Made by a program: the position numbers and the translations under genes
Assembly (NCBI GenBank): GCA_035536185.1
Contig: DATLOM010000021.1
Location: 41,731-105,730 of the forward strand
Length of the DNA stretch: 64,000 bases
Direction: 5' to 3'
DNA from: Acidimicrobiales bacterium
Lineage (GTDB): Bacteria > Actinomycetota > Acidimicrobiia > Acidimicrobiales > GCA-2861595
Shown: positions 1 through 64,000 of the stretch, in pieces
Layout of the letters: each line of letters opens with the position of its first letter
How positions within the stretch are numbered: the first letter of the stretch is position 1
Notes under the pieces: generated by a model
Told to the model about the DNA's origin: nothing
The model's input: only the letters and a program-made list of their open reading frames with translations
Databases searched by the model: none

Positions 1-1492
1 CGCCGTCGTGCAGGTTGCGCTCCAGCTTCCGGCGCTCGGCATCCCCAGCGGCCACGATCCGGGCACGCGAGCGCTTCAGCTCCTCGTTGGCCTGGCGCAG
101 CTCGTCGAGCGACTGCTGCAGGGCCGAGTCGAGCTGCACGTTGTGCAGGGCGAGCCCGACCTGGCGAGCCAGCTCCACCAGCACCCGGTCGTCCTCCTCC
201 GAGAACGGCTCCGCCTCGGGCCGGCGCTCCGCCACGATCAGGCCGAGCAATTCGCCGGCGTGGGCGATCGGGGCCACCCGCACCAGGCTCGGATCGCGAC
301 CCACGACCAGCTGCGGCAACCAGACCCCGAGCCACGTACCTCCGGACACCCCGGCCCGGGCCACCACTGGCGCCTCCTTGGGCCCCAGCTCGATCACCGC
401 GGAGTCGCGATGGGGAACAGAGACGCTGCGTTCCAAGCGTCCTCCTGATCCGGTCCATACCTCGGCGGACGCCAGCGACATCGTCTTGCGCAGCGATTCG
501 GCGAGCTGCAGCAACAGCTCGTCGAGAGGGATGGCTCGGGTGAGGCGGCTGCCGAAGGTGCGCAGGGCCTCGTCGGGAGCGGCCTGCTCGCCGTAGACCA
601 TGCGGTTGGCGGCCACGGCGAGGCGGTCGCGGGTGGGCAGGTACAGCAAGCTGGCCACGGCGGCGGCGGCCATGGACAGCAGCAGGACGGTGCGCTCGCC
701 ACCGGCCGGCACCCGCCCCAGGCCGACGACCACCACCACGTAGACGGCCACCACCAGGGCGGTGAGGCCGGCCAGCGAGACGGTGTGGGTGAGCAGGCGG
801 TCGACCCGTGCCACCAACCGCGGGGAGGTGCCGGCGACGAGGGCCAGCGGCACGAGCCCCGTGCTGGCGAGGGCCAGCTCGCGGAAGTGGCCCGGCCAGT
901 CGGCCAGCAGATCGAGGGCCACGAGCACCAGCACCAGCTCGGTGGCCACGACCACGGCCCAGCCGATCCATTGCAGCCGCCGCCTCGCCACCGCGCCGGC
1001 GGCGAGATAGCGGGAGTGCGACGGCGGCACCCCGGCCAGCGCCACCGCGACGGCCTCGAGAACGACGGGCCACCGGGGCAGCTCGGGCCGGGCCGCCACC
1101 AGGTACAACCCGCTGAGCAGGCCGACGCCGTAGCCGACCTGCACCGTCACCCAACGGCCCCGGTCCCCGAGCCGTCCGTCCGGCAGGGCCAGCAGGAAGT
1201 GAAGGGCGATGGCCGGCAGCAGAGCCAGCGCGAGGCGGGCCACCGTGTCGGCGGCGTCGGCGGCGCCGGTATCGAGATCCGCGTGCCGGGCCAGTGCCGA
1301 GGCCAGGACACCGATGCCGCCCACGGCGGCGGCGCCCAGTACGAGGGGGCCGAGGCGGTCCTGGCGCCGCCGGACCCCCAGGGCGGTGCCGGCGCCCGCC
1401 CACAACACCACCAGCGCGGCCCGCACCATCTCGAGCCCAGAGGGGCCACCGGCGGAACCCGAAGCGGCCACGGCAACGGCGGCGGCGGCCAT
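1..1492 (-). CDS. Sensor histidine kinase, multi-TM + GAF-like + HisKA_3 (3' end outside window)
   Basis: Absent from the ORF track because it runs off the left edge. The reverse frame with codons ending at position 2 is open from ATG at 1492. The translation gives several hydrophobic helices and a GAF-like segment (PIAHAGELLGLIVAERRPEAEPFSEEDDRVLVELARQVGLALHNVQL). A coiled linker and the HisKA_3 H-box (AERRKLERNLHDG) follow at the window edge. Confidence 0.8.
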   Translation of the reverse strand, partial: MAAAAVAVAASGSAGGPSGLEMVRAALVVLWAGAGTALGVRRRQDRLGPLVLGAAAVGGIGVLASALARHADLDTGAADAADTVARLALALLPAIALHFLLALPDGRLGDRGRWVTVQVGYGVGLLSGLYLVAARPELPRWPVVLEAVAVALAGVPPSHSRYLAAGAVARRRLQWIGWAVVVATELVLVLVALDLLADWPGHFRELALASTGLVPLALVAGTSPRLVARVDRLLTHTVSLAGLTALVVAVYVVVVVGLGRVPAGGERTVLLLSMAAAAVASLLYLPTRDRLAVAANRMVYGEQAAPDEALRTFGSRLTRAIPLDELLLQLAESLRKTMSLASAEVWTGSGGRLERSVSVPHRDSAVIELGPKEAPVVARAGVSGGTWLGVWLPQLVVGRDPSLVRVAPIAHAGELLGLIVAERRPEAEPFSEEDDRVLVELARQVGLALHNVQLDSALQQSLDELRQANEELKRSRARIVAAGDAERRKLERNLHDG

Positions 1493-1619
1493 GACGACGC
1501 ACAAAGGTGCCACGAGAAGACAGAGGGGCGAGCGGGCCGGCTCCACCTCCGTGACCGCCTCCTCTACCGGCAACACGGTCACGGCCACCGGACGCCTCGT
1601 CTCGTCGACCCGGAGAATG

Positions 1620-2345
1620 TCAGGCACCTACCGGGGCGGCCGCCGGCTCCTCCAGCGGCTCGCGCCCCCCATGGTCGACGACCCGGCCGTCACGCATGCG
1701 CACGATGCGCTGCGCGGCGTCGGCGACCGGCTGGTCGTGGGTCACGAGCACGATGGTCTGGCCGTCACCGTGGAGACGCCGGAACAGCTCCAGCACCTCG
1801 GCGCCCCCCTCGGTGTCCAGCGCTCCGGTGGGCTCGTCGGCCAGCACCAGTGTCGGCTGGTTGGCCAGCGCCCGGGCGATCGCCAGCCGCTGGCGCTGGC
1901 CCCCCGACAGAACTCCTGGCGCCTGGCGGGCCTTGTCGCCGAGGCCGAGCAGGTCGAGCAGGTCGCGGGCCCGCGTCTCCGCCGGCTTGCGCTTGACACC
2001 GGCGATCAGCGCCGGCATGACCACGTTCTCGAGCACGCTCATGCTCTCCAGGAGGTTGAAGAACTGGAACACGATGCCCACGTGCTTCCGGCGCATCAGC
2101 GCCAGCGCGTTCTCGTCCTTGTCGGTGAGGCTCTCGCCGGCCACCTCGATCTCCCCCTCATCGGGTGAGTCGAGACCGGCGATGATGTTGAGCAGGGTGG
2201 ACTTCCCGCAACCAGACGGGCCCATCACGGCGACGAACTCACCCCGCTCCACTACGAGGTCGGCGCCCCGTAGGGCCCGGACCGGCGCCAGCTCCTGGTC
2301 GAACGTGCGGTACAGGTTCTTCGCCCTCACTACGAGGTCGCTCAC
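1620..2345 (-). CDS. ABC transporter ATP-binding protein (MacB/LolD/FtsE-like)
   Basis: 241 aa. Walker A GPSGCGKST, ABC signature LSGGQRQRLAIARAL, Walker B LVLADEPTGALD. The GTG start overlaps the TGA of the upstream response-regulator gene (GTGA at 2342-2345). Confidence 0.95.
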   Translation of the reverse strand: MSDLVVRAKNLYRTFDQELAPVRALRGADLVVERGEFVAVMGPSGCGKSTLLNIIAGLDSPDEGEIEVAGESLTDKDENALALMRRKHVGIVFQFFNLLESMSVLENVVMPALIAGVKRKPAETRARDLLDLLGLGDKARQAPGVLSGGQRQRLAIARALANQPTLVLADEPTGALDTEGGAEVLELFRRLHGDGQTIVLVTHDQPVADAAQRIVRMRDGRVVDHGGREPLEEPAAAPVGA

Positions 2346-3706
2346 GGTGTTCCTCCTGTGGTCCCGGTTCCGATGTTCCCTACAGATGCGGCTCGTGCCG
2401 GCTGCGATGGCCCTATCCGGTACGAGACGACCGGCGTGTCCCGTCCCTTGACCAGCTCGGGCGCCAGCTTCTCGGCATCGGCCGGCGGCTCCGGCAGAGC
2501 GTTCCAGGTGGCCTCGCTGAGCACGGTCTGGCCGCGGGCGGCGAACTGCTGGAGCCGCTGGCTCAGGTTCACCACGTCCCCCACGACGGTGTATTCGAGC
2601 CGTTCCTCCGATCCGAGCAGAGCGGCGGCCGCCTCACCGGTCGACAGGCCGATGCCGAGCTCGAAGGCGGGAAGGCCCTCGCTCTCCCACCTGGCGTTCA
2701 CCGCGGCCTGGGCCTCGTGCATGGCCAGGGCGGCGGCGAAGGCCCGGATGGCATGGTCGGGTTGGGCCACCGGCGCCCCGAACACCGCCATGACCGCATC
2801 GCCCACGTACTGCATGACCGTGCCTCCCTCGGCCAGGATGGCACGGTTCATCTCCGCCCGGTGCAGGTTGAGCTGGCCGGCCAGCTGGCTGGGCTCGGAG
2901 TGCTCGGCGATCGACGAGTACCCCCGGATGTCGGACATGACCACGGTGACGTTTACGTCCTCAGTCTCTCCCACCCGCCGGCCCTCACGGCGGACTTTCT
3001 CGGCCAAACCGGTCGGCAGCAGGCGGCTCAACGTCTCACCCTGCTCCTCACGCTCCACGATGGCCTCGTGGAGCAGGCGCAGGCGGCGTAGGGCCCCGGC
3101 CGTCCCGGTGGTCACGCCCTCGGCGAGGCGGCGGAAGAGCCGTTCGACCTCGTCGGCCACCGCGGCCGGCGTCGTGGCCCGGGTGGCGGCAATGGCCTTG
3201 ATGGGGCGTCCCTCGGCGACCATGGCCAGCAGCGTCTCGTCCTCGGGCGACAGGTCCCCATCGGCCGAAACCGGGCGGACGAGGGCGTTGACGATGGCCG
3301 GGTCGAGCATCGATCCCCCCGTCGCCACCTCCCGGACCGCCCTGGCCAGCTGGTCACCTTCCGCCACCCTGTCCTTCAGCAGGTAGGCGTACCCGGCCGC
3401 CCCCTCGGCCAGCAGGGCGATGGCGTAGTCGGAATCGTCGTACTGGGACAGGATCACGATGCCGGTACCGGGGTGGCGCTTGCGGATCTCCTGGCAGGCA
3501 TCGATCCCCTCGCGCTGAAAGGCCGGGGGCATACGGATGTCGGACACGATCACCTGGGGGGCGGCCGCCACTGCTCCGGCCACCAGCCCGTCGTAGTCCT
3601 CCGCCACCCCTACCACCTCGAGGTCCTTCTCCCGGGCCAGCATGGCCCGTACACCCTCCCGGATGAGCACGCTGTCGTCGGCCAGGAAGACGGTGATTGC
3701 CTGCAC
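2342..3706 (-). CDS. Response regulator fused to a degenerate LuxR-type HTH and a class III adenylate/guanylate cyclase domain
   Basis: 454 aa. N-terminal REC domain (VFLADDSVLIREG...VIVSDIRMPP...GAAGYLLKD). Middle NarL-like segment (LSPEDETLLAMVAEGRPIKAIA...). C-terminal cyclase motifs: VTVVMSDIRGYS, YVGDAVMAVFGAP, GLSTGEA, YTVVGDVVNLSQRLQ. Confidence 0.9.
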   Translation of the reverse strand: MQAITVFLADDSVLIREGVRAMLAREKDLEVVGVAEDYDGLVAGAVAAAPQVIVSDIRMPPAFQREGIDACQEIRKRHPGTGIVILSQYDDSDYAIALLAEGAAGYAYLLKDRVAEGDQLARAVREVATGGSMLDPAIVNALVRPVSADGDLSPEDETLLAMVAEGRPIKAIAATRATTPAAVADEVERLFRRLAEGVTTGTAGALRRLRLLHEAIVEREEQGETLSRLLPTGLAEKVRREGRRVGETEDVNVTVVMSDIRGYSSIAEHSEPSQLAGQLNLHRAEMNRAILAEGGTVMQYVGDAVMAVFGAPVAQPDHAIRAFAAALAMHEAQAAVNARWESEGLPAFELGIGLSTGEAAAALLGSEERLEYTVVGDVVNLSQRLQQFAARGQTVLSEATWNALPEPPADAEKLAPELVKGRDTPVVSYRIGPSQPARAASVGNIGTGTTGGTP

Positions 3707-3841
3707 GGCGTCAATAACACCCCATCCGGCGGGTCACGGCCAATGGTGCTGACGGGTGAACCGGAGGTGGGGCCACCACCACCTGAGGGATGCCGGCCCG
3801 CACCCTCGCTCCGGCCACCCGCTCGCCGTACCGTTCCCCCC

Positions 3842-4900
3842 ATGCGCATCGAGTCGTCGGTGACCTGTATCTCCTGGATCCCCTCCGAAGCCGTGCAGGG
3901 CCTGCCCCGCCTGGGCTTCTCTACCGGCGTCGCCCACTACGACCGGCCGCCGCCCGAGGACATCGGCGCGCCCGGGGAGGGGCGGCTCGAAGAGCTGGCG
4001 GCGACGGACCGCCTGCGCTTCGCCAACCACCTGCGGGCCTGGGTCGACGTCGAAGACGGGCGCATCACCGGCTATGGCTACGACGAGACCAGCGGGGGCC
4101 GGATCGGCTCCACCCACGTCCGGCTGGGACGGGCCGACCTGGACGTGGGCGCCACCGCGCTTCCCGACCTCGTCAGGGACCCGGAGGTGGGTGACGGCTG
4201 GGTGCGGTTCAGGCAGACCAGCGGCGGGCGCACCGGGCTGCCCGCCCCCCGCACCGTCGCCCACCCTCCGTTCGTCCAGTACCAGGCTCCCATCGGGTGG
4301 AGCACCCTGCAGCTCACCCTGCACGCCGGCGGCCAGGTCGACGCCGAGCTCACCGGCGCCAGCGTCTTTCCCCGCCACTGGATGTACGACCACAGCGGAG
4401 CCCTGGTGCAGAAGAGCGGCGTGATCGATTTCAACGAGTGGTGGAAGCACTCGTTCGGCAAGCACACACCGTGGGGGGACATGGACTCGCCCGCCCTGGT
4501 GACCCAGGTCGAGACGGCCCTGGAGCGCCAGCTGTCCACCACCATCATGCGGGGCGGCCGGAAGCCGTCCGTCCGCAAGGTGAAGAAGGGCCGGGCGCTG
4601 GTGGAGCAGGGCGAGCAAGGCGCCGAGCTCTACCTCCTCCTCGACGGAGTGCTGGCCGTGGAGGTGGACGGGAGGGCGCTGGCCGAGCTCGGGCCGGGCA
4701 CGGTCATGGGCGAGCGGGCCCTGCTCGAAGGGGGCCTGCGTACGGCGACGCTGCGGGCCGTGACGCCGTGCCGGGTGGCGGTGGCCGGCGCGGCCGACAT
4801 CGACCCGGCGGTGCTGGCCGAGCTCCGGGAGGGGCACCGTCGTGAGGAGGGCGCCGCAGCAGCACCCGACGGCGACGTAGTGGGGGTGCCCCGCGAGTGA
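3842..4900 (+). CDS. Cyclic-nucleotide-binding domain protein with a roughly 235 aa N-terminal domain of unknown function
   Basis: The C-terminus has the CAP/CNB-type pattern (GEQGAELYLLLDGVLAVEVDGRALAELGPGTVMGERALLEGGLRTATLRAVTPCRV). The track ORF extends to 3473 but that part is antisense to the REC gene. I chose ATG 3842 (MRIESS...); in-frame ATG 3743 is an alternative. The stop overlaps the next gene's GTG start. Confidence 0.8.
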   Translation: MRIESSVTCISWIPSEAVQGLPRLGFSTGVAHYDRPPPEDIGAPGEGRLEELAATDRLRFANHLRAWVDVEDGRITGYGYDETSGGRIGSTHVRLGRADLDVGATALPDLVRDPEVGDGWVRFRQTSGGRTGLPAPRTVAHPPFVQYQAPIGWSTLQLTLHAGGQVDAELTGASVFPRHWMYDHSGALVQKSGVIDFNEWWKHSFGKHTPWGDMDSPALVTQVETALERQLSTTIMRGGRKPSVRKVKKGRALVEQGEQGAELYLLLDGVLAVEVDGRALAELGPGTVMGERALLEGGLRTATLRAVTPCRVAVAGAADIDPAVLAELREGHRREEGAAAAPDGDVVGVPRE

Positions 4901-7269
4901 CGCCGCTCCGCCTCTGGTTCCGCTCCTCGCTTCGGTGGCGACGTCGATCGTTCATCGCGCTGACGATCCTGGTCGGGGTGGCAGGCGGAGTCGTGGTCGG
5001 GAGCGCGGCGGGTGCCCGGAGAACCGACACCGCCTATACGCGGTTCCTGGAGTACGCCGACACGTTCGACACCGTCGTGCAGGCGGTGCCGTTCCCGCTC
5101 GACATCGAGGCGATCCAGAAGCTTCCCGAGGTGGAGGAGGCGGTGAACGGGGCCTACGCGTTCATCAACCCCGCTCCGGGAGAACCCGACCGGGAGCTGT
5201 CGCCCATACTGATGCCCGACCTCCGCACCGTGAAGGGCGACAACTCCAAGATCCTCGAGGGGCGCCGGCCTGATCCGGACAAGGTCGACGAAGCTTCGGT
5301 CTCCACCGTGGCGGCACGGGCCGGCAAGATCAAAGTCGGGTCGACTCTGCGGCTGCAGGCCTGGACTCCCGAGGCCGCTACCGCGCTACTGCAGGGTGAC
5401 CGGAGCCCGCCCGACGGCGTGAAGGTGGCGGTGAAGGTCGTCGGCATCGAGCTGTTCGCCGGCAATATCCTTCCCTCCGAACAGGACGAGGGCACGCTCC
5501 ATCTGACTCCTGCCTTCGCCAAGAAGTACGGCGACCTCATCGGCCAGGTGGACCTCCTTCGCGTAAAGCTGCGGCGGGGGCAGGCGGACATCGCCTCCTT
5601 CAAGGCCGGCGTGGAGCGGATCTCCGACGGCCGGTCGGTCCAGTTCCTGAATCTTGCCGATGACACCGTGCAGGTCCAGCGGGCCATCCACCTTCAAGCA
5701 GTGGCGCTGCAGCTCTTCGCCCTGCTGGCCGGCGTCGCCGCGCTGCTCATCCTCGGCCAGGCCCTGGCCCGCGACACCTTTGTCGACGCCGGCGACCAGC
5801 CGACACTGGCCGCGCTCGGGCTGGCTCCGGGGCAGCGCTGGGCCGGGCTCATGCTGCGCCCGGCGGCCATCGCCCTGGGTGGGTCGATGGTGGCCGTGGC
5901 CGTCGCCTTTTTCGGCTCTCTCCTGACTCCTTTCGGGATCGCGCGGGATGCCGAGCCCGATCCTGGCCTCGCCTTCGACGCCCTCACCATGCTCACCGGC
6001 GGGGCCGCCATGTTCGTGCTCCTCCTGCTAATCGTCTCCCTTCCGGCCTGGCGGGTCGTCCGGGCCGCGGTGCAGTCCGGGTCCCGTAGAACCGAGCGCC
6101 CGTCCCGCCTGGCCGAGGCTCTGGCCAGGAGCGGTGGGAGCCCCAGTGCCGTCACCGGCTTCAGGATGGCCGTCGAGCCCGGCCGCACCGGATCGGTGCC
6201 CACCCGGGCCGCGCTGGCGGGGACCGTCCTGTCACTGATGGCCCTGGTCACCGCCTTCACCTTCGGCAACAGCCTGCAGAACCTCATCGACGAACCCCGG
6301 CTCTACGGCTGGAACTGGGACGCCCTCGTCGGTGACGTCTTCTTCGAGGACCTGGCCGACCAGGTCGTCCCTCCGCTCTCCGAGGCCGAGTCCGTCGCCG
6401 GGTTCTCGACCATCACCCTGACAGAGGCGGACGTTGGCGGCGTCCGGGTGCCGACCTTCGGGTTCGAGAGCAATTCCGGGTCGGTCTTCCCTCCCATCGT
6501 GAGCGGCCGCGCGCCGGAGCAGCCCGACGAGATCGTGCTCGGCGCCAGAACGATGGGCGACGCCGGCAAGAGCATCGGTGACACGGTGACGGTCCGCGTC
6601 GGCGACAACATCGTGAAGATGCGGATCGTGGGGCGCGGGGTGCTGCCGGCACTGAGCGGGGGCGACATCGCCGGCCTCGGCGAAGGGGCGCTCATCACCG
6701 GAGAGGGGCTGGCTCGACTCGTGCCCAGAGCGGTGCGCAACCTCTTCGCCGTCCGGTTCGCCGAAGGAGTCAGCGACGAGCAGAAGGGGGAGGTGCTGGG
6801 CCAGTTCGAGGAGGGGGCCAGCGTGAGCACGGCGTCCCCACCAAAGCGGGTGGCCGACTTCGATCGGGTGGACAACGTGCCTGTCGTGCTCGCCGGCCTC
6901 CTCATCCTCATCGGCGCCGCCACCCTGGTCCACACCCTGGTGACGGCAGTTCGCCGCCGGCGCCGTGACCTGGCCATCCTCAGGACCCTCGGCTTCGTCA
7001 AAGCTCAGGTGAGATGGACTGTCGCCTGGCAGGCGACGACCTTCACCGTCTTCGCCCTCGCCGTGGGCATCCCGCTCGGCGCCGCCGCCGGCCGCTCGGC
7101 GTGGGGCATCTTCGCCAACGAGCTGGGGATCGTGCCCGAGCCCGTGGTCCCGCTCCTCCCTGTGCTGTTGACGATCCCTGTCACCATCATGATCGCCAAC
7201 GCCGTGGCCCTACTTCCTGGCCGGGCCGCCGTCCGCACCCCGCCGGCCGTCGTGCTGCGGACCGAGTAG
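4897..7269 (+). CDS. ABC transporter permease, FtsX/MacB-type, duplicated (about 10 TM)
   Basis: 790 aa. N-terminal TM (FIALTILVGVAGGVVVGSAAGARRTDTAYTRFLE), large extracytoplasmic regions, two FtsX-like helix bundles (e.g. RRDLAILRTLGFVKAQVRWTVAWQ). GTGA overlap with the upstream CNB gene. Confidence 0.9.
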   Translation: MTPLRLWFRSSLRWRRRSFIALTILVGVAGGVVVGSAAGARRTDTAYTRFLEYADTFDTVVQAVPFPLDIEAIQKLPEVEEAVNGAYAFINPAPGEPDRELSPILMPDLRTVKGDNSKILEGRRPDPDKVDEASVSTVAARAGKIKVGSTLRLQAWTPEAATALLQGDRSPPDGVKVAVKVVGIELFAGNILPSEQDEGTLHLTPAFAKKYGDLIGQVDLLRVKLRRGQADIASFKAGVERISDGRSVQFLNLADDTVQVQRAIHLQAVALQLFALLAGVAALLILGQALARDTFVDAGDQPTLAALGLAPGQRWAGLMLRPAAIALGGSMVAVAVAFFGSLLTPFGIARDAEPDPGLAFDALTMLTGGAAMFVLLLLIVSLPAWRVVRAAVQSGSRRTERPSRLAEALARSGGSPSAVTGFRMAVEPGRTGSVPTRAALAGTVLSLMALVTAFTFGNSLQNLIDEPRLYGWNWDALVGDVFFEDLADQVVPPLSEAESVAGFSTITLTEADVGGVRVPTFGFESNSGSVFPPIVSGRAPEQPDEIVLGARTMGDAGKSIGDTVTVRVGDNIVKMRIVGRGVLPALSGGDIAGLGEGALITGEGLARLVPRAVRNLFAVRFAEGVSDEQKGEVLGQFEEGASVSTASPPKRVADFDRVDNVPVVLAGLLILIGAATLVHTLVTAVRRRRRDLAILRTLGFVKAQVRWTVAWQATTFTVFALAVGIPLGAAAGRSAWGIFANELGIVPEPVVPLLPVLLTIPVTIMIANAVALLPGRAAVRTPPAVVLRTE

Positions 7270-7284
7270 CGCCCTCCGGCCAAC

Positions 7285-9684
7285 ATGTTCTTCGTCTGGA
7301 GGGCCAACCGATCACGCAGTCGAGGCGCCCTGCTGGTGGTCGTCGTCCTGCTCGGCCTGGTCGGCGGGGTCGCCATCGCGTCGGTGGCCGGAGCCCGCCG
7401 CACCGCGTCGACCTTCGATGCCTATCAGGGCGACATCCGTTTCAGCCACGTCGCCGTCAACACCTTCATCCCCGACCTGGAGCGGGTCGAGGCCATCGCC
7501 GCCCTGCCCGGCGTGGAGAGCAGCGCCACCTACCTCGGGCTGAGCGCCTTCCCCCTGCTCGACGGCGAGGTCGTGGAGGACTTCCGTTACACGGGCGTGT
7601 TCGGCAGCCTCGACGGCCGTTTCTTCACCCAGGATCGGGCCACCGTCGTCGATGGCCGGCTCCCCCGGCTCGACGCCACCGACGAGATCGCCTTCACTCC
7701 GGTACAGGCCCGCTTCATGAAGGCCGTGGTCGGGGAGACGGTCACCTACCTCTACAGGGACAACGAGACGCAGGAGGAGCTGGCTCGCACGCAATACGAG
7801 GTCGTCGGCATCGTCCGGCTCCCTCCCGTGCTGGTCGACGAGTACGACATCATCGAGGGGGCGATCCTGCCGCCGGCCGCCACCAGGGAGCGGCTCGACG
7901 CCTTCTATTACGCGTGGCAGGGCATCCGTCTCACCGACGGATTGGACGGGATCGGGCCCTTCCTCCGGCAACTCGAAACCGACCCTGTCGTGTCGCAGCT
8001 GCCTGCGGTGGTCCAGCGGAACGACGAGACGCGGGCCAAGGTGCAGCGTGCGGTGCGGCCCCAGGCCATGGCCCTGGGGTTGTTCGGCGTGACCGCGGCC
8101 CTGGCCGCCATCGCCCTCGCGGCCCAGGCTGCGGCCCGGATCGTCAATCGCTGGTCGGCCGACGCCGCCGTCTTCCGGGCGCTGGGCCTGACCCGCCGGC
8201 AGGTCACGGTCGCTGCCGCCGCTGATGCCGCCATTGCCGTGATGGGTGGCCTTGCCGTGGCGTTCGCGGTCGCGGTGGCGCTCTCACCAATTGCCCCGGT
8301 CGGGGCGGTGCGGGCGTTGGCGCCCGACACGGGTGTTCACGTCGATGGGGCTGCGCTCCCGCTGGGTCTGCTCGTGCTCGGGGTGCCGCTCCTCGCGATG
8401 TGCCTGTGGTTCGGCCGGCGTCTCACCGCTACGAACCACCGGCCCCCGCCGCAACGGCCCCCGTCGGTCGTGTCCGCCGCTGCTCGTACGAACATGCCGC
8501 TGCCGGTCTTCGTCGGCATGAGCCTCGCCTCGCCCGCAGGCCGCGGGCGGGACAACGTGCCGGTCCGGGCCACGATGGTCGGCACGACGGTGGCCATGGC
8601 TGCCACCGTGGCCGCCCTCGTGTTCGCCGCCAGCCTCGGCGACGTGGTCTCTCATCCCCGACGCTACGGCTGGAACTGGGACCAGCTGCTCCTCGAGGAA
8701 GCCGGGTACGGCTCGTTCGCTCCGCCGGTGGTGACCAAGTTGATCGAATCCGAGGAGGACGTCACCGGCTGGTCGTTGCTGGCCTTCGACCAGATGAGCG
8801 TCGACGGCGTGACCGTACCCGCTATCGGGCTGGACCGCCGGGCCGGCGCCGTCGAGCCACCTACCGTCTCCGGCCGCCCCCTCGGCGGCCCTGGAGAGAT
8901 CGCTCTGGGGGTGACCACCCTCTCGCGCATCGGCAAGAAGGTGGGCGACAGGGTGAAGGTGGTCGGCAGCGAGCGGGCCGAGGAGCTCGATGTCGTGGGC
9001 GCGGTCACCTTCCCGGCGATCGGAGTGGGCGGCGCCGACCACACGTCGCTCGGGCGGGGGGCGCTCGTCACCTTCGACGCCCTCAGTCGGCTGAAGACAC
9101 CCGGTGTCGAGTGCATGGAAACCCAGGAGGCCACCTGCCCGAGCGCCATCGCCTTCGACGTGGCGCCGGGGGCGGACGGCGACGCAGTGGCCGAACGCAT
9201 CGCCACGGCGGCGTCCGGCGACACGCCAGGCACCACCTACGCGCAACCGCTGACGCGGCCGGCGGACATCCGCAACTACGAGGAGATGAGCACGGTTCCG
9301 GTCGCCCTGGCGTCGCTCCTCGGCGGGGCGGCGATCGTGGCGCTCATCGTGACGACCCTGGCATCGGTGCGGGCGCGGCGGCGCGAGCTGGGGATCCTCA
9401 AGGCACTCGGCGCTACAGGAGGACTGCTCAGGATGTCGGTCGCCGCCCAGGCGGTGACCATCGCCGCCGGCGCCTGCATCGTCGGCGTACCGGTCGGGAT
9501 CGCGGCAGGACGGGTTTCGTGGATCCGGTTCGCCGAGGTCGTCGGGGTGGTCCCCGTTCCTTCCATCCCGCTATCCACGGCGGCGGTGGCCGTTCTCGCC
9601 GTGGCGGGCGGCGCGCTCCTGTCCGTGGTGCCGGCAACGCTGGCCGCTCGCACCACAGCCGCTCACCAGCTGCGATCCGAATGA
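7285..9684 (+). CDS. ABC transporter permease, FtsX/MacB-type, paralogue of the preceding gene
   Basis: 799 aa. Same architecture and N-terminal motif (LLVVVVLLGLVGGVAIASVAGARRTASTFDAYQ). C-terminal FtsX motif RRELGILKALGATGGLLRMSVAAQ. Confidence 0.9.
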   Translation: MFFVWRANRSRSRGALLVVVVLLGLVGGVAIASVAGARRTASTFDAYQGDIRFSHVAVNTFIPDLERVEAIAALPGVESSATYLGLSAFPLLDGEVVEDFRYTGVFGSLDGRFFTQDRATVVDGRLPRLDATDEIAFTPVQARFMKAVVGETVTYLYRDNETQEELARTQYEVVGIVRLPPVLVDEYDIIEGAILPPAATRERLDAFYYAWQGIRLTDGLDGIGPFLRQLETDPVVSQLPAVVQRNDETRAKVQRAVRPQAMALGLFGVTAALAAIALAAQAAARIVNRWSADAAVFRALGLTRRQVTVAAAADAAIAVMGGLAVAFAVAVALSPIAPVGAVRALAPDTGVHVDGAALPLGLLVLGVPLLAMCLWFGRRLTATNHRPPPQRPPSVVSAAARTNMPLPVFVGMSLASPAGRGRDNVPVRATMVGTTVAMAATVAALVFAASLGDVVSHPRRYGWNWDQLLLEEAGYGSFAPPVVTKLIESEEDVTGWSLLAFDQMSVDGVTVPAIGLDRRAGAVEPPTVSGRPLGGPGEIALGVTTLSRIGKKVGDRVKVVGSERAEELDVVGAVTFPAIGVGGADHTSLGRGALVTFDALSRLKTPGVECMETQEATCPSAIAFDVAPGADGDAVAERIATAASGDTPGTTYAQPLTRPADIRNYEEMSTVPVALASLLGGAAIVALIVTTLASVRARRRELGILKALGATGGLLRMSVAAQAVTIAAGACIVGVPVGIAAGRVSWIRFAEVVGVVPVPSIPLSTAAVAVLAVAGGALLSVVPATLAARTTAAHQLRSE

Positions 9685-9720
9685 GCCAGCCGCAGTCGGG
9701 CGCACGGGTACCGTGCAGGC

Positions 9721-9909
9721 GTGGCCGGGAACAGCATGCTCAAACGACAGGTGTCGCTCGGCGTCGTCGTATGGATAGTGATCGGGGTCATCGTGGCCGC
9801 CCGCGAGAACTTTCTCGACGATCTGGGGTCGCTGTCGAACGTGCTGTCGGCGATCCTCGCCGTGGCCGTGTGGCCGCTAGTCGCCCTCGATGTCCACTTC
9901 GGTATCTGA
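9721..9909 (+). CDS. Small hypothetical membrane protein
   Basis: 62 aa with two hydrophobic helices (LGVVVWIVIGVIVAA; LSAILAVAVWPLVAL). Start uncertain (GTG 9721 or ATG 9736). No family recognised. Confidence 0.35.
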   Translation: MAGNSMLKRQVSLGVVVWIVIGVIVAARENFLDDLGSLSNVLSAILAVAVWPLVALDVHFGI

Positions 9910-10477
9910 CGTCCCAGTCGGATTGGTGGACCTTCGCTTCCGTCCACTTACGCGGGATGACTTCGGCTTGTTGTCGACGTGGCTATCGCGGCCGCACGTG
10001 GAGCCGTGGTGGCGGGAACCGTACGACTTGGCATCGGTCGAGGAGAGATACGGGCCGGCGGTAGACGGGCTCGAGCCCACCGAGGTCTTCGTGGTGGAGC
10101 AGGCAGGCCGGCCGATCGGGATGGTCCAGCGGTACCGGCTCGACGACGAACCCGAATGGCGGCGCGTCATGGAGCCGACGGGCACGCCCCATGAGGCCGC
10201 CGGCATCGACTACCTCATCGGCGAGGAGGGCCTGATCGGCCGGGGCATCGGGACCGAGGTCATCGTTCGTTTCGTGGACGACACCTGGGCCAGGTACCCA
10301 GAGGTGCCGGCCATCGTGGTGAACGTGCAGCAGGACAATCGCCGCTCGTGGCGGGCCCTGGAGAAGGCCGGTTTCTCCCGGTGCTGGGCCGGCGAGCTCG
10401 ACTCCGACGACCCCGGCGACCAGGGCCCCAGCTACGCCTACATCCTGAGCCGGCCGGCCGAGGAAGGCTGCGTCTAG
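9890..10477 (+). CDS. GNAT family N-acetyltransferase (Acetyltransf_8 / AAC(6')- or IucB/MbtK-like)
   Basis: 195 aa. Pattern RPLTRDDFGLLSTWLSRPHVEPWW...IDYLIGEEGLIGRGIG...NRRSWRALEKAGF is typical of this GNAT subgroup. The start may instead be the in-frame TTG/GTG at 9923/9926. Confidence 0.8.
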   Translation: MSTSVSDVPVGLVDLRFRPLTRDDFGLLSTWLSRPHVEPWWREPYDLASVEERYGPAVDGLEPTEVFVVEQAGRPIGMVQRYRLDDEPEWRRVMEPTGTPHEAAGIDYLIGEEGLIGRGIGTEVIVRFVDDTWARYPEVPAIVVNVQQDNRRSWRALEKAGFSRCWAGELDSDDPGDQGPSYAYILSRPAEEGCV

Positions 10478-10502
10478 CGCAGCCCTACGGCAGAATGCAC
10501 CG

Positions 10503-11155
10503 GTGGGAATGCGGGTCCTCGTCACGACGCCTGCGGGGCTCGGCCACGTCCATCCGATGGTGCCTCTGGCGCAGGCGATGGCGGCCCGGGGGCACGACGT
10601 GTTGTGGGGCCTGCCCGCCGCCGCCGTTGACCACGTCGAGCGGGTCGGGATTCGCGCCGTAGGCGCCCGTCCTGTCGAACCTGTCCGACCGGCCGATGTC
10701 CTACGCCTCTACCCCGAGCTGAACGATCTTCCTCCGGCCGACGTACCCGCGTCCTCGTCACCGTGGGCCCGGAGGCGGACCCGGCTTTGTTGGGGCCCCA
10801 GCCGGGCCACGTCCGCGTCGAGCGGTACGTGCCCCAGACCCAGGTGCTGCCGCACTGCGACGTCGTCATCTCCCACGGCGGTTCGGGAACAGCGCTGTCC
10901 ACGCTCGCCCTCGGCTTGCCCCAGCTCTGCCTGCCCCAGGGGGCGGACCAGTTCCTCAACGCGGTGGCGATCGCCTCGGCGGGAGCAGGCATCTCGTTGA
11001 TGCCCGGCGAAGCAGGTGCCGGCACCGTGCGCGACGCGGTGTCCCGGCTCCTCGACGACTCGTCGATCCGCGACCGCGCCCGAGCCGTTAGCGCATCAAT
11101 CGCGTCGATGCCGGCGCCCGAAGAAGTCGCCGAGGTGCTCGAGGAACTGGTCTGA
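10503..11155 (+). pseudogene. MGT/UDP-glycosyltransferase (GT1, macrolide-glycosyltransferase-like) with internal deletion and frame change
   Basis: Track ORF 10503-11000 starts with a GT1 N-terminus (MRVLVTTPAGLGHVHPMVPLAQAMAARGHDVLW) for about 80 aa. A different frame (10763-11155, open from about 10690) carries the GT-B C-terminal half (RVLVTVG...VERYVPQTQVLPHCDVVISHGGSGTALSTLALGLPQLCLPQGADQFLNA). Together they give about 210 aa against about 400 expected. The junction lies near 10735-10750. Confidence 0.75.
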
Positions 11156-11177
11156 CGGCACACAGGGCTTCGATCGG

Positions 11178-11260
11178 CGGAGGGAGTGGGATTTGAACCC
11201 ACGGGACTCTCGTCCAAAGCTTTTCAAGAGCTTCGCATTCGGCCGCTCTGCCATCCCTCC
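11178..11260 (-). tRNA. tRNA-Ser (anticodon UGA)
   Basis: The reverse complement GGAGGGATGGCAGAGCGGCCGAATGCGAAGCTCTTGAAAAGCTTTGGACGAGAGTCCCGTGGGTTCAAATCCCACTCCCTCCG folds as a cloverleaf. Acceptor GGAGGGA/TCCCTCC, anticodon stem AAGCT/AGCTT with loop CTTGAAA, long variable arm, T-arm GTGGG-TTCAAAT-CCCAC. CCA is not encoded. Confidence 0.9.
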
Positions 11261-11286
11261 TGGCCCACCATGGTAGGCCCAGGACC

Positions 11287-12210
11287 TCAGTCGCCGATCT
11301 CGCTCCGCAGCTCGTCGATCCAGTCGGCCGCCGCCGCCCAGCCCGCCTCCATGTCACGACGAATGGCCGGACCGTGCTCGCCGGCGGCTGGATAGGAGCC
11401 GAGGAACTTGATGCCGTCGAGCATGGAGTGCAGGTCCCGCAGGCAGTCGGCTACCACCTCGTCTGCGATATGGCCCTCCAGGTCGATGATGAAGCAGTAG
11501 TTGCCCAGGCCGCGTTTGGTGGGCCTCGACTCCAGCTTGGTCAGGTTGATGTTGCGGGCCGAGAAGGGGCTGAGGATGGCGTGCAGGCTGCCGGGCCGGT
11601 CGGCCTGCTGGAAGCACACGATGCTCGTCTTGTCGTGCCCTGTGGGCGCAGGAACACCGCTGCGGGCCACGAGGACGAAGCGGGTCGAGTTGTCGGGATG
11701 GTCCTCCACGTCGCGGGCGAGCACGTCGAGGCCGTAGAGCTTGGCGGCCAGAGCGGTGCCCAGAGCCGCGGTCCCGGCCGGGCGATCCGTGCCCACCGTC
11801 TGAACCGCGTCAGCCGTGGAGTTGGCCGCCACCACGTCCACCTGGGGCAGGTTGTTGTTGAGCCACCCTCTGCACTGTGCGGTGGCGTGTGGAAAGGACA
11901 CGACCCGCTTGACATCAGCCAGCGCCGTACCCGGCGGCGCCAGCAGGTTCAACCGCACCGCCATCACGACTTCCCGCTGTATCCGCAGCTCGGTGTCGAA
12001 GATCAGCGTGTCCAAGCTGGCGTTGACGGTGCCCTCGATCGAGTTCTCCAGGGCCACGAAACCCAGTTCAGATTCCCCGCCCTGCACGGCGTTGAGAACG
12101 TCGGGCATGGACTTCATGGGGACCAGGTGAGCCTCAGCCAGGTCGGGCTGGGTGAGGAGAGCCTCTTCGGTGAAGGTCCCGGGTGGGCCCAGGAAGGCGA
12201 CACGTGCCAC
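11287..12210 (-). CDS. pheA: Prephenate dehydratase
   Basis: 307 aa. PDT domain (VAFLGPPGTFTEEA...) followed by an ACT domain (SLHAILSPFSARNINLTKLESRPTKRGLGNYCFIIDLEGH). Confidence 0.93.
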   Translation of the reverse strand: MARVAFLGPPGTFTEEALLTQPDLAEAHLVPMKSMPDVLNAVQGGESELGFVALENSIEGTVNASLDTLIFDTELRIQREVVMAVRLNLLAPPGTALADVKRVVSFPHATAQCRGWLNNNLPQVDVVAANSTADAVQTVGTDRPAGTAALGTALAAKLYGLDVLARDVEDHPDNSTRFVLVARSGVPAPTGHDKTSIVCFQQADRPGSLHAILSPFSARNINLTKLESRPTKRGLGNYCFIIDLEGHIADEVVADCLRDLHSMLDGIKFLGSYPAAGEHGPAIRRDMEAGWAAAADWIDELRSEIGD

Positions 12211-12232
12211 AAAGGTGCACGATAGTTAGGGC

Positions 12233-12970
12233 ATGGACGAGGCGACCCTGAGACAGCTGCTGGACGACGTGCGCTCCGGCACGCTGGCGCCCGACGACGC
12301 CGTCCACCGGTTGCGCCGGCTGCCCTTCGCCGACCTCGGCTTCGCCCGCGTCGACCACCACCGCGTTCTGCGCCAGGGCTGGCCCGAGGCCGTCTACGGT
12401 CCGGGCAAGACGGCCCGGCAGTGCGCCGACATAGTGCGCGAGCTCCTGTCCGGCGAGGGAGGCGGTCCGGTGGTGCTCACCCGGGCCAACGCGTCCCAGG
12501 TCACCGCGGCACTCGCATTCAATCGCGGCGGAACCGTGTCGGGCACCACGGTCGTCTGGCGGCCCGCTCCGGAACGCCCTGGACGGATCCTGATAGTCAC
12601 AGCCGGCACGGCCGACGGCCCCGTCGCCGAGGAGTGCACAACGACCCTTGCCGCCTACGGGTTCCGCCCCGAGCTGCTGGCCGACTGCGGCGTGGCCGGA
12701 GTCCACCGCCTCCTGGCCACCTTCGACGATCTCGCCGCCGCCGATGCAGTCGTGGTCGTGGCCGGCATGGAGGGCGCCCTGCCCACTGTGGTCGGGGGGC
12801 TCACGTCCTGCCCGGTGGTGGCCGTTCCCACCAGCGCCGGGTACGGCGCCGCCTTCGACGGGATCACCGCGCTCCTCGGCATGCTCTCCTCGTGCGCCGC
12901 CGGCATCACCGTCGTCGGCATCGACAACGGCTTCGGCGCCGCCTCCGCCGTGGCCCGCCTCCTGCGATGA
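12233..12970 (+). CDS. larB: Nickel-pincer cofactor biosynthesis protein LarB (PurE/AIR-carboxylase-like)
   Basis: 245 aa. ILIVTAGTADGPVAEE...VVVVAGMEGALPTVVGGL...VVAVPTSAGYG is the LarB/NCAIR-mutase-related pattern. Confidence 0.85.
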   Translation: MDEATLRQLLDDVRSGTLAPDDAVHRLRRLPFADLGFARVDHHRVLRQGWPEAVYGPGKTARQCADIVRELLSGEGGGPVVLTRANASQVTAALAFNRGGTVSGTTVVWRPAPERPGRILIVTAGTADGPVAEECTTTLAAYGFRPELLADCGVAGVHRLLATFDDLAAADAVVVVAGMEGALPTVVGGLTSCPVVAVPTSAGYGAAFDGITALLGMLSSCAAGITVVGIDNGFGAASAVARLLR

Positions 12971-12989
12971 CCTCGCCGGCGGTGCCCTG

Positions 12990-14201
12990 ATGGTCCTCGC
13001 CTGGTTCCACTGCTTCGCCGGCATCGCCGGCGACATGGCCCTCGGCAGCCTCGTCGACGCCGGCGCCGGTCTCGACGAGGTCGTCGGCCTGCTCGAGCGG
13101 CTTCCCGTCACCGGGTGGACGCTCGAGGCTCAAGGCGTGCAGCGGGGGGGCATCGCCGCCACCCGCATCCGGGTAGGCGCCGCGGACGACGGCATCGTGC
13201 GCACCCACGCCCACATCCAGGGTGTCATCGAGGAGGCGCGCCTGCCCGACCGCGTTCGGGAACGGGCCCTGGCCACGTTCGCCGCTCTGGCCGACGTGGA
13301 GGGTCGCCTCCACCGCCGCCACCCCTCCCAGGTCCACTTCCACGAGGTGGGCGGCATCGACGCCATCGTCGACATCGTCGGCACCTGCGCCGCCCTGGAG
13401 ATCCTGGAGGTGGACGAGGTGCGCGCCAGTCCGGTGGCCACGGGGACGGGCATGATCCGCAGTGCCCACGGCGCCCTGCCCAACCCCGCCCCGGCCGTGG
13501 TGGCCCTGCTCCAGGGGGCGCCCACCTACGGCCGGGACCTCAACGTGGAGCTCACCACTCCGACCGGCGCGGCGCTGCTGGCCGCCCTCGTCACCACCTA
13601 CGGCCCCCTGCCCGCCATGACCATCGAGCGCAGCGGCTTCGGCGCCGGTTCCAGGGACCTCGACACCCTGCCCAACCTCACCCAGGTGGTGCTGGGCACG
13701 CCCACCGCCGGCGCCGGCGCAGAGCCGGGGCAGCCCGTCATCCTGCTGGAGGCGAACGTGGACGACGCCAGCGGTGAGACCCTCGCCCACGCCGTGAGCG
13801 CCCTTCTCGCCGCCGGCGCCCACGACGCCTGGGTCACGCCGATCGTCATGAAGAAGGGCCGCCCCGCTTACACCGTCGGGGCCCTCGCCGATCCCGCGCT
13901 GGCGGCCCAGGTCGCCCAGGTGCTCCGGGCCGAGACCGGCTCCCTCGGCGTCCGCGGGTCCACCCTGGAACGCTGGCCGGCGGCGCGCACCGAGGCCGAG
14001 GTCGACGTCAACGGCGTACCCGTGCGGGTCAAGGTCAGCGCCGGCCGGATCAAGGTCGAACACGACGACGCCGCCCGCGCCGCCCGCCGCAGCGGCCGCC
14101 CCCTCCGGGAGGTGGTGTCGCGGGCGGAGTCCGAGTTCCACCGCCTCCACCCGGGCCCTCCAGTCGGCTCCGGCGGCGGCCAGGGCGACGAAGCGGGATG
14201 A
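12990..14201 (+). CDS. larC: Nickel insertion protein LarC (DUF111 family)
   Basis: The frame of track ORF 12648-14201 overlaps larB, so I start at in-frame ATG 12990 (MVLAWFHCFAGIAGDMALGSL...). Further motifs: HFHEVGGIDAIVDIVG, MKKGRPA. Confidence 0.88.
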   Translation: MVLAWFHCFAGIAGDMALGSLVDAGAGLDEVVGLLERLPVTGWTLEAQGVQRGGIAATRIRVGAADDGIVRTHAHIQGVIEEARLPDRVRERALATFAALADVEGRLHRRHPSQVHFHEVGGIDAIVDIVGTCAALEILEVDEVRASPVATGTGMIRSAHGALPNPAPAVVALLQGAPTYGRDLNVELTTPTGAALLAALVTTYGPLPAMTIERSGFGAGSRDLDTLPNLTQVVLGTPTAGAGAEPGQPVILLEANVDDASGETLAHAVSALLAAGAHDAWVTPIVMKKGRPAYTVGALADPALAAQVAQVLRAETGSLGVRGSTLERWPAARTEAEVDVNGVPVRVKVSAGRIKVEHDDAARAARRSGRPLREVVSRAESEFHRLHPGPPVGSGGGQGDEAG

Positions 14202-14220
14202 CTCGGGTCAGTGCAGCCGC

Positions 14221-15219
14221 TCAGCCCCGCACGAGCACCGACATCGCCCGCTCGTTGTCGGCCACACCACCCTCGCCCCTGACCGGCCCGACCACGACGG
14301 TGAGCGTCGACGGTCCCCCGAGCACCGGCTTCAGGCCACCGACGGCGACAGCCCGGCGCTGGCCGGGCACCAGGTCCACGAACTCCCGCGCGGTGTCGAC
14401 CTCACCCGCCGGGCCGGTCAGGGTCACCACCACCGGCACACCGGACTCCGGAGCGTTGCCGATGTTGGCCACCACCACCTCTACGCGCAGGGCCCTGACC
14501 AGCGGGAGCACCACGCTGCCGGCGTCGCTCCCCACCGGCTTCGGATCGGTGGCGAAGGTGAGGAGGCCCACATCATGGACGGGGGTGGCGATGGCACTGG
14601 CCCGAAGGGCGGAGACGAAGGCCACCATGGCCGGCCGGTCCCAATCGGCGGGATCTGGGACCCACCTCGACTCCGGCAGGACTCGAGAGGTGCCCCCCTC
14701 CCGGCCGACCAGCTCGACGAAGGTGCGGTACGTCTGGTCGGCGGCGACCATCTCCCGCCCCGCTCTTTCCAGGTCGTCGGCGGCACCCTCCGGAGCACCT
14801 TCGCCGAGGGCGGTACCCAAGGCATCGTCCATGGTGGCCGAGGCGCGGGACCGCAGCACCATGGTCGACACCAGAAGGCTGTGGTTGGTCCTGAGGTCCG
14901 GCGGAGGGTCGAGCCGGCGCACCGCGGCCAGCACCACGGCGGCGTCCCTCCGGACCCGCTCCATCTTGCGGCGGATCCCGTTGCGGCCCAGCTGCGTGGC
15001 CTCCGACCGCACCTGGGTGACGTCGGCGCCCTGCAGGGTCGAGCGCTCCACGTGGGGCCGGAGCTGGTCGACGTAGGCCAGCCGGGCCAGACGCTTCGAC
15101 GGGCTCTTCGAGCTCGACGAATAGCCGGCGTTGACCAGCAGTGCCACAACCGAGAGGACCAGTCCCACGAGCACGAAGCGCGACCTGCGGCGGCGTCGAC
15201 GGCGGGGGGCGAAGGCCAT
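14221..15219 (-). CDS. Hypothetical membrane-anchored protein with a C-terminal beta-sandwich (CARDB-like) segment
   Basis: 332 aa. Arg-rich N-terminus plus one TM (FVLVGLVLSVVALLVNAG). C-terminal VEVVVANIGNAPESGVPVVVTL resembles the CARDB pattern. Overlapping same-strand ORFs in other frames are judged spurious. Confidence 0.55.
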   Translation of the reverse strand: MAFAPRRRRRRRSRFVLVGLVLSVVALLVNAGYSSSSKSPSKRLARLAYVDQLRPHVERSTLQGADVTQVRSEATQLGRNGIRRKMERVRRDAAVVLAAVRRLDPPPDLRTNHSLLVSTMVLRSRASATMDDALGTALGEGAPEGAADDLERAGREMVAADQTYRTFVELVGREGGTSRVLPESRWVPDPADWDRPAMVAFVSALRASAIATPVHDVGLLTFATDPKPVGSDAGSVVLPLVRALRVEVVVANIGNAPESGVPVVVTLTGPAGEVDTAREFVDLVPGQRRAVAVGGLKPVLGGPSTLTVVVGPVRGEGGVADNERAMSVLVRG

Positions 15220-15325
15220 CGCAAGGCCACGCTAGCGACCGTCGCCGCACATGGTCCCCGGGGACTCATGGAGGTGATGGCTCCACCGGACCGGCTGGAC
15301 CGTCACGTAGTCTCGTCCGAAGGAG

Positions 15326-16777
15326 GTGGCTGGCTTGCGGGCGAGACGGGGCACTTCGACGTCGAACTTCGGAGTCGGCCGGCGCGAGAGCCATGACGCC
15401 TCGGCCTTCTACGACCGCTTCCGCCCGCCCGACCTGAGCCGGGACGAAACCGTTCCCGCCCCCACCGCCGTCGCCGAGCCCTTCGTCTGTGGCGATTCGA
15501 GGTCCATGGACACGGTGGAGGACGGGTCGGTCGCTCTCGTGGTCACGTCTCCGCCGTACTTCGCCGGCAAGCAGTACGAGGAGGAGCTGGCGAGCGAGGG
15601 GGTGCCCAGCTCCTATCTCGAGTACCTCGACCTGCTCAGGTCGGTCTTCGCCGAGTGCGCCCGCAAGCTCGAGCCCGGCGGGCGGATCGCCGTCAACGTG
15701 GCCAACCTCGGGCGCAAGCCCTACCGCAGCCTCGCCGCCGACGTCATCCGGATCCTCGAGCACGACCTCGGCCTCCTGCTCCGGGGCGAGCTGGTCTGGC
15801 AGAAGGGCGAGGGCGCCAGCGGCTCCTGCGCGTGGGGGTCCTTCCGCAGCCCCTCCAATCCGGTCCTGCGCGACATCACCGAGCGGGTGATCGTCGCCAG
15901 CAAGGGGCGCTTGGACCGGGCGCGGTCGGTGAAGCAACGGGCCCTGGAGGGCCTGCCCCACGAGACGACGATCACGACCGACGACTTCATGGCCTTGACC
16001 CTCGACCTGTGGTCGATGCCGACGGAGAGCGCACGCAGGGTCGGCCACCCGGCGCCCTTCCCGGTGGAGCTGCCGGAGAGGCTGATCGAGCTGTACACCT
16101 TCAGGCACGATCTCGTCCTCGACCCGTTCATGGGCAGCGGCTCCACCCTGGTGGCCGCCGCCCGCCTCGACCGGCGGTACGTGGGCTACGACACCGACCC
16201 GAACTACGTCGCCCTGGCGAGGCGCCGGGTGGCGGGCGAGCCGGAGGCGCTCCAGCCGGTTCCCTCGGAGGACGATCTGGAGGACCGAGCCGCCCAGGGC
16301 AAGCCGGCCCAGAAGCTGGCCGAGGAGGCTCTGGTCGAGGCCGGCTTCTCGATCGTCAAGAACAACCACCGGGTGCCCAAAGCAGGTGTGACGGTCGACT
16401 TCCTGGCCACCGACGGCGCCGGCGACCGCTGGCTCTTCGACGTGGCCGGGTCCTTCACCAGCCACCGGGGAGGCATGCTCCTGAACGAGGTCGTCTGGCG
16501 GTCCCTCGGCCGGGCCAACGCCCTCAGGGGCCCCATCGCCGCCGGCACTCCCCTGGTCTTCCTGACGACCCACCTTCCCCGCCGCCCCGGCGAAGGCGAC
16601 ACCGCCCTACGCGCCGCCGGCCCCGACGCCTTCTTCGACGCCATCGACCTTCTCTCCGACTCAGCCCGTTCCAGGCTGCAGGCCTACGCGAAGGGCGGCT
16701 CCACCGACGATCCCCGAGCCGGTTTCTGGACCGCGGGCGACCTCACCCGCCGGCGCCACCGCCCGCTACCCGAATGA
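15326..16777 (+). CDS. Site-specific DNA methyltransferase, beta-class (N4-C or N6-A), with a roughly 150 aa C-terminal extension
   Basis: 483 aa. Catalytic motif VVTSPPYF precedes SAM motif DPFMGSGST (beta-class order). The C-terminal tail (AEEALVEAGFSIVKNNHRVPKAGVTVDFLATDGAGDRWLFDVAGSF...) is unassigned. Start uncertain (15326 is the longest). Confidence 0.85.
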   Translation: MAGLRARRGTSTSNFGVGRRESHDASAFYDRFRPPDLSRDETVPAPTAVAEPFVCGDSRSMDTVEDGSVALVVTSPPYFAGKQYEEELASEGVPSSYLEYLDLLRSVFAECARKLEPGGRIAVNVANLGRKPYRSLAADVIRILEHDLGLLLRGELVWQKGEGASGSCAWGSFRSPSNPVLRDITERVIVASKGRLDRARSVKQRALEGLPHETTITTDDFMALTLDLWSMPTESARRVGHPAPFPVELPERLIELYTFRHDLVLDPFMGSGSTLVAAARLDRRYVGYDTDPNYVALARRRVAGEPEALQPVPSEDDLEDRAAQGKPAQKLAEEALVEAGFSIVKNNHRVPKAGVTVDFLATDGAGDRWLFDVAGSFTSHRGGMLLNEVVWRSLGRANALRGPIAAGTPLVFLTTHLPRRPGEGDTALRAAGPDAFFDAIDLLSDSARSRLQAYAKGGSTDDPRAGFWTAGDLTRRRHRPLPE

Positions 16778-16825
16778 CTCTGTCGTCGTGCCGCTCGACT
16801 GCGATTGCCGCGCGGCTCGTGAACG

Positions 16826-18070
16826 TCATCTCGTGCGTGACCGTTCTGGCGACGCCGGCACCTGCCTGACGGGGGGGACGTTCGCGGTATCGCCTCCCGG
16901 GCTGGCGAGGGAGCGTTCGAGCCCCGTGAACAGGTCTAGGACATCGGGAGCCTCGAAGACGCGGTAGCGCTGCCTGCCCACGTTGCGCTGGCGGAGAACC
17001 CCCGCCTCGGCGAGCGTGTTGACCGCTTCCGTGGTCCGAGCCTTCGAACGACCGATGAGCGCGCTGGCGGACTCGACGCTCATCACCGGCGCCCCAGGAA
17101 GGACCTCGACCAGCAGGTCGGTGCTGGAGCTCGCACGGACCCGACCGAGGCGTTGCCGCCAACCCGCGACCATGGCATCGATCTGCGCGGCGTAGTGCTC
17201 GGCGTCGACACAAGCCCGATGAGTTGCGGTGGCGAAGACCCTGAGCCATTCGGCCGCGGCGACCGAACGCTCCGAGCTCGCCGGCTCGGCCAGGTGACGA
17301 AAACCCATGAGCCCGGCCACGTAGGTGCCCGACCAGGTGGCGAGGACGAGGCTGATCGGCGGCACGAAGGCCGGAGCCAGGCCCCGCCGTCGCAGCACGA
17401 CGTGGATCAGCGCCCGACCTGTCCTGCCGTTGCCGTCGGCGAAGGGGTGGATCGTCTCGAACTGAGCGTGTGCCAGCGCGGCCTGGACCACAGGCGAGTG
17501 ATCGTCGCCGTTGACGTAGGCGAGGAGATCGTCGAGCAATCCGGCTAGATACTCGGCCGGTGGGGGGACGAACGTCGCGCTGCACGGGTTGTAGGAGCTG
17601 CCGCCGATCCAGTTCTGCGCGGTGCGGACCTCGCCGCCGATGTTCGGCGTGGACGAACGCTCCATCAGGGTGCGGTGGACGGCCAGAAGCTCGTCGAGCC
17701 CGAACCTCTTCGCCGTCGTTGCCAGCTCGACAGCCGTCTCCATGGCGGCGATGTTCCCCAGCACCTCGACGGCGACGTGATCGCCGGCGTCGTCACCACG
17801 GGCGAGAGCCGCTTCGGCACCAAGGAGCCGGCGCGGGGCGGCCGCTAGCCCCTCGATGATCGAGGACGCCACCGACTCGGCACGAAGCAGGAACCGGGCG
17901 AGGCCTTCGAGACTGATATGGGTCGTTCCCGCGTCGTTCAGCTTTCGCACCGCCGCTTCTGCGTCGGAAACATCCGCGGCGATGTCGCCTGGGATGACGA
18001 GGTCCCAACCAACGAGCGGGTCGGGCAGGTAGGCGTCGTAGTCGCAGCCCTGGCGGTCTCGACGGCTCAT
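16826..18070 (-). CDS. Fic family protein (class II, N-terminal inhibitory helix, C-terminal wHTH)
   Basis: 414 aa. Fic motif HPFADGNGRTGRAL, N-terminal inhibitory-type motif SSIIEG ([ST]xxxE[GN]), C-terminal winged-helix-like tail. Confidence 0.92.
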   Translation of the reverse strand: MSRRDRQGCDYDAYLPDPLVGWDLVIPGDIAADVSDAEAAVRKLNDAGTTHISLEGLARFLLRAESVASSIIEGLAAAPRRLLGAEAALARGDDAGDHVAVEVLGNIAAMETAVELATTAKRFGLDELLAVHRTLMERSSTPNIGGEVRTAQNWIGGSSYNPCSATFVPPPAEYLAGLLDDLLAYVNGDDHSPVVQAALAHAQFETIHPFADGNGRTGRALIHVVLRRRGLAPAFVPPISLVLATWSGTYVAGLMGFRHLAEPASSERSVAAAEWLRVFATATHRACVDAEHYAAQIDAMVAGWRQRLGRVRASSSTDLLVEVLPGAPVMSVESASALIGRSKARTTEAVNTLAEAGVLRQRNVGRQRYRVFEAPDVLDLFTGLERSLASPGGDTANVPPVRQVPASPERSRTR

Positions 18071-18124
18071 GCCCTCTTCGAATGGCGCCGTCCATGCCTT
18101 CGCAAGTGTGAGGCCATCAGCATC

Positions 18125-18157
18125 CTAAGTAGCGGTTACTGAACAACCGTAACTTAG
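18125..18157. promoter_or_regulatory. Imperfect 13-bp inverted repeat between the PRTase 3' end and the Fic start
   Basis: CTAAGTAGCGGTT-actgaac-AACCGTAACTTAG, 11/13 complementary, in an AT-rich 138-nt spacer. Could be an operator for Fic or a terminator-like hairpin for the PRTase gene. Confidence 0.35.
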
Positions 18158-18208
18158 AATCCAGGCTGGTTCCTGAGCTCCAACGAACTTTGGCGCTCGC
18201 GTGGGTCT

Positions 18209-18793
18209 TCAGCGAGCTGGAGGCGCTCCCGACCCATGACCGACCGGCTCGATGTTCAAGTCTCGGTAGGTGAGCATGGGGCGATAAGGAACCTTGACGC
18301 TCTCGAAGAACTCCGAAGCGAAGTCGCTGCGGTCGACGAGCGTGGTGGCGAAGACAACTTCCCCTCCTTCCGCCTGAACCCGGTTGTAGGCGTCCTTGAT
18401 CGAACCGCCGGTCGACACGACGTCGTCCACGACCATGACTCGTAGACCAGGCGTGATCCGGGCGCCCTCCACCCAGAGGTTCGTGCCCCGCCCCTTCGGC
18501 TCCTTGCGGATGAGAAACCACTTGCACGGCGCCGCCCGGGCGACGGCGAAGGTGAAAGGCACCGCACCGAGCACCAGGCCCCCGACCAGATCGAACTCCA
18601 CCTCAGCCTCACGAGCGGCCGCCACCATGGCCTCCCCCACGAAAGCCAGATCCTCGGGATCATCGACAGCGTGCTTGGCGTCGATGAAGTCCCGGCTGAA
18701 CTCCCCCGACGCCAGCCGTATCGGCTCCGGCAGGTGCTGCAGCACCATCGGATCCATCACGATCTCACGAAGGCGGTCAGAGGACGCAGTCAT
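18209..18793 (-). CDS. Orotate phosphoribosyltransferase-like type I PRTase
   Basis: I start at ATG 18793 (MTASSDRLREIV...), 194 aa. PRPP-binding loop VMVVDDVVSTGGS. PyrE-like pattern SGEFSRDFIDAK...LVGGLVLGAVPFTFAVA...FLIRKEPKGRGT. Sited inside the island, so possibly not the housekeeping pyrE. Confidence 0.8.
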   Translation of the reverse strand: MTASSDRLREIVMDPMVLQHLPEPIRLASGEFSRDFIDAKHAVDDPEDLAFVGEAMVAAAREAEVEFDLVGGLVLGAVPFTFAVARAAPCKWFLIRKEPKGRGTNLWVEGARITPGLRVMVVDDVVSTGGSIKDAYNRVQAEGGEVVFATTLVDRSDFASEFFESVKVPYRPMLTYRDLNIEPVGHGSGAPPAR

Positions 18794-18815
18794 AGGGGGG
18801 TGGGCCAGCTGCAGC

Positions 18816-18846
18816 GGACCACAGCATCTTCGCTTGCCTGTGGTCC
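18816..18846. promoter_or_regulatory. Perfect 9-bp inverted repeat just upstream of the PRTase start
   Basis: GGACCACAG-(13 nt)-CTGTGGTCC, ending 23 nt upstream of the ATG at 18793 on the minus strand. Confidence 0.35.
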
Positions 18847-19144
18847 GGACCGCCAACGACCTGACGCCACCGCCCTGGCCGGCGGGAGACCGATCGCCGC
18901 TCGTAAGCCTCACCATCACCAGGCTGCTTTTGTAGTTCCACCCGTAAGCCTCTCCGTGTGAATGCTAATCCTCTGTCCTGGCCGCTGCTGCCACGCCACC
19001 ACAGAATCCATGCCACCCGATTGGCCATTGAACCTACGTCACCTCTGTGACAAGAAGCAGCGACGCCGACTCCCCGTTGCTCGCCTCCTTCGTCATCGTC
19101 CGCCCGTTGGCCGCCTTCGATGACGACTCGGCGTAGCTGCACTC

Positions 19145-19756
19145 CTACTGCCCCGCTTCCAACTCGGCGAGTAGATCGAGCAGCCCGCTCACCTCCCACG
19201 CGCGATTGCGCTTCGACTCCGAGAGGGGGAGCAGGATGCCAGCCTCGACCAGCTGGTCGACGGCGACAGCCGTGGATGACTTGCTGCGTCCGGTCACGGC
19301 GGTCGCCATCGGAACGGTGACGACGGGATGTCCTGGGAGTTCGTCGATCACGGCCCACGCGGCAGCGTCGGCGCGGAGGTCCGCGTGGTCACGGAGTTTG
19401 ACCCGCCACTCCTCCTGCAGGTCTTGGACCCGTCCTAGGTAGCGCTCAGCAAGAGTTGCCGCCTGGGCGGCAGCGACGGCAAAGCGCTCGATCCAGTCTT
19501 CGAGGTCACCGTCTCGGTACTGGGTCAGTTCGTCGATGTAGCGGTCCTTGTTGGCGGCGAGGACGACGCTGATGGGCGGGACGTAGCTCGGCGCGAGCCC
19601 TCGCCGGCGGAGCAGGACGTGAATGAGCGCTCGTCCGGTGCGGCCGTTGCCGTCCTCGAACGGATGGATGGTCTCGAACTGGGCGTGGGCGACCGCGGCC
19701 TGGATCAGCGGTGGGAGATGGTCGCTGTTGCAACAGGTGGACGACCTCAAGACCAA
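19145..19756 (-). pseudogene. N-terminally truncated Fic paralogue
   Basis: The 203 aa ORF aligns with residues from about 195 onward of the Fic protein at 16826-18070 (LIQAAVAHAQFETIHPFEDGNGRTGRALIHVLLRRRGLAPSYVPPISVVLA versus VVQAALAHAQFETIHPFADGNGRTGRALIHVVLRRRGLAPAFVPPISLVLA). The Fic_N half, including the inhibitory helix, is absent. Confidence 0.75.
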
Positions 19757-19830
19757 GCATGGCGAACCGATAGACGTCTTCAGCGCAGAGCGTTCGTGAC
19801 TCGAGCGCGGGTCGGCGTCGAAGGCGCGTA

Positions 19831-20462
19831 CTAGACGTCCGCCCGCTCGAACGTCTCCCGCACTCGGTTGTAGTACTCGATCGAGTCATCTACTGGGGGC
19901 GTACCGAGTGCGCTCAGCCCGTCTCGGCCAAGCTTGTTAATGAGTTCGACGGCCGACGGGACGTCGTCGACGATCGCATCCGAAAGCCCAAACACGAAGG
20001 GGTGGATCCAGTTCTCGAGGTCCTCGCCGAAGACGTCAGGCACGAGGTCACGTCGGTAGTTCGAGTTCCGCGGGCACACGGTTACGACTGGGATCGCTCG
20101 CATCCGAGCAAACATCATCTCAGCGCCTACACCAATCCCCTTCTCAGTTCGAGCATCGGCGATGACGACGTCGCTAATGCTCACCAGATGGAGGTCGCAT
20201 CCGAAGTTCGCGTAGTAGTCGTCCGACGGAGCTGCGACTTCGCAGCGTTCAGGGTGCGAACTTCGTCGGCAACCGTGATTCCTTCAACGATGAGCTGCTC
20301 CTCGAGGTCACTCCAGAACGTCCCAGCGGGTCGGGAGTCGGTGGAGCCTTTGCGGATGCTCCCCGACAAGTAGACGTAGAGAATGTCTCGCTCCGGTTGT
20401 CGGCACCCGATTGGGGGCGCAGCGGCAAGTTCACCTACAAGCGACAGGGACGACGGCGTCAT
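19831..20462 (-). pseudogene. Nucleoside 2-deoxyribosyltransferase-like protein, frameshifted
   Basis: Two abutting ORFs (20181-20510 and 19831-20184). The N-terminal part reads ILYVYLSGSIRKGS...WSDLEEQLIVEGITV. The C-terminal frame, open from about 20279, reads PSDDYYANFGCDLHLVSISDVVIADARTEKGIGVGAEMMFARMRAIPVVTV, the NDT-like pattern. The frame switch lies around 20235-20280. Family assignment is from remembered motifs only. Confidence 0.5.
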
Positions 20463-20535
20463 GCCGCCTCCGAGGGTCGATCCAGGTCGCGCCCGCCTAT
20501 CCGCGCCCAACGACGGTCGAATGTCATTGCTGTAA

Positions 20536-20605
20536 TTCTACGGTAGAAGGCCCAGCGATGCCAGCCCAGGCAGAGTTCTGCACTGATTTGCCGTAGATTT
20601 TCTAC
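20536..20605. promoter_or_regulatory. Two GTAGAA/TTCTAC inverted repeats upstream of the HTH gene
   Basis: TTCTAC-G-GTAGAA at 20536-20548 and GTAGA-TTT-TCTAC at 20593-20605. The second abuts the GTG at 20607. Confidence 0.45.
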
Positions 20606-20606
20606 A

Positions 20607-20994
20607 GTGAGGCGCACCTTGGACGCGGATCTGCTCTCGGTCAGCGACGCAGCTAGTCGCCTTGGCATCACTGAGGGCGCTGTCCGGTACCGAATCAAGC
20701 ACGAACAGCTCCCGGTGCAGGTGGACGAGCGCGGACGCAAGCGCATACCTGTGCAAGCGGTCGAGCGCGCGCGAGGAGGCCAGCCAATCGGTCCGACCCT
20801 CACCGGAGGAACTTCTCGCCGAGTCACAACAGGATGCTGCCGCGCTCCGCGATGTCCTCCGGTCGGTTGTCGCTGCTCGAGAGCGGACGGCCGACTCCAT
20901 ACGGGCTGCACTCGACGCTGAGCGAATCCTGTTGGACTCACTCCTGGCGACGATCGGGGATGTCTCAGCGCCACCCACGGCCCACGTCGAGTAG
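20607..20994 (+). pseudogene. Excisionase/MerR-like HTH protein with coiled-coil tail, frameshifted
   Basis: Frame 1 gives an HTH (LSVSDAASRLGITEGAVRYRIKHEQLPVQVDERGRKRIPVQAVERA) and then low-quality sequence. The frame of ORF 20662-20994 continues sensibly (REEASQSVRPSPEELLAESQQDAAALRDVLRSVVAARERTADSIRAALDAERILLDSLL). The switch coincides with a (GC)n run at 20765-20773. Confidence 0.55.
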
Positions 20995-21108
20995 GCCTGC
21001 CACTGCACGCGAGCCAGTGCGCGGCTGGTCGAGCGGCGCCACCTCGGCTGCACCGCTGGTCGCACATTGCGGTCCTGCAGCGGACGTCCGGGTTCGTTGC
21101 GCGTGCGC

Positions 21109-21130
21109 CGGTAGAAGTCCGGTAGAAGTC
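21109..21130. repeat. Tandem 2 x 11-nt repeat CGGTAGAAGTC
   Basis: cggtagaagtc-cggtagaagtc, a perfect tandem copy 48 nt from the tRNA-Leu 3' end. It shares the core CGGTAGAAG with position 20541. Confidence 0.8.
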
Positions 21131-21177
21131 GGCCATCGCGGCGTCGATCGCGTACGCCGTGACCTGCGCCAACGCGG

Positions 21178-21261
<84 letters not shown>

Positions 21262-21345
21262 GAGCGGTGGGTGAGAACGGTAGCCGACATCTCGGAGCCT
21301 CTCGCCGGGCTTCGGGGGGGCCGCCCGTAGGTAAGGTCGCGCCAC

Positions 21346-22002
21346 ATGGGACTGCAGCAGTTCGAGCGCCGGCTCGAGCGCCTGGTCGAGGGCGTGTTCG
21401 CCAAGGCCTTCCGTAGTGGGCTGCAGCCGGTCGAGCTGGGCCGGCGCCTCACACGGGAGATGGACACCCAGCGCGCCGTGGGGGTGCGGGGGGTCATCGC
21501 CCCCAACGCCTTCACCTTCGCCCTCGCTCCCGCCGATCTGGAGCGCTTCCAGTCATTTTCCGAGGCAATGGTGCGGGAGCTCGCCGATGCCGCCCGCGAG
21601 CACGCCCGCACCGAGGGCTACGTCTTCGTCGGGCCGGTCGAAGTGGTGCTGGAGGAGGATGCGTCGGTGACGCCAGGGACGTTCCTCGTGGCCGGAGAGG
21701 TGCGGGAGGCTCCCGGCGGCGCGGTCGTGGGCTCGCTGGTGCTCCCCGACGGCTCGCGGGTCGGGATCAGCGACGAACCGGTCACCATCGGGCGCCTCTC
21801 CGACTGCGACGTTCCGGTGAACGACGAGAGCGTCAGCCGGCGTCACGCCGAGGTCCGGCGCCAGGGCAGCGACATCGTCGTGGTGGACCTGGGCTCCACC
21901 AACGGCACCAAGGTGAACGGCGCCGGCGTGAGAGAACGGCGGCTGGCCGACGGCGACGAGATCACGGTGGGGTCCACGAGGCTGCGCTTCGAGGCTTCGT
22001 AG
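21346..22002 (+). CDS. fhaA: FHA-domain protein FhaA-like (DUF3662 N-terminus + C-terminal FHA)
   Basis: 218 aa. N-terminus MGLQQFERRLERLVEGVFAKAFRSGLQPVELGRRL. C-terminal FHA (VTIGRLSDCDVPVNDESVSRRHAEV...DLGSTNGTKVNG). Position matches Rv0020c synteny. Confidence 0.9.
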   Translation: MGLQQFERRLERLVEGVFAKAFRSGLQPVELGRRLTREMDTQRAVGVRGVIAPNAFTFALAPADLERFQSFSEAMVRELADAAREHARTEGYVFVGPVEVVLEEDASVTPGTFLVAGEVREAPGGAVVGSLVLPDGSRVGISDEPVTIGRLSDCDVPVNDESVSRRHAEVRRQGSDIVVVDLGSTNGTKVNGAGVRERRLADGDEITVGSTRLRFEAS

Positions 22003-22011
22003 GCGTCGCCT

Positions 22012-22473
22012 GTGCCCGAGTCCCTCCTCACCATCCTCAAGTTCTGCTTTCTCGCGCTCCTGTGGCTCTTCTTCCTGCGGGTGCTCTGGGCCGTGTGGTC
22101 CGAGGTCAACACGCCGGTGGCGGCCGCCGCTCCGCCGGCCCCCGCCGCCTCCCGGGCGCCGGCCCGGACCCCGGGCCCCGACGCCGGCCGGCTGAAGGTG
22201 ATCGAGCCTCCCGAGCGCCGGGGGACCGCCTATGACTTGGGAGACGAGCTCACCGTGGGGCGAGCCAGCAGTTGCGGCGTGGCCCTCACCGAGGACACCT
22301 ACGCCTCGCAGCTTCACGCCCGCGTCTTCCGCAGGGACGGCCGGGTCTGGCTGGAGGATCTCGGCTCCACGAACGGCACCTATCTGAACGCCAAGCCGGT
22401 CTCCGCCCCGGTTGCCCTCCGGCGCGGGGACCGCCTGCAGATCGGACGCACCGTCTTCGAGGTGGCCAAGTGA
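22012..22473 (+). CDS. fhaB: FHA-domain membrane protein FhaB/FipA-like
   Basis: 153 aa. N-terminal TM (LLTILKFCFLALLWLFFLRVLWAVW), C-terminal FHA (LTVGRASSCGVALTEDTYASQLHARV...DLGSTNGTYLN). Confidence 0.9.
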   Translation: MPESLLTILKFCFLALLWLFFLRVLWAVWSEVNTPVAAAAPPAPAASRAPARTPGPDAGRLKVIEPPERRGTAYDLGDELTVGRASSCGVALTEDTYASQLHARVFRRDGRVWLEDLGSTNGTYLNAKPVSAPVALRRGDRLQIGRTVFEVAK

Positions 22474-23813
22474 CGGTGCTGCGGGGGGGCGGCGCCACCG
22501 ACGTGGGGCGGGTGCGGTCGAACAACCAGGACCAGCTCCTGATGGCCGGCACCCTGTTCGCCGTGGCCGACGGGATGGGGGGCCACGCCGGCGGTGAGGT
22601 GGCCGCCCAGGCCGCCGTCGAGGCGCTGCGTGCCGCCTTCGACGAGAACCCCTCCGCCGACGGCCTGGCCGATGCCGTGCGCAAGGCGAACGAAGTCGTG
22701 TGGAACCGGGCCCAGGAAGGGCGGGAGCTGCGGGGGATGGGGACCACGATGACCGCCGTCGCCCTGGTCGAAGGAGACAGGGACGAGGACGATCTGCTCG
22801 CCGTGGTGAACGTCGGCGACTCCCGGGCCTACCTGCTGCGAGACGGCGAGCTCGAGCAGCTCACCGAGGACCACAGCGTCCCCGAGGAGCTGCGGCGTGC
22901 CGGTCGCCTCACCGACGCCGAGGCCGACGCCCACCCCCAACGCAATGTGTTGACCCGCGCCCTCGGCATCGATCCCAATGTGGAGGTCGACTGCTTCCAG
23001 GTCACTCCGTACCGCGGTGACCGTCTCGTGCTGTCCAGCGACGGGCTGTACAACGAGCTGAACAAGACCGAGATCGTGTCCATCCTTCGGCGGCTGTCCG
23101 ATCCGGAGGAGGCCGCCCAGGAACTGGTCACCATGGCCAAGGAGCACGGCGGCAACGACAACATCACCGTCGTGGTCGTAGACGTGGTGGACGACGACTC
23201 CCGGTCCCTTCGAGCTTCTGCCGCGGTGGCGCCCGACCCGGCCGCGGCCGCCACGACCGGGCGCCGGCGGCGGGACCCCGTCGCCTCGGCTCCCCCGTCC
23301 ACTGAGACCAATCTTCCGAGCCTGGCACGTTCAGCCGCGTCCGATCCCGCTCCGCCACCGGCTCCTATCCCCCCACCCCGCTCCCCCGACGTCATCGCCG
23401 GCGGCACGGGGCGGCGGATCACCCTCCGGGCCGCACTGTTCGTGACGTTGGTCGTGCTCGTCCTGGTGGCCGCTCTGGGAGCGACGGCCTGGTATGGACG
23501 GGGCGGGTACTTCGTCGGCGCCGAGGGCGGGCGCGGCGACCGAGTGCTGATCTTCAAGGGCCGGCCTGGCGGGCTGCTCTGGTTCGAGCCCACCATCGTG
23601 GAGCCCACCGGTGTCTCGCTGAGCGACCTCCGGCCGAACAACGCCCAGGACATCCGCTCAGGCAAGGAGTTCGGCTCCGTCGCCGCCGCCCGCCGCTACG
23701 TGGACAACGTCACCGAGGCGGCGGCTCCGACCACTACGACCACCGTCCCCTTCCCTCCCGGCCCCACCACCACGGGACCGGCGCCACCGCCGCCGCCGGC
23801 GCCGGTCCCATGA
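22470..23813 (+). CDS. pstP: PP2C-family Ser/Thr phosphatase PstP-like with C-terminal TM and extracellular tail
   Basis: GTG 22470 overlaps the upstream TGA. PP2C motifs TDVGRVRSNNQD, FAVADGMGGHAGGEVA, LLRDGELEQLTEDH, LVLSSDGL, GGNDNITVVVVD. TM LFVTLVVLVLVAALGATAWY. Confidence 0.92.
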   Translation: MTVLRGGGATDVGRVRSNNQDQLLMAGTLFAVADGMGGHAGGEVAAQAAVEALRAAFDENPSADGLADAVRKANEVVWNRAQEGRELRGMGTTMTAVALVEGDRDEDDLLAVVNVGDSRAYLLRDGELEQLTEDHSVPEELRRAGRLTDAEADAHPQRNVLTRALGIDPNVEVDCFQVTPYRGDRLVLSSDGLYNELNKTEIVSILRRLSDPEEAAQELVTMAKEHGGNDNITVVVVDVVDDDSRSLRASAAVAPDPAAAATTGRRRRDPVASAPPSTETNLPSLARSAASDPAPPPAPIPPPRSPDVIAGGTGRRITLRAALFVTLVVLVLVAALGATAWYGRGGYFVGAEGGRGDRVLIFKGRPGGLLWFEPTIVEPTGVSLSDLRPNNAQDIRSGKEFGSVAAARRYVDNVTEAAAPTTTTTVPFPPGPTTTGPAPPPPPAPVP

Positions 23814-25132
23814 CAAGCTCGCCCCGCCGCAGCACCGAGCTGGGGCTGCTGGTGCTGGCCGCCCTCGTCACCAGCGCCCTGTACGTGCTGGCCAGCCTCG
23901 GCAAGTCCGCTTCGATCCCGGCTGACGCCATCGGGTTCCTGGTCGTCGTGCTCGCCCTCTTCGTCGCCGCCCACGTGGCCATCCGCTGGCTGGCCCCCGA
24001 CGCCGACGGCACCCTGTTCCCCCTGGCCGTGGTCCTGAACGGCATCGGTTACGTGTTCATCGCCCGCCTGAACCCCTCCCTTGCCGGGCTGCAGGCACTG
24101 TGGACCGCGGTCGGCATAGCCGCCTTCGTGGGAACCCTCGCCCTGGTGAGGCGCGTCCGCGACCTCGAGAGGTACCGCTACACCTTCGCCCTCGTCGGCG
24201 TCGTGCTGCTGATGATGCCCCTGGTGCCGGGCCTCGGGCGCACCATCAACGGCGCCCGGCTGTGGATCCGGCTCGGCACCATCACCTTCCAGCCGGGCGA
24301 GATCGCCAAGATCGCCCTGGCCATCTTCTTCGCCGCCTATCTGGTGGAGAAGCGTGACGTCCTCCGGGACTTCGGCCGGGGCCGGCTGCTCAACGGCCGG
24401 TCGCTGGGCCCCATCATCCTGGCCTGGGGGGCGTCTCTGCTGGTGATGACGGGCGAGCGCGATCTCGGTTCGTCCCTCCTGTTCTTCGCCCTCTTCATCT
24501 CCATGCTCTGGCTGGCCACGGCACGGGCCGAGTTCCTCGGGGTCGGCTTCGTCCTCTTCAGCGGCGGCGCCTTCGTCGCCTACTCGGCCTTCGGCCACGT
24601 GCAGTCGCGCATCCGGGTGTGGATAGACCCGTGGTCCCGCGCCGCGGACCAGGGCTACCAGCTCGTCCAGGCCGCCTATGCCTTCGGCTCCGGAGGCTTC
24701 GCCGGAACGGGCCCGGGGCTGGGATCACCGGGCAAGATCCCGGCGGCGACCACCGACTTCATCTTCGCCGCCATCGGCGAGGAGCTGGGCCTGCTCGGGA
24801 CGGCCGGCGTGCTCATCGCCTTCGTGTTCATGGTCGGCGCCGGCCTTCGGGTGGCCACGGCGGCCGAGCAACCCTTCGAGAAGCTGCTCGCCGCCGGCCT
24901 CACCACCATCCTCGCCGTGCAGACCTTCATCATCGTCGGCGGTGTCACCCGCCTCGTCCCCCTCACCGGCGTCACCCTCCCCTTCATGTCCTACGGCGGG
25001 TCGTCACTCCTGGCCAACTACGTCCTGCTGGCCCTCCTCCTGCGCATCTCCGACGACACCGCCCGCCGGGCCGGCAGGGCCGCCGCCGAAGCGGGATCCC
25101 TCTCCGACGAAACCGTCCTGGCCGCCGGATGA
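23810..25132 (+). CDS. rodA: SEDS-family peptidoglycan polymerase (FtsW/RodA)
   Basis: 440 aa polytopic membrane protein with FtsW/RodA/SpoVE motifs (FQPGEIAKIALAIFFAAYL, TDFIFAAIGEELGLLG, LPFMSYGGSS). ATGA overlap with pstP. Confidence 0.93.
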   Translation: MTSSPRRSTELGLLVLAALVTSALYVLASLGKSASIPADAIGFLVVVLALFVAAHVAIRWLAPDADGTLFPLAVVLNGIGYVFIARLNPSLAGLQALWTAVGIAAFVGTLALVRRVRDLERYRYTFALVGVVLLMMPLVPGLGRTINGARLWIRLGTITFQPGEIAKIALAIFFAAYLVEKRDVLRDFGRGRLLNGRSLGPIILAWGASLLVMTGERDLGSSLLFFALFISMLWLATARAEFLGVGFVLFSGGAFVAYSAFGHVQSRIRVWIDPWSRAADQGYQLVQAAYAFGSGGFAGTGPGLGSPGKIPAATTDFIFAAIGEELGLLGTAGVLIAFVFMVGAGLRVATAAEQPFEKLLAAGLTTILAVQTFIIVGGVTRLVPLTGVTLPFMSYGGSSLLANYVLLALLLRISDDTARRAGRAAAEAGSLSDETVLAAG

Positions 25133-25232
25133 TGACGCACTCATCGTTGATCCGCACCCACGGCGCCGGGCGGGGGTGGGGACCCCGCCCCGGCGAGGAG
25201 GCCGGGGTTGGGGCCCCGGCCGGGGAATAAGC

Positions 25233-26681
25233 GTGGACCACCAGATACGCCGGCTCGGCCTCGTGCTCATGATCCTGTTCTTCGCCCTGTTCCTCAGGCT
25301 CAACGACCTGCAGGTGCTCAGGTCCGAACAGCTGGCCAATGCCCCCGGCAACACCCGTACGGTCATACGGGACTTCAGCCGGGAACGGGGCGTGATCCAG
25401 ACGGCCGACGGCGCCATCGTCGCCCGCTCGGTGGCCACCGACGACGCCTTCGAGCGGCGCCGGGAGTACCCCGAGGGTGAGCTGTTCGCCCACGTAGCCG
25501 GCTACTTCTCCTTCACCTACGGCACCGAAGGCGTGGAGCGCACCTACGGCTCGGACCTGGCCGGGCGCAGCGTCGCCATGAAGCGGCCCAGCGATCTGTT
25601 CTCCGACCGGGTCCGCACCGGCAACGTCACCCTCACCGTCTCGAAGTCCCTGCAGCAGGTGGCCCGCGACGCTCTTGGGAACCGCAAGGGATCCGTGGTC
25701 GCCGTCGATCCCACCAACGGTGCCGTGCTGGCCATGTGGAGCTTCCCCTCCTTCGATCCGGCACCCCTGGCCGGCCACGACCAGAAGGCCGTGCAGGCCA
25801 GGTACGCCGAGCTCCAGGCCGATGCGGCCAAGCCGATGCTGCCCCGCTCCTACCGTGAGCGCTACGCCCCCGGCTCCACCTTCAAGGTGGTGACGGCGGC
25901 CGCCGCGCTGGAGCAGGCTCCGGACCTTGTCTCCAAGGACTATCCCCGCCTCCGGACCCTCGACCTCCCACAGACGGACCGGGACCTGCCCAACTTCGAG
26001 AGCAGCAACTGTGGCGGCTCGCTGAGCGACCTCCTGCGGGTGTCCTGCAACACCGGGTTCGCCCAGATGGGCATAGACCTCGGGGCCGACAAGCTCTCCG
26101 GCGAGGCCGGCGATTTCGGGTTCGGCGGCCGCCCGCCCCTGGACCTGCCGGCCATCCGAGGCTCGGTCTTCCCCGGCCCGTCGGCCTTTGCCCGCGACAT
26201 CCCGGCGCTGGCCAAGTCGGCCATCGGCCAGCAGGACGTGTCGGCCACGCCGCTGCAGATGGCCCTGGTGGCGGCCGGAGTGGCCAACGGCGGCGTGATC
26301 ATGAAGCCCCACGTGATGGCCGAGGTCCGCGACGACGAGGGCGAGGTGGTCAAGAGCTGGAACCCCGAGCCGTGGAAGCAGGCGATGTCGGCCCAGAACG
26401 CGGCGAGCCTCCGCGACATGATGGTCCAGGTCGTCAACGCCGGCACCGGTCGTCGCGCCGCCCTGCCGAGCGTGCAGGTGGCGGGCAAGACAGGCACGGC
26501 GCAGACACAGGGCGACAACGCCCACGCCTGGATGGTCGCCTTCGCCCCGGCCGATGCCCCCCGGGTGGCCGTTGCCGTCATCGTCGAGAGCCAGCCCGGT
26601 CTCGGCGACAGCGTCACCGGTGGCCGCGTTGCCGCGCCCATCGCCCAGTCCGTCCTCAGGGCCGCTCTGGGCGCCCCGTAG
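25233..26681 (+). CDS. pbpA: Class B penicillin-binding protein (PbpA-like transpeptidase)
   Basis: In-frame GTG 25233 (VDHQIRRLGLVLMILFFALFL...) chosen within track ORF 24678-26681. SxxK motif STFKVVTAAAAL, a candidate SxN region, KTG motif AGKTGTAQ. Confidence 0.9.
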   Translation: MDHQIRRLGLVLMILFFALFLRLNDLQVLRSEQLANAPGNTRTVIRDFSRERGVIQTADGAIVARSVATDDAFERRREYPEGELFAHVAGYFSFTYGTEGVERTYGSDLAGRSVAMKRPSDLFSDRVRTGNVTLTVSKSLQQVARDALGNRKGSVVAVDPTNGAVLAMWSFPSFDPAPLAGHDQKAVQARYAELQADAAKPMLPRSYRERYAPGSTFKVVTAAAALEQAPDLVSKDYPRLRTLDLPQTDRDLPNFESSNCGGSLSDLLRVSCNTGFAQMGIDLGADKLSGEAGDFGFGGRPPLDLPAIRGSVFPGPSAFARDIPALAKSAIGQQDVSATPLQMALVAAGVANGGVIMKPHVMAEVRDDEGEVVKSWNPEPWKQAMSAQNAASLRDMMVQVVNAGTGRRAALPSVQVAGKTGTAQTQGDNAHAWMVAFAPADAPRVAVAVIVESQPGLGDSVTGGRVAAPIAQSVLRAALGAP

Positions 26682-26695
26682 GCTGGCCTTCGCGC

Positions 26696-28654
26696 ATGGA
26701 CAGCCCCCCCGCACGCGTCTACAGCGGGCGCTACGAGATCGTGCGGCCTATAGCGCGCGGGGGCATGGCCGAGGTGTACCTGGCGCGAGACCAGCTGCTG
26801 GACCGCCCCGTCGCCCTCAAGGTGCTCTTCCCCGAGCTCTCGGTCGACCGCTCCTTCGTCGAGCGCTTCCGCCGGGAGGCCCAGGCCGCGGCCAACCTCA
26901 GCCACCCGAACATCGTGTCGGTCTACGACTGGGGCGAGGAGGGCGACACCTACTTCATCGTCATGGAGTTCATCGACGGCCGGCCGCTGTCCAGCGTCAT
27001 CCGGTCGCAGGGAAAGCTCCTTCCCGACCGTGCCGCGGCCATCGGCGCCGATGTCGCCGCCGCCCTCTCCTTCGCCCACCGCCACGACGTCGTGCACCGT
27101 GACGTGAAGCCCGGCAACGTGCTCATCGACACCGACGGCCACGTCAAGGTGGCCGACTTCGGCATCGCCCGGGCCAAGAACACCGACGAGAACCTCACTC
27201 AGACCGGAGCGGTGATGGGCACCGCCACCTACTTCTCGCCGGAGCAGGCCCAGGGGCTCGGCGTAGACGCCCGCAGCGACGTCTACTCCCTCGGCGTCGT
27301 TCTCTACGAGATGGTCACCGGGTCGCCGCCCTTCTCCGGGGACAACCCCCTCACCATCGCCTACAAGCACGTGAGGGAGATCCCCGAGCCGCCACGCCTC
27401 CGTGACCCCGCGCTACCCGCCGCCTTCGAGGCCATCGTCCTCCAGGCGCTGGCCAAGGACCCGGCCGAGCGCTACGCCACCGCCGATGAGCTGCGCAACG
27501 ACCTCCTGCGCTACCAGCAGGGACGCGACGTTCTCGCCGTGCCGCCGGTACCCAGAGATGTGCCGGACGAGACCGTGGCCGTCCCGGCCATGGATGGAGC
27601 CACCCGGGTCAACCGGCGCACGGGACCGATGCCGGGCAGCGTCATCCCGGTGCCGGCCGATGGCGAGGCCCGCCGCGGCACGGGCGCCTACATCGGGCTA
27701 CTCGCCTTCATGCTCGTCGCCCTGACCATCCTGCTGTTCCTCCTGGGCAGGACGCTCGGGCTCTTCGGCGACGACGACGGCGCCGCCAGCGTGGTCGTAC
27801 CGAGCGTGGTGGGCCAACCGGCCGACGACGCCGAGCGAACCCTCGAGGATCTCGGCTTCGTGGTCCGTACCGAGCTGGAGGACAACGAAGCCGAGGCCAA
27901 CGTCGTGTTCGACCAGGACCCCGATGCCGACACCAAGGTCGACGACGGATCTCCGGTGACCCTGAAGGTCAGCCGGGGGGCACGTCCCGTCGACGTCCCA
28001 TCGGTGGTGGGTGAGGAGGAGGCCGACGCCATCTCCCTGCTGGAGAGCCTGGGCTTCGAGGTCGAGACCACCCAGCAACCCGACGACGATCAGCCCGCCG
28101 GCCGGGTCGTCCTCCAGGATCCCAAGCCCAGCACGCCGGCGCCGAAGGGCTCCAGCGTCACCATCACGGTGTCGACCGGGAAGCCGAAGGTCGAGGTGCC
28201 GCTGGTCGTGGGCAAGGACGGCACCGCGGCGGCCGACGACATCGTCAACGCCGGCCTGCGCGTCCGTACGATCAACGAGCCATCCACCAGCGTGGAGAGG
28301 GGCAAGGTCGTCCGCACCGATCCGGCGGCCGGTTCCTCGGTGGACAAGGGTTCGGTGGTGACGGTCTTCGTGTCCTCCGGCGTGGAGACGGCGCAGGTCC
28401 CCAACGTCATCGGCAGGCGCCAGGAGGAGGCCACCGCCGCCCTGCAGGCGCTCGGGTTCACCGTGAAGGTGGAGAACGTGGTGGTCGTGAGCGACGCCGA
28501 CGACGGGCGGGTGCTCGAGCAGAGCCCCACCGGCGGGACCGACGCTCCCAAGGGTTCCACCGTCACCATCAGGGTCGGCCGCAAGGTCGGCGGGCCCCCC
28601 ACGTCCAGCACGACCTCCATCGTCACCACCAGCAGCACGCCTCCAACCACCTAG
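26696..28654 (+). CDS. pknB: Ser/Thr protein kinase PknB-like with four PASTA repeats
   Basis: ATG 26696 (MDSPPARVYSGRYEIVRPIARGGMAEVYLARD). Kinase motifs HRDVKPGNVLI, DFGIA, SPEQA. One TM, then four roughly 65 aa PASTA-like repeats (VPSVVGQP.., VPSVVGEE.., VPLVVGKD.., VPNVIGRR..). Confidence 0.95.
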   Translation: MDSPPARVYSGRYEIVRPIARGGMAEVYLARDQLLDRPVALKVLFPELSVDRSFVERFRREAQAAANLSHPNIVSVYDWGEEGDTYFIVMEFIDGRPLSSVIRSQGKLLPDRAAAIGADVAAALSFAHRHDVVHRDVKPGNVLIDTDGHVKVADFGIARAKNTDENLTQTGAVMGTATYFSPEQAQGLGVDARSDVYSLGVVLYEMVTGSPPFSGDNPLTIAYKHVREIPEPPRLRDPALPAAFEAIVLQALAKDPAERYATADELRNDLLRYQQGRDVLAVPPVPRDVPDETVAVPAMDGATRVNRRTGPMPGSVIPVPADGEARRGTGAYIGLLAFMLVALTILLFLLGRTLGLFGDDDGAASVVVPSVVGQPADDAERTLEDLGFVVRTELEDNEAEANVVFDQDPDADTKVDDGSPVTLKVSRGARPVDVPSVVGEEEADAISLLESLGFEVETTQQPDDDQPAGRVVLQDPKPSTPAPKGSSVTITVSTGKPKVEVPLVVGKDGTAAADDIVNAGLRVRTINEPSTSVERGKVVRTDPAAGSSVDKGSVVTVFVSSGVETAQVPNVIGRRQEEATAALQALGFTVKVENVVVVSDADDGRVLEQSPTGGTDAPKGSTVTIRVGRKVGGPPTSSTTSIVTTSSTPPTT

Positions 28655-28670
28655 CGGAGGTAGGGGGCGC

Positions 28671-29261
28671 TCAGGACGTCGCCGGCGCGGCCTGGCGGAG
28701 AAAGTTCTGGAGCAGGCTCTTGCCGGCAAGGGTCAGGATCGACTCGGGGTGGAACTGCACGCCCTCGATGGGCAGCTCCCGGTGGCGCAGCCCCATGATC
28801 ACGCCGTCCTCGGACTCCGCCGTCACCTCCAGCGATTCGGGCAGGCTCTCGCGCTCCACCATCAGCGAGTGGTACCGGGTGGCCTCGAAGGGCTCCGGAA
28901 GCCCCGCGAGCACGCCGGCCCCGTGGTGACTGACGATCGACGTCTTGCCGTGCATGACCCGGGGGGCCCGCACCACCACCCCGCCGAACACCTCGCCGAT
29001 GCACTGGTGGCCGAGGCAGACCCCGAGCACCGGTACCCGCTGACCGAGCATCTCGATGACCCCGTTGCTGATGCCGGCGCCGGCCGGCCTCCCCGGACCG
29101 GGGCTGATGACCACGGCATCGGGCTCGAGGGCGGCGGCCTCCTCCACGGTGATGGCATCGTTGCGGTGAACGACCGGTTCGGCCCCCAGCTCCCCCAGGT
29201 ACTGGACGAGGTTGTAGACGAACGAGTCGTAGTTGTCGACCACCAGCACGCGTGCACCCAC
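28671..29261 (-). CDS. trpG: Anthranilate/aminodeoxychorismate synthase component II (glutamine amidotransferase)
   Basis: 196 aa. [22 protein letters not shown]..., catalytic GVCLGHQ, FHPESI. Position matches Rv0013. Confidence 0.93.
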
Positions 29262-29348
29262 CGTTTCGGCCTCCCGCCTCAGGGCATTCCCGCGGGACGA
29301 CGGACGGGTCGACCGGTGGCGCCCGGCTCCGCTCGGTAACCTCGCCTC

Positions 29349-29642
29349 ATGAGGACCAAGGACACCAAAGGTCGCACCGGCCGGGTGACACCCAAGGGCT
29401 CGTCAGGCTCGGGGCGGCCCACGCCCCCGCCCTCCGGTCGGTACACCCCACCGATCCCGAAGGAGGAGAAGGTCAGCCCGCGGTGGGTCCCCTTCGTCAT
29501 GTTCACGCTGCTGCTCCTGGGCATGGGGATCATCATCTGCAACTACCTCGAGATTCTGCCCGGTGATGCCAAGAACGAGTACCTGTTCCTCGGCCTCGGC
29601 TTCATCACCGGCGGGTTCATAGCCGCCACCCAGTACCGCTAG
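29349..29642 (+). CDS. crgA: Cell division protein CrgA
   Basis: 97 aa. Basic N-terminus, two TMs ([21 protein letters not shown]; [17 protein letters not shown]). Synteny with Rv0011c. Confidence 0.88.
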
Positions 29643-29658
29643 GGCGGGCTTCCCCTCA

Positions 29659-29904
29659 CTAGTCGATGGGCGACACCAGCTGCATGTCCTCCATGCAGTG
29701 GCGCGGAGGGGGCGGGTCGGAGTCGGGGGCGGCGGTCATCTTGAGGGCGACCCCGCACGTGGGGCACCGGTACTTGAGGCTGACCCGTCGCAGCTCGCCC
29801 GCCGGCGGCGCCTCCGGTGCCGGCCGGGCCAGGCCCCGGAGGATCATCACGCCGAGCTTCATCACCACGAAGATGAAGACCAGGCTCACCACCAACTTCA
29901 CCAC
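29659..29904 (-). CDS. Small membrane protein with a C-terminal Cys/His pair motif
   Basis: 81 aa. N-terminal TM (LVVSLVFIFVVMKLGVMIL), then CPTCG...HC. Lies 10 nt downstream of the thiolase gene on the same strand. Confidence 0.45.
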   Translation of the reverse strand: MVKLVVSLVFIFVVMKLGVMILRGLARPAPEAPPAGELRRVSLKYRCPTCGVALKMTAAPDSDPPPPRHCMEDMQLVSPID

Positions 29905-29913
29905 GTGCCGATC

Positions 29914-31101
29914 CTACGGGGCGTCCACCCGCTCGACGATCAGCGCCGTGGCCTGCCCGCCGCCGGTGCACATGACCTGGAGCCCGTAGCGCCCCTTCCT
30001 CCGCTCCAGCTCGTGGACCAGCGTGGTCAGCAGGCGGGCGCCCGAAGCTCCTATGGGATGGCCGAGGGCGATGGCCCCGCCGTTCACGTTGACCTTGGCC
30101 ATGTCCGGCCGCAGCTCGGTCGCCCACGCCAGCACCACTGAGGCGAAGGCCTCGTTGACCTCGAACACGTCGATGTCGTAGATCGACAGCTTGGCCCGCT
30201 CGAGCACCTTCTGGGTCGCCGGTATCGGACCGCTCAGCATGAGCACCGGGTCGACGCCGGCCAGGGCGAAGGCGCACAGGCGGGCCCGGGGCGAGAGTCC
30301 CAATGCCGAGCACCGCTCTTCGCTCATCACGAGCACGGCCGCGGCGCCGTCGCTGATCTGCGAGGAGTTGCCGGCGGTGACGGTGCCGCCGGGGGTGAAG
30401 GCGGGCTTGAGCCCGGCCAGGATCGCCGCCGTGGTGCCGGCCCGGACGCCCTCGTCGGCACCGAACATCTCGCCGGTGGCGTGGCCGTTCTGGTCCCGGA
30501 CCGGCAGCGGCAGGATCTCGGCGGCGAAGCGCCCCTCGTCCCGCGCCCGGAAGGCCTTCTGCTGCGAGCCGGCGGCGTACTCGTCGAGCGCCTCACGGGA
30601 CAGCCCCCACCGCTCCGCCATCAGCTCGGCCGCCACCCCCTGGGGCACGAGGCCACCCTCGCCGGCGTAGCGGGCCAGGACGGCGGGACCAAAGGGCATC
30701 CCCGCCCCCACCACCTGCATGGACACACCCATCGGGACCCTGCTCATCGACTCGACCCCGGCGGCGATGACCACGTCGGCGGCACCGGCCATGACCGCTT
30801 GGGCCGCGAAGTGGACGGCCTGCTGGGAGCTACCGCACTGGCGATCGATGCTCGTGCCCGGCACCGACTCGGGGAAGCCGGCGGCGAGCACGGCGTTGCG
30901 GCCCACGTTGAGGCTCTGCTCGCCCACCTGCATGACACACCCCATGATCACGTCGTCGACCATGGCCGGGTCGAGGTCGCTGCGCTCGACGACGGCGCGG
31001 AGGACCGACGCAGCCAGATCGGTGCTGTGCCAGCCGGCCAGCTTCCCGTTGCGGCGCCCGCAGGCGGTGCGCACGGCGTCGACGACGACCGCGGCGCCCA
31101 C
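29914..31101 (-). CDS. Acetyl-CoA C-acetyltransferase (thiolase)
   Basis: 395 aa. Thiolase motifs [12 protein letters not shown] (active Cys), [27 protein letters not shown]. Confidence 0.93.
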
Positions 31102-31131
31102 CTCCGGCTGCCTGGACGGCCCGGACTGCTG

Positions 31132-31800
31132 CTACTTGTTGGGCTGCGGCGTGAGGCGCAGGTAGGGCTTGACCGCTTCCCAGCCCTTGGGGAACTTCTC
31201 CTTGGCCTCCTCGTCGGAGACGGCGGGCTGGATGATCACGTCCTGGCCGTCCTGCCAGTCCGCCGGCGTGGACACCCGGTACTTGGCGCTGAGCTGCAGG
31301 GAGTCGATCACCCGCAGGATCTCGGCGAAGTTGCGCCCCGCCGACTGCGGGTAGGTGATCATCAGCTTGATCGTCTTGTCGGGGCCGATCACGAAGACCG
31401 ACCGGACGGTCTGGGTGTCCTCGGCCTTTGGGTGGATCATCCCGTAGAGGTCAGCGACCTTACGGTCGGGGTCCCCGATGAGGGGGTACTCAACCTTCGC
31501 CCCCTGGGTCTCCTCGATGTCGCCGACCCAGCGCTCGTGCGCATCGACGGGGTCGACGCTGATGGCCAGGACCTTGGTGTTCCGCTTGGCGAACTCGTCC
31601 TTCAGCTTGGCCACCGCTCCCAGCTCGGTGGTGCAGACCGGGGTGAAGTCCTTGGGGTGGGAGAACAGCACGCCCCAGCTGTCACCGAGCCACTCGTGGA
31701 AGCTGATGGTGCCCTCGGTGGTGTCAGCGGTGAAGTCCGGGGCCTCGTCTCCAAGTTGCAGCGCCATGTCGTTACCTCCAGATTCGATGGTGTCGGCCAC
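31132..31800 (-). CDS. Peroxiredoxin (1-Cys Prx / Prx6-type, AhpC/TSA family)
   Basis: 222 aa. WGVLFSHPKDFTPVCTTELG peroxidatic-Cys motif. Confidence 0.92.
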   Translation of the reverse strand: MADTIESGGNDMALQLGDEAPDFTADTTEGTISFHEWLGDSWGVLFSHPKDFTPVCTTELGAVAKLKDEFAKRNTKVLAISVDPVDAHERWVGDIEETQGAKVEYPLIGDPDRKVADLYGMIHPKAEDTQTVRSVFVIGPDKTIKLMITYPQSAGRNFAEILRVIDSLQLSAKYRVSTPADWQDGQDVIIQPAVSDEEAKEKFPKGWEAVKPYLRLTPQPNK

Positions 31801-31856
31801 AATACCCGACCTGGGAAGTCAACAATGCGGGCTGCGGCCCATTCCCGCTGGACGTT

Positions 31857-31878
31857 GCCTACCTACCAGTAGGTAGGC
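31857..31878. promoter_or_regulatory. Perfect 10-bp inverted repeat, 22-bp palindrome, upstream of the desaturase gene
   Basis: GCCTACCTAC-CA-GTAGGTAGGC ends 8 nt before ATG 31887, in the divergent peroxiredoxin/desaturase intergenic region. Confidence 0.5.
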
Positions 31879-31886
31879 TGCAGGGC

Positions 31887-32813
31887 ATGGAGGAAACCGC
31901 CCTGCTGCACGAGCTCGAGCCCACCGTGGCCACGCTGCTGGACCGACACCTGGAAACCGCCAAGGAGTGGTTCCCCCACGAGTTGGTTCCCTGGGGCCGT
32001 GGTCGTGATTTCCAGCCGAACGAGGACTGGGATCCCAACGAGTACGAGATGCCCGACACGGTGCGCAGCGCCCTGTTCGTGAACCTGCTCACCGAGGACA
32101 ACCTGCCCTACTACTTCGCCCACATCGACTCGGTGTTCAAGGACGGCCCCTGGAGGGCCTGGAACCGGCGCTGGACGGCCGAGGAGGGACGCCATTCCAT
32201 CGTCATGCGGGACTACCTCACCGTCACCCGGGCCCTCGACCCCGTGGATCTGGAGCGGGGGCGCATGCAGCAGGTCTCCACCGCCGTGGTCCCCGAGCCG
32301 GAGACGGTGGCCGATGCCCTGGTCTACGTCGCCCTGCAGGAGCTGGCCACTCGCATCTCCCACCGCAACACCGGAAAGCTGCTCACCGACCGCGCCGGCT
32401 ACGACGTGATGGCCCGCGTCGCCGCCGACGAGAACCTCCACTACCTCTTCTACCGTGACGCCACCAGCGCGGCAATCGAGCTGGACCCGTCCACCGTGGT
32501 CATCGCCATCGAGCGCCAGGTGCGCGAGTTCGCCATGCCCGGAGTGGGGATCCCGAACTTCGCCACCCACGCCAGGCGCATCGCCGATGCCGGCGTGTAC
32601 GACTTCATCGAGCACCACGACCACATCCTCGTGCCTGTGGTACTCCGCTCCTGGCGGGTGGAGTCGCTGGAAGGTCTCACGCCCGAGGCCGAGCAGGCCC
32701 GGGAGCGTCTGGTGTCGCGGGTGGCCAAGGTGGGCAAGGCGGCGCAGCGCCTGCGGGAGCGCCGGGCCGAGCGCACCGAACGGGCCGAGCGGGTGCCGAG
32801 CACCGCAGCCTGA
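31887..32813 (+). CDS. Acyl-ACP desaturase (DesA-like di-iron enzyme)
   Basis: 308 aa. Di-iron carboxylate motifs TAEEGRHSIVMRDYL and ADENLHYLFY. N-terminus HELVPWGRGRDF is typical of stearoyl-ACP desaturase-like proteins. Confidence 0.88.
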   Translation: MEETALLHELEPTVATLLDRHLETAKEWFPHELVPWGRGRDFQPNEDWDPNEYEMPDTVRSALFVNLLTEDNLPYYFAHIDSVFKDGPWRAWNRRWTAEEGRHSIVMRDYLTVTRALDPVDLERGRMQQVSTAVVPEPETVADALVYVALQELATRISHRNTGKLLTDRAGYDVMARVAADENLHYLFYRDATSAAIELDPSTVVIAIERQVREFAMPGVGIPNFATHARRIADAGVYDFIEHHDHILVPVVLRSWRVESLEGLTPEAEQARERLVSRVAKVGKAAQRLRERRAERTERAERVPSTAA

Positions 32814-32828
32814 GCCAGGGCGAAAGGC

Positions 32829-34532
32829 TCAACTGCGCGGGGTGACGGCGCTCTTGCGCCCACGCCGGCGCGCCGACGTGGGACGAGAGCGGGCGGGTGC
32901 GGTCACCCGGTTCCTCCCCTTGCGCTTCGACTCGTAGAGTGCGGCGTCGGCCGCGGTCACCACTGCTGTCGAATCGCGACCGTGGATGGGGAAGGTGGCG
33001 ATGCCGCCGCTGATCGTCACCTGCAGCGCCGAACCGTCCTCGGTCTCGGCTTCGGCCACGGCCAGACGCAGCCGCTCGGCCGCGGCGAAGGCCTCGTCCG
33101 GTCCGCAGTTCGGCAGGATCATGGCGAACTCCTCGCCGCCGTAGCGGGCCGCGGTGTCGTACTCGCGGCAGGCCTTGGCCAGGACCACGGCCACCGCCCG
33201 CAGCACGTCGTCCCCCCGCTGGTGGCCGTGGGTGTCGTTGAGGTCCTTGAAGTGGTCGATGTCGAGCATGACCAGGGACACCATGGTCTCGTTGCGGGAC
33301 GCCCTGGCCAGCTCCCGATCGAGGACGAGGTCGAAGGCCCGGCGGTTGGCGATCCCGGTGAGACCGTCGGTCGAGGCGAAGGTCTGGAGCTGCTCCAGGA
33401 GCCACGCGTTGCGGAGGGCCAGCGCGGCATGGGAGGTGAACCGCTCCAGTATCGACACCATCTGCCGCTCGACGAGTGAGTCCTCCCGGAGGTCGTGCGC
33501 GACCACCAGCACACCCACCGACCGGCCCTCGGCGGTGAGGGGTAGCAGGGCCAGGCTCCGGGGCGAAGGGAACAGCGACGCCAGCCACGGGTCGTGCTCG
33601 GGGTTCAGGTCCGAGACGACCTGTGACCGCCGGCTCTCCCGCACGATCTTCAGGATCGAGTGGGCGCTGGGGCGGTGCTGGGTCGCCGACGCCTGTCCGG
33701 TCCCTCGCGACGCCATGAGGGAAAGTGCCTCGCCCTGTCCGGCGAGCACGGCGACCGTGTCGAGGTCGAAGGCGGCGACAACGCTGTCGAGCAGGACCTG
33801 GGCCACCGACGATGGGTCGGTGGCGTCCTCCAGGTCGACGGCCATCACGGCCAGCGCTTCCAGATCGTGGCGCCGCCGGCGCAGCTCCCGCTCGTTCACC
33901 ACCGACAGGATCCCGGTGATCATGGCCACGAACCAGATGACGCTGACGAACCACACCACGTGCTGGAGATTCGACCCCGGCAGCAGGTCCGCCCGCTCGC
34001 TTGCGCGTCCGAGGATCTCGGTCTCCTGGGCGCAGAAGATCCCCAAGAGCAGAACGGTGTGCCACGACGCCAGCTGGAGCCCGGCCCGGCGGGAGGCGAG
34101 GAGGCTCACGGCGATGAGGTGGAGCAGGATCAGGTACCGGAGTGGGCTGATCGTCCCGCCGGTGACGTAGGAGGCCCACGCCAGGAAGATCCCGTCGACG
34201 GCGAGCATGGTGCCGAACAGGACAAGTTCGCCACGGGAGCGGTGCCACCACCACTGGCACGCCAGGCTCGACACGACGTAGGCGCCGATGCCCACGGCGA
34301 GGTCGCTAAGGCCCGCGCCGAGCGTCTCGGGAGCGAGCAGCGCGAACAGGACCACCACGCCGGAAACGGCCATGCGGAACAGCTGCATGCGCTGGACCCG
34401 CTCGGCCAAGGGCAGCAGCTCGCCCGACGCCGCCGTCACCGGCAGCCGCCCCCGGCCCTGACCTGACACATCCGTCCTGCTTTCTGCTGGGCTGCAGAGC
34501 ACGCCCCCAGGACGCGCTGCACCGACATGCAT
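32829..34532 (-). CDS. Membrane-bound GAF-GGDEF diguanylate cyclase
   Basis: 567 aa. About six N-terminal TM helices, a GAF-like middle, and a GGDEF domain (RYGGEEFAMIL, preceded by LVMLDIDHFKDLNDTHGHQRGDDVL). Confidence 0.88.
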   Translation of the reverse strand: MHVGAARPGGVLCSPAESRTDVSGQGRGRLPVTAASGELLPLAERVQRMQLFRMAVSGVVVLFALLAPETLGAGLSDLAVGIGAYVVSSLACQWWWHRSRGELVLFGTMLAVDGIFLAWASYVTGGTISPLRYLILLHLIAVSLLASRRAGLQLASWHTVLLLGIFCAQETEILGRASERADLLPGSNLQHVVWFVSVIWFVAMITGILSVVNERELRRRRHDLEALAVMAVDLEDATDPSSVAQVLLDSVVAAFDLDTVAVLAGQGEALSLMASRGTGQASATQHRPSAHSILKIVRESRRSQVVSDLNPEHDPWLASLFPSPRSLALLPLTAEGRSVGVLVVAHDLREDSLVERQMVSILERFTSHAALALRNAWLLEQLQTFASTDGLTGIANRRAFDLVLDRELARASRNETMVSLVMLDIDHFKDLNDTHGHQRGDDVLRAVAVVLAKACREYDTAARYGGEEFAMILPNCGPDEAFAAAERLRLAVAEAETEDGSALQVTISGGIATFPIHGRDSTAVVTAADAALYESKRKGRNRVTAPARSRPTSARRRGRKSAVTPRS

Positions 34533-34687
34533 CGACCACTCACCGTGACAACTTGAGGATTAGCTAGCCCATTCGGGTGATCCCGCGCCTGACCCGGCGC
34601 CCTCGGTAGCGTCGCCCCGTGGCCCGCCCTAGCCCACGCCGTCGTCTGCGCCTTCGCGTGACGGCCTGAGACGACAGCGGACACCGG

Positions 34688-35050
34688 GTGCAGACGCTTT
34701 TGATAGGCCTCGCCGGAGCCTTCGGCGCCATCGCCCGCTACCGGGTGGGCCTCGCCGTAGGTGCCCGTAGCTTCCCCTGGGCCACCCTCGGGATCAACGT
34801 GGCCGGCTGTTTCCTGCTCGGGATCCTGCTGGCCGGCCCCGCCGTCGATCGCTGGCCGTCCTCGGCCACCGCCGCCCTGGGAATCGGCTTCCTCGGCGCC
34901 TTCACCACCTTCTCCACCTTCGGCTACGAGGCCTTCACCCTGCTGCACACCGGTCGAGCAGGCAGCGCCGTGCTGTACGTGCTCGCCTCCATGTTCGGAG
35001 GGTTGCTCGCCGCCGGCTCCGGCTACGCCACCGGGCGGGCCCTCTTGTAG
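34688..35050 (+). CDS. crcB: Fluoride ion channel CrcB/FluC
   Basis: 120 aa, four TMs. Motifs LGINVAGCFLLG and FLGAFTTFSTF. Confidence 0.9.
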   Translation: MQTLLIGLAGAFGAIARYRVGLAVGARSFPWATLGINVAGCFLLGILLAGPAVDRWPSSATAALGIGFLGAFTTFSTFGYEAFTLLHTGRAGSAVLYVLASMFGGLLAAGSGYATGRALL

Positions 35051-35113
35051 CCGGCGGCCGGGTGGCTACCAGGGGCGTGAAGCCTGTCCTCGATGTCTCG
35101 CGACATCCCAGAG

Positions 35114-35187
35114 TGGAGACGATGGGACTCGAACCCACGACCCCCGCCTTGCAAAGGCGGTGCTCTAGCCAACTGAGCTACGTCCCC
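35114..35187 (-). tRNA. tRNA-Ala (anticodon UGC)
   Basis: The reverse complement GGGGACGTAGCTCAGTTGGCTAGAGCACCGCCTTTGCAAGGCGGGGGTCGTGGGTTCGAGTCCCATCGTCTCCA folds as a cloverleaf. Anticodon stem CCGCC/GGCGG with loop TTTGCAA, G-U at acceptor position 4, T-arm GTGGG-TTCGAGT-CCCAT. Confidence 0.9.
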
Positions 35188-35303
35188 GGGGGATGAAGAA
35201 AAGGTGGCAGAAAACCCCCGTTGACCCGTATTGTAGGCAACCTGCCCAGACGATCCTTGGCGATCAACGACTGGGCCAACCCCGAGGGCGACGACGAGAA
35301 GGC

Positions 35304-35358
35304 GGCGTTCACCGAGACGGTGACCCAGGGCTGGCGTTCATCGAGACGGTGACCTAGG
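35304..35358. repeat. Tandem 26-nt direct repeat, period 29
   Basis: GGCGTTCACCGAGACGGTGACCCAGG (35304-35329) and GGCGTTCATCGAGACGGTGACCTAGG (35333-35358), 24/26 identical. It lies in a stretch that reads like a broken coding remnant (..DWANPEGDDEKAAFTETVTQGW / ..ERIEQKMVEAVNGLRQLENG..). Confidence 0.8.
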
Positions 35359-35854
35359 AGCGGATCGAGCAGAAGATGGTCGAGGCGGTGAACGGACTCC
35401 GCCAACTTGAAAATGGTTCGAACTGGACCCCGCTCCACTTCGACGACGCTCTCAGCCCCGTCGCCTTGACGGCGGCGTTTATGACGACGGGTACCACACG
35501 CTCCGCGAGGTGAAGCCGCAGGCCGGCGCGATGCGGGCGACCGGGAGTCCGCCTAGAAGCGCCATGTTTGAAGGCGCCGCGAGCAGTTCAGTGGGCGGTA
35601 CAGCTGGTGTGTGGAGTCCCTTCCGTAGGACAGTGCGGTGATCTGCCACGGGCGACTGACGAAGCGCCACGCCGAAGCGAGTGCAGCCGCTACCCACTGC
35701 TCAGCTTGTGGGCGCCCCGAGATCGCCGAGCCCTCAGGTCTCGCCGATGGGCAGACGGGCCCATGACTGGCCGCGGCGTCGTCTTGGACGCAGGCGTTCG
35801 AGGTCCCGCATGTCGTGACGAACAGTGTGAGTGCCGTCGCACTGCCCGTGCCAT

Positions 35855-35872
35855 AATGACAAATATGTCATT
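35855..35872. promoter_or_regulatory. Perfect 7-bp inverted repeat in the putative promoter of the NTase-HIT operon
   Basis: AATGACA-AATA-TGTCATT overlaps a -10-like CATAAT and ends about 80 nt upstream of ATG 35951. Candidate operator for the adjacent XRE-type regulator. Confidence 0.45.
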
Positions 35873-35950
35873 CTCTCCTCGCTCCCTTTCGCCCTGGGCG
35901 CGTGTTGTTCAGGGCCTTAGGCGTACAGGCGCTTGGAGGCGGAGCCTGGC

Positions 35951-37002
35951 ATGAGCCTGCACCGAGCAATCGAAGAAGCAGCGACCGCGCTGCGGATTGA
36001 CCGCGAGATTGATGCGCTACGCACCGCCGCCGAGTGGTCGGAGGGTCGGCTGGCTGAAGCAGAGGCCCACATTAAAGGCTTGATATCGCCGGAGGAGGCG
36101 GAAATCGACGTTTTGGTCTTGGGATCGTACGCTCGCGGGGAAGCATCAACGAAAAGTGACTTCGATTACTTGATTGTCCCGCACGGGCTCCCCCCGGCGG
36201 GCTCGATTCGTTTTACCCGTGACCTACTTCGAGCCGTGGATGAGTTCATTGAGAGACTCGGCAAGCTAGCGGTCGACGACGACGACGACCCGTCTGACCG
36301 GAGGCCGGGCGGCACAGGGTTGTTCGGACAGATCCAATCAGCATCTGACCTTGTGGAGCGGATAGGTCTTGAACAGGACACGAATACGACCCACACGCGT
36401 CGTCACTCGTGCTGCAGGAGAGCCGGTCCATCTTCCGCCCCGACCTGCACGACAATTTGTTGCACAGCGTGCTCGCCCGTTACCTAAGCGACTACCAGCA
36501 CGGGCAGAAGGCAGGACCACCACGGTTCTTAATTAATGACCTGAACAGGTACTGGTACACGGTAGCCGTTGACTACCAGGCCGAGCGTTGGGAACGCTTG
36601 GAGCGCGGTTGGCGGATTCGCTACCTCAAGCTGCTTGTGTCTCGTCGATTGAGTTACGTCGCTGCTGTGATCCCACTTCTCCTGTGCTCCGCGGAGAACC
36701 TGGCCGAGGTTGATCGACTGGTGGAACTATATAAGCAGCCGCCATTAGCACGACTCTCGTCCCTTGTGACCTACAGCGGCTTTCAGGAGCAGGCCGAACT
36801 GGCCACTGTCCTGCGAACAGCGAATGACTTCATTGAGACGCTCTCCCAGCCAGGTAATCGTTCGCTTCTTGAACAAACCGCTGACGAAGTGCCGCTGTTC
36901 GATGAGATGAAGGCACTTACAAAAAAATTAGACAATACTCTGAGAACGATCCTCTTCGGGTCGCTACTTTCTAACGAGTCGAAGCGGTACTTGGTTCTCT
37001 AA
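35951..37002 (+). pseudogene. Nucleotidyltransferase (pol-beta fold, GlnD/DUF294- or SMODS-like), interrupted by a -1 frameshift
   Basis: ORF 35933-36487 carries the NTase signature (VLVLGSYARGEASTKSDFDYLIV). It loses sense after ...IGLEQDTNTTHTRR. ORF 36409-37002, whose frame is open from 36373, continues LVLQESRSIFRPDLHDNLL...FLINDLNRYWYTVAVDYQAERWE... The joined product is about 350 aa. The frame switch lies within 36373-36487, most likely near 36405. Confidence 0.6.
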
Positions 37003-37003
37003 G

Positions 37004-37438
37004 GTGAGCAATCTAGAGTACGCGTGTCGCGAATGCAGCTTCGAGATTTACATCCCTATCGGTGCATTTGAATCGACCGTCGTTGGACTTTATGACGATA
37101 GAAGGTTTCCTGGCCGGTGCATCGTTGTGCTACGAGACCACTACGAGCACCTCGATCAAGTGCCTGAGCGGCTAGCCCTTGAGATGCAACGACTATGCAC
37201 CGCCGTGGGCCGTACCTTACGTTCTGCGGGACTGGCGACGAGAGTGAACTATGCCGTCCTGGGAAACGAGCATCCGCACGTTCATACACATGTCATCCCC
37301 CGAGGCGGACCGAACGACCTAGTGCCCAAGCGCCCACCATGGCAGCACCCACACCCTGTGACGAAGTTGGCTCACGCCGAACGGACCGCCCTGCTGGACC
37401 TACTCAAAAGATCGCTTCACCAATTCGAGGCAGGCTAG
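37004..37438 (+). CDS. HIT (histidine triad) family nucleotide hydrolase/transferase
   Basis: 144 aa. Histidine triad HPHVHTHVIPR. N-terminal CRECSF... pattern and GRCIVVLRDHYEHLDQV. GTG start lies 1 nt after the NTase stop. Confidence 0.85.
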   Translation: MSNLEYACRECSFEIYIPIGAFESTVVGLYDDRRFPGRCIVVLRDHYEHLDQVPERLALEMQRLCTAVGRTLRSAGLATRVNYAVLGNEHPHVHTHVIPRGGPNDLVPKRPPWQHPHPVTKLAHAERTALLDLLKRSLHQFEAG

Positions 37439-37689
37439 GCGGGCTGGCTTGTTCGCTCTAGCTTTATCTCGATCGGGATTGCGAGCTCATCTGCTATGGC
37501 CAGCGCAGTACGCAAGGGCCATCGGTCACGACTGAGTAGTACTTGGACGACGGCTGGAACGGCTCCGAGGCGCTTCGCCAAAGCCTCTGGCTCGTTGAGA
37601 AGCCCGCTCTCCTCGAGTACCGCCATGACAACGCGCTGAACCTCAGCTGACACCGCTCGTTCGATGCCACCCGGGTCATGGCCGGTCAT
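37435..37689 (-). CDS. XRE-like HTH transcriptional regulator
   Basis: 84 aa. LAKRLGAVPAVVQVLLSRDRWPLRTALAIADELAIPIEI resembles an XRE-type HTH. Its stop overlaps the HIT stop (convergent, CTAG at 37435-37438). Confidence 0.55.
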   Translation of the reverse strand: MTGHDPGGIERAVSAEVQRVVMAVLEESGLLNEPEALAKRLGAVPAVVQVLLSRDRWPLRTALAIADELAIPIEIKLERTSQPA

Positions 37690-37892
37690 GGTTCTCCCCC
37701 CACGGTGACAACAGTCGGTTCAGACGACTCAGGCGATTCGTACGGATGCACATCTCTCCTTCATTTAGCCGAACGTGTGTTCGATACTACACGTGCTGAC
37801 AGCAGACGCTCCCCCCACCCATTTTTAGGCGATTTTTGACCCAGCGCCGCGGATGGTGGCTCGGGTTATCGCAGATATCGTTGAATATTGAG

Positions 37893-38318
37893 ATGGCTGC
37901 GTCCATGGCCGGTGAGGCCCCTCAAGAATCAACCACTGGTGAGTACGGCTTCACCTCCAGTCAGGTCCGGAGCCTTCTCGACTGCAGCGACGGAACGGCC
38001 CGAAAGCTATGTCCGCCCACTCTCATGAGTCGCTCCGGGGTGCAGCTAGCGCCCCATGAAGTTGTTCGGCGGGTGCGCCAGGATCTCCTTCTCCGTCTCC
38101 GCGCACGAGAACTCGACCCTGCGGATGAGGCGCAACGGCCGGCAGCGCCCGACGGCGACGCAGTCGCAACGCTTCAGGAACGAGTGATGGTGCTCGAGGA
38201 GCGCCTTCGGCTGATCAGTGCCGCACGAGCAGCGGCGCGTGAGGGGACCCGAATGGCGTTAGCTGAGGAGGACGCTTACCTGCAGGGCATGACGCTGGAC
38301 CTGCGGCCTCCCCGCTGA
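37893..38318 (+). CDS. Hypothetical protein (possible N-terminal HTH, C-terminal coiled coil)
   Basis: ATG 37893 chosen inside track ORF 37836-38318. GFTSSQVRSLLDCSDGTARKL is HTH-like, and LQERVMVLEERLRLISAARAAA is heptad-like. No family recognised. Confidence 0.4.
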   Translation: MAASMAGEAPQESTTGEYGFTSSQVRSLLDCSDGTARKLCPPTLMSRSGVQLAPHEVVRRVRQDLLLRLRARELDPADEAQRPAAPDGDAVATLQERVMVLEERLRLISAARAAAREGTRMALAEEDAYLQGMTLDLRPPR

Positions 38319-38459
38319 CACAACTACCCCGAGGAGTGACTGGAATGACGACCGCTGCTCGCCACACAGGATGGCTGTCACACCGTCGGGGGAGTATGGC
38401 CATGGTGTCATTATCGACGTTCGTCGTCTTCGGCGGGCAAGTCAACCCAGGAAGGGCCC

Positions 38460-38915
38460 ATGATCAACACTTCTCCGGTGCACGAAGCGGGCCACGCTCT
38501 TGCCGCGCTGCTCCTGGGCTTGAACGTCACTGAGATGCTGTATAGCAACATCAACAATGCCTCAACCGACGTAGCTAAGGAGGGTGTGGCTATCGCGGAT
38601 CTCGGAGTCGTGGCGCTGGCCGGCCTAGCGGCTGTTGAGATCATCCATGGGGCGGGTGCTGAAGCGATGGAGGACCAGGAGGGTGCCGAGTGCGATCTCC
38701 CGAAGGCAAGGGCATACGCGACCGCGCTCGAGGAGAGCCCCGAGGCACAAGACTGTCTGCTTCACGAGTGGCGAGACAAGGCAACGACGCTGCTCCGGTC
38801 GCCCGGCATGCCGGAAGCCTTGGAGGCGCTCGGCGGCTTGCTCGTGCGCAGAGGGCGTTTGACTGGTGACGACGTCCGGGAAGTCTTCGGCGGCCGCGTT
38901 CCGTCTGTTAAGTGA
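38460..38915 (+). CDS. Stand-alone FtsH-type (M41-like) zinc metallopeptidase domain protein
   Basis: 151 aa. HEAGHALAALLLG matches the FtsH HEAGHA zinc motif. Later segments parallel FtsH (ALAGLAAVEIIHG resembling GGRAAEE, and the C-terminal ALGGLLVRRGRLTGDDVREVF). No AAA+ domain or TM is present. Confidence 0.6.
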   Translation: MINTSPVHEAGHALAALLLGLNVTEMLYSNINNASTDVAKEGVAIADLGVVALAGLAAVEIIHGAGAEAMEDQEGAECDLPKARAYATALEESPEAQDCLLHEWRDKATTLLRSPGMPEALEALGGLLVRRGRLTGDDVREVFGGRVPSVK

Positions 38916-38933
38916 CCAGGCGAGGACATCGCG

Positions 38934-39791
38934 ATGACGTCTCCGAAGGGGTGGGCGAAACAGGCCGGCGCCTCCCGGCGCGTACTGCTAGTACTCGGTT
39001 TGGGGGTAGCGGGACTCTCGCTCCTCTTCCTCCTCGCGGTACTCGTCCTCACCGCTTGGCGGGTCGGGGCTCTGCCGTCGCAGTCGACGACTGAGACCGC
39101 GACCCAGCTCCAAGGAATCATTGCCGCCGTCAACCTCGTCTTGGTAGTGGTCTTGGCCGCAACGACCGTCTACTACGCCATCCAGAACAAGCGCATGGCC
39201 GACGAGATGCGGTCCGCCAGGGAATTCACCGTCCACCCGCGGATCGCTCTCGACCTCCCCTTCCTCGGACCCTTCTACGTGTTGGTTCGGGTGGTCAACG
39301 TCGGTCTTGGCCCAGCGTTCGACGTGCGCCTCCGCTTGGTGTTCGAGGCCACGCCTGCTTCAGGAAGGCCCACTACAGAGCGTGAGTGGAGGACGCCCCT
39401 TCTCGCTCCCGGGCACCACCAAGACTTCGACGTGTCTGGGCCAGGCGGCGTACCCGTCACCTTCACAGATCTCCCTAAAGAGTTCAGTCGGATCCGCCTC
39501 ATCGGAACAATGTCGGACGGCCTCGGGAACTCATCCTCGATCGACGAGACAATGAGTGACCTCGCAGATTGGGTCCAGAGAATCAACTCCGCTGAGGCGC
39601 TTCTCCCGATTGACCACCTGGAGAAGGCCGCTGACTCCCTTGAGGAGATCAAGCGAACAGTCAAGTCGTGGAGCGCCATCAGCGGTGGCCTACGAGTGCG
39701 CACGGACCAAGACCTGGCTCGTGAGATGGAGAACGCTCGCAGGCGGCGCGACGAAATGGTCGAGCAGGACCGTCCCGGCACTGGCCAGTGA
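38934..39791 (+). CDS. Hypothetical 2-TM membrane protein with beta-rich and helical C-terminal regions
   Basis: 285 aa. TM1 VLLVLGLGVAGLSLLFLLAVLVLTAW and TM2 IIAAVNLVLVVVLAATTVYYAI. Then VRVVNVGLGPAFDVRLRLVF (beta-sandwich-like) and a charged helical tail. Confidence 0.55.
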   Translation: MTSPKGWAKQAGASRRVLLVLGLGVAGLSLLFLLAVLVLTAWRVGALPSQSTTETATQLQGIIAAVNLVLVVVLAATTVYYAIQNKRMADEMRSAREFTVHPRIALDLPFLGPFYVLVRVVNVGLGPAFDVRLRLVFEATPASGRPTTEREWRTPLLAPGHHQDFDVSGPGGVPVTFTDLPKEFSRIRLIGTMSDGLGNSSSIDETMSDLADWVQRINSAEALLPIDHLEKAADSLEEIKRTVKSWSAISGGLRVRTDQDLAREMENARRRRDEMVEQDRPGTGQ

Positions 39792-41161
39792 TACCCAGCG
39801 AGTGCGCCGCGTTCCGGATTTCGGCTGATCGCGTTCCAGGCTCTCCGGCCGACCGCTCAATGAGCAGCGAGTTCGCAGTTTTCTTCACCCCCTACGTCCC
39901 CTGGGGGGGAATCGCGGCTCTTTCGAGCCAACGCCGGTGCAGCGTAACGCCCGAGGCCACCCTCCGATCGCCCGTTGTCTATCCTCGGCCCCTGCCCCAC
40001 CTCCGAGAAGATGCCGACGAGGTCCCCGGAGCGGGTGGAACATGGGGCATCTGGTCGGAGGAGCGTCGGCTGGCCACCGTCACCGTCGAACGACATGACG
40101 GGGGAGGCCCCCCGCTACTCGGTGTGCGAATCGTCCAGCCCCTCCAGTGCAGCAGCGAAGACGCCAGGCAGATCGTGGCCGGCGTAATCAGCCATGCCCG
40201 GGAGCTGCAGGTCCGTCATGTCGATCTCGACACCATCGACCCGCTCGTGCGCCACGAAGCCCGTCTGGCCGGTTTCGACGGCCCTCTCCGCCAGCCGCTG
40301 CGTGGGAACCTCGAGATCCTCCTGGGGCCGTCCCCGGGCGGGCCGGCGACGACCGAGCCCGAGGCGCTGGCCCGGGAGGTGGGGCGGCTTGCCGGCGTGC
40401 AGGTGACCGTGCGGCCGGCTGGGGGTTGGCTGGCCAAGCTGGCGCGGGGTGCCGTGGCCGGGTTCGGTGACATGGTGAACCTGGTCGCCCAGGGCGGTGG
40501 CGGCGGCGGGGACTTCACCCTCGCCGTTCCCCACCGGGTCGATGTCCTGCCCGAGAGCCTGGCTCTGGCCGTGGACACCCTTCTCGGGATCCGTCGCCGC
40601 TTCGGCCGCGCCATCGACCACCTGCGGCTGGTGTCGTTCGACCACGCCAGCCACGGGCTGAAGGTGGGTAGCTACGCCGGCCAGGCCCAGACCAACGTCG
40701 GCATCATCCACCTCAACGCCTCCTACGCGCGGGCGGCAGAGCTCGAGGAGCAGCGCCGGCCCCACCCGGTACTCGGCCCCGAATACCGCTTCTCAGGATC
40801 GACGATCCCGCCCTACAGCACCCTCGAACGCACCGCCGCCCACGAGGCATGGCACCAGATCGAGGGCGCCTTCGAAGCCCGTGTCTACAAGCGCAGCATC
40901 GAGATGCGCCGGCGCCTCGGGGCCCACTTCGGGGTGGAGACCCTGGAACATGCGATCCTCGGCCGCAAGCCCGACGCACCACCGGCGTGGAAGGCGGCCC
41001 AGGCGCGACTCGTGCAGGAGGTTTCGAACTACGGGGGCACCCTGCCGGGTGAGGCGACGGCGGAGATGTTCAAGGACTGGTGGTGTCCCATCGTGCCGGC
41101 ATCGCCGGCGGTGCGGCTGTTCGGGCAGCTGGTGGAGGAGTACTTCCCGCCCCCGGATTGA
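39788..41161 (+). CDS. Hypothetical protein with HEXXH motif (HEAWH) and a possible GNAT-like N-terminal region
   Basis: 457 aa. GTG 39788 overlaps the upstream TGA (GTGA), supporting coupling, but ATG 39860 is an alternative start. AAHEAWHQIE lies near the C-terminus. N-terminal region QIVAGVISHARELQVRHVDLDTIDPLVRHEARLAGF is GNAT-tail-like. G+C rises back to the genome level within this gene. Confidence 0.5.
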   Translation: MIPSECAAFRISADRVPGSPADRSMSSEFAVFFTPYVPWGGIAALSSQRRCSVTPEATLRSPVVYPRPLPHLREDADEVPGAGGTWGIWSEERRLATVTVERHDGGGPPLLGVRIVQPLQCSSEDARQIVAGVISHARELQVRHVDLDTIDPLVRHEARLAGFDGPLRQPLRGNLEILLGPSPGGPATTEPEALAREVGRLAGVQVTVRPAGGWLAKLARGAVAGFGDMVNLVAQGGGGGGDFTLAVPHRVDVLPESLALAVDTLLGIRRRFGRAIDHLRLVSFDHASHGLKVGSYAGQAQTNVGIIHLNASYARAAELEEQRRPHPVLGPEYRFSGSTIPPYSTLERTAAHEAWHQIEGAFEARVYKRSIEMRRRLGAHFGVETLEHAILGRKPDAPPAWKAAQARLVQEVSNYGGTLPGEATAEMFKDWWCPIVPASPAVRLFGQLVEEYFPPPD

Positions 41162-41358
41162 AGGTGCCGGGGGCGCGGGTAGAGGGGCGGTGTGGATGAC
41201 GAGGAGCTCGAGCCGGACGACGAAGACCAGGGTGTTCTCGACCGGCTGCGCCAGATGCCGGTAGGGGTGACCGACCCGAACATCATCGGTGACGCCGGGC
41301 CCACCGACATTCCCCCCGGCAGCGATCCTCCGCTCCCCGCGGAGGACGACGGCGTTCC

Positions 41359-42366
41359 CTAGGCCGAGCCCGCTCCCAACGACTCGGGGCGCCCGAAGGC
41401 GGCGGCCCGGACGCCGCGCAGCGCCAGCTCCTGAAGGAAGGGCAAGGGGTCCTCGACCATCTCGGCCAGACCGCTGGCGCCTGACCGGGCGAGGAGGCCC
41501 CGCATGGCCCAGTCGGCAGCCACGCCGGCGACCGTCCCGGCGGCCACCGCCGGGCGGTCGAGGGCGCCGAGCACCCGCACATCGGTCGCCTGGCCCCGCC
41601 GCCCCCGCACCTCGACCCGTAGGGCGCCAAGGGTGCCCTCCGGGTGAGGCCGGCGCATCATGGGCAGGCGCGCCGTCAACCGGTCACGGCGGGATGCGGC
41701 CACCCGGGCAGTGACCCTCGTCACACCTGGGAAGGCGGGCACGAGCACTAGGGGGTCGGGCGCCGCCGCGTGGTAGCAGTCGCGGGAACCGATGGGGTCG
41801 GGGAACCAGGCCAGCTCCCGGCCGGAGCCGCCCCGTCTCGTGGTCCACACCCCGTCCCGCCACTCCGGGCCGTCGGCCCCCCGGGCGGCGTGGTGGTGCT
41901 CCGCACAGGCAGGGCCGCCCGTGCCCGACTTGGCCACGTGCACCTCCTCCACACGATCGAAGCCCGCGGCCGCGTGCTTGGCCAGCAGGCAACCCAAACC
42001 GGGCGCGAAGGCCGCTCCGACGACGACGCTGCGATCCCGGCGGCGGGCCTCCTCGTCGAGCGCGAGCAGGCCCCGCACCTCGGCGAGGTCGTCGGCGATC
42101 GATACGACGTGGGCACCGGCGGCCAGCGCCGCCGCCGCCATGGGCGCGTGCCCGCTCGGCAGAGCGAGCACCACCACGGCGGCAGCGTCGAGGGCATCCG
42201 AGCCCCACGACCCGACGGCCGCCGGCGGGCCCAGCGACGCGGCCACGGCGTCGGACCGCGCTCGGTCGGTGTCGATCACCACCAGCTCCGTAGACGCTCC
42301 CGGCGTAAGTACCTGGCGCGCCGCCCGGGCGCCCACCGCCCCCAGCCCGGCTACTACGACCTTCAC
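41359..42366 (-). CDS. Saccharopine dehydrogenase-like NAD(P)-binding protein
   Basis: 335 aa. N-terminal Rossmann motif MKVVVAGLGAVGARAA. The overall pattern resembles the Sacchrp_dh family. Function unknown. Confidence 0.6.
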   Translation of the reverse strand: MKVVVAGLGAVGARAARQVLTPGASTELVVIDTDRARSDAVAASLGPPAAVGSWGSDALDAAAVVVLALPSGHAPMAAAALAAGAHVVSIADDLAEVRGLLALDEEARRRDRSVVVGAAFAPGLGCLLAKHAAAGFDRVEEVHVAKSGTGGPACAEHHHAARGADGPEWRDGVWTTRRGGSGRELAWFPDPIGSRDCYHAAAPDPLVLVPAFPGVTRVTARVAASRRDRLTARLPMMRRPHPEGTLGALRVEVRGRRGQATDVRVLGALDRPAVAAGTVAGVAADWAMRGLLARSGASGLAEMVEDPLPFLQELALRGVRAAAFGRPESLGAGSA

Positions 42367-42557
42367 TACCGGAGATCCGGCCCCGAGAGCTCGTGCCAGG
42401 CCCCGCCCGGTGTCGGTGTCGACGTGGCGCTGTTCCTGCGGGAGCGCAGCGCGGCGGTGGCGGCACTAGCCACGCTGACAACGATCAGTACCCGCCGGAC
42501 CACCTTCACGCTTCGCACGTGGACACCCTACCGGGGCCCTGTGCCAGGCCCTCCGGC

Positions 42558-44033
42558 TCAGGCATCCGGCGGGCAATTCTTGCCCTTGCCCTGGGACCGG
42601 CAGCTCGGGGACGGCACCGTGGGGCCAATGGTGGTCGTGGGGGGCCCAGCAGGCGTAGTCGTCACGACGGGGGGCAGGGGAGCTGTCGTTGGTGGGGCGG
42701 TCGTCGGTGAAGGCAACGGTGTTGGCTCCGGCGCCGGCGCAGCCAACGGTTCGACGGCCGGTGGGCCCGCTGCCGGCGGAACGGTCGGGGCCGGGGGTAC
42801 GGGCGCGGGCGGCAGCGTCACCCGCGGCGCCGTCACACGGGGAAGCGTCGGGACTGTCCTCCTCGGGAGCAGCCTCGAGGGACCGACGGATCCTGCCTCG
42901 GGTCTCGTGGTCGACTGCGCTGGCGTAGTCCCGTCCGCGGAGTCGGGCCGCTCGACCGGCACCGGCTCCCCGCCGGCCATCTCCGGCCAGAGCGGGACCT
43001 CAGGAGCGGGCTCCAGCCCCCGCGTCCGTCCGGACGCCTTCCTGATGCGCTCGAGCAGCTGCAGGCCGGACCAGTCGCCGACCTCCAGGCGGCGCAGGCC
43101 CAGGCGAGCATCGTCACTGCTCACCAACGGGACCTTCTCCTGGTCGTCCTGGTGGAAGGCGACGTGATAACGACGAGCCACCTCCTCGGCCAGCACCTTG
43201 CGGATGCCGGGGTGGTTGGTGCGCTCCGCCCCGTAGGCGCCGAACGGATAGGCGAAGGCCACCGGCCGACGTCCGACGTGGCCCTCGATGGCGGTGCTGG
43301 CCCTGCGAAGATCAACGCGTACGCGGAGCCGGTACTCGTCGAGGGACTCACCGGGTGAGAGGCTGGTGAGGGCCGGAAGTTCGCTGCCGGCAGCGGTCTC
43401 CTGCTCATGGTGAAGTCCCGAGGTGTGCGACTGGAGGTCCCAGCGCCCCGAGCGGGCGTAGCCCTCCAGCTTCTCCCACGAGGCGTAGTAGATGCCCGGC
43501 TTCTCGGCCGCGCCGGTGATCACGAACATGGTGGCGACCATCCCCGCTTCGGCGAGAAGAGGGTCGGCGAACATCATGGCGTCGGTACGGCCGTCGTCGA
43601 AGGAGATCATCACCGCCTTGGCGGGGAGAGGACGACCGCCGCTGAAGGCGGCGGCAACCTGGGCGGCGGTGACGGCGCGCATGCCGGCGGCACGCAGGAT
43701 CGCCAGGTGCTCGGCGAAGCGCTCGGGGGATACGACGAACCCGCCGTCGCCGTCGGAAGCGGACCCGATGCCGTGGTAGGCGAGGGCCATGACCGGCCCC
43801 TGGTACTTCGGCGCCGCCGAGATGGCGGCGGCAAGCTCGGCCTTGGTGAGTTCCGGCAGGGAGGGGGGCCTGAGGGCGACCGACGCCCGATCCCGCACCA
43901 GCCGTCCCTCGGGGGTGAGGTTGGCGTAGGCGACGAACGGGAGCGCGGAGAGGGGGATGGCGATCAAGCCGGAGACGACCTGGCGCAGCCGCGGGCGAAG
44001 CGCCCTCGAACGGGTGGACGAGGCGCCGCTCAT
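42558..44033 (-). CDS. Polysaccharide deacetylase (NodB-homology, CE4) with signal/TM anchor and Pro-rich tail
   Basis: 491 aa. NodB motif VMISFDDGRTD. Later FAYPFGAYG and a C-terminal P/T/A-rich low-complexity region. ATGA-type overlap with the upstream synthase gene (44030-44033). Confidence 0.85.
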   Translation of the reverse strand: MSGASSTRSRALRPRLRQVVSGLIAIPLSALPFVAYANLTPEGRLVRDRASVALRPPSLPELTKAELAAAISAAPKYQGPVMALAYHGIGSASDGDGGFVVSPERFAEHLAILRAAGMRAVTAAQVAAAFSGGRPLPAKAVMISFDDGRTDAMMFADPLLAEAGMVATMFVITGAAEKPGIYYASWEKLEGYARSGRWDLQSHTSGLHHEQETAAGSELPALTSLSPGESLDEYRLRVRVDLRRASTAIEGHVGRRPVAFAYPFGAYGAERTNHPGIRKVLAEEVARRYHVAFHQDDQEKVPLVSSDDARLGLRRLEVGDWSGLQLLERIRKASGRTRGLEPAPEVPLWPEMAGGEPVPVERPDSADGTTPAQSTTRPEAGSVGPSRLLPRRTVPTLPRVTAPRVTLPPAPVPPAPTVPPAAGPPAVEPLAAPAPEPTPLPSPTTAPPTTAPLPPVVTTTPAGPPTTTIGPTVPSPSCRSQGKGKNCPPDA

Positions 44034-45574
44034 ACGTCCGACCGGACCGGCTCGACGGCCCCCTCCCGCCGGCCATGCTCGTAATCCTCAGGTGTACCGA
44101 ATCGTTCCGGCCGCACGGCGTCGCGCCTCTCGGGTGGCAAGGCGACGACGAGCTCGGGGTCGACCTTTGCGTGCTCCACGGTGGATGCGCGGGTGCCCCA
44201 CCGGGTGTCGCGCATGGTGAGAATGCCCCAGTAGGTCTGGAAGACCAGCACGCTCATGTAGAGGGCCACGAAGGTCATTCCGTGGTACCACAGGCCGTCG
44301 TGGCGCTTGAACGCGTAGAACAGCGAGTAGAGCAGCGCCATGGCGTAGGTGCCGATGATGTAGAACCAGAGCCCCCCCGGCTGGCCACCGACGAGCCGGC
44401 CGGCAACGGCATGCAACACGACCCACGGCGCCATGAACGGGAAGGCGATGGAGGCGTAGGTGAACACTGCGGCCACCGGGTTCTTCCTCCAGAAGTAGCG
44501 CAGAACCTGTAGCGACTCGCGGAGCCATGACTTCTTCCAGCGCAGCTGCTGTCGGAAGAAGACCCGCAAGGAGTCCGGGGCGACGGTCTCCGCCCGGGCC
44601 GACGCCTGGTAGACGACGCGGTGGCTGGCCAGGATGCGGTTGGTCAGCGCCCGGTCGTCGCCGAAGGTGGCGGGCCGGCCCAGGAAGGTCTGGAACTCCC
44701 AGGCATCCAGCAGGGGGAGCACGACACTCCGCCGGTAGGCGGCACAGCATCCCGAGGCGCAGGTGACCGTGCCCGCCAGCAGCGACTCCGCGCCCTTTAT
44801 CACCCGGAAGGCCGAGAAGTAGCGGACCTGTTGCATCTTGGTGATCCAGTTGACCGAGTGGTTCCGGACATCGGCGTGACCCACCACGGCCCCGACCCGC
44901 TGGTCGGCGAAGGGTGCCACGATGGCCGTCAGCGCGTCGGGGTCGAGGTACGAGTCGGAGTCGACGAAGCACAGGATCTCGCCCCGTGCCCGGCGGATTC
45001 CCTCGGCCATGGCCGCTCGCTTGCCGTAGTTGCGGCCGAGGGTCACCGCATACAGCCCCGGCCACCGGGCCTTGGCCTCCTGAATGCGTTCCCACGTGGC
45101 ATCGGTGGACCCGTCGTCGACCACGATGACCTCGAAGAGAGCCGCCGGGTAGTCGACGGCCAGGCAGGAGGCAATCGTCCCGATGATCCCGTCCTCCTCG
45201 TTGAAGCCGGGGACGACGATCGACACCGTCGGCCGATGCTGGCGGTCGGGAGCGGATCGGTAGAAGAGGGCCAGGACGAAGCGGCCCAGCACGTAGAAGA
45301 CGACGGCGATGGAGTAGGAGGCGAACAGCGGGTCCCGGCCCAACGTGGCAAAAGTGAGGTCCTTGGTGAGCCATATGAAGCCCAGGATGAGCACGGCGTA
45401 GGCGGCGACAACCACCTTGAGGATGCCCCGGAGCAGCCGCTGGAGGATCAAAGCAGGATGACGTGGTCGTCCCGACGGTGCCGGGTCGTACCGGTGGCGT
45501 CGAACACCAGCGGCGAGGATGCGACGACCGTGTCGTAGTCGACGTCGGAGTGGGCCGTGAGGATGACCACGCAA
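44030..45574 (-). CDS. GT2 processive polysaccharide synthase, HasA/NodC/chitin-synthase-like
   Basis: Motifs VVDDGSTD, VDSDSY, CASGCCAAYRR, FGDDRALTN, FRQQLRWKKSWLRES and RDTRWGTR parallel my recollection of Streptococcus HasA (GDDRCLTNYA, QQNRWNKSFFRES, NTEWGTR). The longest ORF starts at 45574 but overlaps the upstream gene by 127 nt. A TTG at 45451 overlapping that gene's TGA (TTGA) is the more likely start, giving 473 aa. Confidence 0.88.
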   Translation of the reverse strand: MRGHPHGPLRRRLRHGRRILAAGVRRHRYDPAPSGRPRHPALILQRLLRGILKVVVAAYAVLILGFIWLTKDLTFATLGRDPLFASYSIAVVFYVLGRFVLALFYRSAPDRQHRPTVSIVVPGFNEEDGIIGTIASCLAVDYPAALFEVIVVDDGSTDATWERIQEAKARWPGLYAVTLGRNYGKRAAMAEGIRRARGEILCFVDSDSYLDPDALTAIVAPFADQRVGAVVGHADVRNHSVNWITKMQQVRYFSAFRVIKGAESLLAGTVTCASGCCAAYRRSVVLPLLDAWEFQTFLGRPATFGDDRALTNRILASHRVVYQASARAETVAPDSLRVFFRQQLRWKKSWLRESLQVLRYFWRKNPVAAVFTYASIAFPFMAPWVVLHAVAGRLVGGQPGGLWFYIIGTYAMALLYSLFYAFKRHDGLWYHGMTFVALYMSVLVFQTYWGILTMRDTRWGTRASTVEHAKVDPELVVALPPERRDAVRPERFGTPEDYEHGRREGAVEPVRSDV

Positions 45575-46899
45575 TCGGCGGCGGCGAGAAGGTCTGCGTC
45601 GAGCGGGACCGAGTGCAGCAGCCGCTCGTGATCTTCGGCCTCCGGCCCTCCTCGGGGCGCGTCTCCCGCCCGCCTGCTGCTCAGGTTCACCGACGTGACA
45701 TGGTCGTCGTGGTAGACGCAGTCGGCGCCGGCGTCGAGCAGGTGACGCAGGACCCGGAGCGCAGGAGACTCCCGCACGTCGTCCACTCCTGCCTTGTAGG
45801 CCAGGCCCAGCACCACGACCCGGGCTCCCCGGAGCGGCTTTCCCATCCCGTTGAGCGCCTCGCCGATGCGACTGGCCACGTAGGCGGGCATGCGGTTGTT
45901 GACCGAGCGGGCGTGCTCTATGAACCCGATGCCGAACCCGAGGCGCTGCTCCACCTTCCAGGAGAGATAGCTCGGGTCGATGGCGATGCAGTGGCCGCCC
46001 ACACCGGGCCCGGGCCAGAACGGGAGGTAGCCGAAAGGCTTGGTGGCGGCCGCGTCGAGGGCCTCCCAGATGTCGACGCCGATGGCCGATGCGATGGTGG
46101 CGAGCTCGTTCACGAGGGCGATGTTCACCTGGCGGAAGGTGTTCTCGATCAGCTTCACCATCTCTGCATTTCGGGTCGACGAGACCGGCACGACATGGTC
46201 CACCACCGCGCCGTAGAAGCGGCAGGCCAGGTCGGTGGCCATGGCGCCGAGGCCGGCGACGATCTTCGGCGTCTCCCGTACGGAACGACCGCTGCCAGGA
46301 TCGATGCGCTCCGGTGAATAGCCGAGGGCGAAATCCCGGCCGGCGACCAAACCACCCCTTTCGAGGATCGGGCGCACCAGATCCTCGGTGGTGCCCGGAT
46401 AGGTCGTCGACTCGAGGACGATCAACTGACCCGGCCGCAAGATCCGAGCGATGTCTCCGGCCGCGGCCCTCACCAGGGACAGGTCGGGCCCGCCGTCCCG
46501 GAGGGGAGTGGGAACTGCGATCACGATGACGTCGGCCGCGACGAGCACGCGGTGGTCGGTAGTGAACTGGACCTGTTCCAGGGCCGTCAAGTCCTCTCCG
46601 CTCACGTCCCCCACGTATGAACAGCCGGTGCGCAGTGCCTGCACCTTGGCCCGGTCGGTGTCCAGCCCGATCACCGCAAAGCCTTCTTTGCCGGCGGCGA
46701 CGAGCAGCGGAAGACCGACATAACCAAGCCCCACCACCGCAACCATGGCCGTCCGGTCGTCGATCCGGTCCGCCAGGCCGCCCAGCGGGCTCAGGTCCGG
46801 GTGGCCGCCGAGCGCCTGCCCATCGTCATCGCCCAGCTCCAGCCGGGTCGCGTCACCGGCATCGACCTCTCTGGGCACGGTCAGCTGCGTAGGGGTCAT
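45448..46899 (-). CDS. Nucleotide-sugar dehydrogenase (UDP-glucose/GDP-mannose dehydrogenase family, WecC/WbpA-like)
   Basis: 483 aa. Rossmann VAVVGLGYVGLPLL preceded by LADRIDDRTA, typical of UDP-N-acetyl-hexosamine dehydrogenases. Catalytic region GGHCI. Confidence 0.88.
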   Translation of the reverse strand: MTPTQLTVPREVDAGDATRLELGDDDGQALGGHPDLSPLGGLADRIDDRTAMVAVVGLGYVGLPLLVAAGKEGFAVIGLDTDRAKVQALRTGCSYVGDVSGEDLTALEQVQFTTDHRVLVAADVIVIAVPTPLRDGGPDLSLVRAAAGDIARILRPGQLIVLESTTYPGTTEDLVRPILERGGLVAGRDFALGYSPERIDPGSGRSVRETPKIVAGLGAMATDLACRFYGAVVDHVVPVSSTRNAEMVKLIENTFRQVNIALVNELATIASAIGVDIWEALDAAATKPFGYLPFWPGPGVGGHCIAIDPSYLSWKVEQRLGFGIGFIEHARSVNNRMPAYVASRIGEALNGMGKPLRGARVVVLGLAYKAGVDDVRESPALRVLRHLLDAGADCVYHDDHVTSVNLSSRRAGDAPRGGPEAEDHERLLHSVPLDADLLAAADCVVILTAHSDVDYDTVVASSPLVFDATGTTRHRRDDHVILL

Positions 46900-47144
46900 G
46901 CGGTCCTTTCACCGGCGCAGGGATGTCACGCACAGTGAGATTCGGTCCCCCTCTTTGCCGACTTGAGCAGCGGTTAAGGCCCGTCCGCAATCGGTACTTT
47001 GCCGCTTTCGACGCGCCGACCGCGGTACGAGGTTTCGGTCCGAGCCCTCGTGCGCTTTGGCGCGGTGACTATGTCCTCGACGGTTTGGCCACCGTTGACC
47101 GCGCGATGCGGTCGCGCTGACTTGACGTTGACTGCAGAGAACCG

Positions 47145-48173
47145 CTACTGAAGCAGACGCTCGGTCGCTTCTTGGATCGCAGCGTAAAGCTCGCCGACTC
47201 CTCCGGTCTCCTCGTAATCGGCAGCGGCCTCGGCGAGAACATACACTCTTTGGGCGGACTCAGCGAGTGCCTCACGGCCGATATCGTCCTGGCTTGCTGC
47301 CAACGTTGTTCGCAGGGCCAAGGCGATCGTCTCGGATGCCGCTACGGCGAGTTCGGACTCGGGTGTGACCTGTAGTAGTTCGGTCAATGCGCTCGCGAGT
47401 TCCGCAAGAGCGGCCATCCGTTGCTGCTGAGCGCCGAGCCGCGTCTGCTCCGCGAACCATCCGATGAAATCTTCGAAGGCGAGCCGTTGCGATTCATCGG
47501 GCCGCGGAAGCGTGATTGAGTGCTCATCGCCTGCGCCGGGCGACCAGACAGCTTCGCCAGAGAAGTGGAGCTGGTTCTCACCGAGAAGGTGAGCGGCCCA
47601 CCACTTCGCATTGGAGTCGCCATGGATACCGTGGAGCGCCTGCAGCTGCTCCTTCTTCTGGGTCTTCTTCGGTTCGGACCACCGCCACCAAAATTGCTCA
47701 GGGTCGAATAGCAGGTCAGCTGGGTCACCAACCAGCAGCCGTTCGAAGTAGACGATGTCATGAGCGCGAACAACGACCCGTGCGTAACCGATCTCGTCGA
47801 GCCGATAGAGGCGCATGCTCTCGTGCACGTGCTCGTTGCAGAAGTTGATAACCGCACGTCCGAGCGCTTGTACTCCCTCGTCCGACTCGTGCGACGCTTG
47901 GATGAGCGACGCGGCGTTCGGGATCTTTGCTCGTTTCCATGTGACGGGCGTGTCCTGCTTCGTGGACTTGACCTGCCAACCGTAACCACCTTCCTGCGCG
48001 ACGACGTCGATGAAGTCGTATGTGTTCAGAACCTCGCCCTCCCGGACGCGAGCGAGAACGGTCTCGGCGTACGCGCCGGGGATGCTCGCGGCAGCGAAGG
48101 GTAGGCGGAAGTAGTTCTGCAGAAGCTCGCCGATGCGCTCAAGCTGGTCGCTCGTGGAGTAGACACGACTCAC
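47145..48173 (-). CDS. Putative type II restriction endonuclease (PD-(D/E)xK-like)
   Basis: 342 aa. Called from position immediately downstream of, and overlapping, a C-protein gene and next to an m5C MTase and vsr. Candidate nuclease core YDFIDVVAQEGGYGWQVKS. No family recognised; C-terminal third is Ala-rich and helical. Confidence 0.6.
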   Translation of the reverse strand: MSRVYSTSDQLERIGELLQNYFRLPFAAASIPGAYAETVLARVREGEVLNTYDFIDVVAQEGGYGWQVKSTKQDTPVTWKRAKIPNAASLIQASHESDEGVQALGRAVINFCNEHVHESMRLYRLDEIGYARVVVRAHDIVYFERLLVGDPADLLFDPEQFWWRWSEPKKTQKKEQLQALHGIHGDSNAKWWAAHLLGENQLHFSGEAVWSPGAGDEHSITLPRPDESQRLAFEDFIGWFAEQTRLGAQQQRMAALAELASALTELLQVTPESELAVAASETIALALRTTLAASQDDIGREALAESAQRVYVLAEAAADYEETGGVGELYAAIQEATERLLQ

Positions 48174-48403
48174 AGTCCCGCCTCGGCGAGGAGTTCGCTC
48201 GCACTACATGAGAGCCCGAGCGCGAGGTGGGCGAGTGTGGTGACGGTCGGATTGCGGATCCCGCGCTCGACCGCTCCAATGTACGTCCGGTGGAGTCCGC
48301 ACCTCTCGGCGAGTTGCTCCTGGCTGAGACCGCTGGAATGCCTCCGGGACGCGATAATCCCACCAACCGCCGTGAGTACCGCCTGCCTGTCGACGCTCGC
48401 CAC
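48170..48403 (-). CDS. R-M controller (C) protein, XRE-family HTH
   Basis: 77 aa. GLSQEQLAERCGLHRTYIGAVERGIRNPTVTTLAHLALGL is a canonical C-protein/XRE HTH. Its stop overlaps the downstream REase start. A C-box-like operator lies 13 nt upstream. Confidence 0.85.
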   Translation of the reverse strand: MASVDRQAVLTAVGGIIASRRHSSGLSQEQLAERCGLHRTYIGAVERGIRNPTVTTLAHLALGLSCSASELLAEAGL

Positions 48404-48416
48404 TTCGCCAGCCCAA

Positions 48417-48448
48417 CAGACTGCAGTCTATGAGTCTACAGTCTATGC
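48417..48448 (-). promoter_or_regulatory. C-box-like operator
   Basis: The minus strand reads CATAGACTGTAGACTCATAGACTGCAGTCTGT. That is three TAGACT half-sites plus one inverted AGTCT, including the 12-bp palindrome AGACTGCAGTCT. The GACT/AGTC half-sites resemble known C-box operators. Confidence 0.6.
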
Positions 48449-48465
48449 GTAACAAGCACCTGCCC

Positions 48466-49593
48466 CTACTTGACGAGTCGGGCCCTGACGGAGCCAGCGA
48501 TTGCAGCGGCCAGCAGGGCAGGCACCGCGTTGCCAACCTGGCGGCAACGGGCCGTCTTCCCTCCGATGAACCGAACGTTGTCGTCAAACGATTGCAGGCG
48601 CGCGGCCTCCCGAACAGTGATCGTTCGGGCGTCGTACGGGTGGTAGAACATGCCGCTGCCCGGGTGGTACATCCAGGTCGTGATCGTGAGAGCGGGGATG
48701 TCCCACGCCATCCGGCGATAAGCGCTTCCGTAGCCGCTCTTCGGCGCCAGGTGTGGCGGCAGTTTCTCAGCCCCGTCTCCTTCGCCGAGGTACGTGAGGC
48801 GCTCCCGCTGCACCTCGCTCATCCGCCAAGCGTGGTGTTCCGTGAGCTCGGAGACGCCGACCCGGCGCTCCTTCTGGTACGTGGTCGTCGGCTCTCGCCG
48901 GTACGACGTCCAAGTTTCGCCTTCGCCAAGTCCGGCGAGGTCACCGATGGCATCTCGGATCGTACGGTAGGGCTCGAGCGGGAAGAGACCGTCGTCCATG
49001 CTCTCGCCGTGAGACTTCGCAGGCAGGGCGATCGGCCCCGCCCGCGCGGCCAGGATGATCGCCCGACGCCGGCGCTGAGGTACTCCGTAGTCAGCAGCGT
49101 TCAAGACCCCGGCGGACATCGAGTAGCCCAAGTCGCCCAGGCGGCTCTCGATCTCGGTGGCGAAGCGGCCTTGCTCCTTGATCAGGAGTTCCGGGACGTT
49201 CTCGATGACGATGGCTCGCGGCCGAAGCTCCTCGACGAATCGCAAGTACTCCTTGAACAGGTAGTTCCGCGGGTCGTCGACAAACGCGCCGGCTACGTGG
49301 CGTCGAGCGCGATTCTTAGAGAACCCCTGGCAAGGAGGCCCCCCGACAAGGACGTCGAGTTCCCCCTTCCGGAGCCCGAGATCATCCAGCACTCGCTCAC
49401 TCGGCAAGTCTTCGATCGGGCCGGACCATGTCAACGCGTCCTGGTGGTTGAGCTTGAATGCCTCCAACGCCGCGTCATCGAAGTCGTTCCCACCGACGAC
49501 AATGAAGCCGGCGGCCTCGAAGCCAGTGGAGAGACCTCCGCAGCCGCAGAAGAGGTCGAGGACCTTCAGACCCATGCTCTCGATGTTACTCAT
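48466..49593 (-). CDS. dcm: DNA (cytosine-5)-methyltransferase
   Basis: 375 aa. Motif I LDLFCGCGGLSTGF, motif IV GGPPCQGFS, motif VI ENV, motif VIII QRRRR, motif X GNAVP. Confidence 0.95.
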   Translation of the reverse strand: MSNIESMGLKVLDLFCGCGGLSTGFEAAGFIVVGGNDFDDAALEAFKLNHQDALTWSGPIEDLPSERVLDDLGLRKGELDVLVGGPPCQGFSKNRARRHVAGAFVDDPRNYLFKEYLRFVEELRPRAIVIENVPELLIKEQGRFATEIESRLGDLGYSMSAGVLNAADYGVPQRRRRAIILAARAGPIALPAKSHGESMDDGLFPLEPYRTIRDAIGDLAGLGEGETWTSYRREPTTTYQKERRVGVSELTEHHAWRMSEVQRERLTYLGEGDGAEKLPPHLAPKSGYGSAYRRMAWDIPALTITTWMYHPGSGMFYHPYDARTITVREAARLQSFDDNVRFIGGKTARCRQVGNAVPALLAAAIAGSVRARLVK

Positions 49594-49610
49594 AGTCGCT
49601 CTCCAGGTTC

Positions 49611-50072
49611 GTGGACCTACGCCCGCTCTGCGCGAGGTGTCAGGGCGCCGTGAGGACTAGGCGCCGATCAGCGGCCGCTATCTCGGCGGCGATGCGTGGG
49701 AGCCGACGTCGTGACACCCGGCCCGAGTTGGCATTGCGGCAAGAGCTCCATCGTCGTGGCCTGCGGTACGGGGTGGACCGCCCCGTTGTCGCCGGAGCTG
49801 TACGCGTGCGCCCGGATGTCGTGTTCCCGCGTGTGCGCGTCGCTGTGTTTGTGGACGGGTGCTGGTGGCACCGGTGTCCGGTCCACGGTCGAGAGCCCGA
49901 ACGAAACCTTGATTACTGGACCCCGAAGTTTGAGAGGAACATCCTTCGGGACCGTCGAGTCGACGCAGCGCTTGAGGCTGACGGGTGGACCGTCATCCGG
50001 ATCTGGGAACACGAGTCGGCCGGTGACGGCGCCGATCTCGTCGAAACTGTCATCCATCGAGAAGCGCGGTAG
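49611..50072 (+). CDS. vsr: Very-short-patch repair endonuclease
   Basis: 153 aa. RRRDTRPELALRQELHRRGLRY, PDVVFPRVRVAVFVDGCWWHRCP, NILRDRRVDAALEADGWTVIRIWEHE. Divergent from the m5C MTase with a 17-nt gap. Confidence 0.92.
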   Translation: MDLRPLCARCQGAVRTRRRSAAAISAAMRGSRRRDTRPELALRQELHRRGLRYGVDRPVVAGAVRVRPDVVFPRVRVAVFVDGCWWHRCPVHGREPERNLDYWTPKFERNILRDRRVDAALEADGWTVIRIWEHESAGDGADLVETVIHREAR

Positions 50073-50075
50073 ACG

Positions 50076-50372
50076 GTGGACACACGCTTCTGCGACCCAA
50101 TCCGGAGGCGCGATGTGCTGGAGGTTGTGTATCGCGGTACGACGCGAGTCGTCGAGCCCCATGGCCATGGCATCACCAGATCCGGGATGGAGGTCGTTCT
50201 CGTTTACCAGCGAGCCGGCGCGAGCAAGTCGGGGCGGGCGGAGGGTTGGAAGACGCTGCACGCCTCGGACATCGAGGCGGTGCGATTGCTCGGCACGAGG
50301 TTCCTGCGCGTGCGGGAAGATGCCGACCCGGACGCGCGAGAACTCGGAACGGTGCACTGCTTCGCCGGCTAG
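50076..50372 (+). CDS. Small WYL-like (SH3 beta-barrel) domain protein
   Basis: 98 aa. GTG lies 3 nt after the vsr stop. Pattern VVYRGTTRVVEPHGHGITRSGMEVVLVYQRAGASKSGRAEGWKTLHASDIEAVRLLGTRF matches a small family I recall being annotated as WYL-domain-containing. High third-position G+C. Preferred over the antisense ORF 49668-50390, which overlaps vsr. Confidence 0.5.
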   Translation: MDTRFCDPIRRRDVLEVVYRGTTRVVEPHGHGITRSGMEVVLVYQRAGASKSGRAEGWKTLHASDIEAVRLLGTRFLRVREDADPDARELGTVHCFAG

Positions 50373-50832
50373 CAACGCTGGATCGGACATGGCTCGATCG
50401 TAAGCTTGGGGTGTGACCCTCTGGGCGAGCGGTCGTTTGGGGCTACTGGAAGGGGAGCTGGCCAGGGCCTCTACAGCTCCAACCCTGTTCGCTTGACATC
50501 CGGATCCTGCTTTGCGAGACAGGGGTCGTCGTCAGGGGCCGAGCTGCCTCCGTGGCGGCGGTACGGTCGGCGACTACCGGGTGTTGTACAGGCCGGTGGA
50601 GCAAGGCCTGTGGGTGGAACGCATCGTTGATCGGCGTGACCTCGACCGAGCCGCAGCAACCCCGTGAGGTCCTGCGCCCGTGTGACGGGCGGCCTCGCCA
50701 GTCTCTCTGGTCGTCCGCCGTGCCCGCTACGTACCCGTAGCGACGGAAAATCCGGGTAAATCTCAGTTTCTGGCGGACACCGCCAGGACTGTCCTCACGC
50801 CACTTGACCTGCGGTTATGCCGTTTCCGGGAG

Positions 50833-50906
50833 TGGGGCTAGATGGAGTCGAACCATCGACCTCAGCATTATCAGTGCTGCGCTCTAACCAGCTGAGCTAT
50901 AGCCCC
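50833..50906 (-). tRNA. tRNA-Ile (anticodon GAU)
   Basis: The reverse complement GGGGCTATAGCTCAGCTGGTTAGAGCGCAGCACTGATAATGCTGAGGTCGATGGTTCGACTCCATCTAGCCCCA folds as a cloverleaf. Anticodon stem CAGCA/TGCTG with loop CTGATAA. Confidence 0.9.
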
Positions 50907-50944
50907 GAGGGAGAGCCGAGGCTACACGAGGGCTATCGGCGATC

Positions 50945-51322
50945 TCAGACTGTGGTGCGGCGGGCGGGCTCCTCTTCGAGCACGGCGACCTCGATCCCGC
51001 CGACCACGTCGGAGGTGAGGTTGTAGATCACGGCCATGAGGACGTTGAAGCCCGATCCCATCAGCACCAGGACGAGGCCGCCGATGAGGGTCGAGCGGAA
51101 GATGAGGGCGCCGTTGATCTCGAAGGTCTGGAAGGCGAACAGCTCCTTGATGAAGCGCTCGAAGTTGTCGATGACGCCGGTGGTCGACGCCGCCGCCCAC
51201 AGCAGCAACCCGGCAACCAGCGACACCACCAACAGGCACAGGTAGAACAGCACCGAGAACCGGAGGACCGTCCAGGGGTCGACTCTGCGGAGGATGCGCC
51301 GCACTCGCCGGCCCTGCGCCAC
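50945..51322 (-). CDS. DUF3566-family membrane protein (Rv0007 C-terminal-domain homologue)
   Basis: In-frame GTG 51322 chosen inside track ORF 50945-51631 (VAQGRRVRRILRRVDPWTVLRFSVLFYLCLLVVSLVAGLLLW...). Position between gyrA and tRNA-Ile matches Rv0007. Confidence 0.75.
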   Translation of the reverse strand: MAQGRRVRRILRRVDPWTVLRFSVLFYLCLLVVSLVAGLLLWAAASTTGVIDNFERFIKELFAFQTFEINGALIFRSTLIGGLVLVLMGSGFNVLMAVIYNLTSDVVGGIEVAVLEEEPARRTTV

Positions 51323-51326
51323 TCGT

Positions 51327-51884
51327 TCACGGTAGTCCGTGCGGGCACAGCTCGAAGTGGACCGGGTGGGCCTGCGGGTGCGGGCGGCACAATCCGGCCT
51401 GAGAGGCCATGGGCGCCAGCCGAGCCACCACCCATGGCGCGACGTCGACGGCGAGGCCGGAGAGGTGGTGGGCCCGCCCCGGATCGCCGGCGGCGGGTCT
51501 GACCACGGGGACCGGCCGGCCCAGGATCTGTTCGGCCCTGGCCAGGGCGGCCCGAAGCCCCGGGGCCACGCCCGCGGGCCCGGTGGGCACCGGGGGTCGG
51601 CGCCGGGCCCGCGCCGAAGCACGGGCGCCACCCAGCTCCACCTCGACCCGAACGTCGAGCCCCAGCTCCTCGTATCGGGTCATGCGCGCCCCGTTGGCCT
51701 TCGCCGACACCCGCGCGGCATCACGGCCGGCTGCCGCGCCGGCCAGCGCCGCGGCGTCGGCCGCGGTGACTGCCTGGGCCCGGGCGACAGCGGCGCCACC
51801 GAGGCGGCCCAGCACGAGGCACCCCACGCCTGCTGCCACCACCATCACTGCCACCAGGGGCAGCACCTGTCCGCGCTCTTCCAT
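51327..51884 (-). CDS. TadE-like (Rv3654c-type) secreted/pilin-like protein with C-terminal extension
   Basis: 185 aa. N-terminus GQVLPLVAVMVVAAGVGCLVLGRLGGAAVARAQAVTAADAAALAGAAAG resembles TadE-like pseudopilin proteins. The C-terminal HHLSGLAVDV...HPVHFE weakly recalls LAS/M15 metallopeptidase motifs. Confidence 0.4.
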   Translation of the reverse strand: MEERGQVLPLVAVMVVAAGVGCLVLGRLGGAAVARAQAVTAADAAALAGAAAGRDAARVSAKANGARMTRYEELGLDVRVEVELGGARASARARRRPPVPTGPAGVAPGLRAALARAEQILGRPVPVVRPAAGDPGRAHHLSGLAVDVAPWVVARLAPMASQAGLCRPHPQAHPVHFELCPHGLP

Positions 51885-51943
51885 GACTCCACCTTTCGAT
51901 CAATTACCGCGAAGGGGGGGAAGAGCTGGTGAGAGAGGGCGAC

Positions 51944-54415
51944 TCAGGCGTCGACGTCGGCCGCCGCATCCACGGCGAGGATGGGGGCCACCGACGCCAC
52001 GGCCTGGCCCTCGTCGAGGTTCATCACCCGCACGCCCGTTGCGTCACGCCCCTGGGAGGAGATGTCTCGCACCGGTAGGCGGATGGTGACGCCAGCCGAC
52101 GAGACCAGAACGACGTCGTCGTCGAGCCCGACCATGAAGGCCGCCACGACGTAGCCCCGCCGGGCCGTGAGGCGGATGCCCCTGACGCCCTGCCCGCCGC
52201 GGGTCTGCCGGGAGAACTTGTCCAGCTGGGTGCGCTTCCCGAAGCCGGCATCGGTCACCATGAGGATGGCCACGTCGTCGCGTGCCAGGTCACAGGAGAC
52301 CACCTCGTCGCCAGGGCGCATGCGCATGCCCCGAACACCGGCGGCGCCCCGGCCCATCGGACGCACGTCGTCCTCGGAGAAGCGGATGGTGACGCCGTTG
52401 CGGCTCACCATGAACACGTCGTCCTCGCCGGTGGTCTGGATGACCCGCACCAGCTCGTCGCCGTCGTTGAGGTTGATGGCGATGAAGCCCTCCCGGCGGG
52501 ACTTGTCGTACTCGCTGAACGGCGTCTTCTTCACCGTGCCGTTCTTGGTGGCGAACAGGAGGTAGCGATCGGAGGGGTAGTCCCGCGTGGCCACGACGGC
52601 CTGAATGCGCTCGTCGGGCTCGAGGGGCAACAGATTGGCCAGGTGGGTGCCACGGGCGGTGCGGTCCTTCATGGGGACCTCGTGCGCCTTCAGTCGGTAG
52701 ACCTTGCCGCGGTTCGAGAAGAACAACAGGAATGCGTGGGCCGTGGTGTGGATGACCTGGGTGACCAGGTCCTCGTCCTTGAGCCGTGCCCCCTGGATGC
52801 CACGACCCCCGCGGGCCTGGGTGCGGAAGGCGGTGGCAGCAACCGTCTTCGCGTAGCCGGCCTTCGTCATGGTGACCACCAGATCGACGTCGTCGATGAA
52901 GTCCTCGGCCGACTCGGTGCCGGGGTCGTAGGTGATCTCGGCCCTGCGGGGCGTGGCGAACTGGGTGCGGATCTCGCCCAGCTCGGTCTTGATGACTCCG
53001 CGCAAGCGCTCGGGGTCGGCCAGGATCGCCTCGAGATCGGCGATGATCTCGCGCAGCTTGGCCATCTCTTCCGTCAGCTCGGATCGCCCCAGCCGGGTGA
53101 GGCGGCCGAGGGTCATGTCGAGGATGTGGTTGGCCTGCACCTCGCTGAAGTCGAACGGCGCCGCCATCAGCCCCTCACGGGCCGCTCCCCTGTCGGCGGA
53201 GCCCCGGATCAGGGCGATGACCTGCTCGATCATGTCGAGGGCCTTGAGCAGGCCCTCCACGATGTGGGCCCGGTCCTTGGCCTTCTTCAGGCGGAACTGT
53301 GAGCGCCGGGTGATGACGTCGACCTGATGGTCGACGTAGGCGGAAAGAGCCTGGGCCAGGTTCAGGGTGCGGGGCACGCCGTCGACCAGGGCCACCATGT
53401 TCACGCCGAAGCTGGTCTGCAGCTGGGTGTGCTTGTAGAGGTTGTTGAGCACCACGTTGGCGTTGGCGTCGCGGCGGAGGCCGATCACCAGCTTGGTGTC
53501 CATGCCGGCCGAGAGGTCGTCGAGGCTGCGGATCCCCTCGATCTCCCGGGCGTCGACCAGCTCCTTGATGCGCACCGAGATGGCGGCGACGCTGCCCTGG
53601 TAGGGCAGCTCGCTGACCACGATGGCGGTGCCCGACTTGCCCTCCTGGATCTCGGCCCGCGCCCGCATCTTCACGCTGCCCCGACCCGTGCGGTAGGCGT
53701 CGATGAGCCCGGCCCGGCCCAGGATGTAGCCGCCCGTGGGGAAGTCGGGGCCCTTGACGAAGGCCATGAGGTCGTCGGGGGTGGCCTCTGGGTTGTCGAT
53801 CAGGTGCACGGTGGCGTCGATGATCTCGCCCAGGTTGTGGGGCGGGATGTTGGTGGCCATGCCCACGGCAATGCCCTGGCTGCCGTTCACCAACAGGTTG
53901 GGGAAGCGGGCGGGGAGAACCACCGGCTCTTCGAACTCGTTGGTGTAGTTGGGGGCGAAGTCGACGGTGTCCTCGTCGATGGCGGCCAGCATGTTCATGG
54001 ACAGGGCGCCGAGGCGGCACTCGGTGTAGCGCTCGGCCGCCGGGGGGAAGTCGGGCGATCCGTAGTTCCCGTGGAAGTCGATCAGCGGGTGGCGCAGGCT
54101 GAACGGCTGGGCCATGCGCACCAGGGCGTCGTAGATGGCCGAGGGCCCGTGTGGGTGGAACTTGCCCATGACCTCACCGGTGACGCGCGCGCACTTCATG
54201 TGGGGCCGGTCGGGACGAAGACCCAGGTCGTGCATACCGAACAGGATGCGGCGGTGCACGGGCTTCAGCCCGTCCCGGGCGTCGGGCAGGGCCCTCTGCA
54301 CGATGACGGACATGGCGTAATCCAGGAACGACCGCTCCATCTCCGCCTGGATCTCGATGGGTTCGATGGAGCCCCGGCCGTCGTCGCCGGGGCCTCCGGT
54401 CATGGTGTCGGTCAT
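51944..54415 (-). CDS. gyrA: DNA gyrase subunit A
   Basis: 823 aa. N-terminus [46 protein letters not shown]-type [18 protein letters not shown]-terminal beta-pinwheel repeats. Confidence 0.98.
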
Positions 54416-54424
54416 TTGGCCATC

Positions 54425-56392
<1,968 letters not shown>

Positions 56393-56460
56393 TCAGACTC
56401 AGTTGGATTGAGGCGATTCGGACGGAAAAGTGCTGCTCAACGGCCCGAATTGCGATTGAG

Positions 56461-56844
56461 TCAGTCTACCACCGGGGTGTGACTCGGACGCTGATCCCGG
56501 GGCCTGACGCGCACTTCGATCCGTTCGGCCATACCGGGGCCGGCGACGTCGTTCACCCGCTGCACGAGCTGGCTGGAAAGGGCCCTCAGCGAGGTGGCCC
56601 ATCCCGGCCCGTCGACGGCCACGACCAGGGCCCCTCGGGTGACCGAAAGGGGCCAGCTGTGGGATGCCGCCACCGGCCCGGCGATCTCTTCCCACCTGTT
56701 GAACAACGTCGCCAGCGCGGCCGCGCCAGGCACGCCCATCGACCGGGTGATGCCGTCGAGGGACTCGCTCAGGCGTCGAGGGGCCCGCTCCTCCTCGGGC
56801 AGCGGCCGCCACCCCGACCGGCGCGGCCCAGAACGGCGGCTCAC
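56461..56844 (-). CDS. DUF721 protein (Rv0004/DciA-like)
   Basis: 127 aa. LSESLDGITRSMGVPGAAALATLFNRWEEIAGPVAASHSWPLSVTRGALVVAVDGPGWATSL is the DUF721 pattern. Sits between recF and gyrB as in other Actinobacteria. Confidence 0.8.
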   Translation of the reverse strand: MSRRSGPRRSGWRPLPEEERAPRRLSESLDGITRSMGVPGAAALATLFNRWEEIAGPVAASHSWPLSVTRGALVVAVDGPGWATSLRALSSQLVQRVNDVAGPGMAERIEVRVRPRDQRPSHTPVVD

Positions 56845-57914
56845 AGGATCCGGCCGTCGTGAACGCGCACCCGAAGCTCGGGCTCCACTCCGGGGGGCAG
56901 GTCTCCGGTGGTGGTCAGCAAGGCCTGGCCGGCGGGAAGGTGGGCGACGAGAGCCCGCGCCCTGTCCTCGTCGAGCTCGGAGAACACGTCGTCGAGCAAC
57001 AGGACCGGTGGTGATCCTCCCGCAGCCTCCCGGACACCATGGCTGGCCAGGCGCAGGGCCAGGGCCAACGACCGCTGCTCCCCCTGGGAAGCATGGGTAC
57101 GGGCCGGCAGGTTCTCGAGTTGCAGGTCAAGCTCGTCGCGCTGTGGCCCGATGGTGTTGGCTCCCCGGCGCAGGTCCTGCTGGCGGGCATCGGCCAGGGC
57201 GTCGGCCAGGGGCCCCTCCCATGAACGCACATAGCGGGCCGAGGTCACCGCCGCGGTGCCGGCCACCTGGTCGTAGGCCTTGGCCACCTCGGGTTCGAGC
57301 CTTGTCACCAGTTCGGCCCGGGCGTCGGCCAGTGCGCCCCCGGCGGAGGCCAGCTTGGCATCCCACACGTCCAGCGTGCTCTCGATCTCCGGGCTCAGCC
57401 GGCCGCCAGCCTGCTTGAGCAGGGCCGCCCGCTGGCGCAGCACCCGGTCCACCTCCGAGCAGAGCCCGTCGTTGCGGGGGTGGAGCGAGACGAGCGTGTC
57501 GTCCAGGTAGCGGCGGCGCTCGCCCGGGCCTCCTTTCACGAGACTCAGGTCGTCGGGGGAGAACACGGTGACCTGTATGGCCCCGAGCAGGTCCCGCACC
57601 CGCCGCAGCGGTTGGCGGTTCACCTGCACTCGGTCGTGGCCCACTACCCGGATCTCGGTCTCGAGGAGCAGCGGCCGCCCCCCTCGTGACGCCTCGGCCC
57701 TGACCGTGGCCGCCGGAGCACCCCGGCGCACTAGTGCCTCGCGGGGGGCTGCCCGGAAGGACCCGAGGCTGGCGAGATACCCGATGGCCTCCAGCAGGCT
57801 CGTCTTCCCGCTGCCGTTGTCGCCTTCGATCACCGTGAGCCCGCCTGGTGCGATCTGCAGATCCGCCTGCTCGTAGTTCCGGAAATCGCTGAGCCAGAGG
57901 CGGTGGAGCTCCAC
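56841..57914 (-). CDS. recF: DNA replication/repair protein RecF
   Basis: In-frame GTG 57914 (VELHRLWLSDFRNYEQ...) lies 7 nt after the dnaN stop; the track ORF extends into dnaN. Walker A GDNGSGKTSLLEAI, signature SQGEQRSLALALRLA, Walker B LLLDDVFSELD. Confidence 0.93.
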   Translation of the reverse strand: MELHRLWLSDFRNYEQADLQIAPGGLTVIEGDNGSGKTSLLEAIGYLASLGSFRAAPREALVRRGAPAATVRAEASRGGRPLLLETEIRVVGHDRVQVNRQPLRRVRDLLGAIQVTVFSPDDLSLVKGGPGERRRYLDDTLVSLHPRNDGLCSEVDRVLRQRAALLKQAGGRLSPEIESTLDVWDAKLASAGGALADARAELVTRLEPEVAKAYDQVAGTAAVTSARYVRSWEGPLADALADARQQDLRRGANTIGPQRDELDLQLENLPARTHASQGEQRSLALALRLASHGVREAAGGSPPVLLLDDVFSELDEDRARALVAHLPAGQALLTTTGDLPPGVEPELRVRVHDGRIL

Positions 57915-57921
57915 GAGGGGC

Positions 57922-59034
57922 TTACGACACCCGCACCGGCATGAGCAGGTAGAGGTAGTCGTCGCTGTCGGTCCCACGGATGACTGCGGGCCGCAACGCA
58001 TCCTGGGTGTCGAGGATGATCTCGTCGCCGGCGATGGCCTCGGCACCGTCGATGAGGTACCCGGGGTTGAAGGCCACGCTCATCTCGGCCCCCTCGTAGC
58101 GGGCGTCGACCTCCTCGTTGGCCTGCCCCACCTCCGCGCTCACCACCGTGAGCCCGACGGTGTCGGGGCCCAGCGCCATGCGCACCGGTGTGGTGGCGTC
58201 CCGCACCAGCAGCTTCACCCGGCGCACGGCCTCCAGCAGCTGGGCCTTGCCCACCACCAGGCGGTTCGGGTACGTGGACGGGATCAGCTGGCGGTAGTTC
58301 GGGAACTCGCCCTCGATCAGCCTCGTGGTCACCCTCACGTCACCGACCTCGAAGTTGGCATCGTGCTCGCCGAGGCGGAGCGTGACCTTCTCGGCTCCGG
58401 AAAGGACACGCTGCAGCTCCGACAGGGCTTTCGAGGGAACCAGCACCTTCTGGCCCTCCCGGAGCACGCTCGTGCCCGGCAGATCTCGCACGGCAAGGCG
58501 GTACGAGTCGGTGGCCACCAGCCGCAGGCCCTTCTCCTCGGCCGCCATCAGGACGCCGGTGAGGATCGGCCGGGCGTCGTCGGACGAAGCGGCCCGGACC
58601 ACCTGGCGCAGGGCGTCGGCCAGCTCGCCGGCGTCGAGAGTCACCGCGTCACCGAGCCCGGTGTCCCCGCTGGCGGCAGGGACCCTGGGAAAGTCGGCGG
58701 CGGGCAGCATCCGCACGCTGAACTGAGAACGGCCCGAGGTGATCGAGACGTCGTCGTCGCCGGCTTCCACGTTGACTCCACCCGGCGGGAGCGAGCGGAC
58801 GATGTCGGTGACGAGGCGGGCGGGGACCACCGAGATCCCGTCGCCCGAGCCCGCCACAGCCATGGTGACCTGGATCGTGAGGTCCAGGTCGGACCCGGCG
58901 ACGTGTAGCTGCTCGCCGTTGACCTCCAGGCGCACGCCCGACAGCACAGGAAGAGCTCCACCCCTGCTGGTGACGGCACGGCCGGCAACGCTGAGGGCTT
59001 CGACGAGGGAATCGCGTTCGCTTCGGAATCTCAT
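57922..59034 (-). CDS. dnaN: DNA polymerase III beta sliding clamp
   Basis: 370 aa. MRFRSERDSLVEALSVAGRAV..., three-domain clamp length and pattern. Position after dnaA. Confidence 0.96.
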   Translation of the reverse strand: MRFRSERDSLVEALSVAGRAVTSRGGALPVLSGVRLEVNGEQLHVAGSDLDLTIQVTMAVAGSGDGISVVPARLVTDIVRSLPPGGVNVEAGDDDVSITSGRSQFSVRMLPAADFPRVPAASGDTGLGDAVTLDAGELADALRQVVRAASSDDARPILTGVLMAAEEKGLRLVATDSYRLAVRDLPGTSVLREGQKVLVPSKALSELQRVLSGAEKVTLRLGEHDANFEVGDVRVTTRLIEGEFPNYRQLIPSTYPNRLVVGKAQLLEAVRRVKLLVRDATTPVRMALGPDTVGLTVVSAEVGQANEEVDARYEGAEMSVAFNPGYLIDGAEAIAGDEIILDTQDALRPAVIRGTDSDDYLYLLMPVRVS

Positions 59035-59241
59035 GGTTCTCTTTGGTTTGTAGGTTGAGAAAAAAGGAGGAAGTGTTTGTAAAGGCTGTGGATTGGGGAG
59101 AACTCAAGGTTCTTCCAGGTCACGGCATCCGCCGCCGTCCCGCCGCCGTCCCCATCGTTCCACAGGGTTGTGACGCTTTGGTCGCCACCCGGTGGACGGC
59201 GCGAGCGTTGTCCCCGCAAATGACAAAGCGCCGGCACAACC
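59035..59241. promoter_or_regulatory. dnaA-dnaN intergenic region: candidate oriC core with AT-rich element and DnaA-box-like sites
   Basis: An AT-rich stretch unusual for this genome sits at 59054-59085 (GTTGAGAAAAAAGGAGGAAGTGTTTGTAAAGG). DnaA-box-like 9-mers: TGTGGATTG (59087-59095), CGTTCCACA (59156-59164), GGTGGACGG (59191-59199), TTGTCCCCG (59208-59216). In Actinobacteria oriC typically lies between dnaA and dnaN. Confidence 0.6.
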
Positions 59242-60639
59242 TCATCCCCCGCTGCTGATGCGGGCCATGAGCTCGTTCACCTGATCGTAGATCTGGCGCT
59301 TCTCCTTCATCAGGGTCGAGATCTTCTCGACGGCGTGGATGACCGTGGTGTGGTCGCGACCGCCGAACTCACGGGCGATGGCAGGGTAGCTGTAGTCGGT
59401 GACGTGCCGGAACACGTACATGCTGATCTGGCGAGCTGTCACCAGCGGGCGCCGCCGGCTGGTGCCACAGAGGTCCTCGACGGCGAACCCGAACAAGCTG
59501 GCGGTTGCGTCGAGGATGACCTTCGGGGTGATCGGGCGAGGCTGGTTGGTGCCGAACAGGTCGAACAACACCTCTTCGGCCAGCTCGACGGTCAGGTGCT
59601 GGCCGTAGACGCTGGCATGGGCCAGGACCTGGGTGAGCGCCCCCTCGAGCTGGCGGATGTTGTCCTTGACGTTGGTGGCGATGTACTCGAGCACGTCGCT
59701 GTACCTGCTGGCCGCTTCCTCGCCCGCCTTGCTGCGGAGGATGGCCAGGCGGGTTTCCAGGTCTGGAGGCTGGACGGTGGCCGTGAGGCCCGACATGAAG
59801 CGACTGCGGAGCCGGTCGTCGAGGGTCGTGAACGAGTTGGGTGGACGGTCGGAGGTGATGACGATCTGACGGCTGGTCTGGTGCAGCTCGTTGAAGGTGT
59901 GGAAGAACTCCTCCTGGAGCCCCTCCTTTCCTTCCATGAACTGCACGTCGTCGACCAGGAGCAGGTGACATTCGCGGTAGCGCCTCTTGAACGCCGGCGT
60001 GGTGTTGGTGCGGATGGCGTCGACGAACTCGTTGAGGAACGTCTCGCTGGGCACGTAGCGCACCACACGGCCCCGGAAGTTGTCCCGGACGTAGTTGCCA
60101 ATGGCGTGCAGCAGGTGTGTCTTTCCCAGGCCCACCCCGCCGTGGATGTACAGCGGGTTGTAGGACTTCCCCGGGGTCTCGGCCACCGCGAGGGCCGCGG
60201 CATGGGCGAAGCGGTTGGAAGGCCCGGTGACGAAGGCATCGAAGGTGTAGTCGCCCTCCACCGCCGCCTGGTCCGCGGCCCCGGACGATCCGTCGTCCCA
60301 GCGGCGCTTGCCCGTCTCTGGCGCCGTCGGCTTCGATTCAGGCCTGGCGGCAACGGCCGGAGCATGAAGGTGTTGTTGTTCATGGCCGGCATCGGTGTCG
60401 ACGACGATGCGGATGACCAGCTTCTTGCCGGTGGCATCGGCGAGGACGTCACCCACGAGCGTCAGGTAGCGGCTCTCGAGCCTCTCCTTGACGAGCGAGC
60501 TCGGGACGCTCAGAACGACCTGCTCGTCGTCGGCCCACGATGCGCGGATCCCCTCGAACCACGTCTTCCAGGTGGCTTCGTTGACCTGGTCGCGGAGGGC
60601 CTCGGCGCACAGCATCCACAGCCGCTCCGCGTTCTCCAC
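59242..60639 (-). CDS. dnaA: Chromosomal replication initiator DnaA
   Basis: Walker [16 protein letters not shown], box VII and C-terminal HTH ([15 protein letters not shown]). The track ORF runs to 60711, but 60668-60700 holds three DnaA boxes. GTG 60639 (VENAERLW...) is preceded by GGGGGAGG, giving 465 aa. Confidence 0.95.
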
Positions 60640-60667
60640 CGGTGCCGTTGCCTCCCCCACTCTCCCA

Positions 60668-60700
60668 CTTTCCACAATGAGGTCCACAACCTGTGGACGA
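60668..60700. promoter_or_regulatory. Cluster of three DnaA boxes upstream of dnaA
   Basis: CTTTCCACA (60668-60676), AGGTCCACA (60680-60688), and TGTGGACGA (60692-60700), whose reverse complement TCGTCCACA matches TTGTCCACA at 8/9. Confidence 0.7.
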
Positions 60701-60984
60701 CGAGAGCCCAAAGGGCCTCCCGCCTGTTCTGGTGTGTTGTCACGCTGGCGATCGGGGAAGCGATACCACTAGCGGAGTATGCCGATTTCTACGTTGGCTC
60801 CCGTTGGGGCGAAGGTAGCACCGGCTTCGTCCGGCCTGCGAGGCCCAGAGGAGAATTGTCCGATGACCAGCAGGAACGGGTGGGGACGTGGGCCGGTTGC
60901 CGCTCGAAGTCCCCGAGACCTACCCTGGAGAGGCCCCGGGGTCCACGAGGGCCGCACCCGCCCCACCCGTGCCAGGAGTTGCCC

Positions 60985-61119
60985 GTGAAGCGAACCTTTC
61001 AGCCAAACACCCGTAAGCGGGCCAAGAACCATGGCTTCCGCCACCGCATGTCGACTCGCGCCGGCCGGGCGATCATCAAGGCCAGGCGCCAGAAGGGCCG
61101 GCACCGGCTGTCCGCTTGA
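60985..61119 (+). CDS. rpmH: 50S ribosomal protein L34
   Basis: GTG 60985. The product [44 protein letters not shown] (44 aa) is canonical L34. It is hidden in the tail of spurious track ORF 59335-61119. Confidence 0.95.
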
Positions 61120-61448
61120 CCGAGCCGGTGCGAGGCAAAGCTGCCTTCGCCGCCCTCCGCCGGTCCCGCCGACGAGTACGGAAGGGCCCGCTCACGCTAA
61201 CGTTCGTTCCCGGCGCCCCCGACGACCCTGCCCGCGTGGCCTACGCCATCGGCCGGACCGTGGGTGGAGCCGTTGTCCGCAACCAGCTCCGTCGCCGGCT
61301 GCGGGTCATCGTGTCTGAGCTCGGTCCGCTGCTCCAGCCGGGTGCGTACCTCATAGGGGCTGCTCCGGGAGCAGCGTCAATGTCTTTTGGAGAACTGAGA
61401 ACCGCTGTGGCCGAAGCCCTCGAAGATCTGGTCGGAACCCCATCATGA
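61116..61448 (+). CDS. rnpA: Ribonuclease P protein component
   Basis: 110 aa, basic. [24 protein letters not shown] is the RnpA RNR-type motif. Overlaps the rpmH stop. Confidence 0.88.
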
Positions 61449-61672
61449 GCCGAACCTGTCGGGCCCTGTGTGCGGCCATCCGCCTCTACCAGGCGGCACG
61501 CCAGGGTCGTATCTCCCCCTGCCGCTACCTGCCCTCGTGCTCGGCCTACGGCCTCGAGGCGTTGCAGCTCCACGGCACCCGACGAGGGACCTGGATGGCG
61601 GTGCGCCGGATCGGGCGCTGCCATCCCTGGGGCGGCTTCGGTGCCGACCCCGTACCGGAACGGGCCACCTGA
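61445..61672 (+). CDS. yidD: Membrane protein insertion efficiency factor YidD
   Basis: 75 aa. [19 protein letters not shown]...[17 protein letters not shown]. Confidence 0.9.
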
Positions 61673-62616
61673 TGTTCCAGTTCCTGGCAGCAGTCCTCGC
61701 CTTCTTCTACGGGATCATCCCGAACTACGCCGTTGCCATCGCCCTGCTCACCGTCGCCGTGATGCTGGTGCTGTCGCCGCTCACCCTGAAGGGCACCCGG
61801 GGCATGCTCGCCATGCAAAAGATGCAGCCGGAGATGAAGCGGCTTCAGCAGGAGCACAAGGGCGATCGCCAGAAACTGGGCGAGGAGATGACCAAGCTCT
61901 ACAAGGAGCACAAGGTCAACCCCGCTGCCGGCTGCCTGCCGATGCTCCTGCAGCTCCCGGTGTTCATCGTCATGTACCAGGTCATCAGTGGTCTCACCAA
62001 GACCACGAACAACGTGCCGGACCCCAAGTACCTCGAGAAGGGCACCGAGCTCTACCAGGCCCTACGCGAGTCCGGCGGAGAGATGACGTCGTTCGGTGTA
62101 GATCTGGCCAAGGCGGCCAGCGAGGGCCACGGCTCCTTCGGAGCGGCCATCCCCTTCTTCGTCATCGTCGCCCTGGTGGTGCTGACGCAGTACTACCAGA
62201 CCCGCCAGACCATGGCCCGCAACACCCAGAACACCAATCCCCAGGCCCAGCTCATCATGAAGGTGATGCCAGGGTTCTTCGGTCTCATCTCGTTGTCGAT
62301 CCCCGCCGGCGTGAACGTCTACTTCCTGGTGTCGGCCATGTTCCGCATCGCCCAGACGGGCGCCATGTACCGCTTCGACCCCACCTTGAAGGCTCATACC
62401 GAGCGTCACGTGAAGGAGATCGAGGCGAAGGCCACCGAGGTCAAGCGGCCCAAGGCCAGCGAGAAGCCCAAGCAGATCGCGCCCAAGCCCAAGCCCAAGC
62501 CCAAGGCGGCGCCGGCCAACGGCAGGGTCACCAGCCCCAAGGGCTCGCCGACCCCGAACCGCAACGCCAACAGGAGCAAGCAGCGGTCCAAGCGTCGAGC
62601 GAAGAAGGGTCGCTGA
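61672..62616 (+). CDS. yidC: Membrane insertase YidC
   Basis: ATG 61672 ([41 protein letters not shown]) within track ORF 61468-62616. Motifs MQPEMKRLQQEHKGDRQKL, NPAAGCLPMLLQLPVF. Lys/Pro-rich C-terminal tail. Confidence 0.93.
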   Translation: MFQFLAAVLAFFYGIIPNYAVAIALLTVAVMLVLSPLTLKGTRGMLAMQKMQPEMKRLQQEHKGDRQKLGEEMTKLYKEHKVNPAAGCLPMLLQLPVFIVMYQVISGLTKTTNNVPDPKYLEKGTELYQALRESGGEMTSFGVDLAKAASEGHGSFGAAIPFFVIVALVVLTQYYQTRQTMARNTQNTNPQAQLIMKVMPGFFGLISLSIPAGVNVYFLVSAMFRIAQTGAMYRFDPTLKAHTERHVKEIEAKATEVKRPKASEKPKQIAPKPKPKPKAAPANGRVTSPKGSPTPNRNANRSKQRSKRRAKKGR

Positions 62617-62620
62617 GCCC

Positions 62621-63466
62621 ATGGAATGGGTCGAGACGACTGGCCGCACCCTCGAAGAGGCACAGGATGCAGCCCTGGATCAGCTCGGGGTGGACGAGCT
62701 CGATGCCGAGTTCGAGGTGCTCGAGGAGCCGAAGCTGGGCCTGTTCGGACGAGTCAGATCGGAGGCCCGGGTCAGGGCCCGGATCCGGCCGAACAGCCCA
62801 CCGGCCAAGGACGACCGCCGTCAGCGGCGGCGCCGGCCGGGTGGAGCAGACTCAGGACCTGCGGATTCAGGCGAGACGGCCCCGGCCGCGACGCCCGCTC
62901 GGGCGGCCACCAGGCCGGCACGGCGGCCGAAGACCGAACAACCCCCCAGGGTGGCCCAAGGGTCATCGGGCCGACGAGGAGGACAGATGGAAAACGACGT
63001 GTCACTGACGCAGCAGGCAGAGGCCGCGGCGAACTTCCTCAGCGGTCTCGTCGACGCCGTCGGCGGCGGTACCGGGACCGTCGAGATCCACGAGATCGAC
63101 GAGAACACGGTCGAGGTGGCGGTGGTAGGCGACCAGCTCGGCCTGCTGATCGGGCCGAACGGAGCCACACTGGCCGCCGTCCAGGATCTGACCCGCACCG
63201 CGGTTCAGCGCAGCACGGGCAGCCGCAATGGCCGCATCATGGTGGATGTCGGTGGCTACCGCGAGAAGCGACGTTCGGCCCTGGAGCGCTTCACCCGCCA
63301 GATCGCCACCCAGGTGGTCGAGACGGGGCAGCGCAAGATCCTCGAGCCGATGCAGGCCGCGGATCGCAAGGTGGTCCACGACACGGTCAACTCGATCGAA
63401 GGTGTGGCGACGGTATCGGAGGGTGAGGAGCCCCGCCGGCGCGTCGTCATCGAACCAGCCCGGTAA
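62621..63466 (+). CDS. jag: Jag/KhpB-type RNA-binding protein (Jag_N + KH + R3H)
   Basis: 281 aa. N-terminus MEWVETTGRTLEEAQDAALDQLGV, KH-like LIGPNGATLAAVQDL, R3H-type ADRKVVHDTV...SEGEEPRRRVVIEP. Confidence 0.9.
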   Translation: MEWVETTGRTLEEAQDAALDQLGVDELDAEFEVLEEPKLGLFGRVRSEARVRARIRPNSPPAKDDRRQRRRRPGGADSGPADSGETAPAATPARAATRPARRPKTEQPPRVAQGSSGRRGGQMENDVSLTQQAEAAANFLSGLVDAVGGGTGTVEIHEIDENTVEVAVVGDQLGLLIGPNGATLAAVQDLTRTAVQRSTGSRNGRIMVDVGGYREKRRSALERFTRQIATQVVETGQRKILEPMQAADRKVVHDTVNSIEGVATVSEGEEPRRRVVIEPAR

Positions 63467-63478
63467 CAACCCCCCACC

Positions 63479-64000
63479 GTGGCCGCCGACCTCCAGGCTG
63501 TGCTCGAGGAGGCCCGGGAGCTCGGTTTCCTGGGCCCTGGCCCGGTGGATGGCCATATCGAACACGCCAAGGGATTTCTCCAGGCCGTGGGTGCGGAGCT
63601 GCCCAGACGGGTGATCGACCTGGGCAGCGGGGCCGGGCTACCCGGCCTGGTGCTGGCCATGGCCTGGCCGCGCATACCCGTCGTCCTGCTCGACAGCAGT
63701 GAACGACGGACGTTGTTCCTGGCCCGAGCGGCGGACGAGCTAGGGATCTCGACGCACGTGGTGGTGGCGCGGGCCCGAGCCGAGGAGGCTGGACGAGATC
63801 CCGACTGGCGGGCGAGAGCTGATCTGGTGGTGGCCCGTAGCTTCGGGCCGCCTGCGGTGACAGCCGAGTGCGCCGCTCCGCTCTTGGAGGTAGGGGGACG
63901 GCTCATCGTCTCGGAGCCACCGGAGGAAGGCGGGTCGCGCTGGCCGGAGGAAGGTTTGGCGCCGCTGGGCCTGCGTCCGACCGGCCGCTTCGAACAGGCC
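63479..64000 (+). CDS. rsmG: 16S rRNA (guanine527-N7)-methyltransferase RsmG (3' end outside window)
   Basis: Frame open from GTG 63479 to the window end and so not in the track. LGFLGPGPVDGHIEHAKGF, SAM motif VIDLGSGAGLPGLVLA, ADLVVARSFGPPAV. Position after jag. Confidence 0.88.
   Translation, partial: MAADLQAVLEEARELGFLGPGPVDGHIEHAKGFLQAVGAELPRRVIDLGSGAGLPGLVLAMAWPRIPVVLLDSSERRTLFLARAADELGISTHVVVARARAEEAGRDPDWRARADLVVARSFGPPAVTAECAAPLLEVGGRLIVSEPPEEGGSRWPEEGLAPLGLRPTGRFEQA

Follow-up and report, generated by a model that had tools for sequence, protein, structure and literature searches.

A frameshifted nucleotidyltransferase-HIT-HTH locus in an Acidimicrobiales genome and the HIT-partner branch of a candidate defense family

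Two described cassettes couple a nucleotidyltransferase (NTase) to a hydrolase encoded next to it. One of these, PDC-M70 (cassette CAS_00217), is a phage-defense candidate of PADLOC that was detected as embedded in defense systems (Payne et al. 2024, bioRxiv 10.1101/2024.01.29.577857). The other, Clover, consists of the dGTPase CloA and the NTase CloB, which makes p3diT, an inhibitor of the effector; control of a dNTPase effector by its partner NTase has been demonstrated experimentally (Yamaguchi et al. 2025, PMC12265719).

Here, we report the computational analysis of a related locus in a 64,000-nucleotide stretch of an Acidimicrobiales genome (hereafter, the window), in which an NTase gene is followed by a gene for a HIT-family hydrolase and a small helix-turn-helix (HTH) gene. 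The locus belongs to the HIT-partner branch of a family of NTase-phosphohydrolase defense candidates whose NTase is PDC-M70A; we found no description or model of the HIT-partnered form of this module. The reading that we favor, while giving it slightly less than an even chance, is that an NTase-HIT-HTH module arrived by horizontal transfer and has since decayed, and that its hydrolase is an effector that targets nucleotides under the control of the NTase product.

The NTase gene, on the forward strand, begins with the ATG at 35951; a GGAGG stands upstream of it at 35935-35939. Three-frame translation follows a single frame to about 36402 and the -1 frame thereafter; the break, at 36401..36406, consists of one base missing in the codon after R151. 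The N-terminal part (35951..36402, residues 1-151) comprises the pol-beta catalytic core (G58-S59, D70/D72, D143), and the C-terminal part (36403..37002, residues 152-350) is helical and ends at TAA 37000-37002; the protein carries the motif GSYARGEASTKSDFDYLIV. When one base is restored after R151, the resulting 350-aa repaired NTase can be aligned over its whole length with 47 homologues of 335-365 aa, each encoded by a single ORF, that span the junction ...DTNxxHTRRxLLLQES..., and G58, S59, D70, D72 and D143 are invariant in the alignment of 48 sequences. Translation and intact homologues thus agree with the sequence-only reading, which had described a pol-beta NTase of about 350 aa broken by a frameshift. 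The frameshift, for which that reading had wanted verification in reads, is real at the level of assemblies: an independent assembly of run SRR8544467, from Logan (L074), matches positions 35173-40879 of the window at 100% identity, frameshift included. The site is non-homopolymer sequence. Programmed frameshifting was rejected because a slippery motif is lacking and every homologue is encoded in one ORF. Given that the 1-nt deletion cuts the NTase short after the catalytic core, the module is most likely inactive in this genome.

The PADLOC model PDC-M70A matches the repaired NTase with an E-value of 2e-49 (residues 16-338 aligned to positions 15-341 of the 355 in the model). Of the Pfam models, NTP_transf_2 reaches 22.3 bits (cut-off 21) and DUF294 19.4 bits, under its cut-off of 21; the sequence motifs are GlnD-like, and the G-S, the DxD and the third acidic residue typical of pol-beta NTases are all present. 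In Foldseek searches, the AF2 model of the repaired protein (pLDDT 94.4) best matched DrrA (4.5e-4) and GlnE (5.6e-4 and 1.4e-3), these matches being moderate, with TM 0.34-0.51. By this model, the NTase appears to fold most like the GlnE/DrrA adenylyltransferases and unlike CD-NTases, consistent with the initial description of a helical C-terminal domain resembling that of GlnD/DUF294-type enzymes. The protein falls neither among the CD-NTases nor within a resistance or housekeeping family. A CD-NTase/SMODS (CBASS) assignment was rejected, the best CdnE match having E 0.36 and TM 0.23-0.26, and no CBASS models were among the PADLOC matches of the NTase. An aminoglycoside NTase (ANT) was rejected as well (ANT(4')-II, 14.7 bits vs a cut-off of 350; Foldseek against AadA/ANT, E about 0.02, TM about 0.25), as was HepT/MntA type VII (MntA model, 15 bits vs a cut-off of 60; no HEPN neighbor).

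The HIT gene (37004..37438, forward strand) runs from GTG 37004 to TAG 37438, beginning 1 nt past the NTase stop, and encodes 144 aa. It looks intact, with CxxC, YDDRRFPGR and HPHVHTHVIPR motifs, and retains 22 of the 22 residues that are invariant in its clade. Its histidine triad (HxHxHxx) and its Pfam HIT score (PF01230; 34.8 bits vs a cut-off of 21.5, E 2.6e-8) place it in the HIT superfamily, as the HPHVHTHVIPR motif had suggested from the start, and HIT proteins in the PDB match it with E-values down to 2.9e-7 (2oik). The protein is a minimal domain with no obvious sensor for a signal. Neither it nor the HTH protein matched any PADLOC model, even at E<=10. The initial impression that the NTase-HIT pair is no named system holds for the HIT pairing, which corresponds to no PADLOC model, but not for the NTase, which is component A of the candidate PDC-M70. 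Because the HIT gene survives intact beside a dead NTase gene, the HIT enzyme alone is probably not toxic.

The small HTH gene (37435..37689, reverse strand; 84 aa) converges on the HIT gene and overlaps its stop by 4 nt, an arrangement already pointed out in the sequence-only reading. Its homologues match Pfam HTH_37 weakly (0.004-0.013), and a homologue HMM places the gene, in varying positions, in 14 of the 25 loci of the HIT-linked clade. Judged by this recurrence, it belongs to the module as its conserved third component. The divergently oriented gene beyond it (37905..38318, forward strand; 137 aa by the Logan gene call, with an ORF that reaches back to 37836) keeps the same position in the two closest loci only, with 39-49% BLASTP identity to L002 8026-8442 and L001 7903-8352; its product had no match in Pfam and PADLOC scans. 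The module is carried by a segment of low GC content (35100..39900; 0.49-0.67 vs about 0.70 in the flanks) that directly adjoins a tRNA-Ala gene (35113-35187, reverse strand), a tRNA being the only Rfam match. A search of the interval from tRNA-Ile to tRNA-Ala found no att-like direct repeats, and the large ORFs scanned in the window included no integrase.

Upstream of the NTase gene, the perfect 7+4+7 palindrome AATGACA-AATA-TGTCATT (35855..35872) does overlap a -10-like element, CATAAT at 35852-35857, but the label of operator that it had been given is unsupported, because the palindrome occurs at chance frequency and is not conserved. There are 115 perfect palindromes with 7-nt arms and 0-10-nt spacers in the window (1.8 per kb), and such palindromes are present in 26% of the shuffles of the 300-nt upstream region. 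A consensus scan called no sigma-70-type promoter at the palindrome. The palindrome was not found upstream of the two closest homologous loci (L001, L002) or of more distant ones, and a search upstream of homologous loci for ATGAC/GTCAT-type half-sites found nothing above chance and nothing conserved. A conserved operator of an autoregulated HTH operon was accordingly rejected.

In a comparison of 73 related loci, the NTase family, which has about 1500 representatives at E<=1e-10, falls into three clades, and every clade has an adjacent phosphohydrolase of its own. In the clade of the window NTase, a HIT gene directly adjoins the NTase gene in 19 of 25 loci, in addition to the window. In the second, the neighbor is PDC-M70B, a xylose-isomerase-like TIM barrel (33/34 loci; E 1e-86 to 1e-93, with Pfam AP_endonuc_2 down to 1.8e-10), and in the third, a dNTPase-type HD protein (13/14 loci). 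The window-clade NTases are separate from, and about 27-31% identical to, the M70B-linked ones; profile comparison by HHalign with the HD-linked NTases gave a probability of 100% (E 3e-47, 306 columns). Genes within a module lie a few bases apart or overlap by a few bases, and the NTase-HIT linkage persists through changes of gene order, convergent arrangements among them. In a metagenome scan seeded with HIT, an NTase gene was adjacent in 27 of the approximately 47 loci that could be judged; the pairing first noticed in this one genome is thus co-conserved elsewhere. Fusion was set aside as evidence of linkage, the N-terminal extensions of the long NTase family members not being HIT domains. 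In one NTase (P0028), encoded on a 1.7-kb contig, the fusion partner is the C-terminal half of a HIT domain, and an artefact is possible. The linkage has exceptions on both sides: an intact NTase stands without HIT in six loci of the clade, and in about 40% of the HIT-seeded loci HIT occurs without the NTase, such HITs being interspersed in the tree with linked ones and showing no alternative conserved partner. From these exceptions, neither the NTase nor the HIT enzyme looks obligatorily toxic alone.

Defense genes recur around these modules. Roughly 14-16 of the 118 ORFs neighboring HIT-type loci match defense models, an estimate because the scan counts matches per family rather than per ORF, and some of the PADLOC matches (kinase and helicase models) may be generic. 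The models matched are REase_I, REase_II, MTase_II, DrmA, DrmD, PglW, PD-Lambda-1, mad2, mad6 and PDC, those of restriction-modification, DISARM and BREX being recurrent, and the plasmid copy of the NTase-HIT pair in Mycobacterium sp. SMC-8 adjoins HsdR. The HD-linked sister clade occupies mobile or prophage spots of Enterobacteriaceae and Alphaproteobacteria: in Klebsiella, the pair lies within a phage-tail gene cluster, and in Salmonella, it is flanked by integrase genes on both sides. Carriage by phages was set aside: no relatives were found in IMG/VR, nor any relatives of the HD-linked Klebsiella NTase in INPHARED.

The HD partners bear the dNTPase motif HDxGHxPFSHxxE, and their best matches are the dNTPases EF1143 and SAMHD1 and dGTPase models. 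Identity of this clade with Clover was set aside because the Klebsiella and Salmonella HD partners do not share the residue numbering of CloA; the NTases of Klebsiella and Citrobacter do agree with the catalytic Asp positions D61/D63. The PDB gave no match to a CloA or CloB chain, neither NCBIfam nor PADLOC includes a CloB model, and complete E. coli genomes yielded a single small plasmid copy. For these reasons, we describe the HD-linked clade, by analogy, as having a Clover-like architecture.

Under the reading that we favor, the NTase would consume NTPs and make a nucleotide-derived product, either a small signal or a nucleotidyl mark placed on the partner, that controls the hydrolase; the hydrolase would be the effector, acting on nucleotides, and the HTH protein would regulate transcription of the module. 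Clover, with its dNTPase and NTase, has been shown by experiment to work by such logic. The dNTPase-type HD enzyme of the sister clade points to the hydrolases as nucleotide-targeting effectors rather than erasers. Several observations speak against this. Inactivation of the NTase is toxic in Clover, yet the window combines a dead NTase with an intact HIT gene, so that strict inhibition of the Clover type fits poorly. The HIT protein is small and has no apparent means of sensing a signal; the closest folds, GlnE and DrrA, are protein adenylyltransferases, suiting covalent 'writer' chemistry; clades and partners are strictly congruent, unlike the free shuffling of effectors in CBASS-type signaling; and the HD partners are not CloA orthologues, with different numbering of the catalytic residues and no strong PDB match.

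The alternative that survives best, although we consider it unlikely, is that the NTase and its partner form a writer/eraser pair, functioning in defense or as a toxin-antitoxin: the NTase would nucleotidylate a putative essential target of the cell or the phage, the HIT enzyme (HD or TIM barrel in the sister clades) would remove the group, and the HTH protein would repress the operon. GlnD joins an NTase domain to an HD domain that removes uridylyl groups, and cleavage of nucleotidyl adducts is carried out by HIT enzymes such as aprataxin and Hint. The proximity of the fold to DrrA and GlnE, both of them protein AMPylases (E 4.5e-4 to 1.4e-3 in Foldseek, TM 0.4-0.5), and the GlnD-like motifs would fit such a writer, even if the fold match is moderate, and three unrelated phosphoesterases in one position resemble non-orthologous replacement of a removal activity. 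A dead NTase beside an intact HIT is also what loss of a toxin with retention of its antidote would be expected to leave, and the solitary HITs of the HIT-seeded loci can be read in the same way. The six clade loci with an intact NTase and no HIT argue against a toxic writer, although in five of the loci that lack HIT, the HTH protein could restrain the NTase. Removal of O-linked AMP from proteins is not an activity that we know from any HIT enzyme. The HD partners are of the dNTPase type, acting on free dNTPs, and are not GlnD-type removing domains; for that reason, the writer/eraser pairing that the sequence-only reading had put forward as possible stays one of two live mechanisms, but the disfavored one.

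It is improbable, in our estimation, that the core of the module is instead an NTase toxin with the small HTH protein as antitoxin, comparable to AbiEii/AbiEi or MenT/MenA, the HIT gene being an accessory or a passenger. Small HTH proteins of the HTH_37 type are typical antitoxins, and NTase and HTH genes do occur together without HIT in L004, L007, L009, L019 and L022. Nevertheless, ten HIT-type genome loci and all loci of the M70B and HD types lack the HTH gene and keep a hydrolase, linkage to the NTase is steadier for HIT (19/25) than for HTH (14/25), and the variable position and strand of the HTH gene suit a regulator more than a stoichiometric antitoxin. Equally improbable is a horizontally moving metabolic or regulatory pair with a non-conflict function (nucleotide salvage or small-molecule nucleotidylation) and incidental defense neighbors, which could account for the many HITs without an NTase or any conserved partner, for the absence of relatives in viral collections and for the weak similarity to aminoglycoside NTases, but accords poorly with the patchy, island-like, low-GC distribution, the recurrent RM, DISARM and BREX neighbors, the detection of the sister type within defense systems, the prophage- or integrase-flanked spots of the HD-type relatives and ANT scores far under their cut-offs (14.7 bits vs 350).

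Beyond the window, and with a little less confidence than we attach to the favored reading of the locus itself, NTase-HIT(-HTH) may be an undescribed anti-phage system within a wider class, a single GlnE/DrrA-like family of NTases governing three phosphohydrolase effectors (HIT, TIM barrel and HD dNTPase) that are interchangeable. HIT would then be either a new nucleotide-targeting immune effector or the first HIT 'eraser' of a nucleotidyl mark in a toxin-antitoxin defense pair. If the module functions in its intact relatives, HIT enzymes would join the known immune components, and one NTase family would have acquired different nucleotide phosphohydrolases as partners on three separate occasions. 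The three pairings would constitute a natural comparative series on how NTase products control hydrolases, or are reversed by them, a question opened by Clover for dNTPases. The window copy, a pseudogene in a metagenome-assembled genome, has little value except as a marker of the family. Intact copies exist in cultured strains, including Amycolatopsis rifamycinica DSM 46095, Micromonospora sp. CA-246542, several Microbacterium strains, Dietzia natronolimnaea JCM 11417 and Nakamurella silvestris DSM 102309, and on the Mycobacterium sp. SMC-8 plasmid, so the module hypothesis is directly testable. The A. rifamycinica module lies at about 259.6-267.6 kb of NZ_JMQI01000068.1, that of Micromonospora sp. 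CA-246542 at about 6.614-6.627 Mb of NZ_CP192040.1, and the SMC-8 copy at 97.9-99.4 kb of plasmid NZ_CP079868.1.

Among known systems, DarT/DarG, in which a target-modifying enzyme is paired with a reversing hydrolase, provides the conceptual template of the writer/eraser alternative, whereas its folds and chemistry, ADP-ribosylation and a macrodomain, are unrelated to NTase-HIT. HepT/MntA (HEPN/MNT) likewise places a pol-beta NTase beside a small enzyme, and one mode by which the NTase could control such a partner is to AMPylate it covalently; the window NTase, in contrast, has no HEPN partner, carries a GlnE-like helical domain and is three times larger. GlnE, DrrA (SidM) and GlnD are its best structural matches (6yx5_B, 1v4a, 3k7d) and share the G-S-x-x-R-x-E...S-D-x-D motif and the order of an NTase core followed by a helical domain, but with TM of only 0.4-0.5 and 10-14% identity, and the window NTase is a stand-alone protein of 350 aa without regulatory, HD or ACT domains. 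Clover has the same two-gene architecture of hydrolase and NTase in defense, and the HD-type sister clade is likened to it by architecture. The window differs in that its partner is HIT rather than an HD dNTPase, no HD domain having been found among the window proteins scanned, and in that loss of the NTase, toxic in Clover, is tolerated. For PDC-M70, which would call for two intact genes, the window NTase is frameshifted near 36403; component B, a 240-aa xylose-isomerase-like TIM barrel, is replaced in the window by the HIT enzyme, and the window module has the additional small HTH gene. Nonetheless, the window NTase matches component A over its full length, and the two modules are alike in being two-enzyme operons that open with the NTase and continue immediately with a small phosphoesterase, and in their association with defense loci.

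The pairing of a pol-beta nucleotidyltransferase (NTase) gene with a HIT-family hydrolase gene constitutes a real module, co-conserved and horizontally mobile, and often found with defense genes. The gene layout described in the sequence-only reading is borne out: the NTase gene (plus strand, ATG 35951 to TAA 37000-37002, with a GGAGG 11 nt before the start) is followed 1 nt downstream by the HIT gene (plus strand, GTG 37004 to TAG 37438; HPHVHTHVIPR; Pfam HIT, E 2.6e-8), and a small 84-aa helix-turn-helix (HTH) gene with a good Shine-Dalgarno sequence (37435-37689, minus strand) converges on the pair, overlapping the HIT stop by 4 nt. A further gene (37905-38318, ORF from 37836) diverges from the small HTH gene. 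It matches no family, and a counterpart in the same place (39-49% identity) is confined to L001 and L002, the two nearest homologous loci; visual inspection hints at a possible N-terminal HTH and C-terminal coiled coil.

The NTase frame runs through GSYARGEASTKSDFDYLIV as far as ...NTTHTRR, after which only the -1 frame stays open (...SLVLQESRSIF...), up to the TAA. Putting one base back after R151 yields a 350-aa NTase whose full length aligns with that of 47 homologues (335-365 aa), all of which are single ORFs with exactly one residue separating HTRR and LLLQES. An independent Logan contig (run SRR8544467) is 100% identical to window positions 35173-40879 and contains the same frameshift, and the site is no homopolymer; the frameshift noted earlier is therefore real at the assembly level. 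The window copy of the module is a pseudogene. The palindrome AATGACA-AATA-TGTCATT (35855-35872) exists and overlaps CATAAT, but the operator role assigned to it is unsupported, because it is not above chance (perfect palindromes of such size occur at 1.8 per kb across the window, and 26% of shuffled upstream regions contain one), no sigma-70-type promoter was called by a scan at this site, and the palindromes upstream of L001 and L002 differ from that of the window, with none in common among more distant loci. The operator reading is best abandoned.

The repaired NTase is a full-length match to the PADLOC model PDC-M70A (E 2e-49). PDC-M70 belongs to a set of 145 untested "phage defence candidates", cassettes discovered nested in loci for BREX, DISARM or type I R-M; it corresponds to the two-family cassette CAS_00217, which the candidate table of the authors lists with a count of 32 (Payne et al. 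2024, 10.1101/2024.01.29.577857). Pfam recognized the pol-beta core only, with NTP_transf_2 barely over threshold. In a PDB fold search, the confident AlphaFold2 model (48-sequence alignment, pLDDT 94.4, pTM 0.92) matched best the AMPylation domain of DrrA/SidM (E 4.5e-4, TM 0.49), followed by both halves of GlnE (5.6e-4 and 1.4e-3), AadA/ANT (about 0.02) and minimal MNT antitoxins, and further down, with poor TM-scores, HalB (0.19) and CdnE (0.36). The NTase appears GlnD/GlnE/DrrA-like, in line with the GlnD/DUF294-type resemblance noted earlier for its C-terminal domain; the Pfam DUF294 model falls just below threshold. It is not a CD-NTase, given the poor score of CdnE, nor a resistance or housekeeping enzyme; the ANT and MntA models score far under their cut-offs. 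The family comprises about 1500 representatives (E<=1e-10) among 1.84 billion.

We compared two metagenome contexts and 71 genome loci, clustering neighboring ORFs, and NTases by identity. The NTases form three groups that are, by HHalign (probability 100%, E 3e-47, 306 columns), clearly homologous, with one adjacent partner type apiece. In the group of the window (Actinomycetota and some Myxococcota, Desulfobacterota and others), a HIT gene is directly adjacent in 19/25 loci as well as in the window. The second group (Planctomycetota, Acidobacteriota, Verrucomicrobiota) has, directly downstream in 33/34 loci, a 240-aa protein that is PDC-M70B (E 1e-86 to 1e-93), with Pfam matches to AP_endonuc_2, a xylose-isomerase-like TIM barrel (down to 1.8e-10), and a weak match to the CbiR phosphodiesterase. 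The third, alphaproteobacterial group has a 340-390-aa HD protein directly upstream (13/14 loci) and reaches Enterobacteriaceae and pseudomonads (1493 matches in that search), the HD+NTase pair lying within a phage-tail gene cluster in Klebsiella and being flanked by integrase genes in Salmonella. Within the second and third groups, the partner is missing only at contig edges.

An M70B-type locus in a Planctomycetales MAG (L040) is a second instance of a broken NTase (113- and 286-aa ORFs) beside an intact hydrolase, the partner ORF being full length. The 4.5-kb ColE1-type Escherichia coli plasmid pISHS7_5 (L075, NZ_CP092257.1), which carries little else besides Rop, combines an intact NTase belonging to the HD-linked clade with an apparently truncated HD gene. 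A 1663-nt Logan contig (P0028) encodes a 424-aa in-frame fusion of the NTase with the C-terminal half of a HIT domain, including HLHAHLIPR; the fusion arose either by deletion or as an artefact of assembly.

A reverse metagenome scan seeded with the HIT clade likewise bears out the co-occurrence of the pair, with an NTase adjacent in 27 of 80 loci; about 20 others have adequate flanks and no NTase, and HITs with and without the NTase are interspersed in the tree. The two genes are convergent, not co-directional, in four HIT-seeded loci and on the Mycobacterium sp. SMC-8 plasmid; thus, the linkage survives rearrangement. An HMM of the small HTH detected it in 14/25 HIT-group loci, in variable positions: it sits between the NTase and HIT genes in the same orientation in L008, L015, L023, L032 and L052, precedes the NTase in L003, L014, L019 and L022, follows the NTase, HIT being absent, in L004, L007 and L009, and comes after HIT in convergent orientation in L001, L002 and the window. 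The Svornostia abyssi J379 chromosome (L007, L009) encodes two NTase + small HTH pairs, with no HIT gene near either.

The module sits in a low-GC segment (0.49-0.67 vs about 0.70) directly beside a tRNA-Ala gene (35113-35187). About 15.6 kb separate that gene from tRNA-Ile (50832-50906), and this stretch lies immediately downstream of gyrA (51947-54415, minus strand). Since these tRNA genes neighbor each other in many actinobacteria, the stretch between them would be a variable insertion hotspot. In L001 and L002, the module occupies a matching gyrA-proximal spot, near gyrA or DUF3566. The GyrA of the metagenome-assembled Acidimicrobiales genome that contains the window is identical to HVE45976.1. 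Inside the inter-tRNA stretch, 11 kb from the module, a C-5 cytosine DNA methyltransferase (48469-49593, minus strand; Pfam E 4.6e-61) and its flanking ORFs without family matches (47148-48173 and 49671-50390) may constitute a type II restriction-modification system. The same region includes, at normal GC, a polysaccharide-type cluster (41362-46899: UDP-glucose dehydrogenase, family-2 glycosyltransferase, polysaccharide deacetylase, oxidoreductase). The 760-nt tRNA-Ala/NTase intergenic stretch contains two tandem 26-nt units (35304-35358; 92% identical, 29-nt period) with no Rfam match.

The surroundings of 29 NTase-HIT loci, out to about 3.3 kb, contain 118 large ORFs, of which roughly 14-16 are estimated to have strong PADLOC matches (scan counts are per family, not exact per ORF). 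Among the models matched are restriction enzymes of types I and II, type II methylases, DrmA, DrmD, PglW, PD-Lambda-1, mad2, mad6 and several PDC models; some of these matches, such as those to kinase and helicase models, could be generic. The SMC-8 plasmid copy adjoins HsdR, and a Sinorhizobium M70B-type copy adjoins AbiEii. No relatives turned up in IMG/VR, nor, for the HD-linked Klebsiella NTase, in INPHARED.

Two readings suit a tight NTase-phosphohydrolase pair. We tentatively favor the possibility that the hydrolase is a nucleotide-targeting effector, which the product of the NTase would control. The strongest argument comes from the HD partners of the sister clade, which bear the dNTPase signature HDxGHxPFSHxxE and best match the EF1143 and SAMHD1 dNTPases and dGTPase models. 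Such dNTPases are antiviral effectors with free dNTPs as substrates. In the Clover defense system, experiments have demonstrated that the NTase CloB makes p3diT, which restrains the dNTPase effector CloA (Yamaguchi et al. 2025, PMC12265719). The earlier idea of a writer and eraser, whereby a target modification made by the NTase would be undone by the hydrolase, is a less probable but live rival. It agrees with the GlnE/DrrA-like fold, with three unrelated phosphoesterases in one position, and with the dead NTase and intact HIT of the window; the dNTPase-type HD partners make it the less preferred.

Patterns of gene loss do not decide between the two. An intact NTase lacks HIT in 6 loci, and about 40% of HIT-seeded loci have HIT but no NTase, so neither protein seems obligatorily toxic alone; this counts equally against a strict Clover-type inhibitory design and a strict toxin-antidote design. 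These patterns are met most easily if the effector needs a cue or activation.

The likeness to Clover is one of architecture, hydrolase plus NTase, and by residue numbering the HD partners of the sister clade are not CloA orthologues. The PDC-M70 kind is already known as a candidate; the NTase-HIT-HTH module is a variant of that kind, and what is new in it is the HIT partner plus the HTH.

Follow-up and report, generated by a model that had tools for sequence, protein, structure and literature searches.

Four co-directional genes at positions 37,893-41,161 of an Acidimicrobiales sequence of 64,000 nt (the window) raise the question of whether two putative zinc proteases and the small membrane protein between them form a single operon with a joint defence or effector function, as proposed in an earlier note made from the sequence alone. 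The explanation favored here, which we consider reasonably probable as a whole, is that this interval is the junction of a foreign islet with the resident chromosome, and the operon reading has accordingly been dropped; none of the evidence shows that genes 1-3 and gene 4 constitute a conserved defence system. The proposed arrangement is a 4.6-kb islet, consisting of a frameshifted nucleotidyltransferase (NTase) gene, a HIT gene, a divergent ORF and genes 1-3, that would abut resident gene 4 (Table 1). The only component of the islet and its junction with an assignable activity appears to be the product of gene 2, a putative minimal FtsH/M41-type zinc peptidase.

Table 1. Features of the islet, its edges and the adjoining resident genes (window coordinates)
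Feature	Coordinates	Strand	Evidence and remarks
tRNA-Ala(TGC)	35113..35187	-	Islet left edge; ARAGORN; Rfam RF00005, 70.7 bits
Nucleotidyltransferase, PADLOC candidate PDC-M70A	35933..37002	+	Two overlapping frames, 35933-36487 and 36409-37002
HIT-domain protein, 144 aa	37004..37438	+	Abuts NTase; PF01230 HIT, E = 2.6e-8, 34.8 bits (cut-off 21.5)
84-aa ORF, divergent from gene 1	37435..37689	-	Sub-threshold regulator matches
Gene 1, orphan protein, 141 aa (160 aa if TTG 37836 is the start)	37893..38318	+	ORF call; HTH suspected from sequence only
Gene 2, M41 (FtsH-type) zinc-peptidase domain, 151 aa	38460..38915	+	Profile, AF2 fold, ligands
Gene 3, orphan membrane protein, 285 aa	38934..39791	+	Hydropathy, single-sequence AF2 model
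Islet/resident chromosome right junction	39792..39810		Onset of L001 blastn identity and GC3 rise
44-nt sequence, single copy in window	39808..39853		Three-way alignment
Gene 4, AHExWH family gene	39860..41161	+	16 homologues; candidate starts ATG 39860 or GTG 40124
NAD(P)-binding oxidoreductase-like gene, resident, 335 aa	41359..42366	-	Rossmann-type Pfam matches; GC3 0.89

The islet and its junction with the resident chromosome

The ORFs, gaps and motifs of the interval were re-found at the positions originally reported, with the fourth ORF running from 39788 to 41161 (457 aa), gaps of 141 and 18 nt and a GTGA overlap at 39788-39791. The low G+C content attributed to genes 1-3 was likewise confirmed (0.63-0.66 vs ~0.70 for the genome). 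These genes are cargo of a horizontally acquired low-GC islet that spans from the tRNA-Ala gene, immediately to the right of which G+C drops from 0.70 to 0.57-0.65, to ~39.8 kb. The third-codon-position G+C (GC3) rises across the right junction from 0.72-0.76 in genes 2 and 3 to 0.85 in the conserved body of gene 4, compared with 0.85-0.94 in core genes. An ORF survey and profile search of the islet detected no integrase, recombinase or excision gene.

The placement of genes 1-3 in an island beside a candidate-defence NTase is supported: the NTase and the HIT gene are found directly upstream, outside the 37893-41161 interval. The NTase matches PF01909 (NTP_transf_2; E = 2.6e-4), and its two ORFs cover, respectively, positions 15-132 (E = 1.4e-12) and 136-341 (E = 6.2e-30) of the profile of PDC-M70A, component A of the PADLOC candidate system PDC-M70, this profile being matched in full once the frames are joined. 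The split gene is either a frameshifted pseudogene or the product of an assembly error. The 84-aa ORF shows sub-threshold similarity to PF07022 (Phage_CI_repr; E = 0.08) and to phrog_1373 ("transcriptional regulator"; E = 0.095), and could possibly encode a small CI-like HTH regulator. Gene 1 has an islet-like distribution of G+C by codon position (0.77/0.54/0.66); profile searches yielded no family or PDB match, nor any ATPase match, and no relative was present in viral contigs. Its description as an HTH/coiled-coil protein was not confirmed with regard to the HTH, for which there is no profile match at E <= 1, the sole match being of the coiled-coil type.

The right edge of the islet is delineated by comparison with a related contig, L001, which is 91.6% identical to the window over 2.5 kb by blastn, with the identity starting at 39808, 17 nt past the gene 3 stop, and which carries a different cargo upstream of gene 4. 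The 44-nt sequence at this edge (window 39808-39851 vs L001 1300-1342, 90.9% match) is, in L001, an imperfect direct repeat that flanks a different 6.5-kb insert. Judging from these alignments, gene 4 is part of the resident chromosome and lies outside the islet, and its higher GC3 contradicts the original assignment to the low-G+C island. Genes 1-3 are absent from all three loci (L001, L002 and L003) at which homologues of gene 4 were analyzed; the contexts in L002 and L003 are unrelated, and L001 is the only one of the three that shares the oxidoreductase-like gene at 41359-42366, syntenic with gene 4 (93% identity by tblastn). Gene 4 would thus belong with this downstream neighbour.

The GTG at 39788, which creates the overlap with gene 3, is probably not the start of gene 4: the first 62 codons of this frame show a non-coding G+C pattern (0.60/0.65/0.74), a Shine-Dalgarno sequence is absent, the aligned region of L001 contains frame-breaking 1-nt indels, and the homologues counted against this start are 348-395 aa long. 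The 457-aa ORF does contain the HEAWH motif in which it was said to end (residues 352-356), but the motif is located ~100 residues before the C-terminus. Altogether, 16 homologues of gene 4 (256-495 aa) were identified, all confined to Acidimicrobiales-type metagenome contigs. The invariant motifs of this family are AHExWH and EATAEMFxxWWC, with AHExWH and EATAE unchanged across 14 homologues whose identity falls as low as 33%. These motifs were considered as candidates for the HExxH and downstream Glu ligand of a gluzincin-type metallopeptidase; neither the complete protein nor its C-terminal domain alone gave a Pfam or PDB profile match.

The peptidase domain encoded by gene 2

Gene 2 contains HEAGHALAALLLG at residues 8-20, including the HEXXH zinc motif with the catalytic Glu (HEAGH, residues 8-12), and also carries Glu60. 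The HE[AG/S]GH motif is kept in the full-length relatives of gene 2 and aligns with HEAGHA of FtsH. Asp79, conserved in at least 90% of the 18 relatives, corresponds in the alignment to the Asp within "NDIERAT" of FtsH, ~70 residues past the motif, which we take to be the third zinc ligand. On this alignment, gene 2 retains the predicted metal ligands His8, His12 and Asp79 along with the catalytic Glu9. In a search of PDB, the profile of the gene-2 family (18 relatives) retrieved FtsH with E = 5.7e-15, in an alignment that covers both halves of the domain and includes HEAGH, the LAGxAAxE helix and Asp79; beyond FtsH, only weak matches to M50 peptidases were obtained. The AlphaFold (AF2) model of gene 2 (pLDDT 94.2, pTM 0.89) was compared with PDB using Foldseek, and the top 46 matches are all protease domains of the FtsH family (FtsH, FtsHi, YME1 and AFG3L2; TMq 0.56-0.77, with the cytosolic domains of Escherichia coli FtsH reaching 0.77), followed by the 131-residue chain of PDB 5IQJ. 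With the Pfam profile PF01434, gene 2 itself gave nothing at E <= 1 and thus falls below the gathering threshold, but 11 of its 18 relatives are matched (best E-value 3.3e-8), and the relative in L013, with a score of 29.8, narrowly misses the cut-off of 29.9.

An AAA+ module is absent from this 151-aa protein, in which HEAGH begins at residue 8 (AAA profile search), as is an N-terminal membrane anchor, there being nothing N-terminal to the catalytic helix. The sole hydrophobic stretch (residues 44-62) corresponds to the core helix aligned with the LGGRAAEE helix of FtsH. The view that gene 2 encodes the M41 domain of FtsH without the AAA+ or membrane parts therefore stands with respect to motif, third ligand and fold; the latter two features, the lack of which would have spoken against it, are both present, and the FtsH-family fold was recovered by the structure prediction and Foldseek search that the earlier note had suggested.

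Gene 2 shares with FtsH (MEROPS M41, Pfam PF01434) the HEAGH motif in the first helix, the LAGxAAxE helix, an Asp as the third ligand and the fold, but is smaller (~150 residues vs ~200 in the FtsH protease domain, for which the Pfam profile has 191 positions). Furthermore, FtsH is an essential housekeeping gene and possesses an AAA+ ATPase and an N-terminal transmembrane/periplasmic region, whereas gene 2 is islet-encoded and has neither, so that ATP-driven unfolding or membrane extraction is not to be expected. AAA+-less M41 domains are represented by a protein of an uncultured Caudovirales phage (UniProt A0A6J5RJ76, "Peptidase M41 domain", 214 aa; TMq 0.74 with gene 2) and possibly by 5IQJ from Vibrio cholerae, which is matched by the N-terminal half of the gene-2 profile (E = 3e-5) but is a poor match as a whole structure (TMq 0.36); the sequence identity of these two proteins to gene 2 is 16-21%. 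In the absence of an unfoldase, gene 2 would cut only exposed or unstructured segments, in an ATP-independent manner, and would therefore be a specific endopeptidase, with processive degradation an unlikely reading.

Small or single-domain HExxH zinc proteases on mobile DNA include ImmA/IrrE (M78) and Lit of prophage e14, which act ATP-independently, each on one specific target, a repressor in the case of ImmA and EF-Tu in the case of Lit. These proteases belong to peptidase families different from that of gene 2: PF06114 (ImmA/IrrE) matches neither gene 2 nor any of its 18 relatives, and there is no match to a Lit profile either. By analogy with these two proteases, the product of gene 2 is most likely an accessory protease that works on its own.

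Relatives of gene 2 and the membrane protein encoded by gene 3

The gene-2 family is very rare: a search of 1.84 billion representatives gave 19 matches at E <= 1e-3. Across 10 genomic contexts, all-against-all BLAST revealed no conserved neighbour, whether in comparison with the window or among the relatives themselves, and in five of the 10, integrase, recombinase, transposase, restriction-modification (R-M) or AbiU2 genes are located nearby. Because the relatives lack a conserved partner and often reside in DNA that bears integrase, transposase, R-M or Abi genes, gene 2 is most likely self-contained. Two relatives (L013 and L014) are found in apparently ordinary chromosomal contexts and another (L011) is a pseudogene without HEAGH, which implies that a role in conflict or in mobile elements is not general. 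The PADLOC scan of the 18 relatives gave a single weak match (PDC-M17A, E = 0.0086).

The two N-terminal transmembrane (TM) helices and the beta-rich domain initially described for gene 3 agree both with hydropathy, which places the TM helices at ~17-41 and 57-84 (hydropathy maxima with positively charged flanks), and with a single-sequence AF2 model of low confidence (pLDDT 60.9) that comprises helices 7-43 and 52-94, six strands within residues 116-206 and C-terminal helices in 208-278. In this model, residues 116-206 are predicted to form a cytoplasmic β-sandwich. The only homologue of gene 3 among 5.8 billion proteins is gene 3 itself, and the pairing of genes 2 and 3 is unique to the source genome. 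The models of SLATT, S-2TMβ, holins and PADLOC gave no match at threshold, and for the proposed comparison with SLATT/S-2TM-type families, Pfam and PADLOC give none at E <= 1; the profile of bacterial PH-domain membrane proteins, PF23494 (bPH_10), reaches 19.3 bits (cut-off 27) in an alignment confined to the TM hairpin (residues 13-87), and the Foldseek matches are Ig- or arrestin-like with TM about 0.25. According to the low-confidence model, the 2-TM hairpin of gene 3 precedes a cytoplasmic domain rich in β-strands, as in S-2TMβ/Cap15 of CBASS and the SLATT effectors, from which gene 3 differs by an extra 80-residue helical tail. The CD-NTase/SMODS partner of S-2TMβ/Cap15 is absent as well: the nearest NTase is the frameshifted one of the NTP_transf_2/PDC-M70A type, four ORFs away (the HIT gene, the 84-aa ORF on the opposite strand, gene 1 and gene 2).

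Genes 2 and 3 both show coding-type GC periodicity and Shine-Dalgarno sequences, with AGGAAGGG located 4-11 nt 5′ of the gene 2 ATG and GGCGAGGA preceding the gene 3 ATG. The 18-nt spacer between the two genes, together with the Shine-Dalgarno sequence that it contains, makes their co-transcription probable; no terminator-like site was found between them on the + strand. The reading that we regard as fairly likely is that gene 2 is islet cargo encoding a zinc peptidase that acts alone and independently of ATP, probably co-transcribed with gene 3. Gene 3 may then serve as a membrane-located substrate or tether of gene 2, and an abortive-infection role is possible.

Alternative readings of the cargo genes

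The same spacing is also compatible with a two-gene module in which the gene 2 peptidase gates gene 3 as a membrane effector, in a toxin-antitoxin or abortive-infection pair, with the protease either restraining the 2-TM protein by cleavage or activating it on infection, resulting in envelope damage. The 2-TM hairpin with a cytoplasmic β-domain is an architecture also seen in known membrane effectors, and a PADLOC candidate NTase is present on the islet. In addition, the gene 3′ of the peptidase overlaps it or is separated by a gap of <= 4 nt in five of the 10 contexts of relatives, one of these genes (in L004) encoding a DUF559 nuclease-like protein; such tightly coupled, unrelated genes would fit a conserved partner with variable effectors, and this could be a two-gene logic that the solo reading plays down. 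However, the downstream genes of the relatives are dissimilar to one another by BLAST, four relatives are solitary, and gene 3 has neither a homologue nor a match to effector models, so that such a module seems unlikely.

Still less probable is that gene 2 has a regulatory function in a mobile element now decayed, where the protease, in the role of ImmA/IrrE, would cleave a small HTH repressor (the 84-aa ORF product or gene 1) and thereby derepress the genes of the element. The weak regulator similarity of the divergent ORF points in this direction, and ImmA is similar to gene 2 in size; moreover, the second gene upstream of one relative (P0024) encodes an HTH_3 protein, with a serine recombinase present on the same contig, and integrases are found near two others (L007 and L010). 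Against this, the gene-2 family matches M41 rather than M78/ImmA, the HTH evidence is below threshold in both candidate substrates, an adjacent HTH gene is missing at most relatives, and the islet has no integrase, recombinase or excision gene.

The lack of a mobility gene could also indicate inert remnants of decaying foreign DNA, with genes 1-3 non-functional and genes 1 and 3, both orphans, perhaps spurious or fast-evolving. This possibility appears no more probable than the preceding one: the neighbouring NTase is frameshift-split and one relative of gene 2 has degraded to a pseudogene, but gene 2 has lost none of its catalytic residues and is modelled with high confidence, the coding-type periodicity and ribosome-binding signals noted above are present in genes 2 and 3, and the gene 3 ORF is long and coherent in its architecture.

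The four-gene system can be considered highly improbable despite co-directional genes with short gaps and the GTGA overlap, conserved HExxH motifs in genes 2 and 4 and a low-GC neighbourhood with an NTase, because the genes are not co-conserved (gene 4 occurs without genes 1-3 and, in L001, next to different cargo, homologues of gene 2 share no neighbour, and genes 1 and 3 have no detectable homologues), the identity boundary and core-like GC3 make gene 4 resident, its overlap start is unsupported, the two supposedly flanking proteases come from unrelated HExxH families (hhalign probability 0.2%), and no PADLOC-DB v2 family matches genes 1-4 at E <= 1. As for the R-M system said to lie next to these genes, the only R-M-like gene found encodes a C5 methylase (48466-49593) and is located ~7 kb away in a separate islet, beyond ORFs with a core-like GC3 of 0.85-0.89, among which the Pfam scan covered only the gene at 41359-42366.

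Foreign origin of genes 1-3

The G+C content of the window is high overall (about 0.70), drops to 0.57-0.65 from the tRNA-Ala gene to ~39.8 kb and returns to 0.71-0.75 beyond; the third codon position values of the individual genes (GC3, see the table of features) mark the same island boundary. The four ORFs of this region are present as described in the earlier note, and their junctions, namely a 141-nt gap, an 18-nt gap and a GTGA overlap, are real. In L001, a contig from a close relative (Logan SRR28401766) that is 91.6% identical to the window across 2.5 kb, the identity starts at window position 39808, 17 nt past the stop codon of gene 3; gene 4 and the oxidoreductase-like gene downstream of it (93% protein identity) are present in this contig and genes 1-3 are absent. 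Genes 1-3 are of foreign origin.

In L001, the region upstream of gene 4 is occupied by ~6.5 kb of unrelated ORFs, including 593-aa and 451-aa ORFs without a Pfam match, and this block is flanked by an imperfect 35-44-nt direct repeat of which the window contains one copy. Given the different, repeat-flanked cargo at the same position, the site just upstream of gene 4 looks, from the alignment of the two sequences, like a hotspot of cargo exchange or recombination. A tRNA-derived att duplication was considered for a 20-nt, 85% identical direct repeat, which is probably a chance occurrence because the tRNA-Ala end it overlaps is the 5′ one and its second copy, upstream of gene 4, lies inside the region conserved in L001. 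Two 26-nt direct repeats (92% identical, 29-nt spacing) are found inside the islet beside tRNA-Ala, with a third copy (69%) within gene 3. The Rfam scan detected tRNAs only.

The proposal that the four genes constitute a single system, with two zinc proteases around a membrane protein, does not hold and is now highly improbable: gene 4 occurs in L001 without genes 1-3, and the gene-2 family has no fixed partner (see below). Nor do the two supposed proteases form one set, the HExxH families of genes 2 and 4 being unrelated (hhalign probability 0.2%), with different evolutionary histories. The 4-nt overlap and the short intergenic distances at the edge of the island mimicked an operon, and the main value of the analysis for the scan is corrective. 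These anatomical conclusions are held with high confidence; for the anatomy and the functional reading taken together, confidence is moderate.

Features of the window and of related loci (GC3, G+C content at third codon positions)
Feature	Sequence	Position	Strand	GC3
Core genes	window			0.85-0.94
tRNA-Ala, left edge of the G+C drop	window	35113-35187	minus
20-nt direct repeat	window	35178-35197 and 39892-39911
26-nt direct repeats, pair	window	35304-35358
26-nt direct repeat, third copy	window	39083-39108
NTase, joined frames	window	35933-36487 and 36409-37002
NTase-HIT span	window	35933-37438		0.61-0.66
Gene 1	window	37836 (TTG) or 37893 (ATG) to 38318		0.66
Gene 2 (151 aa)	window	38460-38915		0.72
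Gene 3 (285 aa)	window	38934-39791		0.76
Gene 4, long ORF (457 aa)	window	39788-41161
Gene 4, conserved body	window			0.85
Gene-4 locus	window	39860-41161
Gene-4 locus	L001	8001-9188
Gene-4 locus	L002	8001-9062
Gene-4 locus	L003	6134-7309
35-44-nt direct repeat	L001	1300-1342 and 7835-7878
35-44-nt direct repeat, single copy	window	39808-39853
Gene-2 relative and 252-aa protein	L004	881-2100
Gene-2 relative	L011	5776-6357
Second lower-G+C islet	window	47145-50906
342-aa protein	window	47145-48173
C-5 cytosine DNA methylase	window	48466-49593
tRNA-Ile, end of second islet	window	50832-50906

A peptidase M41 domain without an unfoldase in gene 2

Database entries exist for both gene 2 and gene 3, whose products are listed as hypothetical proteins from an Acidimicrobiales metagenome-assembled genome. 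When all eight islet ORFs were compared with Pfam, NCBIfam, PHROGs and PADLOC, genes 1, 3 and 4 remained without a match and gene 2 matched M50B at the motif level only; single-sequence phmmer searches of the PDB with genes 1-4 yielded nothing meaningful. A word-indexed search with gene 2 returned solely its own product, and an exhaustive phmmer search of 1.84 billion representatives retrieved 19 proteins (E ≤ 1e-3), mostly of 103-194 aa, with outliers of 224 and 352 aa. Searches of genome, metagenome and viral contigs with the gene-2 alignment found no relative, a motif-based rescan recovered one locus (L013), and tblastn searches of phage and plasmid collections with gene 2, gene 3 and the relative P0024 found nothing.

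The family alignment contains an HE(A/S)GH motif near the N-terminus (HEAGH, residues 8-12 of gene 2), a conserved LAGxAAxE helix and a near-invariant aspartate (Asp79 in gene 2). The family profile matches crystal and cryo-EM structures of FtsH over both halves of the protease domain (E = 5.7e-15), and Asp79 aligns with the aspartate of the FtsH ‘NDIERAT’ motif, which is the third zinc ligand in these structures; Pfam Peptidase_M41 is matched by 11 of 18 relatives. The AlphaFold2 model built from the family alignment (pLDDT 94.2, pTM 0.89) retrieves protease domains of FtsH, YME1, AFG3L2 or FtsHi as all of the best 46 Foldseek matches in the PDB (TMq 0.56-0.77). Since profile, third ligand and fold all agree, the initial recognition of a stand-alone M41 domain is correct: gene 2 keeps the M41 catalytic set and fold without AAA+ unfoldase or membrane anchor. 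As such it is a well-known peptidase domain in a rare, AAA-less form, and its neighbour on the islet is an orphan membrane protein.

Stand-alone M41-domain proteins are already in the databases, unannotated. A Foldseek search of the viral library returned, along with FtsH of giant viruses, a 214-aa stand-alone ‘Peptidase M41 domain’ protein of an uncultured tailed phage. A further case may be PDB 5IQJ, a function-unassigned protein of Vibrio cholerae (134 aa; chain of 131 residues) that could represent a solved stand-alone relative of gene 2; its N-terminal HExxH half matches the family profile (E = 3e-5), and it is the first non-FtsH match in the fold search, with a low TM of 0.36. Our literature searches on such proteins in a defence or regulatory setting found nothing relevant, and no paper on their function.

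Partners and possible functions of genes 2 and 3

Relatives of gene 2 were examined in ten genomic contexts (see the table of contexts). None of the neighbours resembles gene 1 or gene 3, so the block is not co-conserved, and no similarity links the neighbours to one another. The family is often found on mobile or defence-rich DNA, but not always, and with no fixed partner. In five of the ten contexts the downstream gene is tightly coupled to that of the peptidase but differs from case to case, and the idea of a protease with a variable partner is thereby kept alive. The closest full-length relative, in L004, shares 43% identity with gene 2 and overlaps with the beginning of the following gene; that gene encodes a 252-aa protein whose C-terminal DUF559 domain (E = 1e-5) is presumably endonuclease-like, and a DUF4352 membrane protein is encoded nearby on the opposite strand. 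The L011 copy, located beside a DUF4326 gene and 46% identical to gene 2 in its C-terminal two thirds, has lost the HEAGH region in frame and looks like a pseudogene.

Genomic contexts of gene-2 relatives (arrows give gene order)
Locus	Context
L004 / L005	lipoprotein-like gene → M41 → overlapping DUF559 nuclease-like gene
L006	M41 → overlapping unknown gene
L007	integrase → HSDR_N and MmeI-type methyltransferase → M41
P0024 contig	HTH_3, 148-aa gene, M41, 72-aa gene, 137-aa gene; serine recombinase farther along
L008 / L009	solitary M41 among IS21, Transposase_20 gene and CHAP gene
L010	M41, 114-aa gene, 81-aa gene; AbiU2-type HEPN protein and integrase farther along
L011	pseudogene-like copy without HEAGH
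L012	M41 → 65-aa gene
L013	Methylomirabilota; flanked by glycosyltransferase/LAB_N genes and FAD-oxidase gene
L014	M41 3′ of trypsin-like protease gene; ordinary chromosomal context

Gene 3 has a pair of strongly hydrophobic helices, spanning approximately residues 17-41 and 57-84. Positive charges lie on their N-terminal side and after the second helix, and accordingly the remainder is predicted to be cytoplasmic. The single-sequence model (pLDDT 60.9) contains six β-strands at residues 116-206 and helices at 208-278, and its Foldseek matches (KirBac, Kir, arrestin and Ig-like proteins; TM ~0.25, rmsd >9 Å) reflect only a similar predicted architecture. A K+ channel was dropped as a candidate because the predicted 8-residue loop between the helices was judged too short for a pore loop. 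The comparison with SLATT-type effectors gave no SLATT, S-2TMβ, holin or PADLOC match at threshold; no homologue was present in any of the collections searched, and the word-indexed search returned gene 3 alone. For gene 1, no match of any kind was obtained in Pfam, NCBIfam, PHROGs, PADLOC, PDB or viral contigs, and its putative HTH is suggested solely by a reading of the sequence.

Genes 2 and 3 are probably co-transcribed, judging from the spacer of only 18 nt between them, the presence of GGCGAGGA ahead of the gene-3 start codon ATG and the lack of a terminator-like site on the plus strand of this interval; promoter and terminator scans were otherwise uninformative. The only setting in which M41 (FtsH-type) domains are understood is, to our knowledge, the proteolytic chamber of a membrane machine driven by ATP, and a motor-less, catalytically intact M41 domain of 150 residues raises the questions of what it can cut alone and why it resides on foreign DNA. 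Without ATP-driven unfolding, gene 2 would cut only accessible segments, so that bulk degradation is less likely than the action of a specific endopeptidase. With no partner conserved, we tentatively favour a self-contained accessory protease that would work in the manner of Lit or ImmA, although gene 2 belongs to neither family; in that case, gene 3 would be a lineage-specific, co-expressed membrane protein and may be a substrate or tether of gene 2. A genuine protease-gated membrane-effector pair of genes 2 and 3, compatible with the gene 2-gene 3 junction and lacking a gene-3 counterpart in the ten contexts, is rather doubtful. An ImmA-like regulatory protease is unlikely, and it is just as unlikely that the islet genes, the catalytically intact gene 2 included, are inert remnants.

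If gene 2 is indeed a specific conflict or regulatory protease, one more peptidase family would join those used by prophages and islands, the list of which is short. On a broader and quite speculative view, AAA-less M41 domains like gene 2 might represent an unrecognised class of mobile-DNA-borne zinc peptidases involved in phage-host or element-host conflict. Such peptidases could supply the proteolytic half of two-gene modules whose effectors are interchangeable (the 2-TM protein in this case and the DUF559 nuclease-like protein elsewhere), or could mimic the FtsH protease ring and co-assemble with, or compete against, the essential host FtsH.

Gene 4 and neighbouring modules

Homologues of gene 4 (n = 16; 256-495 aa, mostly 348-395) span 56-85% of the long ORF and come from Acidimicrobiales-type metagenome contigs; among the more distant homologues, the one in L002 adjoins an acyl-CoA dehydrogenase gene and the one in L003 a VanY gene. 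The start of gene 4 is probably not at the GTGA overlap: the first 62 codons differ in G+C by codon position (0.60/0.65/0.74 vs 0.77/0.50/0.85 in the remainder), and three 1-nt indels between the window and L001 within 39860-39990 are incompatible with a kept reading frame. In frame, the ORF offers just three starts, GTG 39788, ATG 39860 and GTG 40124, none with a convincing Shine-Dalgarno sequence; the TTG start used in L001 is removed in the window copy by a 1-nt indel. The window's own gene-4 product is absent from a collection of 5.8 billion proteins in which the gene-2 and gene-3 proteins are both present, and this would fit a pseudogene call by the depositors or another start. The AHExWH (HEAWH, residues 352-356 of the 457-aa ORF) and EATAEMFxxWWC motifs are invariant in the family and make a metallopeptidase plausible; no match was found in Pfam or PDB with the whole protein or the C-terminal domain alone. 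The EATAEMF motif is suggestive of gluzincins of the MtfA or lethal-factor type, a lead only, as profile searches with the C-terminal domain were empty.

Within the islet, the NTase matches the PADLOC candidate PDC-M70A over the whole profile only when two frames are joined, which indicates a frameshift near 36.4 kb, that is, a pseudogene or an assembly error. The HIT-domain gene begins 2 nt past the NTase stop, and the two could form a nucleotide-signal or modification module of their own. The restriction-modification system that had been placed next to genes 1-4, presumably the C-5 cytosine methylase locus, lies ~7 kb away, beyond ORFs with core-like GC3 (0.85-0.89), of which the one compared with Pfam is the oxidoreductase-like gene downstream of gene 4. 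This locus belongs to a second islet of lower G+C (0.62-0.65), where the methylase (PF00145, E = 5e-61) adjoins a 342-aa protein without a family match, possibly its restriction partner.
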